Shown here: piece after piece, positions 1-64,000 of the stretch
Layout: each line of letters starts with the position of its first letter
Position numbering within the stretch: the stretch's first letter is position 1
Assembly (NCBI GenBank): GCA_002633005.1
Contig: NMRA01000120.1
Coordinates: forward strand, 62,966 to 126,965
Direction of reading: 5' to 3'
Length of the DNA stretch: 64,000 nt
Source of the DNA: Phoronis australis
Taxonomy: Eukaryota > Animalia > Phoronida
Notes under the pieces: generated by a model
What the model saw: the letters and a program-made list of their open reading frames with translations, nothing else
Database searches by the model: none
Told to the model about the DNA's origin: nothing
Program-made: the position numbers and the translations under genes

Positions 1-336
1 TTACTTGTTAACTATAAAATGGTGCAAACCAACACAAAGCACGATGAGCGACCGTTGACTGAACTGTCTAATTAGAAACTACAGCAAGGCAGAAGTTTTC
101 CTTTACAACCACTCGTCGTATACACGGCATCACAAAGAAATGTGATAATCTGTGCTGTTGAACAAGTGTAAATGTGTTGATCATCTTCGGTTTCAAACAG
201 TTGTGCCTAAGACACATAACTGTCATGAAACAAGATGTTCAACAGTAAAATAACATCAGTTTCAGACAAAAACAAAATTAATGCTAAAATCGGACTTTCT
301 TCAGGGTTGAGAATGCTCAAAATTTCTGAAAAACAT

Positions 337-1028
337 TTATTTATTATTATTATTTATTTTATTATTGTGATATTTAAAATGAGGGTGGCCTCTTCAGTGA
401 TAGCACTGCTTTCCAAGAGGGCCCTCAACAAGAAAAACAGTAATATAATACAATGAAGTAATAAAACAACAATGAAATATACGTAACAAAGATACAATTA
501 AAACAGGTTGAGAATTAAGACAATAACTAAATGACAAATAATGGTAAAAATTTAACTAAGACAGATGAAATAAATTAAGAGATGATTCTAGACAGTGAGA
601 GTATTTACGACAATGAAAAAAATGACATGATTAAGACAGGCAGGGTATAAAAGGTCAAGTAAATTACAGCCACTTTTTAATATTTACTTTAAAGGTAGTA
701 ATTGAATTGGACCGTTTAATTTCTGGGCTAAAAGAATTCCATATTATAGCAGCTGCATAGATAAAAGATCTCTTGCCCGTCTCGGTTTTAATTTTTTTAG
801 AATAAACATTGCCAGCAACAGAAGAACGTGCAGAATATACAGCCTGGCTGCTATTGAATTTACTGCTGAGATATGCTGGAGCCAAGCCATTGATACATCT
901 GTACATACAACAGGCAGAGAGATATTTATTTCTTTGTCTTATTTTCATAAATCCCAGCTTGGAATACAAGTCATCAACCCTAGTGTCCCTAATTTTAGTA
1001 CCCAGGATAGCCCTGGTGGCTCTATTGC
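337..1028 (-). mobile_element. 5'-truncated LINE (CR1/L2/Crack-like): ORF2 C-terminus, 3' UTR and (AAT)n-type tail
   Basis: The minus frame to the stop at 664 reads ...NRATRAILGTKIRDTRVDDLYSKLG...MYRCINGLAPAYLSSKF...TETGKRSFIYAAAIIWNSFSPEIK...FKVNIKKWL*, typical of the post-RT C-terminus of L2/CR1-group ORF2. There is a 3' stem-loop (gagggcctct...agaggccaccctc, ~381-425) and an AATAAT/AATAAA tail at ~337-365. Confidence 0.8.
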
Positions 1029-1316
1029 CTGACCAAAGCTATGGCACAGGTATTAAAAATGATAAAGCATCAATTCGGTGCCATTTTTCACTTAAAAAAG
1101 TTCAGTTGCCCGTCAAAATGTCACCAAATTGAATGTGCGTGCCTTAAAAATGGGTGAACAAATTGATACCGCAGAGCCAGTGAATTCCAGGTCAAATTCT
1201 GTTCAGCTGTTCAGTTGTGCTATGTCAGTTTGTGCTGTGTCAGTTTGCCCTGTGACAGAGGTGTCATGTGAACGGCACAACACTCAACCTTGTGCCCAGT
1301 GACAGTGTGAACTTAC

Positions 1317-1503
1317 GAGTGTTCAAGTCATCCGACGTCACCACCACGTCGTTCCTATTGGCATCTTGTTTCAGGAAGTTCTTGTGTTCTCGCTCCTGGC
1401 CCTGGAAGATGTCTGGACTCGCCGTACCCGCAGAGCTGGCGCTGGTGCCATCGCCTCCATTGTGGGGGATCGGTCCACCCTGCTCCTCATACAGCGCTAT
1501 AAT
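1317..1503 (-). CDS. PARD3: PARD3/par-3 coding exon 3 (gene continues beyond the left edge)
   Basis: cag|IIALYEEQGGPIPHNGGDGTSASSAGTASPDIFQ...DVVVTSDDLNT|gtaagt. It matches the Par3 'GGDGTSASS.GT.SP.IF' motif; 187 nt, phase 0 to 1. Confidence 0.93.
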
Positions 1504-4294
1504 CTGTAAGCAGGCGAATACTGGATAAGTATGGTTTATCGTGTCAAACAAGATTAAAACAGAGTAACATTTGGCGAAATCGACTATTACCCTCTTCACA
1601 TCAAAGTGGTTATAATTGATTTAAATGTATAACTGTCAGTCTGAACCAGATTTAAAAATAGAGTGTGACAGGGGCTTAGCGAGAGGTTACAACCACTGTA
1701 ACTCTCAGTGTGAACACAGAAATTGCAAGTTATAACTCAATAAGTGGTGCTGTTGTCAAATCTTGTTGGAAATAATGGTGCACCAAGGCACCAACTGGGT
1801 CAAATCAGAAAGTAACTGGGTGGAGTCATTTTTAGGTGGTCTGAACCCACATGCAAGAAACTGGTTCCTAAAGCTGCATTTTGCTTTGTTTAGTTGACTA
1901 GAAAAACAAAAATCACTCACACAAAATCAGTCTCATAATATTCCGTAATATGATAAGATTCCATTTTCCTTCCTAACAAGAACATCAAAACTATAGACGT
2001 GAGAAAATGCTTCTGAATTTATTAGATTTGGCCAACCCTAAAATTGCAAATTCGAAAAATGGTGCATCAATGCACTACCTGTGTCTTGAGTTCATAAAGG
2101 AAACAGAATCCTAAGATGGGATTGCTTTTAAGAGTGTAAAATGTCTAATGCCATTATCAGTCAACTTTCTGGTTTACTGGCACCATGTGAATGTCCCTTG
2201 CCAAAAACCACAACAATGTTCAAGTTCATCATGCCTACACAGACCTGTTGACCATAAAAACACCATTCCACCACAACAGTCCTTGACACATACAACATGT
2301 TCTTGCATAATGACATTCACAGGTCCCATCTCCTCATACCCACACTCCTGCTATTACAAGACCATCAAACGGGCGCCAAGCCAAATGATCCACCACTTGG
2401 TTTAACAACAACCAGAGATACAAACCTTGCCACCATGGATGTACACAAATCCAAACTTGACACTTTTTTGTTTGGTACCATTTTTCATATTGAACCAGAT
2501 CGCCAACCGAAAGCGCCAAGAGAAGTGCAAACTAAGGCAACAGCCCGAAAACCCCAGCAACAAACGCCATGTTGCATACCTTCCGCTGAAAACAACTATG
2601 AGCTAAATGGTCTTGTATCTGCATACTCAAGTTACAGTGATTTATGCTCTCTCAAGCATTAGGTTAGACCAAGGAAAAGACTAAATAAAAAATAGCCAGC
2701 TGTCAAACAACCCCATGGCACATTCCTAGACATAGGTGGAGGGGAACAAAGATACAAGCAGAATCTGTGGGGGGAAATCAACAAGACAGGTCAACCTGAT
2801 GACAGAGAAGTGTGCATTGGTTTCTCATGAGTGGTCTCTAATGTCAGGGTTTCACTGGACAGCAGTATCCAGTTAACCCTTCTGAATAAACACACACAGT
2901 AATAGGATAAGGTCATTAACAGATAGGCAAGACCCAGTCAGCCTTGTTGATCAAGGGGAACAGAGATCACTGCAGTCTAGAGAACCAGTTTTCTCCAAAG
3001 AATAATGGGCAACAAACTGGTTCTCAAAATCCGCGGGGGGGGGCATTGTGATTGACTGTAGCTGGTCAAGACATACCTACTGGAGCAAGATAGGGATGCA
3101 AATAAAACCATTTTACAAGGTATTGTCAAATGTTGATTACTAATTGTAAAAAATGCTTAAAATTTCACTGCATGTAATGGCAATTTCAAATATTAATTGT
3201 TCTGAAATGATGTAAAAATTTACATTTTACATATTTTTGCAGAGAAATTTGTTAAAAAATTTTTTTTCTGTTGTGACATTTTGAATACTAAATTAAAGTC
3301 CTACAGCATCAACGGGTTACAGGCTATTGCCAAAACATAAAAGTTTTGCCATGTGCCTGTTCATTAAAATATTTTGACATATTTATCTTTTCTTTCTTTT
3401 TCGACGCTGATGCCAAGACGTCATTTATCGTAACTTAAGGATTCCAACATGGTAAAATACTGTCATTTTCACACAAAAACGATTGTCAAGAGGGTCATTT
3501 ACAATTTTCTCAAGGTTGATTACGTTGCTAGAAATCACAGAATTTGTTGTTTTATTACATCTGCACGGCACAGAACTACCCTAATTATAATCTAAAAATT
3601 TCTTTGCTCATAAAATAAAATAATACTAAAAGTTCTCTTTTTCGTCGTAATGAGAGCTAACGCAACTATAATATCCAAGACATTTAATTCAAAATCAGCA
3701 CAGTCCTCCACAGTGGCCTAGTTTCTTGACCTTGCTTGGTGGTAGTAAGGCAAGCAGACCCAGGTTGTTATTTTACAAAACACTGCCTCACAGCATAAAA
3801 TAGCATTGGAGATTAAGAAGTCTCCAGCATCGTGTACCCTCACGTACATACCCGGGAAATAAATACATACAGTACATGGCAATAGTATACAGCCAAAATG
3901 ACCTGTAGTTCTCCATCACGAGGACTGTGCGGTGTACCTTCCCTCATGACCAAGAATGAAGGATAATTGACAGGAAAATTAAAAAAGTGTTTATGCGATT
4001 CTGTAATTTTGCCACTACAATAATCAAGTCATCTTTGTTGGTAACATGATTAGCCCTTATGATGGAGAAACTGGTGTTTAGTCCGATTACTTTTGTCCTA
4101 TAATGTAATAGCAAGAGCAAGTACAGGCCACCTCAACTACATAGCTGTACTCCAAAGTTATAAGTTTCACAAAATGTTATCACAAGTGTGAGATAACTGT
4201 TCCACTTCAAACAAGACATGTGGAAAATCTCACGAACTTTGTAAGCTTTACCAAAATTATCCAAGTTTCTTCACTTTTCAAAGACTTCTAACGT

Positions 4295-4573
4295 TATTCG
4301 GGACAGCTGAAAATTTTACTATTTTGTACAAGGTCGGAGCTTGTCTCAAATTTTAGAAATAGGTTATGTTGAATGTCCCAAATTCAAGAACCGCTGAAGA
4401 GGGCAAAATTACCTACCCTGTAGATTGAAAACATATTGCCCGAAGTTTGAGAAATATAGTGAACGCCAAAATTGCCCTTGTCCCAAATTACAGAATCTAG
4501 AAAATTCAGTTTTTGCTGAGTTTCCATGTCCCAAATTCTAGAGACTGTCCCAAATTGGAGAATTTTTTACCAT
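4295..4573 (+). mobile_element. Dispersed MITE-like repeat with reiterated TGTCCCAAATT motifs (inverted copy at ~37885-38134)
   Basis: 4440-4573 is the reverse complement of ~37885-38010. The other copy ends in tggtaaaaaa...ttttttaccg inverted termini; a fragment also occurs at ~57830-57890. Confidence 0.65.
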
Positions 4574-5760
4574 GTGGTAGGTCTTCCCTAAAGATAAGTC
4601 AAATTTGTCTCTCAGCAATGTCAATTAAACCTCAGAAAGCCACCTCCATCCAAATAACACTTCTAAGTGGCTTGGACTGTTCTCCACTATCAACAGAAGA
4701 TATAACAAAGCCTTTCCACCCAATTACCTCCAATCACAAGGCATTAGCTAAACCCAGTTTACAAACATTTGGTCTGTATACAAAAATAACAAGGAACTGT
4801 ATAGGGAGAAGTGGAATGCCAGGGGGGCACAGCATAAAAAAATAATAATTTGGTAAGCATGTTAAGAAGAGACTGAAGTGTTCGAGCGCATTACAACAAT
4901 TTTTGAAGGTTAATGAAATCCAAGTCTTGATCCATCCCGGCATATAAATTGTGGAGTTAATCGAATCATTTCAACTAAAAATGTCCTAGATTCCTGTAAA
5001 AGGGAAGATGGCAACTGCGTCCGGGCACGAGATCTAGCATTGTGCGACCCATTAGGCAGAGAAGAGCTCACAATAAAGATAAAATGACAGAAAAACTGGT
5101 GAGTAAGGAATGATACAAGTACACAGAAGACTTAGGGAACCTAGTTGAGTCTCTATATGGGACTGTTTCATGTAATCCGGCACAGACACCTTTGTTTACA
5201 GGGGATTCCACAGCAGCTGCCTTCAAAAACAGAAAACAAGAGGCAAGACAATATGCAAAACGATCTACACCATCAGCAACACATCTCCAACACACTACAG
5301 CAAAGTCCTTCATACTCACCGACACAATCATCCTCTCTATTTCAGATTCATTTACCAGTGTGAATATGTGGTTGTCAGTTGAGTTTGTACAAAGACAACA
5401 ACACACCTAATGAATCACAATGTGCACAGAATGCCAAAACTGTTGGAGCCAGCTTGCCAGAAACAAACATAAAATTGGATACAAATAAAATGTCACAGCC
5501 TGTTTGTGGTAGTTAGGAACTATTTAAATGTCATACAAAATGCCACTTGATAAGCTGCATGTAACACAAACCTGGCTTCTGCAGTATACACCTGTGAAAT
5601 TGACAATTTTTCTCGCTTCACCTATTGCCTCAAAGGAAAGACAGGTGTAACCTGTTTTAATTCTCCACAACACAGTATAAACAGTTGCCAGACCAAAATA
5701 AACCACATGAGCAGTAGTCATCAGAAAGGAATCACCAGACCCAAAGGCCTGACTACAACA

Positions 5761-6037
5761 CAGTACAAGACAAAAGTAATCAGACAAAATGACTCAGAAT
5801 TCCCAGCACTACAGCTTGGTGGAAGCTGAATTCCGAATTCCCTGTCAAAGTAGACTTCCCTCATCACCGAGAGTGAAGAGAAATTAACAGGAAAGTTAGT
5901 AAGGTGGCTAAACCATTTTGTATTTAGAACTTTGCTGCCCGAATAGTTATCAACAGTCATTTTTGCCGTTATCAGATTTACCGTAGCCGTCATGATGAGA
6001 AATCAGTATTTTGTCGGATTACTTTTGTCTTGTACTG
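5761..6037. mobile_element. 277-bp MITE with 30-bp TIRs (CAGT...ACTG, Tc1/mariner-like termini)
   Basis: cagtacaagacaaaagtaatcagacaaaat (5761-5790) matches the reverse complement of 6008-6037 at 29/30; flanked by CA on both sides. Confidence 0.85.
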
Positions 6038-6534
6038 CACTTAGGAATGACATTATTGCCTATTAGAATACAATTCGCCTACACCTGAACAACTGCAATT
6101 GACAACTCTGGACAAATCTGGAACAATCCTTTCAGTATGGAAATATCAACTGTTACAGTTAGGAACCTCTCTTACTGGTTCCTAGGTTACAGTAACAAAG
6201 GCCAAATGCTCACAAACTCACTGAATAAAAGAATGAAATTTTGTACTTTCTTTTACGAGCATTTCCATGATTTTAGGCACAGTGAAATTACAATTTTCTT
6301 AATGCCCAAATAGGCACTGGAAATTAAAGTCTTAACAAGAAACATATTACACCTGACAATTATTTGCGAAAATTGCTGTTCAGTTGGAATCGCCAATTCT
6401 GCAGAAAATGTCCAGTCCACTAAAAGGACATGATGTTACAATGCACACTACATCAAAACCAGAACTGTTGATAACACAACCCACATCAAGATGAGTAGGT
6501 CATGTAAACTGACAGTTTGTAACTTGAAAGCTAC

Positions 6535-6639
6535 CTGTTCCCTGTCATCAGCGACATCACTCAATAAGTCATCGTGGTCCAGAATTCCACCATCACTTGA
6601 GCTCTTCAAACTGTGAACGTTCACATAGAAATCATTAGG
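6535..6639 (-). CDS. PARD3: PARD3/par-3 coding exon 2 (N-terminal CR1/PB1-like oligomerisation domain)
   Basis: tttcag|PNDFYVNVHSLKSSSDGGILDHDDLLSDVADDREQ|gtag; 105 nt, phase 0/0; contains the Par3 'DGGILD.DD...DVADD' motif. Confidence 0.95.
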
Positions 6640-7803
6640 CTGAAATAAAAAATACAAATCAACTTAATTTTAACGAAACTCATAACTTATCTAAAGCCAC
6701 TAATAAACCCATGTTCTTTCACGTTAAGTGATGTCCACATTACGAATTACCCTCAGTTACGAGTTGTTGCTAGATTTCGCAGCAGTGGGGATCTTGTTTG
6801 CACTGTGAGAGGTATGGGACTTCATCTATGGTAAATTATCCCAGCATAGGTCATAATGTGAATGCAAGTGCCAGCACCACAAATCAATTACCTGCTGTGC
6901 ACTTGGCTAGAGGCAGGAAACCTGCAATCAGTGCAATGACCATTACCAAGAAAAAAGTCCAGAACACTAGGACAAAACCAGTAGAATATCTATTGGAAAA
7001 ATCGGGTGAATCTAACTTGGTAATTTTGTGAGGAAATATCTAATCAAGAAATGAAACTGGAGATTTTTCTCTTTAGTTTTATTTACAACTTATGAAACTG
7101 CATCCAAGATGATGCACGCATAAACTCAATACGGTGTGCATCTTCTTTACTTGCGTCGACTGGCACAAAATTGCAGACTCGAGCAGTTTCTAGGCTTGGA
7201 AACACCTGACCGACACTTCCTTAAAACTCAAGACCAAGCACGGAGCATAAAATGTCTAACACCATGACAAGCCAACCTGTTAACCCTGTTCCCAAGTAAT
7301 CACTAGCAACATTTACACGTGAAAAAATTTTCCATTATTTTTACACTAACTTTTAAACGGTAAACTGTGACTATTTACATGATGATTTTGTCCACTATTT
7401 TACAACACACCCTTTTTAGCAAGTAAAGGGGTTTTGTTGCTCTCGTTTGACTAGAGATTAAGAAGCGATGTCATGAGGTGTCATGCATTTGGTAAGCCCC
7501 TTCTGGAATCTGCAGGTCGCCAAGTATTTTATTGCAGCTGCCACATTTTACTCTTGCATTTACCGACTAAACTTAGTGAATTTTACTCTAGGCATTTTCC
7601 GTGTAAAATCCACTATCTTAAACGGGTAATGAAACAATGATTTAAGTTGAGATTTTACTGGGTATGATGAAATGACAATTGAAATGGCAACCCAAATGAT
7701 GATTACAAAACAATATCCATGCAAACAGGCCTACTATCAGTTCTGTTAGAGCCCAGAAATCAGTTCTGTTTTGAGTGAAGAACAAGATGGTACCAACTTC
7801 TTA

Positions 7804-8319
7804 AGGCCCTTTCATATTGACTTAAGTCCGGTCTGAGCGGAGCGTCGACGTAAACAGCGCAGTTAACTGGACCATTCATAATGGCTTCAGTAGTTAATGA
7901 ACATCGAAGTAAGCGGTTGGCGCCGCTGTCGTCATCGAAGTTATCACAAAGTAGCGTTGCACGCTAAGATTTTTTTTCAATGTTTCAATATGGAAACATT
8001 TACATGTGCTAAGTGACAACAAAATTATCTTTAAATCGATTGGTTATTATTAGAGCAAAATATAAGCAGTTATTAGGGACGGCACTACCCTGTAACTGTT
8101 GACGATAACAGTGACATTGTGGCACCTGGCGATAACTTCGATTGGACTGAAGTTAAGTGTTCATACTGCACCGCCGCGTCGACGCTGCGGTCTTAAATCC
8201 ACCTGTTAACTGCGACGTTAACTGGAGCTGTTAACCGCGATCCAGGACCGGAGTTAAGCGTTCATACTGACCGCAACTCCCCAAGCCATCGACACGTCGA
8301 CGTTAGTATGAAAGGCCCT
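7804..8319. mobile_element. PIF/Harbinger (Tourist)-like MITE, family A copy 1
   Basis: TIR AGGCCCTTTCATA / TATGAAAGGCCCT, TSD TTA, internal repeated gttaa...gttcatactg motifs; homologous to 51441-51844. Confidence 0.85.
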
Positions 8320-9859
8320 TTAAAGGGACATTACCATGTTTACAGCCGAAAACACATTTTTGATATTGTTGGATAGGATAAACTTCTTTTGAGTTATTAT
8401 CTTTGACCAGAGCTCTACAACAACAAAATCTGTTGTTTTCGTCATTTTATTAAAAATTCTCGCACCTGCCCGTCAGCCATTCACTGAAATCAAGGCGGAT
8501 GTCTTTACCACATAAATACACTGAAGTACTCTGCCATTTAGCACATGGGATTGAAAAATACAAGGGATTATTCAACCAGTGACCTGTATTGAGGTGTTAC
8601 CGTACTTGTTTCTTATCAAAAGTACGGTATGCTGAGGGCATGCTATTGAACACAACTCATAACTTTAAGCATGTTAGCATGAGTAGGCACACCTAAAGTA
8701 TATTGTTGGACATTTTAGCCAAGAACTATAGATAAGACCAATGTTGAAAAGTCAAAGGTTATCGCTGCATGTCTAGCCATTTTTTCACACACTTTTCATC
8801 TCCAACAGTGAAGAAAGGTTGATGTGGCACATTGCTTTGACAGACAAATCATTGCTCTACTCATAATCTATTACTTTGTAAAGGAACTTTTAAAAATTCA
8901 TCAGTCATTTTGTTGATTTTTCAATGGTCAACTGTAAAAAAATCTGATTTTCGCCACCTGCTGTTTTTAAACAGTTATGCAAATAAATTTGAATGTTCCT
9001 CCAAGTTTATTCCCATTGAGAAATTTAACAAAATTTTCCAGCATATTCACTACCTGCACACTTTGGGGGTTCTTCAAAAAATGATTGTTGTTCATTGCTG
9101 TTTAGGACACATTACATAGTTTAGCATCAACTTTGACAACGCAGATGTGAAAGGGCGCACCTTCCAAACATGTAGAACCATTGTAGTTAGGCCACAACAC
9201 CTCTGTCCTTGAAGCATAATGGCACACTTGTGGAAGTAACGAATAGTGTGTTCAATAGGAGAAGAATTAACTAACGTAAACTGACAGTATCAGCGTTGTT
9301 TAGAGTCTCTTGTTTTCAACACAAAACGTCACATTCCTGTTCCCTTCATGTGTTCCAATAACGACTCCCGACAAACATTAGACTAATTGCTAATTCTCTG
9401 TATCCAACGCCAGATGACTTAATTGAATAAGTTCAAGATTTACGCGTTCCCAGTTCCCACTAACCAAAACTCTTCAAAACAGTTGTGATGTTCATGGAAA
9501 AGCATTTGACAACAACGCCAAAAAAGAATGTGACCTTGTTCGGTTTTATCTTCACAGAATGAACATATCATAAACTGAATACTAAATGGCATGTTATCCA
9601 TATTAATAAAATCTTGGGATGAATAATATCTAGCTCCACTGATTGACAATCATCACTTCACATGTCATTCAAGCCCAATACACCTGAAAGTTATCTCTCA
9701 ATATTTCTAAGCAGTAAGAATGCCAGGTATTTAAACAATGACATACAACTGAATCAGATATACAATAAACAAGTCTATAATAACCATTCATTCTCCATAG
9801 CTGCAGCCTCAAACTTTGATGAAATGATAAAGAAATTTACACCCTACTCCAATGTACAT

Positions 9860-10200
9860 AGCTCTGGTAAAACCAGCTATCCCCAGTTGTAACCTTTCTA
9901 TAGTTGTCTGTTCTGTTACGGAATTTTTAGGTTGCACTACCAGTTAAAACTCGTAACCCTGGTTTGGGGTTTTAGTCACCAGTGGTCAGTGCTATCGCTT
10001 GGGGATTCACCCCAGTTAGTTCATCGGTGCGCTATTGTTTCCAAAGAGAGTTGACAACAGCACCATCAACTTTTATAACTGCCATATTCACACCCAGTTA
10101 CAATTATTATAACCTCTTTCTAAACCAATGGGGAGACATATACAACTTTTAAAACTGGTTTTAAAGTGCTCAGACCAAGAGTTATGACCTATAAATTGGT
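9860..10200. repeat. Old dispersed repeat (related copies ~1620-1860 and ~51150-51880 in the opposite orientation)
   Basis: Shared segments such as gatagcactgac.actgg.gactaaaacc...accagggttac and gtgctgttgtcaa...tggaaa.aat. Confidence 0.6.
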
Positions 10201-10675
10201 GTTAAAAGTTTTAACTGCTTTGGTGCGGTATAAAAATTGTCTAAAGAAGGCGCACAAAAACGTTAATCTAAGGAAAGCGAAAATGGGTCACTACTGAGGA
10301 AAACAAAAATCTGAAATGCTTACACATTTGACATGAAACCAAACTTCCAGCTCTCTACTTATTTTGAACAAAATAAATATATTTTCCTGATAGTTGGGTT
10401 GTGCCATATAAACCAAATATGCAGACTTCGTAGTTGATGGGTGAGCAAAATTAACTGAGTGACCAAGCATCACCAACTCCCCAGTGGGAAGTTAACAAAA
10501 TACGATCCAAAGGCCAGACTAATGACTCAGTAGTCGAACCAAAAACTCAACTCAACTAAACTCGGTGGCCCGGGATCTCCACTAGGTTTTTAGATTCCGA
10601 CACATAGTTCAAGCGATACAGTCATGCATTGTTTCAACACCTTGATCAAATGTTATTTTTAACAAAAGACAAGTC

Positions 10676-10900
10676 GGTCTACATCACAGACACATGTTCA
10701 TCAATAAACACAATAACAACTATCACACGTTTTGCTCGAGACCCATAGGACTGTCAATAAAAAGTAACGATAACAGCAAGATGGTCGAGATCACAGACAT
10801 CTGATCATCAATAACCACCTATCAGATGTTTTGCTTAAGACCCATAGAGCGTCAATAAAAAGTAACGACAATGGCAAGTTAGTCTGGTCCACATCACAGA
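10676..10900 (+). repeat. Tandem duplication, ~105-bp unit, about 2.1 copies
   Basis: ggtc..atcacagaca...catcaataa...gttttgct..agacccatag...gtcaataaaaagtaacga repeated from 10676 and 10782, with a partial third start at 10886. Confidence 0.8.
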
Positions 10901-13672
10901 ACTGTCCGCATTCCTGCACACTGCGACCCACTTCTTAAATCGCTCGGGAGATTTATAATATGAAATCTGGATAAAACAATGTTAGCTGAATTAAATTTGT
11001 GCAAGAGGCATATTTTAGTTCATGGGCGATCTCCGGCTTATCAATCACACGCTGCATCCATTACTTTGGTTTGAGCTAAAAAAACAATTCCACGCACCAT
11101 TCCACATTTTCCATGTAAGGGAAATGTGCTACGTTTATGTCTTGGCATACCAAATGAGACGTTCTTTGCCTTGTGGAAGAAAAATCAGCAAAGGGACGAG
11201 CAGTTGACAGATTTTTTTTGAAATTTTAAACTAAAAGAAAATGCTTTGATATCCACAGAAATTAAAAATCCTTACAAACAAACTCTAAAAACACCTGGAG
11301 TGCAGATTGAATTGTTTCAGTGGCAGAGAACCACTTTCAATATTGCACACTAAGTCTGTCTATCAAGTTCCAGGCCTCTTTAATTTAAGCAGCAGACTGT
11401 AGATTCACACTTAAGCAACACATCATTTTCCACCTGGTGTGGGTTGAAATTAATCGCAAAAATTTAAGTCACAAGCACTAGGTTAACTTTAAGTTGCTTT
11501 TGGTCTCAAAATAAATAGCCGAAGAACATTGCACCTTCAGTGAGTACTCAAGACTAATAAGCACTGGTAGTGCTTGAATAAATCAGTCAACAAGTGTTCA
11601 TAATTATATTTAGTGGGAAAAAAGAAAGCATGTCAAAGCTTAAATCTACTTCTTAAGATACACTTGACTTCAAAACTCCACAGTTTTGAGTACCGCTATA
11701 TTTACTATTTTTATCTGAGTCAGGGCACCAGCAGATAATGATTTTGTGTCGGCAAATACAACACAATTGGGTCCTGGCTTATCAAATAAGATTCCTCTCT
11801 GCAAACAAATCCAGTCATATCTTTCAGCTGGTGGAAATTTTTCAAACATTGTTATGAAGCCTGTGTCAAGCAAATTCAACCCAAATTCTGTGTAGCTAGC
11901 ATTCTCACAATGGGTGGGAAGGTCAAAAAACTATATGCCACTGACTTCCAATCTCCTTTGACATAATTTAATTTAGGAGAAACATGTCAGACACAGCAAT
12001 AACAAAGCAACTGTATCAACATGTACACTGGTCCAGTGTAGCACAAGGAAAACACTCAACTGTGTTTACACAATTAAACATTAATCAAATGTATAGACAG
12101 TTCACGGCAAAAAGACATTCTGTTCTAGTGTGAGTGAAAAATACATACCATAATTAAATTTCCCTTTAAGAGGCATATAGTAGGCAGAGCTACTACTACT
12201 ACAAGCGTTACCCATCGAATATGAATGAATTAATTCATTTTTTTTACTGCCATGAAATTGGTCTCGATAATCCTTTCCGTGAGAAGATTCTCTTTCATCA
12301 TCAACAACATAGACAATGCGAATACGTGCCATTTTCAAATTCGCGAATTTGAGGTTTGCAATTTACCGGTAATTACAACAAAAGACTCATGATCCCAGAT
12401 TCAGGAAATGGATACCTTACCAATTGTAGTGTAGCACCCTTAGTTGCTGTCTTTTTTGTCTACTTACTCACTGATTTCGGACAAATATATTTGTCAAATT
12501 GATAGTTTCCATTTCTCTAATACTTCTAGATGATCGTTGAAAGCAGCAGTTCACACACCCAACTAAGAAACAGCGACAAGGCGAAGTTGAAAACAATAAG
12601 GTGGAGTGTACATGTTCGGGATTTCAAACCGCGAGAGTAGGAGTTTATGTTGAGAGAGAGAAAATAGTGCCAGTTTTTGTAACTATCGCGATTGCCTATT
12701 ATTCATTAAATTTGGTGGTAGCTATGTGGCTGGCACTCAACTTCTCCGCCATACTGTGGACCTCTAAATTGGTGAGATTTTTCTGCAGACTACTGACATA
12801 AAAATAGCGCATCTGTAGCTAGGACACTCCAAGAACAGTTAATTAAGTGACTCATAAAACAAAAAGAATGTTGAAATCAATAGAACACATACCATGAGTG
12901 GACCAAACTCAGCAATGTAAACACTAGCGCCTCATTGGTGTATTTATGGACTATTGCCAACAGATATGATGTGTCAGTTGAGGAACACCTTCAGAAGAAT
13001 GCCCTTGTACTTGATATTTAAACAACACATTTTATGGTTGGACAACTATGCTATTTACAAAATCAATTTATGGAGTCAGTATGCCCACTGGGTTTTGATC
13101 CAAACACAGAATAATGGATATCTTCATCTCACTGCACTGGGATATGACAGGAGAGACCAGACTCAAGTTGACTAAGAAATAAATAGGGGTCCCAAATTTT
13201 GAGAATACCTTTCTTCCCTGAATAACGGACCCAACAAACCGTATCAAAATTTGGAAGCACTATACAATGTAAGTGACTATTAACCCATTATGAATGTCAC
13301 CTGTACGATTTTGAATAATTGTGTTGTACTTTTTCAGTAAAAATTCATAATGTGATTGTCAAACGCAAACTCATGACTGTGAGTACTTGCATTCTTAAAA
13401 TGTTTTAGTACCTTTGAAAAAATCCGTAAGATTATTTCTTTACAGTCTCAACAGACTTTGAAAGCAGTGGGTAATAGTCACTGGGTTTCGAGAACCAGTT
13501 TTCTCCACAGAATAAGGGGCTGCAAACTGGTTCTCAAAATGCAGCACCCCTATAAGCGACCAGTGCCTCCCAGAGGATACAACAGAGACACCTACAGAAT
13601 ACTCTTAGTTAGAGTGGGTTTACATGGCCAGATTTCCTGTAAAAGGCACCTTGTCCAATTTAATTCCCTCAA

Positions 13673-14080
13673 GCCTGTGCACACAGACTTACTCCAGAAC
13701 AACTTGTACTAGTGCAACTTGCCCCATTTTAATCTGAGCATCCACACATATCCACTATTTAGCGTACAGCATAAGTTGTTGCTCTACAAATAACAATGGA
13801 CAGCTGATGCGAATACGGCACCAAAAAGAAGACTCACATGTATGTGACTGTGCAAACACACCGCTGATAATTACTTCGTCTTGCGCCAGATTTGCGACCG
13901 CGCGACAATAAGAAATGGTAAAAATTACCCTGGAACAAGTTACCCCACCTTGATAAGGTGGAGTAAGTTGTCACAAATGGGGCAAGTTGCACTAGTTTAA
14001 ACAGTGTCCACACAGCCCTCAAATCAAGCGACAACTCATTTTAGGAATAACTTGTTCTAGGGTTAGTCTGTGTGTACATG
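13673..14080. mobile_element. MITE family B copy 1 (imperfect ~30-bp TIRs)
   Basis: tgtgcacacagacttactccagaacaacttg ... acttgttctagggttagtctgtgtgtaca; an inverted homolog lies at 35752-36110. Confidence 0.75.
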
Positions 14081-16126
14081 TAACACTAAAGGGTTCAGTT
14101 AAAGAATCAAGTTTTGCAACAGCACTGGTCTCCACAGAAGGATTAGATGGTCTTTAAAGTGTTTGCTTTGCCAAGAGTACAATCCAAGGGTTGTTTATTG
14201 AATTTTGATATCTAAATAAGACACCAGTAGAGCTCAAAACACTACCAAAGGATTACTAATACCTTGTGTTATATTAATAGGAAAAAGTCATTGGCTCATA
14301 AGCTCCCAATGAATGGTTCCTTTTAACTGTGCTCTCTAAATACAATAGGAGCTATTTATCATGCTGACTCTCTGAAAGGATGGGCGACATGATTTTCCAG
14401 CCAGAGCACTATTCCCAGACCAGCTCAAAACCATGACATATTTAGGACAGGAACTTTTTTATTATAAAAACTGTTGGAAACAGGTGTGTATTCATCTCAT
14501 GTAATGCTTAAGTTCTTCCTACTTTTCACAGAGATGGTATGATGATGTACAGAGAATGAAAACCAAGGGTGACAGTCTTTGAGTTGAACAGTTTATTAAT
14601 GAGCGATTGTGTCAAGTGTTAATTGCAAATCAATGTATTGGTTCAGAAAGTCGAAGGAAAATATGCTCAAAAGATATCCTAGCTGTTAACAAATTAGCAG
14701 GAAACATAATCCATGTTTTGTATAGTTAAGGAAGAAACATAAGTTCAGTCTTCAATCACAAGTGATTAATGGAAAAACTTTACTGGTTTTATCTGGATCA
14801 CAAGTTTCAATTTCAACACATAGAAGCTCGAAAAAACACTTAACAACGGAGTAACACCGACACCTATTCACCTATCGCCATATCAAAATTTAATAGTCTT
14901 TGCAAGCATCCATGGAATTTTGAAAACATTTAATGTTAAATAGGGAGCCCACACACACCTAACCCTATTTATAAACATTCATTTGATGTTTGAGAGCAAC
15001 ATGGACCGGACCGTGCAATCAATGGAAATTTTAAAACTATAATTAAGCACTTTTGAACAAAGGCAAATAACAAAGTGTTCATTTCTTTTTCTGCATTCCC
15101 AGAAGGTAAAATAAAAGTGTATGCAAGTGGCTATTACTTGACTGCATTCCTTTCCCCTAGTCACAAACATGCTACCAGAGGCTAAGATAAGTCCCACTGG
15201 TATTATGGTTTGTTCTTAATATTGTGCAGCTCTATTAAACACCCACTGCAGGGTGTTAATCTGTTTCTAAACATTACATAACATGTCACATAAAGTACTT
15301 TTGTAGAATTACCAAAATCAGAGGATTCTGCACTACTTGAAATTTGAAGAAAGCTGTAAAAGCAAACAATTCTTGCAGCCAAACTGCAGAAGATTTATCC
15401 GCCTCTGAACTTCACAGATAGTTGCATTGTTGTAATGAAAAACACAACTTAACATAATGTATGCGAGATATTCATGTTCATTAGCATGACTCTGGACATA
15501 TCAGCCCAGAAGCAACCAATACAATGATGCTGGTTCCCTGAATACTCAGATGGCACATTTTAATACCTTGTAAGTAATTCTGAAATACATTTATCACTGA
15601 CAATTTGGGAACCGACACTGATTGAGGACAAGTTGGTTCCCCGAGCTCTTACCAGCTTACTCAATTTATGTTAATTGTTTTAATTAAAACAGCTTGTACT
15701 TCCCAACATCATACCACGCCACTGATCATTATGACATTAGTTGAAATAAAAGTGCACACCAATCCACTAGCAATATTAGAAAGACTGTTAGTACCTGAAG
15801 AAATGGCAGTCATTGTTGACTGACATACATGGAATACTATACTGTGACGCCATTTTGGAATTTACACCTGAGACGGGGCCACCTTGTTTTGTGTTTATCT
15901 CATTAGGCAGACTATACCTGATTTTTAAACAGTACTTAAGCAACAATGAGGTGGAAATGAAACACAATATCCAACCAAGACAAATAATTAGCAGTTGTTA
16001 GGAGTATACGTTTCAAATGTCACACCTGTGTTGGGTTGGGCACAACCACCGTGTTGAACACATAACAGTCAGGTCAGCTATAAATTACAACAATACATAA
16101 CAGAATTCACCACAAATCGTTTACTA

Positions 16127-16270
<144 letters not shown>

Positions 16271-19200
16271 TCACAGAGATCAACTACCTGTTTCAATCCA
16301 ACCATTCTAAGACCCCAACTGACACATCAACTACTTCCTTCGAATTTCTTTGAGTGGCTACCAATGGTCACACATCTTGAATTTTTATCCGGCACAAGCG
16401 ATAACCTACTCCTTGAGACAGCAATCGACGGTCTGTCAGTCGTCCAACCGTTGTTGGGAGACGTTGACAAATCTTTTGAACGTGCCTGAAGAAATCTCAA
16501 ATTACGACATAACGTAAGGTGTTCCGGTTTCATTCACACGGATCCCCAGTTTTCAAACAGAAAATTTGAAAAGTACTCTCAGGACAAGGTGACTCTCTTC
16601 GACATTCCCCCTTGCAGTTTTGGGTAGCCTAACACTAACAGTAACGTAAGCCTACTCGTGAGAACTCTTGAAAACGAAGGACAATGGTTTGTACGGTTAT
16701 CCCCCTTGAAACTACGAGGGGAGAAAACTCTTACTCTGACGCCCTCAACACCCACCCGTATCTCAACACAGCATACACATTTTCCAGTATTGCTGTGTTA
16801 TCGGTTTTATCAACTACACAAAATCGTAGGAAGCGAGGGTACTTCCCAACAATTATCAGGTGTCGTTGTAAAATGGTGGGTACTGGCAAAGATTTTATAG
16901 AGTATCTTTGGTACTGGCATCGGCGTTCGGCAGAGCGGCAGTCAAGAAAAGAAAGGCATGGCGAAATATGAAGAGAAAAAAAAATAAAACATGACACTAG
17001 CTAAACACCAATCTTTGGATTTACTCTTTCTGACCACGACGTTTTGTTATAGGTCTCCATTTTTTCGCAGTATAGATCGTCTAAACGTTCTTTAAAAATA
17101 TTTCTTAGTAAGAAATTCTTCGAAAACTACCGAGAAAAATCTCGTTATCCACGGACTTTCCAGAGCAATCTGATTCAGATATTCAAATTCAAGACTAAGG
17201 CAATTTTTAGGTAATGAAAAACTCCATTTCTCCAGAAACGCTTCTCTGGCGCTAAGGTAACTAGATTCATCACTCGCTCTCTTTTCCGCGTTTTTGGAAT
17301 TGCATATCACTTGAGGTAATCTGACGGATAGGTAGGCCATGGCTTGAATTGCACAGAGAAAATATTTCCGTTTACAACCATAAAAGTGTCTACACTTTTC
17401 CTCAAAGTATTCCAAAATAGTATTTCTTTTGAAGATTGTTACTAGGAAAGTATTGTTGATGAAGAGAGGGTTGTTCTTAGGAAACTCGCACGTGTCGATC
17501 AGACTGTCCGGGGTATCATTACTTGATCACCGTGCGCAGTACAGTGTGCAGGTTTAACTGATACGGAGCTCAAGTGTGACACTTGTTCATCAAACATTTC
17601 TGCGATTGTTGCAAATCAAGCATACATTCTGAAAAATTTTTGTAAAAGGGCCTCAAAATCCGTGTGGGATGGTCATCTGACATGCCCCACCCCCCCCCCC
17701 CTCCACCCGTGGCGTTACCCGTCAAGTATCTCGGAGCATACTTTAGGAAATTCCATTGCACAATTTTCGTCCAGTGAACGTAAACACATTGTAAGGGAAG
17801 TGCACAATGATCCTCAGACCGAACATTTGAGAAAAAGACATGTTGAATTTTAAAAGTTGCCCCAGTTTCACATGAATTTAACACCAAAACCTCAATAGTT
17901 AGGTAAATTTTCAACAGTAAACTCCAACCTGTGGGGACAATGATATATTGACAATGTACGCCCATGCGCCCGGACGTTTGTTTGGATTTGAATCTTGATT
18001 CCGCAGCAAGTTTTCTGAATGTAACTCCTTGCTTTGTGCGCAGAAAACCCCGTTACTGTGAAATACGGCCATTTGATAAAGTCAACTTAACCGCCTACAT
18101 TCAATTCAAAATTGACCGCGGTGTGGGCTTTTATTTTCTTATATTGTATTGCCGTGTGTCGGACTAACATGTCAAAATCATTTTCTTCTAGTCACTTGCA
18201 ATCTTTCATATTCTCTTATTTAAACGTTTATGTATTTATAAGAAAAAACAAATGATTCGTAGGCGTTTTTTGACAAATTAGATGGCAATCTTGTGAGAAA
18301 TTGAACTTTGGTGCAGGTCGACATCCGGCAAAATCATATAATCGACCTTCACACCCGATTTGAAATTGGTGTTCCGGTGAATTTGATGTAGGTTGGTAAA
18401 ACACTGCCAGTTCTATATCACTTAGCCCCGGGGGCGGAGGACCAGTCATAAGAAACTTGGGTACCTGTATTTTAACCTCTGAACCGCAACGTTTCAAAAT
18501 ATACATTGAAAGCATGAGCCTAATAATGTGAATGCTGACCTTGAGTCTCAATTGCACTTTCCGAAGCAGAGGAGATAAAAGTGTAACTGAAGTTTTCGAT
18601 ACTGCTCAATTCCGCGTATTTCTCCGGATTTCGCAGCTCACTTATGTTACTGTTGGACCCCCTAAGTGGTAACTTTGATAGTACATTTTTGGCATCCTAA
18701 TAAAGTGGACTTCATAAAAATATCTCTGAAGGCAAAAATCATATTCTAAACGCTTAAAGCAAGTACCGTGTTCAGCTCAGGACTAAATAGCGATTTTTTT
18801 CGTGAATTTCTTTGAAGCGCGCGTACCATAAGTTCTTAATAGCTATCTCCCCGGGGATTGACCTCCAAACAACAAAATTATCACGGCGTCTATGGGAAAT
18901 CGTGAAATTGACGACACTGAACCAGGGGCCGAACTGATGGCGATAGGGAGGAGTTTGAAGATCACTTGGCGGGAACAAAACTTTAGTCGAATTACTTGGT
19001 CTAATTAGATGCTTTTTCGGAAAATTTCTAAAAGAGTCTCTGGCATTGGCGCTCTGCGGGGGTGTTTTTTTCCGATGCCTGAGAACCAGTAACTTGACTC
19101 TCCGATGACTACTTGTGAGAGCATGAAGTTGAGGCAGAGTCGAGATGCCATGTGTGAGCACGACTTTCCTCAACAGACAGACAACTACAATAGTGGTTCT

Positions 19201-20225
19201 ACCATTAAGTGGTGACAAAACTTCTGGGTTACCACCTGGGTGAATGCGTGAACTGAGAGGGGGCAGAAAGTGGCGACTACTGAGGAAGGTCGATATTAGT
19301 TGTCTCCGAGGGGTGGGGGTACACTCGCATTTTCTTCGCCCCATCCTCGTATGTCCTCTTTTTGAGTGGCAGGCCTAACTCTAGCTCTTGGCTCTCATGA
19401 GGCGCCGGGGGCACGTGCCCTTTAATTGCCCTCAGTACTGGTGCAGCTGATGAAGAGGCGGTCGGTAGAGGTGGCTTTTTTGAACTTACGGGCCGGGGTT
19501 CTTTATTGGCTGATGCTTTCGGAAATCCCCGATTGTATCTGCATCACACTTCTGATAATAAGACAAAACCACCACGCTAGACAATGTTTTACTAATATAA
19601 GAGCGTGTTAATGTCTACTTCTGAGGCCTGGCGTGTAAATAACATTATCGTGTGCAGAGATATCGGACATCCAAAACCAAGTTACCTGGGCTCAGGCAAA
19701 CGCAAAAAGTGATTCTCAAGAAATTGGAAATGAACAAAACTGCTTGCGCGCGCCGAACTTGAGAATCTTGCTTAATCTTTTTAATTTTAAAAGATTGCGT
19801 ATGCCATGGAATACAGGACGAAACTTGATAATTTCACTCAAATAATCATGTTCACGTTGATGAAAAATTGCACAGCACTAAATCAAATTACAATTTAATA
19901 AAATAAAGTAAATTTTAGCCAATCTTTTTTCAACTAATGGCGATCTTATTCACCAAACAATACGATTTAACTATTCACACATTCCTCCGAATCTTTGACA
20001 CAAGTTACGCTAAAGGCTAACTGGGTCGTCATGAGTCCATGAGGCCAGTAACTACAAAAATTCTTTTCACTGAACAAAAAATTTCACCTGATTGCCTTAA
20101 ATGAATATTACAAATCCAAGTTCACGCACAGCAAAACAACTGCAATAGCACAGGTGGCGCTGGGTACAGAACGGAACATCCACTATGACCTATATATTTA
20201 TCTCATTGAGGGCATCACGCAACAG

Positions 20226-20493
20226 ATGTCGCTCTTACCTGTCCTCGAGGAAGCGATGGAGTTGGATGGTGATTGTGATTTACGCGACCAAACCGCGGAA
20301 GAAGACTTGATACGATACGCAAAAGAGGGCAATACTTGTGATGCGAAAAAACTCCTTGAACGTGGCGTGTCTGTGGATGCTAAATCTTATAACAAAAATC
20401 TATTTTATGCTTCTAAAAACTATCTGACTCCTCTTCAATGGTCCTCGCGTCGTGGCCATGTGGAATGCGTTAAATTATTCATTGAGTGGGGAG
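20226..20493 (+). CDS. Ankyrin repeat and SOCS box (ASB-like) protein, exon 1
   Basis: MSLLPVLEEAMEL...LIRYAKEGNTCDAKKLLERGVSVD...LTPLQWSSRRGHVECVKLFIEWG|gtaggc; phase-1 donor. The start could instead be the second Met (20256). Confidence 0.85.
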
Positions 20494-21535
20494 GTAGGCT
20501 TGACGTCTTTTCTAAAGTTTTACTGCTCTTGGCGATGGGAGGACTATAACTTTGTGTTTGAGGGTGACGGGCACAAACCTGTGTTCCCTGTTAGACCATA
20601 GCAATCTTGCGTTGAGGTGTGCCGGAGCTGCAATTGGACTGGTGGTGGTGCCCCAAACCATCGTATGGCGGCGATTTGCGAAAAAACCCAATGCTAATGG
20701 CAATGCAAACATAGATTAAGTCCCCATGGGAGCTCTTTCTGAACCGAAGACTGAAAATACTTCCTATTAGGGGATTTGTTGCACAGAATGGCTAGCCACT
20801 AGGGGCACGAAAAATTCCCTGCAAGCGTATCCCTACCTAAGCTGAGAATTGACAAGGAACTCCCGGACCGGCACACTTCTCATTCCTCAGTTTGCAGCTG
20901 CTGGTATATGATTGACATTAATCAGTCTATTGTGCTGTGAGCAGGGATGAATTAACAAAATCAGAATATTGGTTAGGAATGACTGTCTACACAATAGGTC
21001 TGAGCTGTTTTTGTGGCCTCAAATTGGGAGTAGTTATATGTTTACTCAAGAAAAGGATAACATCAGTTAGTCAAACTGTTCCATTGAAGATACTGGCAAT
21101 TTCAGAGGCAAGCCACCCAGTCAACTTTCCTGAAACCAGTTGGGAGGTCTGTCATCAAGGTGTTATTTTCATGATGAGTTTTAACCTTTAGTCATTGACT
21201 CAAATTTGTGATGTAACACCATAACAGTAAAATAACACATATTTTCAGAACAACGCCATTTGTGTTGTCATTTTTGTCATGTCTCAAAGATAGAAGTGTG
21301 TTTATGTCAAAGCAGTAGTGCTCAAAGCCTAGGGAGGCGATTTAATGAGAAATTGGATGTACGTGCCGACTGGGGTTACTTTTCATCTCTAACCTGCACT
21401 AATGTTGTTGACGAATATTAAGCTTTCTGATGGTTCTCGGATTTTGCCTTCCTTTAGCTGAAGATCTTCTGTCAGGCATGATCTCTAGCCAACCCCACAG
21501 TTTTGTAGTCAAATCCACGTCCTGGTATGAAAACG

Positions 21536-21720
21536 TTTTTGTGTCCCCAGCCAAGCTTATTTTTTATGTCCCTACCTAGTTCTACCTGGCTTTCCATGCT
21601 TATTTTTTGTGTCCCTACTTAGCTCTACCTGGCTTGCTGGCAAGAGACATTTTTCGTGTCCCTGTCCAACTCAGGCTTGTGGGCATGAAACATTTTTTGT
21701 TCCCCTTGCCTCAGCTTTTA
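21536..21720 (+). repeat. Degenerate tandem repeat, ~40-49-bp unit, about 4 copies
   Basis: Recurrent tttttt(g/a)tgtccct...ct(a)cctggctt motif. Confidence 0.6.
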
Positions 21721-22066
21721 TGACACAAGTCAAAGGTATAGAAAATGTATTCTTCTTGGTCTTTGGGGCAGTAATGTAGAAAAACGCCAAGTGGCTTGGA
21801 GCTATAACCACATACAGGGTTAAGCTGCCACTGGCTGAAATGCTTAATGATGGTTTTTATTTGACTACAGAAGAACGAGAGAACTTTATAATGTAGTCAC
21901 AAAAGAGTATGGTTTTTATTAATTTGAATTTTTGTCATTCAATGTTATTAATTAAGAGCTATCCAAAACTGGCACTGTCAATAAATGTTTCAGTCTTCAC
22001 AACTTCGAGTGTGTTTTCTGAAGCTTCTTCATCTACTCTTTGAGTACTGAAGTAGTGGTAGACTAA

Positions 22067-22479
22067 AGTGCCGTTTACACTTACAAAGTTGACACGGATC
22101 AGCCGACACGGAACAAGTTGTTCCAGTGTGTAAACGGACTGACACGGAGCAAATTGACACCGCGGTGACAAATTTTTGCCACCTGTTTGTGAGGTAGAGC
22201 AATTTGCGCCCGAACATGTTGTGCCGTGTCAATTATAAGTCTAAACGCGAAACTGGAGCAAGGCGGAAAGGATCATGGCTACTGCGCTTGTGCAATGACC
22301 TACGTACGGGTTCTTTATCTCTGCAACTCTTGTCATTTGTAAACCTGCGCATGTGCGATCCAGTCTATCCAGCCTGCAATTTCCGTCTTGCCACGGTTAG
22401 TGAGTTGTGTGTAAACGGCCGCTTGACACGGGTCAGTTTGCTCCGTGTCAGTTGCAAAAGTTGATGTCTAAACGGGACT
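22067..22479. mobile_element. PIF/Harbinger-like MITE, family C (413 bp)
   Basis: TIR agtgccgtttacac / gtctaaacgggact; TSD TAA on both sides (22064-66, 22480-82); internal inverted gacacggagcaaa/tttgctccgtgtc subrepeats. Confidence 0.85.
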
Positions 22480-22992
22480 TAATGTGGCTACACTGATCTC
22501 TGACTTGACAACTAATTATATATTTAGTAGAGGAACTGGTTTTCTTTGCTATTCAGAATCTGGTGTCGTCGTATCTGACAGAGTGTATGATTGAAATTCT
22601 AATACAGTTAACAGTCTTCAGTCAATGCAAAATTGAATTCACTTGGTTCTAAAGATTTCCATAATCTGAGCAAGTTTGGCATGTATCATATTTCTCAAAT
22701 ATCAGATAATGTGCTTTGTATCAAGAATCTAAAAATGGAGTTGGTAGTTCTTAAAATTGAGGGAAATGGCCACCTACGCAATGTTCTGCAGTGTGAAACA
22801 TCGAAGCGAATGATCATTTGTCATTGTTTGATTATAAATGTTGAATTTTGGATGACCAATATTGCACACCATATTTCTAAAATTTGACTGGTTCTGATTT
22901 TAAGCAAAATGATTTATTCAAACTGTATCAAACAGGATAATTTTTGCAAAAATAGTAATATCTGACGCTTTGGTAACTTTTGTTTTTTTCAG

Positions 22993-23139
22993 CTAATGTC
23001 AACAGTAGAGACAGGTTTGATGTGACGTCAGTCCACCTAGTGGCAGAGTGTGGCAGCTTTGACTGTCTTTCAGCGCTACTCGATGCTGGGGCTGACTGTA
23101 ATGTACCGACAAAGTACTCCAAATATGGATTTTATACAG
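22993..23139 (+). CDS. ASB-like protein, exon 2
   Basis: ttttcag|(A)NVNSRDRFDVTSVHLVAECGSFDCLSALLDAGADCNVPTKYSKYGFYT|gtttgt; 147 nt, phase 1/1; ankyrin repeat. Not in the ORF track on this strand. Confidence 0.9.
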
Positions 23140-23749
23140 GTTTGTGATAGTCGCCATACAATAAATGTATTACACAAATTATGAAATTGAATTTAAAGTT
23201 TTCGTGAATTGATTTTTTCACATACAAATCTCCTTACCATGTATGCAGTCGCCATTTTTAAAGTGAGCTTCTTTTTAGGTTTTAAAAACAATGCTTTCGG
23301 CGCTTAATCCCAGGGCAAAGTGTGATTTTTTTGCATGCCTTCTTAATATTAAATAATTTATGTCTTAAATGCATTGTTTTTTAAACGTAAGAAGAGACTC
23401 ACTTTTAAGATGGTGACTGCTTGAATAAGGTCTATAGGCTGTCTAAGGACAGGAATTCTGTTCATATGTACGTAGACTACTAATTAATTTTGATTTCTTG
23501 AAATGTACAGTTTATGTTTTTGTTTCTTGGGATTTTTTTGAAACAGAGCAGAAAATACTCGATACTTTTTAAGTAAAACTGTTTGGGTTAACTATTTCTA
23601 TATAATCGCTGTCTTATTCAGTTTTCAGGAGACATTCATAGACATGAACATGCCTAACACATGCCTAGCTTCTTTTTCGAGCCTGTATTACACTGGCCAC
23701 CCTTTAAAGGCAGGGCATTTATTAAAGAAGAACTGGTATCCTATTGCAG

Positions 23750-23977
23750 CCTATCCGCATGCTGGTGGAACCACGGCCCTGCACCTGGCTGCCAAAAATA
23801 ATCACATAGACTGCGTGAAGGAGTTAATTATTAATGGTGCCGATTACAATGCAGTTGATGAGCACGGCCGAACGAGCCTGTACATCGCTGCGGAGATGGG
23901 CCATGAGGAGTGTCTGATAACTCAGTTACAGAATGCCATCGGTCGGGACATACTGTCATTACCAATCAAAGACACAG
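23750..23977 (+). CDS. ASB-like protein, exon 3
   Basis: ttgcag|(A)YPHAGGTTALHLAAKNNHIDCVKELIINGADYNAVDEHGRTSLYIAAEMGHEEC...IKDT|gtaaca; 228 nt, phase 1/1. Confidence 0.92.
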
Positions 23978-25605
23978 GTAACAAACCCGTTGCTATGGTA
24001 ATTCATAACCTTTCAGTGAATTCAGGACACCATATGACAGAGATGTGCAATTTTATTTAGTCAAATTTCTTACCAAAAATTTACTGTTAAGAAAATTATA
24101 CTTTCATTCTTTTTGCATACTTGTTGTTTGAACTGCAACATTTTATAAATGTTTTCATTATTTGTAACTCAGGAGTCGACTATAGCAAAAACAGAAAATA
24201 TAGAATTTTAATTCACAATTAGTTTTGTGTTAAATAATTGTAGAAGGTAGTACTGTATAAACTTCTCATACGAAGATATTGTCATTCAAAGATTTTGTCT
24301 TATGACTTTTTATGCCTCAATTTGGGTGCGGAATACAAGCCTCATTCACATCTGAAATTCTCATCAGATCCAAAAATTCCCCTCCAATGATTAAAAAAAA
24401 TCCTCTCAAGGTTATGATCACTTTTAAATCGCATAGACCCTAGGATTCAGGAAATCTTCACATCATAGTCGGTCCTTTTCATTGTTTACAACATTGATGG
24501 GGAGTATAGAAACTGAATTTAGTTGATTAGAAATGTGGGGATGATCATATAGTATTGAGCAAAGAAAGTTATTCATGAGAGTCCCTGATACCCCTTCTAC
24601 TTAGGCTAGTCCAATGGAAAGAAAAGCCACATTGCCTGGTATGTGGCCTACTCTTAGTAGTGTGGAAGGAGATCTTTGATGTAAACACTATACATTGGTT
24701 TTAGCTACTTGAGGCTATGCTGGGAGGAGGGTGAAATTGGCAGTGACCCGTTTGGGGAGAGGCATGATTTTCCCCTCACTCAAACAAAATATCTCAGAAA
24801 CCACAGACACTGTTCCCTCAGATGACCGAGGAGCTAAGGACCCTGAGTGTATTTATGATAGATGCGGTCTTAATGCTTGGTTTTACTCTTGAAACGTCAT
24901 CAGAACCAAATCATAGACCACCACTGATTCACATCAAAACCTCGTAACAGTGCAAGTTGAAATGAAGCAAAAGAGAAAGACGATGTTTATGCATGCGTAA
25001 GGGCAGGAGCACATCGACAAATCTTCAAGTTCGGCCCAGACTCCACCATACTTACGCCATTATGGTTTACTTCATCTCGACTCTGGATCCATGTTTTGTT
25101 GTAATCTCTGGTGGTATATAATCTGTTGCTGTTGATTTTATTGTCGAAGCATAAAATCAAGTGCTTCGACTGCATGTTCCTGTAAATATATATTTTATGC
25201 AATGTTGCTTGTTACCCATTTCTGTTATTTCTCACATGAACTGGAATGTGTTACGACACAACTGGTTAATAACACCGAGTATGTCATTTTTTGTTATTAC
25301 ATGGGCAAATCACAAAGTAGTGTGAAGTAGAAATCCTTACTTTTTATCGTCGGCAAGCCTCGGGATTTTGACGAAATTTCCAGGAGGTTTTGCCCTTGTC
25401 ATAAACCTTAGACGAGTGTAATATTCTCTATATACGTCCTCTTATTCTGGCAAAAAGCAAACTGTTCTCTATGTCAGATGTTCTATTCAGCCGTGTATTA
25501 AGTTCTACTAATAGAGTGCGCACCAAAAATAATTGAACTAGCAGAATTTTATGTCATGACAGCTGAATGCATGCTGAATTCCCCGTCACGACGCCCGAGT
25601 ACTAA

Positions 25606-25707
25606 TGTTGTGACATGGGACTTCCGGGAGCGACGTAGAACTGTAGAAAGCCTCTCATAATCGCTTATCAAGTGGCAATTGCCTCAGTGCCAGCAGATTT
25701 TTCTTCA
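25606..25707 (+). mobile_element. Solo LTR of the tRNA-containing TRIM family, tRNA part deleted
   Basis: Starts TGTTGTGAC and ends TTCA; shares aatcgctt.tcaagtggcaattgcctc with the LTRs at 40365-40830; flanks CTAA/CTAG form an imperfect 4-bp TSD. Confidence 0.7.
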
Positions 25708-25830
25708 CTAGCGGAATTCCCACCACTGATTATTAGCCATCTTAATGAAGGAAACGGAACTTTACCCAATTATTTTTGTAGTTAATAAGTATAAAATTCT
25801 TGCATGTTGTTCATGGTGTTTTTTCCCCAG

Positions 25831-26046
25831 GTGACACACCTCTGCATCAGTGTGTGTGTAAGGGGATGCTGTTAGGTGTTAAAGAGCTGTTGAAGCATGG
25901 CTCAGACGTCAACTTGTGGAGCAAGAAGACAGGACAGTCACCCCTCCACCTGGCCTTATACAGGCGCGAGAAGAACTGCTTCGATATCGTCCAGGAACTA
26001 GTGCTTCATGGGTACAATACAGACGTGAATTCACCTGACAGAAACG
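25831..26046 (+). CDS. ASB-like protein, exon 4
   Basis: ccccag|(G)DTPLHQCVCKGMLLGVKELLKHGSDVN...GQSPLHLAL...DVNSPDRN|gtgcgt; 216 nt, phase 1/1. Confidence 0.92.
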
Positions 26047-26391
26047 GTGCGTATACAACATGTGGGTATATTTAGGACCACATGCGTGTTCCAGAAATGC
26101 ATTTATCCAGAGGAATTTTTGCTCAAGTTTTTGCACATGTTTGCATGCACTTAACTGTCATTAATGGGCACAGACAACTACCTTACGTTTATGTGCAGAC
26201 CTTACAATGGCAGCTTTTGAATTTTTTGTCCATTTTAAAGCACGTTTACTCCTTACTGAAAGTTAACGGGGCTATGAACTCGCGTTCCGTTGAAGAAACT
26301 CACTTCAGATTTAGACTAGTTACTGCTATGGATGGGAAGCACTTTTTGCTCTTGATCGAGACCATGCTGGGAAAATAAACTAACATGCCAG

Positions 26392-26642
26392 CTTGTAGAG
26401 CCTGGTCTCAACCGGTAACACTTGTAGAGCCTGGTCTCAACCTTTAACACTTGTAGAGCCCCGTCTCAACCACACTTGTAGAGCCCTGTCTCAGCCTTTA
26501 ACACTTGTAGAGCCTGGTCTCAACCTTTAACACTTGTAGAGCCCCGTCTCAACCACACTTGTAGAGCCCTGTCTCAACCTTTAACACTTGTAGAGCCTGG
26601 TCTCAACCTTTAACACTTGTAGAGCCTCATCTCAACCAGTAA
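26392..26642 (+). repeat. Minisatellite, 9 units of 29/25 bp with an 83-bp higher-order repeat
   Basis: Unit cttgtagagcctggtctcaacctttaaca; units start at 26392, 26421, 26450, 26475, 26504, 26533, 26558, 26587 and 26616. Confidence 0.95.
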
Positions 26643-27857
26643 TGAACTGTCAGAGTTCTTTTCAAATCCCGAAATCAATTTCATAACGGTAAGTGGTCTA
26701 AATTAAAACTTTCTTTTTGTGGTGGAAGGGGGAGAGGGGGGGTTGTAGCTGCTTTATTATAAAACAAAAGTGACTGAGTTTGCTTAAGAGACGTGATCAC
26801 CGTTAGTTTTAAGTTTTTAGTGTGGGTAATTCTCCACTTTCTTCGTGCAAAGTAAACCATTTTCTCTGGAAAGCCACTTTGTGCAAAGTGAAATGAATAC
26901 CCTTACTTAGCAGTAAATTTTAATATGTACGGATTTCGCTCGAGTAATCTTTAACAAAGTAAAAGTTTCCAGAACACCCAAGTTGTGCATTTGTTGAACC
27001 CGTGCAAGATACCACCCCATTTGAAAATGATTTTCAGCTAGAAGCAAGGTCAGACTTACGGGCTTCTGTGTGCTCATACTTCAAAAATTATTATGCGCAT
27101 GAAAGCAAGTCCAGGTGTTTGTTAGATGATAGCATTTTTTCTCAAAAATCATAGTTTTCCACTAACATGAAGTTCTTAAAATGAAACTTGCATATTCTGT
27201 TTCTTTGTTCTATTTTATTCAAAATCCCGTCTGGGAATTTCTGTGTCGGAGAATTTCTTTTAGGCCTTTTATTAGTGTGAGAGATTGTCAAAAATCAAGG
27301 AACGTTGACATTTTCATTTTTGACGGCTGCAGAATTCCCAGGCTAAAAGGCCTTAAAAGAAAATCCCAGACAAGCTTTTGTAGCTTATAGAGAAATTCAC
27401 TTTGTTGAAATTATGGCGATCTCCGTCTCGATTACGAACATCTGGGAATTGTGTTTGAGCTTAGTAAGACTAGTGATCATCAAGGATTTTTAAAGTATAT
27501 AGTTTTATGATTCTACTTTTAATACTTAGTTAAAGTTATTCAAGAAATTCAGTCACCGATAACAAAGGTACCCTATTTCCTCAAACCCATGCAGCGCCAT
27601 CTTTGAAAAACATTCTTCTTTTTTATTCATGTATTGGGGTGGAAGTGGAACACTTTGTTTTGTTTTTTATTTGAGTTAGTGTTCTTAATTATACAAGTTT
27701 TGCTTCAACGGAAAGATTCACTATCACTAACTCATTTATTTCTGTTTGAAGTTTGTGATTTTGCCTTGATTTAATACATGGGACTTTAAAACTTTAAAGA
27801 TTTTTGCAAATAAATACAATATCACTTCTTATTGATCTAATCTTTTATCATTTATAG

Positions 27858-28342
27858 GACTTGTCCCTCTACAGTACGTCGTTTTCAACGAAGGGAGACG
27901 ACCGAAAGTAGCATCGTTTTTAATCGCATATGGTGCACAGTTTAACACTGTGATAGACCGGCATGGATTGACACTGCTCAAAAGAGAGTTTATGCAAATG
28001 GATAAAAACAACAGCATTTTGAATGCAATAGTGAACAGCAGTTTGCAGCTGCCAAGTTTTGAAATAGTGTTAGGTACAGGAAACGTGTCACCAAATAACC
28101 CTCAGGTGTTACAGGAGCCTGTCTTCAGGGAAAGATCACATGTTCAGCAGAAGCAGCAATGGTATCAAAGTCTTTGCACGAATCCACGAACACTGCAGCA
28201 CATTTGTCGCTGCAAAATCAGAGAAACTCTTGGTCCAAAGAGACTGAGGAACATTGATGAGCTAACATTACCAAAATCCTTAAAGGATTATCTCCTTTTG
28301 AATCACAATTACCACTTTCTTGATTTTACCCTGACTAGTTGA
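27858..28342 (+). CDS. ASB-like protein, exon 5 with C-terminal SOCS box
   Basis: ttatag|(G)LVPLQYVVF...PRTLQHICRCKIRETLGPKRLRNIDELTLPKSLKDYLLL...*. Joined CDS is 1344 nt, 447 aa; AATAAA at 28433. Confidence 0.92.
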
Positions 28343-30012
28343 TTGATTAAATGAATGAATTTTTGAAAGAAAACTAATGTACAGTGTCACTGTGGGAAAA
28401 ACAGTGTTTGAAGGCCACATGTCGTACATGCAAATAAACATTTGAAATAAGAAGCCATTGTATTTAAACTGCATTTTATTTTTGTGATAATGTTTATTGT
28501 CAAATTGACATTTTCCAAAGCTAATATATGTATAGTACTTATTATTTACAATACCTTGCCTTTTTCACAACACAATTTACAAGTTCTTCAAATGGAAGAA
28601 AATGACGACGATTTATGTAAACAAGCACAATTTTGTATTGAAAAGATAAACACCAACAACAATAGAGAATCTTAAAAATTATACAAATGGACCTAGTTTA
28701 AGTGGGTAATCAGTAAAATCTTACAGAGTGTTTCAAAATACTATTAATAGTGATTTCATCGAAACTGTGATAATTGTCTTGGGCACAACATCTCTGTTTA
28801 TGATGTGTGCGCTGTTTACAGGGACAAAAATAATAAGAAAATGGAAATTACATTTTAATAGGCTCTTATGTACACTTCCTTTTTTCTCAACAGAATTTCT
28901 TTCAATATAAAATTTACAAAAACGTGGTTCAAATCCCATTGAATGCTAGATGTAAAACAGATCCAATGCAGACTACGTGATCAATGATTTATGACAAGAA
29001 AGACCTCTTTTGTCACAAACCGCGAACTTACTTAAAACTGTATTTCTGAGTTTCGATGCCCAACAAAAAAACAAAATTAAAAACTGCATCATTTACCGCT
29101 ACAAAATGAGTTAACAATGTGCTCACTATGATTGGAATCTTTCAGTACCAATGAAGAAAATCAAAAACATTCCAGAAAATCAGTGCTTCAATAGGATCGA
29201 AGGTTATCTTGCAATTCTGACCAACTGCTGAAATTGATTCTGTCAAAGCAAGAACATTTTAATCCACTTTGAAACACAGAAAACATATTTCACGAAATTC
29301 AGTTTTAAGTTTAGACAGTCCTAAACAGGGTTACTACATATAAAATACATAAATGGACCAGACACTACTTTTGACAACCAATATCTGTAATAAATAAATA
29401 CAGTTTTAAGCCCACAGACTAAAAGCGTTTTTAACACCTTATTTTTCTTTGTAATAAAAGTTGGCACAGCTAGCGCCTGTCAATTATTGCATGGTCATCG
29501 GGCCACATGGTCTAACATGGTTTACGAAAGAATGGTAATACCTCACCAATTTAGGCGCAATATGGCAGACCAGTAAAATTTTATTTTCTCATAAGATATT
29601 TAGCATAAAATTAATGCTTTACCATGTTCAAGTTATGTACCGTAGCTACAGTCAGAAAAACATTTTGAAAAATTGTGGGCTTCACAACAACATTAGAAGA
29701 CCTTAAAGAGCAAATTTTGGCAATTATTTGTGTCCAAAATTGATGAGATATTACCGCACACTAAATAACTGTCAGTGCCAGTGCAAAGGCATTATTAATG
29801 ACATAACGAAGACCGCGCCTAATGTAACTCTCACTCAACAACATTTCTACAGTGGACCCTATAGCAAACTGCTGCAGCAAATCACTGCAGAAACGTTTTT
29901 GAGGCATGAAAATCAGAAAACAGACGGACAATTCAGACACAGTACACATGCCACCTGGTGGTCACCTCTAATGACCCAAGTACGTTTTACTAAAGAAAAA
30001 TGTCTAGCATAA

Positions 30013-30261
30013 CATGCACGCACCCAGCCTTCAATATGGGGGGGGCTCGAATTCCTTACGATGTGGACCTTTTGCTAACGAAAGAGTGGGCGGACTAAAA
30101 AAAACGGGGGCACCACTGTGAATTGTGCGTTTGCACTTGTTTAGTGGACTTTTGTCCCATTTTCTCCGACTTTTTGTCTCTCAGAGGCGGACCTTTTTGC
30201 CCACTTCGCCAAATTGGGGGGCTCGTTTGAGCCCCCCGAGCCCCCCCTGGGTGCGCGCATG
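30013..30261. mobile_element. ~250-bp MITE in the presumptive CHMP3 3' UTR
   Basis: TIR catgcacgcacccag / ctgggtgcgcgcatg (14/15); direct flanking duplication CATAA (GCATAAC if the termini are trimmed by 1 nt). Confidence 0.8.
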
Positions 30262-30891
30262 CATAACCAAGGCTCGAAGCCACGACCCTCAGTTCAATGT
30301 ACCAAAACTCATGTAAAGGAATACGAACAACAGTATCAGGGGTAGTATACCACATACAATTCCAGATAGTCTAAAACATAAACTTAGGCACTCGATGGAC
30401 CAGTTCCTGTTAAAAATTCCAAGAACAATGAACTATAGAAAATACGAACACACCTCAAGTCGCTCTACCAATATACATGTTTCCTGTAATTTGTCATTCA
30501 ATTGAACATATTTAAGCCCATTCCCTACTCTCAAAATAACGCAAGTTTTTCGTGGCCCAAGTGGGTGCATTAACCTGGACGTTTTTATCTGCCTTTTGTC
30601 TATTCGTAATATGTTTCAATTAATCAGATAATCTTGAACTGAAAACCCTTCAGTATCTATCATTTTGAAGCAAATAAGTCAATCTTCAGAAAAAAATTAC
30701 TCATGGGTTTCCCATGCAGGCACACCAGACTAAACTTCGATACAGGCGCATCATCAAATACAGACGCATAGGCCTAAATACATGCAAATACCTAAATAAT
30801 GCAAAAAAAACAAGAAAAAAATCACATTGTCTTAAGAACAGTTAATGGCAGGCAGAGATTTTCCATTGCACTTTGTGACAACTTCACTGCG

Positions 30892-31013
30892 CTAACTCCT
30901 GAGAGCCTCGAGTCTGGCCTGCATGTCAGAGACATCATCCTCAGTTTCCTCTTCTTCACCTGCTGGGACAGGCAGGGAGTCCTCAACTGCGTCAGGGGCC
31001 TTACCGAGGTCAC
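30892..31013 (-). CDS. CHMP3: CHMP3/VPS24 exon 6 (last)
   Basis: ttccag|(G)DLGKAPDAVEDSLPVPAGEEEETEDDVSDMQARLEALRS*; the C-terminal MIM1 'M..RL..LRS' is typical of CHMP3. Confidence 0.95.
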
Positions 31014-33021
31014 CTGGAACAACGAGGTGATCGTTTATCAAAAGAACCAACAGATCATTCTTGCTTATTAAATGAATATTTCATGAAGCATTTTCATTCC
31101 TGAGTGGCACAGTTGCCCAGGTTGTAACCAAGGGAAACTTTTAACATCCAATAAAAAAGAACAAAAAGCAAATGACACATAAAATGCAATTTGACATTTG
31201 AACTAAGCAGTTGTTAAAATTAATCAGTTAACTTGGTCATTGCTAACTGATAAAATTAAGCGTACATTATCAACATGACTTGGTGTAGTGACTAAATGCA
31301 ATTTCTTCAGAGCCAATATACCACGCACGAGCTCATTATAAGTCTCTCACAAGTCAATCTCATTAATAATCTGTTCAGCTCTCGCACCACAATTGAATGT
31401 CTCATCAAAAACATGATGCATTATCAAATGCAAGAACCTGGATGACATGTGACCATACACAACATTAAAGTACATAGACCTAATAAGTAATTGGAAACAA
31501 ATATCAAAGATAGCCTTTCCGCTTCTTTCCAATCAAAAACTTCATAAAAGAAGGTTTGAATGCCCAATGACAAAAAAGAAAATTTCCAGGTGGTGTATCT
31601 TTCTACAAGCTTGTGTGTGATAGAAATACTTTTTGTGTTGTAAAATTTAAATGAAATAGATGCTTTTGCATGGATAAAGTCAAAATAATGATAAAAAAGA
31701 GGAAATCGAAACCAAATGAGGAAATCCTCTAAAAAGAAGAAAATTCCAAGCCCCTATAAAAGGAAATCGGCTGTGAATAAATCCACTTTAAATTTTTAAT
31801 CAAATGAGTCTTTTAACACATAATCAAATGCATTCAAAATAACCAGAATCAGAAGTGGAAATTTCAACATCATATTAGAATTTCTGGTGGTGCACCAACA
31901 AAATGGCTCTCATAGTTCGAGGGCCTTAAACTACCATTTTGAGAGTAAGAAATACATTTATAGAGGACTGTGTTCCTATTTCAATGATGTCTCAACTGGT
32001 GAAATACTTTCTGTGCTCTAAACTGGTGAAAATAAGAGAGAAAGAATGTCTTTAAAATGACATTAAGTAATAACATTGAGTATGAGAGCTCAGCACCAAC
32101 ACTGATTCTAACCCACAGCTTCATCAGTCACATCATATCACTTTTACTTGTAAAGCTAAAAGCCAACATGGCAATTAGGCAAGTAGTTTGAATGTATTTA
32201 ATCATCTCAAATGCATTTATTTTTTTTGGAATTACATTGATAGTGACCCTTTAATGCCAAAATGTAGATTTTAAAATCATACTACATGCTTGGGTTATTC
32301 CGCTAGGCATTGCTATTTCATTGTGTTTCGCACTTGATGGGAATTCGCTGAGTTTTTAACTACACTATTCAGTACCAATTGTATAATGTATGTCACATCT
32401 CTAGACTTTCATCACGAAATGGGTCTCAAATTGTTCCTCAGTCAAATTAGAGGTGATCTCAAGATTTCAAAAGAACTGACAGATCGTTATTGTTCAAGAC
32501 AAGGCTTTTCAAGGTGGTTCACCACAGCGCGTCATATCACCAACGAACATTGTTTCAAGAGAAAACAAACTTAGTTCCTTGCAAACCCAGATGTAACTTC
32601 TCATCTGAGTGAGGAGCAAATTGAGACCAATTTTAGGGTAAATGACCTAAATCATAACTTCGCTTTTTGAATGGAATGTGGGATAATAGCTGCCCTGTGG
32701 CTGTGTAGGAACGTAATGACAAGCCTGAATACTTAGCTAAATATCGACAATATTGCATATTTTAACTCAATAAAAATATATATTTTTTCAAATTAGAAAT
32801 CCTATAGAATTTGATAATTTTTAAGTTTTATCAATCTTTCAATAATTAGGTACACTGATAGCAAAACAATGGTATCAATAACATGGATTGATCAAAATTT
32901 ATTTGATATAAGATGTAATGTCACTTTAATTCAATGAGACTTTTGTTTTTTCATGAAAATCATTACATTTGAGAGCCAAAAGGGGAAACATTTTAAAAAC
33001 AATTTTGGAGATCATTAAATA

Positions 33022-33700
33022 CACAAAACGTACCAAAAGTGGCATAGATGAAATAACATACCACAAGACAATATTCTACGTATCGACCGAGACCGAACTA
33101 TGCCAATCGAGGTACGTTTTGCATTTATCACATACGCTCCGAATTCTTAATAAGTTTCTTCAATGTTTTTGGTAGATTTTTAAAATACTTCACCCAGACT
33201 GTTCACATCCTATATGTACGTACTTCCGCGCTATGTTAAAAGTTTTCTGTAGTAAAAGAAACAGCATTTAAATGCAACGATTTACTACTTGAGAAGAGAT
33301 AACGATGAAAACAACGGTAATAATGCACTAAACTTGTAACATTTTCTGAAAATAATAAAATAAAAACAATAACATTGCAGTTACTGAGGAATAGGTGCCT
33401 ACGTTGCAGATAATAGCAAATAAAACTGAGACAGAAGTGTCATATAATTAACAGTTTTGTACCAGATGTTATGTTTGGGGCCTGATTGCGCGTTGAGTGT
33501 TATTTTAACTGTTGCAACTTTAACTGTTTTGGGAAAGTTTGATGATCGAGCCGACAGTAACGACGTCAAGTCGACAATGACCTACCTTTTGAACTTTCTA
33601 CGTCAGAGGGCACTGTTAAAGTAGTCCCAAGAGTGCAGTACGGAAAACAATACCACATGGTCGTATTGCACTCAACTTATTCAACGCGTATGGGATAAAG
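33022..33700 (+). mobile_element. Dispersed ~680-bp non-autonomous element, family D copy 1 (hairpin partly deleted)
   Basis: Colinear with 44573-45287; subterminal inverted repeat tttatcacatacgc (33124) / gcgtatgggataaa (33687-33700). Confidence 0.8.
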
Positions 33701-33823
33701 CATAGTATATGAAAGTTTCACATGAACCCGATCAGTCATTTCTGAGATACGACGTTCCAAATTTAGCCAAATTTGGACATTTTTCTAGGGTCCTACATAA
33801 CCTCAAGTTTAGCCAGTGTTTAC

Positions 33824-33941
33824 CTGCGGTGAGTTCAAACAATATTTTGTCCACTTCTCGCTGCACATCTTCCTCCATGTCTTCAGTGTCCGGATCAATA
33901 CTCTCCATTGTGTCCTCCAGCATTTCCTCGATGATTCCAGC
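33824..33941 (-). CDS. CHMP3: CHMP3 exon 5
   Basis: tgtag|AGIIEEMLEDTMESIDPDTEDMEEDVQREVDKILFELTA|gtaaac; 118 nt. Confidence 0.96.
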
Positions 33942-35092
33942 CTACAACAAGAGAGAAGAAGCAATACAGTAAACATTCTCCAGTTTTGGTCGTGAAAATT
34001 TAATTACCGGGTATTCCGCTCAAGGTCAGAACTTGTTCCATTTTTTTTTAAATGGGCAGTACTGGTCATTCGAACTTCAAACAACAAATGAACATTCAAC
34101 TCAGTGTCACACACTATGTGGAAAACATTAGATCAACAACTATTTTTGATGTTTTTTGTGAAAAGCCAAGTCTCTTTTGAAACCTAATACAGTGTCCGAT
34201 ATTTTAAAAAATAAGCTGAATGTCATAATCGTCCATGTTCCAATCTTCAGAACAATGGAAATTTCACTTTTGGCTTGAAGATCAGTGTCCAAGATTTTAG
34301 AGGCTGTCCGCAACAACAGCGTCAGCAACAAAACAATAAGATAACACCAGCATAACTATACTGCAGTAATACCATATATGACCAGGTGTAAGCCCATCCC
34401 CGTCAGCATTCAAACCCAACTTTTCATTAAGTCTTGCACACAAACCCACCAGCTTGGGTATAAAGCCACTTTTCAAAATCAAATCAAACTGATCTCTTAT
34501 CTCCATTACATGGTACGCAAGTTAGAACAAAGCTATCTCGAAAAAACCCGATTCCATCAGCTTGAGTTAATCACAAGACTGCAACCCACAGTGCATGATT
34601 TAAATTCACTAGGACATGGAATTACCCACAAGTGTTTGAGGAGGCACAAATTTCGATATAACCCACCCATTGTTATAACTTCCCAATCAGAATCCCACAA
34701 GCTTACACACAGATGGATAAGCTAGCACAGTATAACTACACTAAAATAATAATAAAAGCACAATTCCATGATACAAGCACAAAATGCCAGAAGGGCTTGA
34801 CATTTACATTGTAAATCCAAAAAGATGTCTTGAATTACACCATGCAATATTGATAACTATAATTTTAAAGATACCTTCTACCGAGACAACTTGAAAAAGC
34901 CAGTAAAAAACACAGTGTACAACTCTGTGAAGGGCCTTCAAGCTATGGCGTTCAACAGACACAGTAACATTTTTAGCAGCTCAACTAGATCTAATGTTAC
35001 AGGAACTCTGTCCAGTTGTTCAACATATTTGCAGCATATCTGCATGCATTGTAAAGTAAAAGAAAATTTAATTCTTCACCACGAAGACAAAC

Positions 35093-35214
35093 CTTGGTCA
35101 TTTCTTTGGACATTTCCATCATTGTAGCTTGGATCTCTGGGACTTTGATCAATGACTGCATGGACTTCATCACATCCGAACTCTTCTCAAGGGCACCAGC
35201 TAATCGCACCGTGG
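35093..35214 (-). CDS. CHMP3: CHMP3 exon 4
   Basis: ctcag|(A)TVRLAGALEKSSDVMKSMQSLIKVPEIQATMMEMSKEMTK|gtttgt; 122 nt. Confidence 0.96.
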
Positions 35215-35751
35215 CTGAGGGCAATAAATCAGACATCAGTTGACAGCAACTATATTCTAAATTTCTAAGATACTGAAAACAGTCACCAAGCATTAACTAT
35301 TACCGTTTTCACGCATATTAAGGACAAAGTGTTTTTATTCGAAATATTATGTTTTTAAAAAAAATATTTTTATGTATTCGTCATGATGTTCTCCCATTAA
35401 CTCCAACTTGTTCAATCAGATAGCATACGGACAAGTTGGCTGGTTGACTGGTGTACCCCGTATCTTACGCGACTGATTAACTCCATTGTACTATTCATGG
35501 CTGGAGGGCCATCTCTCTTTTGTTTATTAATTGCTCTAATCCTGATAAGATATATCTAGCATGACTGGGCTATGCTGTTCAAAATAAAAGATAAATTATC
35601 AACTGTTTCAACATAAACCAATAGCATTTCTGAATTCCTCGTCAAATGCTGATCATGTTTAGTTTTTGAATAACCAAAATTGCCCAACTACAGCCGACAT
35701 TAAGAGAATCCATTCCATCCAAATGCATTACAGTCTCTGTAACACTATAGT

Positions 35752-36110
35752 GGCGTTCTTACACAGACTCACCCTAGAGCAAGTTACTCTTAGAACGAGT
35801 TGTCGCTAGGTTTGGTGGCTGTGTGGATGCTATTTAAACCAGCGCAACTTAACTTGTTCTAGGGTAACTTGTGCCACTTGTAATCGCTGTGTGGCCACAA
35901 AAGTGGAGTAGGGCGGAAGTAATTATCAACTGCGGTTATATACAGACAGGTTTTCTTTTGCGCGTGTCGTACTCGCATTAGGTGTTCATTGTCACACACT
36001 GAGCGACACTTCCACCCTACACTAGTAATCGGATATGTGTGTGTGGACGCTCCACTTAAAAGTGAGGTAAGTCGCACAAGTTGTTCTAGGGTAGGCTGTG
36101 TGTGGACGGA
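35752..36110. mobile_element. MITE family B copy 2
   Basis: acacagactcaccctagagcaagtt ... aagttgttctagggtaggctgtgtg; reverse-complement homolog of 13673-14080. Confidence 0.75.
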
Positions 36111-36915
36111 ACTTTTGAAGCCTGCCTGTTGTCAAACCAGAGAAAAGAATGAACTCAGCAGTTAACAAAGGAGTCAATGTTATCAAACATTCACAACAGG
36201 CATAAGACTGGTAAAGTCATTGAATGAGAGAATGCCCTAATGCATACGGTCACATGTGCCTATGACCCATCTATGGCACAGGGCTAATAGCTGATATTAT
36301 GTGACCACTCATACTTCTCTCCTCTCATGGCATGATAACATTCAATATCGACCGATTTCCCGTGGAATATTCACTTTTCAGTCATGTTGTCTGGATGTCA
36401 GACGTTACTATTTGCAATCTGTCCAATCAGACATTGTAGAAACTATATACCATAAACCTTGAGCCGAAAGCAAGCGCATGATATCAGTACATTGAGGTAG
36501 GTAAGAACAAGCTTTATCTAATAAGAGGCAAAATTTTCACACAAAAGAAGCATCTTTTTCAGTGGTCGTGTTATAAAACAAATATCGACCAACCCCTCAG
36601 GCATATCAGATCATATGAACCTCTGGTTTCGTGCAATATTGCTCTCTCTGTCCATATGACCTGATATTACCCTCCGGGCCAAACCATATTCGTATAATGT
36701 TATCTTACATAGCAACTGCAGCACTCTACAGCCAGCATGAAAACAAATTTCCAGTAAGCTTGTTTGAATAGACTGACGTCATTCCAAAAATAAAAATAAA
36801 TGCAGCAGTAAAGAAAAAGCTGCAGCAGAATAATAAATCAATATTAAAAAATGATACAGCGAATTCAGAGTGCCTCAGTCAGTATGGTTGTTTGACCACT
36901 TGATTACAGACATAC

Positions 36916-37095
36916 CCAGCTGGTTTTTCATGGTCATTTCCACCGAGCTCAGCTGTGCCTTCGAAGCATACAAACGACTGACAGCCTTGCGGGACTGTAC
37001 AACTTCCCTGGCCAACAGTGCACACACATCTTTCTCTCCTTTCTTGGCAGCTTGCTTGATTGACCTCATCACCTTGGCCTCTTCATTTTGTATAG
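36916..37095 (-). CDS. CHMP3: CHMP3 exon 3
   Basis: tttag|(T)IQNEEAKVMRSIKQAAKKGEKDVCALLAREVVQSRKAVSRLYASKAQLSSVEMTMKNQL|gtatgt; 180 nt. Confidence 0.96.
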
Positions 37096-37439
37096 CTAAA
37101 ATATTCAACACAGACTATAAATTTGAGATATAAAGAAAACGGAAAGCAGACATGAAATGTAACAAAGTTGTAAGGTGCGGTAAAACTTCACCAGTTTACG
37201 ACAAAATATGGTGGACAACTGAAATTTCTTGTCCTCATTTTCTCACGAAAAATATATAGTGCCCCAAATGGATGTTTTCCCATGTATCACAGCTACACCA
37301 GACTATGTTGATGGTGTAGGCAACAACTTTAGAAACATTTGAAAAATGAACAAGAGCAACACAAAGCATTAAAATGTGTCCACAGCTGCACCGCAAACAG
37401 TATGCTTCTTGTCTTGAGGTGTTCATTAGTATCATATAT

Positions 37440-37760
37440 CATTTGAAGGCACAGAATACATTGAATAAATCCAAAAATGGGACGGTGTCGTCATTTCTCA
37501 AAGCTATTTGCCAAATTTCATGAAAGTCTGTCTAAAAACTCCAAAGATACAAAGACAAACGTAAAAAAATTGTCATAAGGAACCACAGCAGTAGTCGAAT
37601 CCATTAAGTTAACAGGAATACAACTGCAAAGTTTCAAAAAACATCTAGCAAGGGGTTTAGGAGATACAGCCGCAGATGCAAAAAAATGTCAATAGGGGGA
37701 ACCACAGTACTGGGACCCGTTTGGACGGACGGACAGGGATGACGGCACACTATGTGGGTG
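37440..37760 (-). mobile_element. Degenerate HINE-like (Helentron-associated) element
   Basis: ccaaatttcatgaa and gcaaagtttca core motifs followed by a short (GGAC)n tract at ~37722-37735. Confidence 0.45.
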
Positions 37761-37884
37761 CTGGATTTTCAATAAAAGCATAGAAGCCAGAAAATCATAG
37801 ACATTGATAGTAATAAACCCAGTATCCAATACTGGCTGGATCTGTGACACACTTGTGACCTTGGGGTGACCTTCATTACTGTTA

Positions 37885-38134
37885 TGGTAAAAAAATCTTC
37901 AATTTGAGACAGTCTATAGAATTTGGGACATAGAAACTCCTGGAAAAGTGAATTTCTTGATTCTGGAATTCAGGACAAGGGCGATTGTGGCATTCATCGT
38001 TTTTCTCAAATTCCTTTCAGGCGACTCTTGAATTTGGGACCACCAATATCGTCTGTTTCTGGAATTTGAGACAAGCTTTGACCTTGAGCAAAATAATTGA
38101 TTTTTCACTGTCCCACACTGGAAATTTTTTACCG
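37885..38134 (-). mobile_element. MITE-like repeat, inverted copy of 4295-4573
   Basis: Repeated aatttgggaca motifs; termini tggtaaaaaa / ttttttaccg. Confidence 0.65.
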
Positions 38135-38301
38135 TAACCTGGTACGTGGTTTTGACCTCATAAATAAACACAGGGTAAGAGACTGACAAATAAATATCAG
38201 TCTCTAACAGTGGCCGTATATGCAGCAAGAAATCAACAAACATCAATTCGAAGGTTTAATGTTTGTAACAATTACTAGCAAAATGACGCAAAAGATCATA
38301 C

Positions 38302-38362
38302 TTCTGACTTGACGTTCTAATTTTCGTCCTTCTTTTCTTAACTGCGATGACCATTCTCTGAC
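38302..38362 (-). CDS. CHMP3: CHMP3 exon 2
   Basis: tgtag|VREWSSQLRKEGRKLERQVR|gtatga; 61 nt. Not in the ORF track. Confidence 0.93.
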
Positions 38363-39544
38363 CTACAAAACAAGCAACAGCTCAACTTCCTGTCCAGTAA
38401 GACGCATGACATCTAGTCCTAATCAACACATCCTGAAATACCATACAGTAACTCTTTGAATCTGTGTTTACAAGCTATGCAATGCATTCACTGCAATCGC
38501 TTACAGCTACCACGCTAATCAGCTTCTTGTATCAAATTTACTTATTAATTATAAGATTAATGCCAGTAACATTTAAAAAGCAATTATGACAGCAAGACAA
38601 TCGACAAGCTGGGTGGAGCTCAATATATCGTCCTAAATATGTCAAACATCTCCACGACTAGATTTGCATATCTGCGGCGACCCAAGTTGCCACGCACACA
38701 TTCCAGCACATGCTCAAAGTACTAGGTACAGGAAGTAAACAGTTAGGTAGGGAATAGTCCAGTGGGCTTCATTCGTGACTCATGCACAGACAGCGTGTCC
38801 TGATCATCTCCTTTACTCTTAGGTAGGCCACAATATGATAGACAAGTGAACGTCTTTTTACATTTTTTACAAAAGATATGTAGTCTGTACCAAATAAATA
38901 TTTTATCATGATCTTAAAGTTCTATGCAACAGCTACAATCAGACATTTTGAGAAACGGTGAGAAAAAATAAAAATGTGAGAAGTCTTTGCAAAATCAAGA
39001 AAGTTTAATTTTGACGATGTTTTTTTTCCGAAATTGGTAATATTTTACCGCATGCATCGTTTGTGGAGGCCAGTGCCCGGTTGCATGAAACGATCCCTAA
39101 GTATGGACTCAACTAACTTCCGTAAATCTACTGCACATTTATAGACTAGTGAAAACACTGATTGCCCTTTCTTATGCTGTCTTGGTTTTATTACTAACAC
39201 TATTTTTGGCTTTGATACAAAACAAGAGTGAATTTTACATTGAATTTTCAATATTACTGAAAATAAGTAGGTGTCTTTTCAAGCAACATCCCTAATTTAA
39301 GGACCAAGACCCTAATTACTTTCATTGTTCAAACTAAGAAATTCTTACAAAATGTTGATAGTCAAAGAGGATGTCATGCTAAAGATAAAGTGAAAGAAAA
39401 AGATAACATCTGTGAGTGAAGCTCGACACAAATATGCGAGAAAAAAATTTTAGGGAACTTAGTCGCTATTTGGGACTGTTTCCATACAACCAGTCACAGG
39501 GCCCCCGTATAATAAAGTAATTGAATACACAAATGATAGACCTT

Positions 39545-39696
39545 TGAAGCAATTACTGTCGTAACTTTAACCCAGGCTGCCAGAGCCCAAGTCACGCATC
39601 CACACCATTCAGCCAAGAGGAAATTACCCATTGGAAATCAATTTTGAGAGGCTTTATACGACTGTATGTCGTACCTAGAACTGGAAATTCACAACA
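39545..39696 (-). mobile_element. Degenerate solo LTR, tRNA-containing TRIM family
   Basis: The minus strand starts TGTTGTGA at 39696, contains cctcttggctgaatggtgtggatgc (A-box-like) and ends TTCA at 39545. Confidence 0.6.
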
Positions 39697-39869
39697 TACT
39701 GTCCTAAGAGAGGTCACTGTTTACACTGCCGCCCCTAAGCGTTACTACCAGATAGGTCCCCCTAAGCAGACTGAACTAATGACTGCTCATCATGGATTTA
39801 CTTAAACGAGGAATCATCGTTGACATTGTCCAACTGGGCCTTGAACGTCTCTGGCATCAAAGTCTGGTA

Positions 39870-40117
39870 TCACAGCCTGCGGGTCTCTTTGAATCCCTTC
39901 CCAAGTGGGAACTGCCTCTTTACAGAATGGTTTGGAGGCTTGGCTCTCACGTGGGAATCCCCAGTTCAAGTCTCAGTTTTGACAGAATTTCCAACAATGA
40001 CACCCACTGATGGTGGAACCCACAACCAGATGGGATTCAGCACTCTCTCTCGGGGCAGTCCACTTTCACGCAGGAAACCCTGGTTCAAGTCTTGAAGTAT
40101 CAGCAGATTTTTCAACA
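39870..40117 (+). mobile_element. Internally deleted copy of the tRNA-containing TRIM (opposite orientation)
   Basis: An LTR part ending ccaaca at 39996, a decayed PBS tgacaccca, an internal segment homologous to the reverse complement of 40620-40680, then the 3' half of a second LTR (ctttcac...ggttcaagtc...ttcaaca). Confidence 0.65.
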
Positions 40118-40364
40118 CAGGCAGTCTATCACAGGGTAACAAGCAATCAAGGAGGGCATCACGAAGCAGCGAGATTGAAAACCTTGCTCGAATTCCATCA
40201 GATTTTGTTGACAATCAGACAATGAAGTGTAGAGTGGCTCCAGCCCTATTATTACATAGTATATTACAGATATGTACTTGCTAAAAGATCGAGCTGGACT
40301 GCAGTGAGCAGGTAGACAGTGACCACCGTCTCTAGGTGGCTCAGTAGAGACAGTGAAGCTCCAA

Positions 40365-40830
40365 TGAAGAAAGTTTCAGCGATTCCAGGACTTGAATCCG
40401 GGTTGCACATGTGAGAGCCGAGCATCTAAAAAATTCAGCCAAGAGGCAATTGCTGCTTGGCAAGTAATTTAGAGAGACTTTATCTGGCTGTACGTCCCAT
40501 CCGGAAGTCACACGTCACAACACTCCTATCCCTTCAACGTGTTAAGCGTTCCCCCTGCCCCCTCAGATCAGCCACATCTCTGGTCTGGGTTTCCACTGCT
40601 GTTGCTGGAGCATGAGTCCTGACTGCCCCGAGGCAAGAGGAGTGCTTTCATCCAGTCTGGTCGTGGGTTCTACTGTTGTTGGGCACCAATGAACAAAATT
40701 TCTCAAACATTGGGACTCGAGCCGGGTTGCACATGTGAGAACCAAGCAAGCATCCAAACTGCTCAGCCAAGAGGCAATTGCCACTTGACAAGCGATTTAG
40801 AGAGGGTTTATCTGGCTGTACGTCACAACA
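40365..40830 (-). mobile_element. Two-LTR TRIM-like mini-retrotransposon with a tRNA-like sequence in each LTR (Helenus-like)
   Basis: 5' LTR 40830-40690 and 3' LTR 40522-40365, both TGTTGTGAC...TTCA; PBS TGGTGCCCAAC at 40688-40678; PPT GAAGGGATAGGAG at 40535-40523; A-box, ctctcac loop and B-box inside the LTRs. Confidence 0.8.
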
Positions 40831-41165
40831 ATGGCGTGCGTTCAGTAACGCTAGGACCCAGCTAAAATCTAACCAATGCACGTGTTCTCATTTAAAATAC
40901 ACGGCAATATCTCACGTAATTTCGCGAAGTCTTGCTTTTTAGCAGACTAATAGCAATTGCTAATAGCAAGGCCCTAGTCCTAGCCCTAGGCCTAGTCAAA
41001 TGACAGTGTTACTGAACGGGAGGCAGTCCAAAACCTCAAGAGAAAAATTATGTACTCAGAAGGTAAACGAGTCCCGAAGTTTCATTGTAACATCAAGAAT
41101 ATTACTTACAAAATATGTCGTTACCTTTAATGTTTAACTTTAGAGACATAATCCTTAACAAATAC

Positions 41166-41210
41166 CTGTTCTTTGGGATCCTTTTGCTGAGTTTTGCCAA
41201 ACAAACCCAT
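41166..41210 (-). CDS. CHMP3: CHMP3 exon 1
   Basis: aaaATG; MGLFGKTQQKDPKEQ|gtattt; 45 nt; classic CHMP3 N-terminus. Joined CDS is 648 nt, 215 aa. Confidence 0.95.
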
Positions 41211-44200
41211 TTTCCGGGTTATTCGTACATGCGCAGTTCTCTTCCGTGTTACTGACACTGGTCAAAGATACTTTGCACTGGTGGTAGACTTCGGAACTAA
41301 CGTTGTTTTGTTTTTGATGAATTTTGCCGGGGGTGTACTTGTATTGATTCTAAACAAAACATGTGTTCATGATGCCAAACACAGTCAAAATGATCACACA
41401 AAGTTTTGCATGCATACTTTTTTCCTAAATCATTTTAATTCATCATTTTATTGACTTTGGTTTCACACTAGCAAAAATTTCATGTATGGACCTCATACGC
41501 GGGTTGTCACGGTCATGGGTGACTTGCCAACCCATAGTTATCGCAGCAAGCTGGCGAAAACTTTTGAGTGAAAATGTTCTGAAAACCCGAAAGTTCATCA
41601 AAGTCAATGAACTTCGTCCTTTTTGATGTTCTTTGATATCTTATTCTTGCATGTGATCTTGGCCACCACAGTATAATCGCCTGTTGACAGTGGCGGTTTC
41701 CCCGGGCCAAGGCTACAATATTTTGATCACTGACGTAACCAATAATTTCCATATCCAAGACAAAAATGAAGGTGGGGATAATTGAATTTTTGGCAATATA
41801 TTTATATCGAATTATTAGTCAGAGATAACTATTTCCATTCAGACTGTTTAGAATACTTTATTTTGTGAATCAAAAATTAAATCGATAAGAAGTTGTCATC
41901 GCAGGTCAAATAATAGCTATGATGCAAGTGTAATTCTTACTGCGTAAAAATAACAAGCTAGCAACCTACAGCTGCAGCTTCGGCTACTGTACGCCCGGTG
42001 CACTAGGCCTAGTGTACAGAAACGCCCCCAGCCCGGCCATTGCGAAGGGCACCCAGTAAACAACATTTTTCAGAAAGCTAGTTATTTATAGTTGGGAAGC
42101 CAGATATTGCAGTTTTGCAATTTGATGTCCTTAATTAAAACAAGGACTGTGTTTAATTCGTTGCTCAAGCACCAGTACCCATCCAAACATCTATAACGGT
42201 TATAAGTGTGTAGGCCGAGACCTACTGCATATGTAGCCTAGTGTGAGACCTGATTTTTGTATAACCTATGACCCCTCACAGCCAAATTTTGCTTTTTGCC
42301 AACCTCCCCCCCAAAAAAAACTACATTGACAAGCCGTCGGACCGACACAGTAGCTCTTCACTTTTCAGTGCATCGGAGAAATACAGCTCTGATAGTTCGA
42401 TGAGAAAAAAGGTTCTGAACCCTTCCGTCTTTTTCAGAAATATATGGCAAGGTCGGTGGACATGACTAGTTTTCGACAAAATAACTACAGAAGACTTTAG
42501 TTGTTTTACTCATAACAAACTGGCTGTGAGATGCTTCTTAAAATAAGTTTTCAACTGTGCATTCTGTTTGCGCTGCAGCATGACCAATAGCGTTCAATTT
42601 TTTCGAACTAAATGAGCGTTTGTGAAAAATAATTTCTCGATGACAACGTACACCAAAGCACCGTAGGAAGCGGGGGAATGTGAGAGTGAATTTCTTCGAC
42701 ACCCCTTGCAGTTTTAGATCCAGTAACCGTAGCAAATCTACTGGTGAGATCTCTTGACCGTGACTGACTGAAATCGAAAGCCAATTGTTTATACTTTTAC
42801 TCTGTCAATCACAACGCCCGCACACAAACACATTTTCCGCTAACGAATGTTATCGATTTTATGTAATACGTTAAATCGCAGGAAGCGGGGGTGCCTCCCA
42901 CTTGAGTAATTTGCATGAGGCATCATGGTCACACAGCGACGACCGGCATAGACGTAGGACCGGCTCTGTCGAAAATCTGCGAAACACAAATGATGTGTCG
43001 TTTAGTCGAAGTTGTTTTCCACTTGATATATATTGAGAAACTGCAGGAGAGGGACCCTGATGATTGCATCAATTGCAGCCCATGTTTTTAGTTTTAGCAC
43101 AGGGAGGCTCCAACGACTGATTAAGTCAATTGACACCCTTTACCTGTTTTTTTGAAAACGTATACGTACGTACATTCTTTTTATGTAAGGTAAGTCAGGC
43201 ACCCCTTGGAGAGTCACCCGATGGATTTGACTGTCCTTCTTGTCCAGTTTTTAGATTTGGAAACTTTCACATTTAGGAGATCCCTTTCAGACAGGATCCT
43301 ATCTTGGAAGAACGGCTCGATCAATTGCCCTTAATTCATGTGGTCCCCCTGGAAACCCGGGACTATCAACAACTCACAATGTTGATAAAATTTCAAAATG
43401 CTCAAGTATACCACAGACCACATTCATGTAAAGGGCAGTATGCAGCAAGTCACACGCGGCTCAAACAACCAAAAAGTGAGAGTGCACACAATAGCAATGA
43501 CCTTCATGCAAGGATTGGTGTTGGAAGAATTTAAAAACGTTTATTCGCCATAGTGATAAATATACAGAATTCCCATCACAGTGTTTCTTTGGAAGATCGT
43601 TATTAGAAAAGCATGAGCTTGTCTCCTGCACAGACCCTATGGCCCCCAATCCCACCAACCCGTCGGATGCCCCTTATAGTAAATTCGTCCACGCTCTTCC
43701 AGTTCAGTCCCCGTCAAAAATGAAGTATCTGCACACATCATGCCTTAGACCAGAATCGCCTAAAATAACAGATTTGAAACAATTTCGCCAACTAATTATA
43801 AACCTTCAGTTAACTCGAAAGGCCTGCATTGTGTTTCCATGTCAATGACGGCCCAATATTTGCCAATGTTCAATATTTTATTTTGTCTGGTAACCTAGTT
43901 GCAATACAAGGGATCATTCGTTTTGATTTACGTGTTTATGAATGTATTTGCGAAAATCAACTGATTCATACATTATTTTTTACCAATTAAAAGTAAACTT
44001 TAGTTGATGATGATCCTTCATCGAACTCAAATGTAGGCTGAAATTTGAGAAAATCTCTATCATCCGATCCCTGTCCCCCAAACATGAGCAAATTGCACTA
44101 AATTTGCCAATCTGTTCAGTGGCGTTTCGGTGGGTGAATTTTGACTTAGGTTGGGGAATTCGTTTAGTTCAGCCTATGTGAGGCGCCCCCCTCGAGAAAT

Positions 44201-44572
44201 TCGGGTTTCCGTGTTTCAACAAGAGGGTGAAAATGCCGAAGGCCACAAGTAGGGAGGAGTGATGGAGTAGTGGTGACGCCTGGAAGACTTGGGTCCACAC
44301 GGGTTGCGGCAAATGGACGGGTTTGTGCTCTTACTATTTACCTTCCCACGAGCCTGATATGTAGTTCCTGAAAGAGATAGACTGTCTGTATTATTTTTTA
44401 TGTCACGAAACATGTTACTTAGAGTCTCGCGTCGCCCCTCACGCGGGAGACAGCCGCTGGAAACCACTAGAGCAGTTGCCCGGCCAGCTCGGACCCATTT
44501 ACTTCCAGGTAATCAAGTAGCGGACATGTTCCTGCGCGAGAAAGACAACACTGATTCGTGAAAAAGTAATTG

Positions 44573-45287
44573 CACAAAACGTACCGAGAGTGGCGTACAT
44601 GAAGTAATATCCCACGAAACCCATTATTTAGCGTGTCGACCGAGACCGAAGGTCATGGTCGATACAATAATGTCGGATATTACTTCATGTACGCCAATCG
44701 AGGTACGTTTTGTATTTATCCCATACGCTTCGAATTTCTAAGTTTCTTTCGTTTTTTCCGCAGAACAAATGCTTCACTCAGACTGTTCACGTGGTGGATC
44801 ACATCCTACTTGCGCGTTGGGCTACAAGTTTTCTCTAGTGAAAGAAACAGTTTTAAATGTGACGATTTATTACTTGAAAAGAGATAACAAAGTTGAAACA
44901 AGATTAACTTTTCATTGAACTTGTAACATCTCCTGAAACTAGTTAAATAACAGCAATATTTGATATTGTAGTTACCGAGGAATCGGCGCCGAGTCTGCAG
45001 ACGAAAAATATTTAGCAAATGAAAACTGAGACAGAACTGACATATAATTAACAGTCCTGTTCCAGATGTTACGACTGAGACCTGATTGTATGTTGAGCGT
45101 TACTTACATTGCTATAATTGTATTACTTTAAACTATTTTCCGAAAGTTTGGTGATCGAACGTCGGGTAGACATTGACCTACCTTTTGAAATGTCCATGTC
45201 AGAGGTCACTGTTGAACTAGTGCGGGAGGTAAATACGGAAAACTTTATTACATGGCCGTATTTCCCTCGACTGATTCAACGCGTATG
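44573..45287 (+). mobile_element. Family D copy 2, with an intact 140-bp terminal hairpin
   Basis: Colinear with 33022-33700; 39-bp inverted arms at 44574-44612 and 44675-44713. Confidence 0.8.
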
Positions 45288-47973
45288 CACCCCCCGGGTT
45301 GAGAAGCCTGACGATCAACGATCCTGGCGGACAAAACTGTTTACATGTGCAGTGCATTATTGTGTAAATGTCATTTGCTAAGTGAGCGGATGCATGTACT
45401 GAGCCTCTGAAAGATTTCATCATAATTTAAACAAAGCCAGACAAATGGATGGTACAAAAAAAGGACCGGATGTAAAGGATGGTAAGAAAAACCAAGTACT
45501 TTTCTTGAGACACTGTCCGAGCATAGTCTTTTAGGAAATTCATTCATGATTATTATGGTAGCCTAATCATGTTTTTGATTGACACCACTTCGGTAGGCGA
45601 CACGTGTTGTGCCGATAGACACGGTATAACCTGTCTAAATTATTGTAGGGTCGACAAGTGGACGGCGACCTGGTTTTCTACACGGACGATGTTCGTGGTC
45701 TTGGTGCTATTCTGTGAAATCCATCACTAAAATAAGGAAACATAAATAGATTTCAAACATCTAAGTTAAGTCCGGCATTATTCACTGACTGTATGTCGAG
45801 TGTTTAAAAATGAAATTCCAGTCTGGCAGTAGGCCTACCGCCTGTAGGCAACACATAGCCCCTCGGTTGGCCCGAGGGCGATGTAATTGCCTATAGCCCA
45901 CCGCCTGTGGCTGCTGTAGCATATGCAGTTGGGCTAACCCAACTGGGCAATAGTTGGATGCATGGATCCCTGCTTTGAGAACCAGTTACACCCGCTGAAT
46001 AATGCCCGTTATTCAACAGTGGTAGTAACTGGTTAAGACTTAAGTCAATTTTATATCAGGAACCCATCCATCAGACTATTACCAGCAATTTCATATGTAG
46101 GGGATCGTCTTGGAATGGAGCTGCTGAACTGATTTACTGCTTGATGGATCAAATTTGAAAGTATACAGCAATAATCATGGATAATAAGTTGGATGATTGC
46201 CAAGACTATAACTAGGCTCTATTACTTGGATATATTTCATTTTGTATCTTGTTTTGCTTTGAATTTTTTTTTAACTTCTTTTTTTGTTTGTTCTACGGCT
46301 TTGCACGTGACGTGTCATACTTTTCATCTCATCTACATGAAATTCATTCAGAACATGTATGTACCTCCTGAAAATCCAGAGGCCTGTTGCTCTTTCTGAT
46401 TTCTCGTGCCAAATCTCTAGGTCGTTTGAGGGATCCTGCTGAAATTTGGTATGTGGAATTTTTTCAAATGCTGTCTGCCCTGTTGTTATGTTATGCTATA
46501 TGTTTACATTAGAGCAGTGACAACGCCACCTGGCGACTAAAACATATGTTCTACGAACGATCTCGGGTATTACATACACAACACTTGTTCTATCAGTTTT
46601 TCATTCTGTCGTACTGTTCTTTAGTTATTCAGGATTTACTGATCTGACGACTCTTCTTTTTTTACTGACCAATTCCTTGCTGTTCTTTATGTTACCATTC
46701 ACATTTTTTGTTTGATCCTCATGAAATTGGAACACAACATGTGTCTCATTGAAGGCCTGTTGTTTTAGGGTAAAATCAACTCAACGATGGCATTGTGATG
46801 ACTATTTTTCGAAATTTTCTAAACGCGGAGCTCTAGCTTCGTGATCCTTTAACGTATTTTGTTGAAATTTGGTATGGAGATAGATCTTGTCAAGGGCTAT
46901 CTGAAGTATCATCCATTTTTCGCTACGACTTATCTTTATCCAGTTATTTGACATTGTTTTGTTTGACTTATCTTTCATAATGCCATATATTGAAAAAGGC
47001 CATTTGTACAGTTTTGTGTGACCCCGCTATGCCCTCTACAACTTTGGAATGGCGTAAAATAGACCGAGAATTGATTCTCAAAACTGATTCTTTTACTTCT
47101 AGCTGCGAGAGTTCCCTCCCTAGTGGCACTTGAAGGGGTCGCTGTACATAAGTTGGCTCTCATGAGTATCGCTTTAGTCATTTGCGCAATGGGCCTGCGT
47201 ATTTTGATGCAATGCATAAGGCATCACAGCACCTGTGCTCTTTCCTTTCTAGCTGTGTAACAGTTGAACTCTCTAGCCTGATAATGTTATGAGGAACTGA
47301 ACCTCTAGTTAGGAAGATTCTGAAAAGCTTCAAAACTTTCCAAAGGAATGATGCAATTGATGCTAGCTGATCAGAACTTAAGAATATGCTGTATGATATT
47401 TTATTTTTATTTATGTCAGTCTGAACTGAAGTTAGTATGGTCAACTTCATAGTTTCAACTCTTGCGTGAATGAACGTATTAGCAGTAGGGGACCCATGTA
47501 GACTAAAAATTTCCAGGAGACAAAGAATAGATTCCTGCGACATGGTAACATTTTTTGACAAAACTCGCTTGCCTGAAAACCTGTGACATTTTGTGGCATT
47601 TTGAAAAATTTTGTGACAAAGTTTGAGAAATTTGCTGAGCCAAGTAGGTTTTCAGTGTTTTGTTGGGCTCACAGTTATTTTATGCTGCATCAAGTGGTGG
47701 TTCCTTTTTTCACAAATTGTAAAATTACGGAATTCATTGTGTCTCACATGTGACAAATGGGAAATTTATCTGATTTACATGATTGTGTAAAAAGCAATTG
47801 AGACTTCCCTGTGACATTTTGAAAATTTGTGATGTGACACATTGTGACTTGCCATTAAACATGGATCCATTCTCTGGTTTGAGTTAAGTTGCTTCTCATT
47901 TTTGATAATTTGCAGCAGAACATGTGTAGTTTATGACTTGTATTCTGAAGTGTTGTTACAATTCTGCTTTCAG

Positions 47974-48203
47974 TTCCATTCTGGACGTCGGCAAGGTTTG
48001 GGTTGGCCATTATCGGCTTCTTCGGCTTCGTTAATCTATATGCGCTCCGCATCAATCTGAGTGTAGCGATGGTCTGCATGGTCAACCATACATGGATAGC
48101 TGAACAAGCAGTTAATGAGACTGTTGCAGACATGGTCAATAAGACGGCAACCGAAGATGTAATCGCTTGCCAGACTACTTCAAGTAACGCTTCCACAGTT
48201 AAG
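47974..48203 (+). CDS. SLC17-family (sialin/VGLUT-like) MFS transporter, internal exon (TM1 + luminal loop)
   Basis: tttcag|..PFWTSARFGLAIIGFFGFVNLYALRINLSVAMVCMVNHT...NASTVK|gtatgt; 'R.NLSVA.V.MVN' SLC17 signature; N-glycosylation sequons NHT, NET, NKT, NAS; phase 1 to 0. Confidence 0.93.
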
Positions 48204-49555
48204 GTATGTCTGGAACGGTCTTCCTTGAGTACCCTAAGATTTAGACTGCGTCTTGTGAAGCCAAAGAAGCATAGTTGGTTCTGGTCCATATCCCGACTTA
48301 TTTTGAGACCTGCGCTCACTAACTGTGAAAAAAGTAGAAATGCGACCGCTGGCATCAATAATAACCTATTAGTAATTTTGGTTTTTTCGGCAAGCTGCTC
48401 AAAGGCACGTAATCAAGGGCTAGCAAGGTTTGAAAGCCCACGATTGGTCAAACGATGCCTAATTACCTGTAAAAGAAGCTCTGGGTGGTGCTAGAAAAGA
48501 GTGTGGTTTAGCCACTCAAATGGTGCTGCACCATTAAAAAGTGACAGCCATTATGGTGGCGGAAAATACCACAGTGCTTGCTACGACTTTTACAACTTGC
48601 AGATTTCATTTGTGCTTCTGTCTATTGTGTATTATAAATTACTTTATTCTGTTTTGCTCTGATTCTCATCATGCTTTGTCTCCTCTGGTCATTGTTGTCT
48701 CCATCCACTGATCAGTGGGGTGCCATCTGAAATTGTTTGTTCGCACGCTACAGGTCGCAATTTTTGTCCGATTTGCAGAAAATTCACACGCAACCTATAG
48801 CTCCGGATGAGCTGGTAATCTAATGTTTTTTTTCATCGGATTCAAGATGGAGGATGTGGTGGCCATTTTGTTTTCAAATTCAAATTCAAATGCTCATAAA
48901 GGCTGCAATTTTTGACGTACACGGCTGAAAACCGGTACGATTATTGTACCAGACGTATACTGCTACAGGTGGTCAAAGATGGTGGAAATATTGGTTATTA
49001 TGTTTGGGCACCTCGATTTCGAGATAAAAACATTTTGTCCTGTAGACAGCGCATTGTTGGACCAATTGCTTTGAAATTTTTCATGTGGTAGTTTCATGTA
49101 GCTGGCTATTATCGACTGTTGCTTAACCGGAAGTCATTTTCAAAATGGCAGATCTGGCACATTTTCATCATTTTTGCCGGGGTGCCATTTTGAACAAGAA
49201 GAGGAAATAATGTGAATTTTTGCGTGTGGATTTGCTAAGGTTTATTCTTTCAAATGAACGATGACAATTTTTTTCTCAGACGTAACGTTTTTGAGTTATT
49301 TGACTTTCAGTTTTAAAAAAATGCAAAATTTTGTGGAATTTTGTGAAACTATTCTGTTAGATAGAGTTTTGAACGGGCTTTCAGTAGATGTTTTCTGTTT
49401 TTCGTCAGACCGTCTCGTTTGGAGTTATTCGAGATTTTCTGATAACGCTGTTCCTTTGTTGACTGATTTTGTTGCACTTTTGTTGGTTTACGTTCTGTTG
49501 AACAAGACTCTACTTCTTACTCATTTCTGACGTCTTCATTCGTCGTATGATTTTT

Positions 49556-49612
49556 ATCATCATCATCATCATCGCCTCCATCATCATCATCATTATCATC
49601 GTTGTCGTCATC
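49556..49612 (+). repeat. Imperfect (CAT)n microsatellite
   Basis: atcatcatcatcatc... seen directly. Confidence 0.9.
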
Positions 49613-51440
49613 TTCTGCATTGTCATGTGTTTAGTCAATTTTGCCAAGTGTCACACCTCCAAGCGCTTTCATCTTGTTTGGTGTCGCCAAGGGATGAAAA
49701 GATAACTTTTGAAGCAATGGCGCGGGTGCCCTTCCTCCCACCCAAAACTGGTTAGCGTTTAGTAAAACGAACAAAAAACAAAACCTACATTATTTTTAAT
49801 CTGCTCTGGTTGATTTTCTTTCTGAAAAAGTGAGCAACTAATTACTTTCCACCAACGTTTTTAAAAAATGATAACTTTTCACCAACGTTTTTAGAAAAAA
49901 ATGCAGACCAGAATCCGCTCTTGCTGAAAATCCGTGTTGTGGTAGTGGGAGTGCACTTGATGCTTCACATTAATTGCAAGGAAGTGACCCTCAAGGTCAT
50001 GTTGGGTTTTTCCTTGGATGTATTTAGGACCAGTTCTGGTTAAACATTAAACAGAATATGTCAATTGATTTTCAATAGTCTCTTGGAACCTTTTTTGTGA
50101 TGTCACAGATGCGTTAATCGAAGCAGCTCTTTCATCGTCCTGATGAGCTAATAGTACACCAATTCTTCACTTATTTTGCATAAAAACAATTGTCATTTTT
50201 CCTTTTTTCTAATGCAGTGTACTTTGCTACATATAACGGTAACCTTGCTAATTGTTGTTTTATGACTAAACTGAGTCGTAGACTAAATATTCTCAATCTT
50301 TATTTTTGTGGAGAAATTTGATGAAATAAATTTTCACTTGTCGGCCACATGGTGTGCTAAATAAGTGTAGAATTACTGAACACACCTGAGTATGTTGTGT
50401 TTTACCGTGTGTTCTGTGAATGTCTGTCTTACTCTTGGTGTCCGTAAACAGGGACATCGCGTTCTCTTAGTTGTTCTCTGGACTATTGTCGGCAAATTTT
50501 GCAGCTGTTGTATCTGGAAATAGCACAACCTTTGATTTGGAAAACAGAATGATAAGGATATTTTTGAAACTGGTAACTGACCCACTTCAATATAAATGGA
50601 TTTCAAGAGTATTATCAGACGAACATCGCAGCTTATCCCGGACTGTTGTGCTAAAGTCTTGTCAATATCAGACAGAATAATTGCCAAAATTTAATTTTTC
50701 AAAAGCTTCTTTAGTGTTGCTGTGAATGACCACAAGTTCTCAGGACACTGGTAGCTATAGCAACACACTTAAAACTGAAAGTTTTTATTTTGTGCTACTT
50801 ATCGTTGATGAGAAAAATCACGACTGGCTGCCTCATTGGGCCCTGTATTTTTTCGGCTTTTTATTGTAACTGAGTTGCTCTCAAATTTATTGGCTGGTAT
50901 TACTGAAGGTGTCTTAGGCAGATGTTCTCAGAAGAGATGTACTAATGGCACATTGACCTTGCCATGTGTAACCCTTATGTCAAGGTGCATTGCCCCTTAT
51001 ATGTACTATTTGGTGTGGGTGGTAAAAGTCGGGTATGATCAGTACAATTAGTACTTACACACTTGGACCTTGAGAGACATCTACACCAATAACTTGTGTG
51101 CGGGCATGAGAGTGATAGGGGACTAAGTACCCTATTCTCATCAAAGCGATTATAACTTATAAAACTGATTTCAATGTAACTCTTAGTTTCAACAATCTAA
51201 AGTCAGATTTAAAATGATAAGTGATGTGTGGTTACAGCCTTCTGTGAGGTTATCACTAACATAAGTCTGTGTGAACACTGGAGGCGCTGCTGTCAAATGT
51301 CCTTGAAAACAATGATGTACTGAGGCACTATGTGACATGAATTGAAAAGTGATAGCACTGACAACTAGGGACTAAAACCGTAGACCAGGGTTACAAGTTT
51401 TTACTATGAAAAGTAACAATTACATAACACTTACAACTAT

Positions 51441-51844
51441 AGGCCCTTTCATAATGACTTAACTCTGGTCTAAGCGGAGCTTCGACGTAAACTGTGAAGT
51501 TAACTGAACCGTTCATACTGGCTTCGGTAGTTAACGGACATCGAAGTAAATGTTGTCATCGAAGTAATCGCAAGGTAGCACTCATGCATCATGTGCACGC
51601 TAAGATTTGTTTATGTGACAATTAGGGAACATTTACATGTGCTAATTTACATGAAACTTATTTTTAATTTGATTGTTGATTATTCGAGCTAAATATAAGC
51701 AACTATTAGTGACGACACTGCCCTTTAATTGTTGACAGTAATAGTGGCCTCTGGCGATAACTTCGATGTGACCGAAGTTGACCGTTCGTACTGCACTGCA
51801 ACTCCCCATAACATCCACGCGATGACATTAGTATGAAAGGGCCA
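51441..51844. mobile_element. Harbinger-like MITE, family A copy 2, nested in an older repeat
   Basis: TIR GGCCCTTTCATA / TATGAAAGGGCC; 3-bp TSD TAT; colinear with 7804-8319 apart from an internal deletion. Confidence 0.85.
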
Positions 51845-54800
51845 TATGGAAAGAGTGATAACCTGGTTTAGTTGGTCTTAAGTTTAAACACAGCTTAGTT
51901 GTGTATTGCCTGGTCAGGTCCTCTTATCCAAGGTGAAATGTGATCTTTGAAATAGATGAAAGCCAGTTTATGTTAAAAGCTCGCCAATTTAGGACAAGTG
52001 AAACGTTATTTTTCTAATTTTCCATAAAAGATTCGAGCACCAAATTAGTGCTTTGTCATGTGCAATGGATGTACCATATCTAATTGGCAATACTTTGAGA
52101 AACTGAGGGCATTCACAACAAGGTTGGAAGACTTAACAATTATTTTTGTTCAAAATCAGTCAGATTTTATTGCGTATTGTTTCAGTTGGCAACAGTACTG
52201 CATAATTTCGTGTTACAACAGGTAGCACTTGTTGAATCTGAAATGGTTTTACTAACAGCTGGTCTAACATTATTTGCTAACCTCCTAGGCTGGCAGTGCT
52301 CCAAAGTGCTGAAAATTTTGACGGAAAATATACACCGTGTAGACATGAATGAGAGTGCAGCCTGATTGGATCAATATTCCCATCACAAAATCAGAAGAAA
52401 ATTGCCACGCTCCAGTATTGTCAAGTGACCACTTGTTCAGTGATTTCTATTTTTAGATGTTAATGTTTTCTAAAGCCCTGCAAGCTGTCATGTACGAACT
52501 ACTTGCAATACAGCCAAAAAGTTGAACAGTTTTATTAATGTGAAGATATGGCCTTTTTTAATCCATTGAAGATAAGTAAGCCATTGACAACTGTCACAGT
52601 GTTACACGAGTAGTTTCGTTTTCTGGATTTTCAAAAGTTTGCTGTTTTGCTGTTCCCTAATTATTTAGGACGGTCACACAGTCAGTTGTTTTTATTTCTG
52701 ACGCCCAGTTTTAGAGTGCATTCAAAAATGCCCATGATTTCAGTCAATATTTTAAGAATGAAGTTTCTGAGTATCTAGAATTGTAGCAATTTTTTTGAAA
52801 ACTCTTCGGAAGTCCTTGATTTTTCAGCATCATCATCAAATCATTCAAAGCTATGATATCAAAACAAGCATTGATTACTGTTGTACATCACAGATGCATT
52901 TAAGTTATACGTTTGCAGGATCTAATGGTGGTGATATTACGGTAGATCTTTGAATTTTTAATTCTGAAATTAACCATTGAAACTTCTTGGAAGTTCTTAA
53001 TTTTCTAGAGCCTCAAAGTATGGTGTATGAATGATGCCAAATTTGTCTCAAACTTTTCAGTGCTGTGATAGACTTTGGTTTCCAATCCAAAACGTAACAT
53101 TCAGTAGATCAAGTAAAAAGGAGTCAAAACACTGCGTACTTTTAATACGAACCCCTGTGTATCAGTTAAAGGTTATCAGTCCATACATTGTGATATTAGA
53201 AACCATTATGCACACGATTACCGTGTAAATACTCCGAAACTCGCTATTCTCCACAAGCGGTATTCTTACTTGCATCTAAATGCTCACAACAGTGCTTTTC
53301 TCCTGTGCGACAAATTTTCGGGCATATTACTACTAACGGCTGCGTTAGTCACAACCCCGCAGTTAACATCATACGAAGCCATTATGCTAACGGAAATCCT
53401 CACTTTGCGCAAGTGCACTACAAGCCACATTTCCCGCGGAGTTAAAAAAGTGGAAAATCTACGTGCTTCTTGATCTCTTTGTGGAGTGAGTCGCAGGTCT
53501 CTGGAGGGTTGTCCGGGACCAACGCTAGCATTAACGGAACAAAAGCGGATGTAAACTATTAATGCAAAGGTTTCTCAGTTAAGCATGTGAATTGGGCTAT
53601 TGCTACCGTGGCAAGGACATTTTTGGATCATTTTGTTAATGAGCCCATTTCTTCATTTCTGTGTTCATGTGCTGAGGAAGGAAATGCCCCTTTAAGAATC
53701 TGTAATTAGTTTAAGTCAGATTTTGAAAGAATTGTAATTGATAGTGGCTCTTTCATCTTTGAGCCGGAGTTTTCACTCATAGTTTCCATTTATTGCTGCA
53801 AAAGTAAACTCCAAATAATTTTGGGAATTTGTTTAAATCCAAAATTGTTGGAGTCTGGGCAGAGTTTGTCAGAAGTCTGTGCAAATAGACCAGACTGCTT
53901 TTGAAATGTCTTTTCATTCTTTATGTTACTTACAATGGCTTAGTAGTTAATAAACAAACAGGGTGAACATATGGTACATTGAGGTGTTGCTATTTGAAGA
54001 CCATAACGTTGTTTTAATTTCAATAGTAAGGCACGTATAATACAACTTAAACATTTGTTATCAAGGTTCTCACTGGGCAAAAATCCAAGCACTGCTCAAA
54101 GTGCATGTATGCATGGTTCTTGGCTTCATTTTCTCCCTTTGATAATTCACTGAAACAAATATTGTACACATGTAATAGATTGTTTGAGACTGTGTTAGGA
54201 GTTTGTAAGTAGTTTTACTCTAAGTAGTGGTAGGTTTTGATGTGTGACTAATCGCGTATGAACATAAATCAGTAAATGTGCAGTTTATCATGTTACCTTC
54301 ATCGAGTTGGCATTATTTGATGCCAAGTTAGAGGGCCCTGCAGTGTCAGGGCTGTCGTCTAAAAGGGTTGCATCTGTGGTGGGCCTACTAATTCTTCAGT
54401 TAGGGTCACAATATGACGGACTAGTGTAATTTAGTTTTGTCATTTCTCAACAATTTTTGCTGGGGTGTAGTACAGAGGTCACCAACAAACATTTGGTAAA
54501 ACTATTATTAGCAGTTTTCTAAAACTTACAATCAAATTGAAAAAAGAGTAATTTTAACAGCTGTATTCGTCCCAAATTGAAGATTTTTATGGTAGTGCTG
54601 TTTGGTTGAGTAGTATTTATCTTGCGTGATCAGTGACGCTGATGTAAAAATATTCCATCAATCTCTTTGTTGCCTTGGCGTTATGGTGGTATGTTAAAAA
54701 TTGTAAATAATTTGCCCATCATTTATGTCAATCTACTGCTAAATGTGTGGTAAAATATCTTAAATGGATGATCACTAAGCTTGGTGCATTTCATAATTGT

Positions 54801-57442
54801 TTGGTGTAGTTGTAGTGTGATATACTGTCTCTGCAGCCACTGTCTGAGATGTACCATGTGTTGTGTTCTGGTATTACATACCAACCAGAAGCCTTCCTCT
54901 GATTATTAAAGAGAACTAGACTAGGTTAATCTATTGGCACATATTTAGGCACTGCTGTTTGTAAAGCTGTGACTTAATCCCAAAATTTGGTGCATCCTGT
55001 TTTGTGAAGCACCATAACACAAAACGTGTAGGGTAGCTACCATTGGTAGTAGAGAAGTTTGACTTGCTTATTACATAACAGTAGAATGTTGACATATTTT
55101 CTATTTTAATGTTAACTGCGGTTAGGTACTACATTTAATGATGGTGTACTCAGCATAGATGTAAAACTGACAGAAAACATCCAAATTAAGACACACGCAT
55201 AACTTCTTGCGATTCTTATAGTTGTGTGCCTTTATTCAAAACAGTTGAGCGAAAAAATCTTGAAAAATGACATTATTGCGGTGGTAGTCCCTTGGGTCTT
55301 AATGTAATCAAACCTTATTACAATGTATACATCGAGAGACTTTTGAAATTGTCCGTTATTATAATAACTGGTTGTAACCATGGTAGATATACTTACAATA
55401 GCTAAAATCGGGACTTATGGTTCGTTATGTTGCTATTAATGTTTTAAACAGCGTATGTCGAAGGGATGAACAGGCATGTTAGATATCTTTGGTGAATGCA
55501 CGCAGTTGTGTATACTTCAGTTTGTTTTTAGTGCATTGTATTCAAACTTGGTGCTGAGCCAGTGTGTTTGAAAAACCTTAGCTAAGCTAACTGTTTAGAA
55601 TTCTTGAGCTGTTGGGAAACACCAACAATTGAAAAACAGTACTGCTTAGATCATGAGATGCTTTTAAAAGTGAATCCAAATCATGTTTACGTTGTTTTTA
55701 CTGTCATTTAGCACTAAGAACGATTACTACACAACAACAATGTCGCTAGCCATGCATGGACTTTCTATCCAGTGAGAAGCCACACTTGATCACACTAAGG
55801 AACACTTTACTTTGTTTCACACCTGTGCTCTTTAAAGTAAGCAGTCTGGCTACAGTAGTGCTAGTGAAAGCTAAGGGGTACTTGTAACTGTTCACTTTCT
55901 TGATGTTTTTGTTACCAGCGGAAGTGCTAAGGGAAATGCCAGTGTTTTAGCCATTTTGTGAATGGGGTATGAGGCTACTGATTAGAGTCTGTTTTCTATA
56001 AAGTGAAAGTTTATTGCCAATCTTCTTAGATGCATTTTATGGATATCTGACAAATGCTTGAAAGTGGTATGTTAATAGCTTCCTGCCCAAAGTCTGGTTA
56101 TGCTGTGAAAACAGGTGTGTTTTAGACAAGAGTAATTGCTAAAATTGCCACATTTCTGTTTTTCAGAGGATTACTACATTGTTGCAAATGCTCAAAATTT
56201 TACCGAATGTTGTTTTTTTATGTATTTATTATCCTTTACAAAACAATTACAAAAACAAACAAACAAACAAATAAGTACACCATTCATTCACGCATGCACA
56301 CCTCAGGAAGACCATTCTCATATCTCGTTTAAAGTAAATATCTTCTACATGAACTTAACATGAACAATAAATTTTTCCCATTTTGCAGAGAAGCTGTCAT
56401 GTACAAAGTTTTTATGTGCATTTAATTTTTCAGCATTATAGTATTCATAAGTTTTTGTAACGAACTTGAGAAAATTAGGTATATTTTTGTGACATCTCTC
56501 TTTGTAAATGTACTGTTTAGCTAGTAGAAGTAAAATGTTAAATAGAAAATCTTGCGTCTTGTAAAGTCCAAGAATAACAATATCGTAAGACAGACAGTTG
56601 GGAAGCTGAATGCCACACTTTTGAAGTAGCTTTTCGAATTCCTTCCAGAAATCTTGTACAAAGCTACATTCCCAAAAAAGGTGTGTTGTGTTATAATAGC
56701 TACGTTATACAACCCATGCTAAAAGCAAAATTTTCCTGAATTTTTCATCTATCTGCCATTTCGTGGCCTAAACTGAAAAATTTTTACCCTAAGAGTCATC
56801 TTTGCTCAGGAGACCCCCCTGATTCCTGGAACTAATGCTCACAACACTGCCTCCCCAGTAATGCTGTTTGAACTGTGCACGTTGTTCCTAATGCTAGTTG
56901 TAGGTTTAGCGTGGCAAGAAATATTGATGTTAGTGAAGTTTCTGTCTGTGCACACAAAGCTGTTAGATAATAGTTATGACGTCAGATGACATTGGTTGCC
57001 TCTAATTCAATATTTGTTGTTGAAAATAGCAACTCTTAAGGCAAGCTGAGCATGTGTGTGGGATAACACAGTCAATTTGTGATTAAAGCCAATCTGGAGT
57101 GGATTATTTTGCTTCTTGTATTTGGCAGTTTGCCAAGTTTCGCAAGTCTCGCGTAAAAGGAAACTTCCTTGAGTCTTTGTTAAATGTTCTTTTCCTGGGA
57201 GACAAAACGAAAGTACTGTTGGAAAATGTTTCTTTTTTCTTTCTTGTTTTCCTTGTCATTGTTCTCATCTACTGTGGAGAATGTGTAATATATCCTCAAG
57301 TATTATGTACACTGTTTACACACTCGGGCAGTGTCCAATAATATGTAATTTTGTTGTTTATATTATCTACGTGTGTAATTGTTTTGTAAAGCTTGAAAGA
57401 GGAATATTAAATAATAAATAGGGCATCAAGTCACCCTGGGAA

Positions 57443-57681
57443 CCCGGGGGGTCACTCATATTGACAAGGTGCTCACAGACTTGTACTGAAAACTGCGGGT
57501 AGGTGGTACTGTTTCAGCAAGTTTTGCGACACCGGCGCGGTGTCCAGTAGACCTCTAAATTTCCATTCCTATCTCACAAAAGGAGGTGGGAATTAGCAGA
57601 CCTGACACCTGCATCAGGGTGTCTCATCATTTTTTGATACATATCTGCAGACACCTTGTCAATATGAGTGACCCCCCTGGG
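57443..57681. mobile_element. ~240-bp MITE with perfect 26-bp TIRs
   Basis: ggggggtcactcatattgacaaggtg (57446-57471) is the reverse complement of 57652-57677. Confidence 0.85.
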
Positions 57682-58739
57682 CCTGGACAGCAACCAGGAC
57701 AGTCTGCCTGAGGACCTTGTTGCACTGAAATCAGAGTATCCAAGCCTGTCAATTTCTTGATGAAACATCAACATTGGACAAAACATGACTCAAATGTGAC
57801 TCTTTTGTCAGAGGATTATGTATAACGGAGGATAAAACTTCTCTAGTTTGGGACAATGGCCAAAATTTGGGACACAGAAATCCAAGTGGAAATAAGGTTT
57901 TCCTGATTCTGAAGTTTGTTTACATGGGCGATTTTTTGATGTATCATGTCTGTCCGTTTGTAGGCCAGTGCGAGTTTGAAAATAAATTTGGAAGTTCATA
58001 AAAAGTAATGCTGATCATTCACACTCCAGTAAAACCTGCTTCCAATACCGTTGAATTTAGGATGCCGAGTATTGCGAATTTCCCAAAATTCGCTACCAAC
58101 TACAGCCTTCAGAGGAACACTTATTTTTTCGCTGTTCCAGTTTACAGAATTTTCACTGTAGGTACACCATGACACCTTCTTGAGCAAACCATAATGAAGT
58201 CTTTGGTCCCTGTCAACATGCAGTTTGCTGCCAGCAGACATTAAGCTGATAGGTCATTATTTGGAAACCTCTGGAATATTTTTGACACACTTCATGTTCG
58301 GAACAAGTAGACATACAACATATTATTACACTTGCAAAGAAATGGATACACACGCACGCACGCACACGCACACACACACGTGACCCTATGAGGTTGTTAT
58401 GAGTCACTGACTTACATTACATTTGGGCATCCGTTGACAACAGCACCACCTGTGGTGGCTGATGGATGCATAGAAGGCAACTGAAACACACACACTGATC
58501 ATTTCCAACCAACAAAAAGGATCCAAAAAGCAGTTTAGACCCCCCCTGCTAAGTAATCGGAGTTGCTTAACGAAGCAACACCTTTATTTTCAATTTTTCG
58601 AATCGGTGATAATGGTGCGTTCAGTTTATAGTCTCCGAAGTACTAAGATTGCATGGTGGACATTTTGGGGTTACACCACAGCAGTTCTTCGCTTCTGTTG
58701 CGCAAAGAATGGTCAACAAGTAAAATTCCATTTCGTCAA

Positions 58740-58868
58740 AAGTTAATGACCGTTCATACCACACACCAGCGTCAATGCTCCGCTCTTAAATCCACCAGTT
58801 TACTGCGAAGTTAACCGTTCATACTAATCGCAACTCCCTAAAACGTCGACGCTAGTATGAAGGGGCCT
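58740..58868 (+). mobile_element. Family A MITE, right-end fragment
   Basis: tcttaaatccacc...gttcatact...cgcaactccc...cgtcgacgctagtatgaaggggcct matches 8190-8319. Confidence 0.7.
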
Positions 58869-60500
58869 GAAATGTCCAGTGTGTACTCTCTGACGCCTGT
58901 AAGTTCGCTTCATGATCAAAATAGCGTTGTGTGTTCATGATACTGCGTCTCAAGTTGGTGATGATTAATTGTATGTTTTCTGAGACAGAAGCCATTCCAT
59001 AAACCACAGTCACAATTAATGTGCTTCATTTTTCACAATTAAATTGATAAACCTGACATTGGCATATCTCACACTTTCAATTCTCCACCTTCTAAGCTAA
59101 GAATGTTTCTTTAGGCAAGTTCACTGTCCTACATAATATTATTCAGCGTATGTTGATCACAGCCAGTTATTGATTACAATAACCAATTAGTGTACATCAG
59201 ATGATAATATTAATCCGTGGGCACGGATTACTTAGTGAGAGCTTTGAGTAAAGACTAGAGTGGGAAAATGAGACATGCAAAATTTACGTCCTGTGTAAAT
59301 GTTCGTGGTTTGGTCTCCTTGTGGGAGTCTGCTGGAAACTCAGCTTTTGTGTTGATAACTGTTATTTTAATTCATCCTATTGACCCTGGTGTGCAGATAT
59401 GTTCTATTATTAATCAAGAAAAATACCAATGATTGACCTCATTTTAGTATAACCACTTTTTCTAAAAAAAGATATTTATTTGGCTAAGCATCAAACGGTT
59501 ATAGATAAGAAAGCTTATTTGTGGTGAATTTGGGACAAAAGTAATTGTCAAAATTTTATAGTTTTCTGGAGCTTCCTCAGCTTCCTAGAACTGTTCACAC
59601 TTGTGGCCACAACATCAGCCAGGATCAATGTGCCAATGAGTGCTGTCTTGTCACAGTAATGTGGGCTTCACATATCAGGGTCTGTGTGAATGCATTATTT
59701 CCAGCACTCATGAATTAAAAATGTGGTGGCAAGGGTAGAATGTAACAATTAGGTAGACATTTTGATTATGATTGACAGGTGGATTTAACTGTCAGTACTA
59801 GTTATTGGAGGTTATAAATTGCAAATTCCATCGAAAAAAATTCACTGACAGACAATAAATCGCTAGTTTAACATTTTTTGCTTTGAATGTTGGTCATCCT
59901 TTCTTAAAATCTAGTTCTTTAAGAAACTTTCTTTTTTCATATACTGTCTGTGGGGATTAAGTAAAATTTGCATAAATCGGATCTAAGGGGATCGACATTC
60001 TATCCGATTATGGTGAAATCTGCCTGATATGACTGATACATGTACCAATGATAAATACTTGTTTCACAAGCTCGCTTCCAGAAGTGAAAAGGAGATGGAC
60101 ACAAAGTACAAAGAACAGATAAAAATAAAATACACTATGGTAAAATGGGCAGTAAAAAAGCGTATTTAAACACAGAGTTATGAGAGGGTGCCAATAGTGA
60201 GTGGGTGGGCAATATTTGAGGAATGTTTGGACACGTGTGTCTGTGTAGCTGACACAAGGAAATGGAACTGAAACACATGAGTTTACAAACAAAGAAAAAT
60301 TCTGTAGACAAGTGACAGTCATCATACTGTGCGAGCCAGGACCTGACAGAAGTCGTGGCACATGATGATATAAAGGGTTGATTCCTCAAACTAAAACAAG
60401 AGTACTGTGAAGCTTGCTTAAAATTTCACGTCACTGTTAATTTATAAACAACTCAGTGTGCACTCCTGGTTTTCACTAATTGATCAATTGTATTTTACAG

Positions 60501-60734
60501 GATGGTCCATTCAAGTGGAACAAGGATATTCAAGGTCACATTCTGGGCTCATTTTTCTATGGCTATCTTATAACACAAGTACCTGGGGGATGGTTGGCGT
60601 CGCGGTTTGGCGGGAAGCGCGTCTTTGGCTGGTTTATGTTCGGCACAGCAGTGGCCACTCTTCTGATACCTGTGGCTTCAAGGGTCCACTATGCGTTCCT
60701 CATAGCTTTGAGAATCATCACGGGCATGGGATCG
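60501..60734 (+). CDS. SLC17-family transporter exon
   Basis: ttacag|DGPFKWNKDIQGHILGSFFYGYLITQVPGGWLASRFGGKRVFG...LRIITGMGS|gtacgc; 234 nt, phase 0/0. Confidence 0.95.
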
Positions 60735-61101
60735 GTACGCTGGCACCTGCATGCCTGTCACTCAAGTGTCTTGCTTACAGATAAGCTCAAAGTGTATATC
60801 TGACAGAATTCAGTATTTGTCCGACAGATTTCACTATTCATCCAGCAGATTTCAATAAGTTCTGTGTGTCATTTACTGTATTTATCGAGATGTTTGGTGA
60901 AAACTCGATTTCGTTATACAAAATAGTAAATATGATACTAAGTCATCCATACAAGATAGACTGTCTGCCTTCTCTAAAACAAATGCATTCATATTTTTTT
61001 TGAATTTACGAATTAATTGCCTTTGGAATTACAGTTTGAACATTGAGCTGTCAAATCAGTTGAATGAGTACTACAGCTCACTGGACACTGCTTCGTTTCA
61101 G

Positions 61102-61189
61102 GGTGTGGTCTTCCCTGCTATGCATTCCATGTTTGCCAACTGGGCCCCACCGCTGGAGCGGTCGAAGCTTGCCAGTATTTCATATGCAG
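61102..61189 (+). CDS. SLC17-family transporter exon
   Basis: tttcag|[29 protein letters not shown]|gtattt; 88 nt; 'WAPPLERS' signature. Confidence 0.95.
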
Positions 61190-61214
61190 GTATTTAATTG
61201 CTACTTCAGTTGAT

Positions 61215-61374
61215 CACTAAATAATTCACAAGGTTGGTAGAGAACACATAGATTAATTCCTAATAGTCTTACACTTAATGTTCAATAGTTTCCGAAGATT
61301 GCTGCTGCGAGTAGCCGAAACTGAGTCACGGTACACCGTTTTTGCTTGGTTGTGTTAATACGAATTAATCTATG
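61215..61374 (+). mobile_element. Short Penelope-like insertion with a degenerate minimal hammerhead core
   Basis: 13-bp flanking direct repeat TACTTCAGTTGAT (61202-14 / 61375-87); 14-bp inverted repeat 61246-59 / 61362-75; CCGAAGA-stem-CGAAAC-TGA-GTC at 61292-61327. Confidence 0.55.
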
Positions 61375-62599
61375 TACTTCAGTTGATGTTATGTGTGGAA
61401 CTAATGACTCATTATGTCACAAACCTGTGTATACTGGTACATTGCACAGTGATGCGTGAGCTGGAAGGAGTCTCAGCATGACACGTACTTGAAGCGGAAC
61501 TCGAAAATATTTTTTGGCATTTTCTAGTTTAGTTTTGTGCCAACTAAAGAAAACAGACTCTATTATTCTGTGCTCATGTACATTATGGTTTGTGTATATG
61601 AGTTTCTCGTCCCAAGTTCGTACTTGATGACTCCTAGATTCGAGCTACAAACTCGAGTATAAACCCCACATTTCAAGTAAAAAATCAAAATTTCAAGTTC
61701 AGAGTTTTCTTGAGTTTTCCCAAGCCAAAAATATTTTTGAGTTTGATTTCGACACCTTCCCATTTGTGGATGGGTTCAATGTATTCTGAGTCATCTAATG
61801 GCCATTTTTATGATACAAATAAACACCCCTAGAAGCAAACCGTTTGCGGTGCAATTGTGGATGCATTTCAACACTCTGCATTGCTCATGTAAATGTCTAG
61901 CAGTACTGAGGTGGCTGTTCTTCTTAAGCCTAGAAATCTCTTACTCTGAGCAAGGTGAGGCCAGGCGGGTGTTGTATAAGAGGCAGACAAGTAGCTGTAT
62001 GAAGACAGCTAGGAGTTGGTGTCTGTTAACTTCACATAGACTTTGAAATTTCTCCACCCCTGGCAGTTCTGCTTGTCACCTCGTCGTGTACCTTATGTCA
62101 ACAAGCAGAGCTAATTACTGGATGGTTTGCATGCAAAATCTAGGAGTCAACAGACCCTCACCTTGCCGGTTACATCCGTTTAGGTGAAAAACAGTTAAAT
62201 AAATGTCATTCTCTGTCTTCTGTAACAAAGCAGAGTTAATGCTGCATTGCACTAGGACTAGTTCGGTAGAAGTGAGAAACTCTCCAAAACGCAAGATCAT
62301 GCAAGCTTTTTGAAGACATCCCCGAGTATTATAAGTGGAATACAGGATATCATAGGATATCCTTCACAAGATTCTAGTGTCTATTAACTCAGCCCAGCAT
62401 TGTAATGCAAAGTGTCTACTTCAAGAGTTGGTCTCTTAGCCGAATGGCGTAAACTGCATGCTGTGCTTAAGGATGCTGCGTACGGGGCTGTATTACTTTG
62501 TTGAAGTTGAGAAAACAGTAAATCGCTTACTGTATATTAGTTTTTATGAAAATATCCTCGGTTTAGTGCAGTTAAATATTGTATTTGTTTTTTTAACAG

Positions 62600-62695
62600 G
62601 TACCCAAATAGGAAACGTCATCACACTGCCAATAGCTGGACTACTGTGTGAATATGGTTTTGATGGCGGGTGGCCATCCATATTCTACATATTTG
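62600..62695 (+). CDS. SLC17-family transporter exon (gene continues beyond the right edge)
   Basis: taacag|(G)TQIGNVITLPIAGLLCEYGFDGGWPSIFYIF|gtatgg; 96 nt, phase 1/1. Confidence 0.95.
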
Positions 62696-63405
62696 GTATG
62701 GAATTTGTGTCAAGCATTTTTTCTCAGACTTAGTGTTTACCATTTTCTAATCTTATTGGGAATGAGTTTCTTGTTAGGTAATAAAACAATTCTTGGAAAT
62801 TTTGCACTCAGGTTTGCGTAAGAAATGAAGGTTCAAAACAGAAGACTCAACGTGACTTAAAAGTGACATTTTCAAGATTATGAATGGACCTTTACATCAC
62901 ACAGAGAAATTAATCGGATAAGATAGTACCTTTTTCCCCAGATTTCTTTTTCATCTAAACTGACTGAGAATGATGGATCATTGTGGCAAATTCCTAATTC
63001 GATTTAATTTGTTCTGTAATCGGTTACTGATGTATTCTTACCAAGACACTGACCTAGGGTATAACTTGCATTATCCTATATGCATGATAGTATGGCCATG
63101 AAATACGGGTCGTATTGTGAGGTTTGATATGGAAGAACGACTTTTCTGTATTCAACACATGTTGAATAGGGATTTTTCGTATTCAACGTGCATTGAACTT
63201 GGGCCTCGCCCTCGTTCAAATACTTTTGCATATGACGAATCTCGATATAATAAGCACTGGTGCAAACTCGTACGTTGTATAACCTATATTTATTCCTCTG
63301 GTCTTAAAAACATGCTGGCCACTGGTGCCTCACATTTGTCATTTTCTAGACCTGTTTTCATTGATTGTCTAGAATGTAATGTTCGCCCTACTCTTTCTGG
63401 AGTAG

Positions 63406-64000
63406 GTTTTTATGCGCCCACATATTTATATGTGGACGCATTATGCCATCATCTCCGTCCGTCCGTCCGTCCGGGCGGCGTCCGGCGTCTGGCGTCCGGC
63501 GTCCGCTGCTCTATCTCCAAAACCCTTTGACATACGTTCATGAAATTTGGCACATATGTTCCATCCATGAATGGGACGGCATGTGCGAACTTTCGGACGG
63601 ATCCGAGTACCCGTGTGCCCCCTAGTGGCAATTTTAGTTTTTTACGCTTACCTTTGTATCTTCAAAAGTCCTGAACGCATTTTCATGAAATTTGGTATGT
63701 AGGCACCTATTAGTGAGATGACGCTATCCTGCCGTTTTCAGATGGATTCGACATAGTTTGCGCCACCTAGTGGCCATTTTTAGTGTTTTCGAGTCTGTTT
63801 TTGTGCGTCCACCCCTCTATCAACCAAACCGCTCAAAGAATGATTGTGAAAATTGGCATGTATATGCTTACTATGTAGAGGACGGTTGACAATGATTTTC
63901 CGACGATTTCGACTACTGTGGCGCCTCCTAGTGGCAGTTTTGTTTTTTTTGCGCCTATGGCTGTATCTCCTAAACCGTTCGCAGGATCTTTACGAAATTG
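63406..64000 (+). mobile_element. HINE/DINE-1/pearl-like Helentron-associated element (cut by the window edge)
   Basis: T-run, 5' hairpin tgcgcccacata..tatgtggacgca, (CCGT)n microsatellite at ~63455, then ~145-160-bp tandem units (starts ~63510, 63657, 63817, 63962) carrying tgaaa(t/a)ttgg and gc.cc.cctagtgg motifs. Confidence 0.8.

What the first reader, a model, noticed from the sequence alone, without database searches (positions are those of the whole stretch)
40365..40830. 466-bp non-coding LTR retroelement (TRIM) with a tRNA-like Pol III cassette inside each LTR
Seen on the minus strand: two diverged direct repeats (141 and 158 bp), both starting TGTTGTGAC and ending TTCA. One nt after the first is TGGTGCCCAAC, the tRNA-Lys PBS (TGGCGCCCAAC) with a CpG decay. 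Directly before the second is a purine tract, GAAGGGATAGGAG. Each LTR holds an A-box-like TGGCTGAG/AAnnnTTGG/AG, a (c/t)tctcac loop like the tRNA-Glu(CTC) anticodon loop, and a B-box GG(C/AT)TC(G/A)AGTCC. The 167-bp internal region has no coding capacity. Knowledge: Cassandra TRIMs carry 5S RNA in their LTRs, and, as I recall, the recently described Helenus TRIMs carry tRNA-like LTRs. Inference: this is a Helenus-like family that captured a tRNA promoter, possibly unreported in this lineage. Caveat: no TSD is seen for this copy (ccat / ttgg), and ttggagc after the 3' LTR might be a further decayed PBS from a tandem array.
Basis: partly seen in the sequence, partly recalled or inferred. Interest (0 to 1): 0.8.

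Follow-up and report, generated by a model that had tools for sequence, protein, structure and literature searches.

The report
Helenus mini-retrotransposon with split primer site
This is an old, decayed copy of a small gene-less jumping element of the Helenus type described in 2024, with tRNA-like promoter boxes in both end repeats; behind its primer site lies a second block complementary to another arm of the same lysine tRNA, so the primer likely binds at two places, a feature that many published Helenus families share but that I did not find described for them.

Summary
40365-40830 (minus strand) reads LTR (141 nt), tRNA-Lys PBS, 167-nt non-coding internal part, purine tract, LTR (158 nt); the LTRs are 84% alike. 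It lies in CHMP3 intron 1. The family is multi-copy: three more loci in the window and 303 contigs in one DNA run, whose copies mostly carry canonical Pol III box letters and support the LTR 5' end. It fits Helenus (Kojima 2024) but matches none of the published families. The scan has noted Helenus-type elements in at least 23 other genomes. Corrections: the letters after the 3' LTR belong to another repeat, not to a PBS; the tRNA donor (Glu or Asp) is unsettled; this copy has no TSD. New here: 7 nt behind the 11-nt PBS is a 12-nt exact complement of tRNA-Lys(CTT) nt 45-56, the only such match in 64 kb. Its 6-nt core follows the PBS in 28 of 47 published animal Lys-primed Helenus families (hand count). 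This suggests a Ty1-like split primer site. Pol III transcription and two-site priming are untested; host lineage is unresolved.

The parts
40690..40830 (-). 5' LTR, 141 nt, TG...CA; lost 20 nt near its 5' end between two GACGT repeats
   Evidence: 18 contigs of other copies run on with the long form at 40827
40770..40787 (-). 18-nt motif just 5' of box A, resembling the motif at the same place in published bivalve, nemertean and coelacanth Helenus LTRs
   Evidence: 13 of 18 matches to the scallop motif; 7.8e-5 of window positions score as high (motif picked by eye)
40759..40769 (-). box A of the 5' LTR (1 mismatch to the recalled consensus)
40713..40723 (-). box B of the 5' LTR (1 mismatch)
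40678..40688 (-). PBS part 1: 11 nt complementary to tRNA-Lys(CTT) nt 66-76, one position as G-U wobble
40659..40670 (-). PBS part 2 (predicted): 12-nt exact complement of tRNA-Lys(CTT) nt 45-56 (variable loop, 5' strand of the T stem, TTC), 7 nt behind part 1
   Evidence: 11 of 12 kept in the neighbouring unit
40523..40689 (-). internal region, 167 nt, non-coding, no special fold (z 0.47); holds an internal duplicate (40604-40579) of the post-PBS segment
   Evidence: (D6)
40523..40535 (-). polypurine tract, 12 of 13 purines; 4 contigs of other copies carry a purine at the one pyrimidine (40528)
40365..40522 (-). 3' LTR, 158 nt, TG...CA
   Evidence: other-locus contigs stop at 40522 or start at 40364 (table 8, table 5)
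40431..40441 (-). box A of the 3' LTR, decayed at two positions where most other copies are canonical
   Evidence: 45 and 41 contigs, 92% and 83% of summed depth
40388..40398 (-). box B of the 3' LTR, decayed at one position where most other copies are canonical
   Evidence: 20 contigs, 70% of summed depth
39865..40117 (+). older sister unit: LTR, decayed PBS, T-arm block, first 70 nt of the internal region, then the 3' half of a second LTR
39534..39696 (-). solo LTR of the family, box A perfect, box B decayed; no TSD at the aligned end
25606..25707 (+). solo LTR with the tRNA-like part deleted; flanks match at 3 of 4 bases (possible 4-bp TSD)

Best explanation
This is a decayed copy of a multi-copy, gene-less LTR retroelement (TRIM) of the Helenus type, likely transcribed from the tRNA-derived boxes in its 5' LTR by RNA polymerase III and likely copied in trans by a Gypsy element, with tRNA-Lys(CTT) as a primer predicted to pair at two places. 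Shown: LTRs, PBS, purine tract, boxes A and B, many sister copies, solo LTRs, and a 12-nt block complementary to tRNA-Lys nt 45-56 lying 7 nt behind the 11-nt PBS. Inferred: Pol III would start just before box A in the 5' LTR, read through the short T run near that LTR's end and stop in the 3' LTR, so the tRNA-like part would serve as the R region. The tRNA's acceptor end would pair with PBS part 1, and the second block would open the T arm, leaving tRNA nt 57-65 unpaired opposite an A-rich spacer, as in the bipartite PBS of Ty1. A Gypsy partner would supply RT, RNase H and integrase (4-bp TSD in animal Helenus). This copy is old (LTRs 84% alike), has damaged boxes and is probably dead.
For: Layout and repeats. 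Family: 303 contigs of run X1 laid on 497 bases, 6 of them 99% alike or more, 261 under 95%; further window copies at 39534-39696, 39865-40117 and 25606-25707. Ends: three window copies besides the 5' LTR share the TGTTGTGA start; a contig of another locus stops at 40522 and another starts at 40364, one joins internal part and LTR at the unit's own spacing (40629 to 40364). Boxes: best A+B pair of the window; most other copies are canonical where this one has decayed. Split PBS: 122 of 130 pattern matches in 128 metagenome loci have the tRNA's own 10-nt gap and ARAGORN tRNA-Lys(CTT) genes there; the block is the only 11-mer complementary to the commonest such gene in 128,000 positions; it is kept at 11 of 12 in the neighbour unit. 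Hand count in the Helenus supplement: 28 of 47 animal Lys-primed families have ACCCAC within 12 nt of the PBS (13 of 26 bivalve, 15 of 17 wasp), 8 are one letter off, 11 lack it. Ty1 precedent: two PBS segments separated by a small loop (PMC5371799, passages). Helenus definition, Gypsy link and 4-bp TSD: PMC10886601.
Against: No TSD on this copy; only one solo LTR has a 3-of-4 flank match (about 6% by chance), the other has none at its aligned end. No tRNA call by ARAGORN or Rfam and no cloverleaf fold (z from -0.28 to 1.04). RNA runs X5-X7 (one study, about a fifth of each read): 132, 152 and 39 reads laid, none 99% alike, 90-98% running on into unlike sequence, no pile-up of starts or ends, so no discrete element transcript is seen. 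The LTR 3' end is thinly covered by other copies (bins 40349-40382). No autonomous partner was found. The host's own tRNA-Lys was not available; the pattern that fetched the tRNA genes contained the block, so that search shows what the block matches, not that every tRNA-Lys carries it. 11 of 47 published Lys families lack the block.
Confidence: 0.75

Rival explanations
1. An ordinary Pol II TRIM in which a tRNA-derived SINE head rides in the LTR as a passenger; the boxes no longer drive transcription.
For: No transcript starting at the tRNA-like unit is seen; one solo LTR has lost the whole tRNA-like part; Kojima also says Pol III use is unvalidated for Helenus.
Against: Boxes A and B are canonical in most copies while the stems between them have drifted, the pattern expected from selection on a promoter; the solo LTR's deletion can be later decay.
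Confidence: 0.12
2. The family is a Helenus TRIM, but this 466-bp unit is not one insertion: it is a chimera from recombination between two copies, or the remnant of a tandem array.
For: LTRs only 84% alike with several indels; no TSD; the repeat cut at 40362 does not continue on the far side; the internal region holds a duplicate of the post-PBS segment. Tandem arrays occur in zebrafish Helenus and Cassandra.
Against: Other window copies are less alike (56-71%) than the two LTRs are to each other (79% in the same alignment); age alone explains the decay; what follows the 3' LTR is another repeat, not a PBS.
Confidence: 0.1
3. Two tRNA-derived SINE copies or tRNA pseudogenes lie by chance in tandem around unrelated DNA.
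For: A and B boxes are SINE hallmarks; no TSD.
Against: Copies extend about 80 nt 5' of box A to a shared TG start; no simple-repeat tail in any window copy; PBS, second tRNA-Lys block and purine tract sit exactly at the inner LTR edges; the internal part recurs next to LTRs at other loci.
Confidence: 0.03

Closest known systems
Helenus (TRIMp3), Kojima 2024, PMC10886601; nearest in layout the Lys-primed bivalve families such as Helenus-1_MyGa and Helenus-1_MyCo. I read the whole main text and supplement parts 1 and 5-11 of 11.
   Same: Size (466 nt; published range 311-1263), LTR length, TG...CA ends, tRNA-type boxes in each LTR without a working cloverleaf, 11-nt tRNA-Lys PBS, PPT, solo LTRs, ACCCAC core behind the PBS, a similar 18-nt motif before box A.
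   Different: No published family matches it: two family-specific 9-mers give 0 hits and the LTR start only two fungal hits in the supplement (line breaks could hide a hit). The T-arm block is longer here (12 nt) than in the published families (6-9 nt). TSD not shown. Host not identified.
Yeast Ty1 / Ty3 bipartite PBS (PMC5371799, passages read)
   Same: Short acceptor-stem pairing plus a second pairing to the T arm; in Ty1 the two segments are separated by a small loop.
   Different: Ty1 and Ty3 are autonomous and use tRNA-iMet; the Ty3 segments lie about 4800 nt apart; pairing is shown there and only predicted here.
HIV-1 primer activation signal (PMC13191261, passages read)
   Same: A second genome motif proposed to pair with the T arm of a lysine tRNA primer.
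   Different: It lies upstream of a full 18-nt PBS and uses tRNA-Lys3; here the block lies downstream of an 11-nt PBS.
Cassandra and Ajax TRIMs (PMC7215508 passages; PMC10886601)
   Same: TRIM with a Pol III small-RNA promoter in each LTR.
   Different: They carry 5S rRNA boxes (A and C), not tRNA boxes A and B.

Membership tests
Helenus (TRIMp3) | Short non-coding element with two LTRs (TG...CA) | tested here: met
   466 nt, LTRs 141 and 158 nt, longest ATG frame 47 codons
Helenus (TRIMp3) | tRNA-derived sequence with boxes A and B in each LTR | tested here: met
   Best A+B pair of the window; canonical in most other copies. No ARAGORN or Rfam call, so the tRNA origin rests on boxes and spacing.
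Helenus (TRIMp3) | PBS complementary to a tRNA 3' end just behind the 5' LTR | tested here: met
   10 of 11 plus one wobble to tRNA-Lys(CTT)
Helenus (TRIMp3) | PPT before the 3' LTR | tested here: met
   12 of 13 purines
Helenus (TRIMp3) | Interspersed multi-copy family, with solo LTRs | tested here: met
   Three more loci in the window; 303 contigs in run X1
Helenus (TRIMp3) | 4-bp TSD (animal families) | tested here: inconclusive
   None on this copy; 3 of 4 on one solo LTR; none on the other; no genome held
Helenus (TRIMp3) | Pol III transcription from the LTR | not testable with these tools
   RNA reads come from other copies and run into unlike sequence; no start or end peaks. Also unvalidated for published Helenus.
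Helenus (TRIMp3) | Mobilisation by a Gypsy partner with the same PBS | not testable with these tools
   No other Lys PBS in the window; no genome
tRNA-derived SINE | Copies start at the tRNA 5' end and end in a simple-repeat or A tail | tested here: not met
   Shared TG start about 80 nt before box A, CA ends, no tail in window copies
Functional tRNA gene | Cloverleaf with paired acceptor stem | tested here: not met
Cassandra / Ajax | 5S rRNA-derived sequence in the LTR | tested here: not met
   No 5S hit at E up to 10 in 39000-42000
Retrozyme-like TRIM | Self-cleaving ribozyme in the LTR or internal part | tested here: not met
   No Rfam ribozyme hit at E up to 10; internal part folds no better than shuffles; a decayed one could be missed

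The most novel reading that the evidence does not exclude
Animal Lys-primed Helenus elements use an undescribed Ty1-like split primer site (acceptor end plus T-arm invasion), shared by bivalve, wasp and this host's families; together with the motif before box A this marks one ancient, cross-phylum lineage tied to one Gypsy helper clade, rather than separate SINE captures in each host group.
Probability: 0.35. Interest if true: 0.6.

Novelty: new member of a known kind. Interest (0 to 1): 0.4.

Why it matters
As a Helenus copy it is a new family record and little more. The split primer site is the part that matters: the helper elements of animal Helenus are unknown, and a two-block tRNA-Lys signature gives a sharp handle to find them and to test whether Helenus arose once or many times. 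It would also extend bipartite priming, studied mainly in yeast Ty1 and Ty3, to animal non-autonomous elements, and it can be tested with short RNAs in vitro.

Tried and rejected
No whole genome is held, so no genome-wide copy list, TSD survey or partner search. ARAGORN on the window: 0 genes. Rfam on 39000-42000: 2 chance-level snoRNA hits, no tRNA, 5S or ribozyme. Exact family-core patterns: 0 hits in metagenome contigs and 0 in viral contigs. The 25-nt published LTR motif has no match with at most 3 mismatches in the window; only the anchored comparison shows a resemblance, and the motif was chosen by eye from about 110 animal families. A lone box-B match is no better than chance (7 seen, 6.2 expected). 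A by-eye likeness of the internal 3' end to scallop His-primed families was dropped, because 2 of 3 sister contigs differ there. A second end for the 39.6-kb solo LTR (39522) that gave a 3-of-4 flank match was dropped, because the alignment ends at 39534. The 8 metagenome matches with gaps other than 10 nt look like chance or a damaged tRNA, not TRIMs. No RNA holder was listed for the stretch. Host lineage: best named hits are a hemichordate for ASB7-like (41%), a brachiopod and molluscs for SLC17 (59-65%) and molluscs for CHMP3 (78-85% on 42 aa); not decisive. PMC2311327 (Cassandra 2008) is not held. Literature searches: Helenus + TRIM + tRNA, TRIMp3 (45), Helenus + LTR retrotransposon (46), five-term TRIM search (61), primer activation signal (68), bipartite primer binding site + retrotransposon (74: three papers, all Ty1/Ty3), bipartite PBS / Gypsy / TRIM (75: none of the 20 listed holds the phrase). 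None showed a split PBS for Helenus; Repbase entries and subscription journals were not searchable.

Full report
What is there. On the minus strand, 40830-40365 reads: LTR (141 nt), one base, an 11-nt PBS-like motif, a 167-nt internal region ending in a purine tract, LTR (158 nt). Both LTRs start TGTTGTGAC and end TTCA. They agree at 113 of 135 aligned columns (K2P 0.19); the 5' LTR has lost 20 nt between two short repeats near its start. There is no TSD. The longest ATG-started frame is 47 codons. The element lies in intron 1 of a CHMP3 gene, in the gene's orientation (exon 1 coding part 41210-41166, exon 2 from 38362). The window is from an animal; its lineage is not fixed, because the best named protein hits split between a hemichordate, a brachiopod and molluscs and none is near-identical.

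Is it a family? Yes. The window holds a solo LTR at 39696-39534, an older unit at 39865-40117 (LTR, decayed PBS, part of the internal region, half an LTR) and a solo LTR at 25606-25707 that lacks the tRNA-like part. In DNA run X1, 303 contigs lie on the 497-base stretch; 6 are at least 99% alike and 261 under 95%. Runs X1-X4 are one sample, so they are not independent. Depth is no copy number, but 68 contigs share one difference at 40788, so dozens of loci at least. Eighteen contigs run on at 40827 with the long LTR start; contigs of other loci stop at 40522 or start at 40364; some span LTR, purine tract and internal part, and one joins internal part and LTR at the unit's spacing. The LTR 3' end is thinly covered and the tables show only the best-supported rows. 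Nothing resembles a SINE that starts at a tRNA head and ends in a tail.

The flanks. The letters after the 3' LTR are not a PBS. They belong to a separate high-copy repeat at 40314-40362, whose other copies (60 contigs in X1) go on differently. Its continuation is absent on the far side, where a very high-copy element with inverted ends begins at about 40836. The original flank was probably lost, so the missing TSD tests little. The solo LTR at 25606 has flanks that match at 3 of 4 bases, weak support for a 4-bp TSD.

The tRNA-like unit. With recalled box consensus motifs, the 5' LTR is the best box A + box B pair in the window (2 mismatches; none in 30 simulated windows), and 3 of the 5 pairs with at most 3 mismatches are family LTRs. 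Where the 3' LTR has decayed (two box A positions, one box B position), most other copies are canonical (45, 41 and 20 contigs). ARAGORN and Rfam call no tRNA and the units fold no better than shuffles, as expected for a promoter relic. The CTC loop sits in anticodon register (tRNA numbering recalled), but 19 of 26 reads of X5, 16 of 27 of X6 and 5 DNA contigs read GTC there, so the donor may be Glu or Asp.

The split primer site. PBS part 1 pairs with tRNA-Lys(CTT) nt 66-76 with one wobble and then breaks off. Against the commonest gene (36 identical copies) the internal region has a 12-nt exact complement of nt 45-56 at 40670-40659, 7 nt behind part 1. It is the only 11-mer complementary to that gene on either strand of the 64 kb. 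The spacer does not match tRNA nt 57-65. The neighbour unit keeps 11 of the 12 bases. In the published Helenus set I counted by hand all animal Lys-primed internal regions (supplement parts 5-9): 28 of 47 have the core ACCCAC within 12 nt of the PBS (13 of 26 bivalve, 15 of 17 wasp, 0 of 2 coelacanth, 0 of 2 nemertean), 8 are one letter off and 11 lack it; chance is about 0.002 per family, though related families are not independent. The paper's main text, which I read whole, does not mention it; its figures are images that I could not see. The nearest precedents are the bipartite PBS of Ty1 (PMC5371799, passages) and the HIV-1 primer activation signal (PMC13191261, passages). A rival reading is that the block is a relic of tRNA once copied into the element; a free, A-rich spacer between two kept blocks in two phyla argues for selection, but this is inference.

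How it likely works. Inferred steps: Pol III starts just before box A of the 5' LTR, reads through the short T run near the LTR's end (TTTT in the 5' LTR) and ends in the 3' LTR; tRNA-Lys binds at two places; a Gypsy element supplies RT and integrase, as Kojima infers for animal Helenus. Because the spacer is not corrected towards the tRNA, the PBS is probably not rebuilt from an 18-nt copy of the primer, as reported for Ty1 and Ty3. RNA runs X5-X7 give no support for a discrete transcript: 323 reads, none 99% alike, nearly all running into unlike sequence, no start or end peaks; library selection is not on record and the samples differ from the DNA sample.

Comparison. It meets five of the testable Helenus features; the TSD is inconclusive, and Pol III use and the helper are untestable here. 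It matches no published family. An 18-nt motif before box A scores 11-13 of 18 against a scallop Helenus motif in all five window LTRs that retain it (13 or more at 7.8e-5 of positions); similar motifs stand in bivalve, nemertean and coelacanth LTRs (by eye). The motif was picked after looking, so this is a lead. Two further papers mention Helenus only in passing (PMC12859917, PMC13570524; passages). The scan's own notes list 145 Helenus-like findings in at least 23 genomes, none on this sequence and none under split-PBS words.

Verdict. A real, old Helenus-type TRIM: new member of a known kind. The predicted split tRNA-Lys primer site, apparently common to many animal Helenus families, lifts the interest to 0.4.

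Noticed in passing
window 40314-40362: Separate high-copy repeat with a palindromic end; the TRIM abuts it and its continuation is missing on the other side.
   Followed up: partly
window ~40836-41022: Very high-copy MITE-like element with inverted ends directly 5' of the TRIM; summed contig depth about 10,000 times single-copy level.
   Followed up: partly
window 30895-41210 (minus): CHMP3 (Vps24) gene; intron 1 holds the TRIM, an older sister unit and a solo LTR within 1.3 kb, a local cluster of one family.
   Followed up: partly
window 20298-28300 (plus): Ankyrin-repeat and SOCS-box (ASB7-like) gene; only hit was a Ptychodera flava protein; the solo LTR at 25606-25707 lies in one of its introns.
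   Followed up: partly
window 47955-62700 (plus): First exons of an SLC17 (sialin-like) transporter gene.
   Followed up: partly
window 40579-40604 and 40656-40681: The post-PBS segment is duplicated inside the internal region; contigs and RNA reads join an LTR part to the second copy (40452 to 40578), hinting at shorter subfamilies.
   Followed up: no
window 33016-33692 and 44567-45287; 7804-8318 and 51441-51843: Two pairs of diverged dispersed repeats of 400-700 bp (73-80% alike); 44574-44713 is palindromic.
   Followed up: no
window 26392-26642: Tandem repeat, 83-bp period built from 25-29-bp subunits.
   Followed up: no
PMC10886601 supplement, parts 5-7: Eight bivalve families filed under tRNA-Lys(CTT) have a different, longer PBS and lack the T-arm core; they may use another priming mode or lysine isoacceptor.
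   Followed up: no
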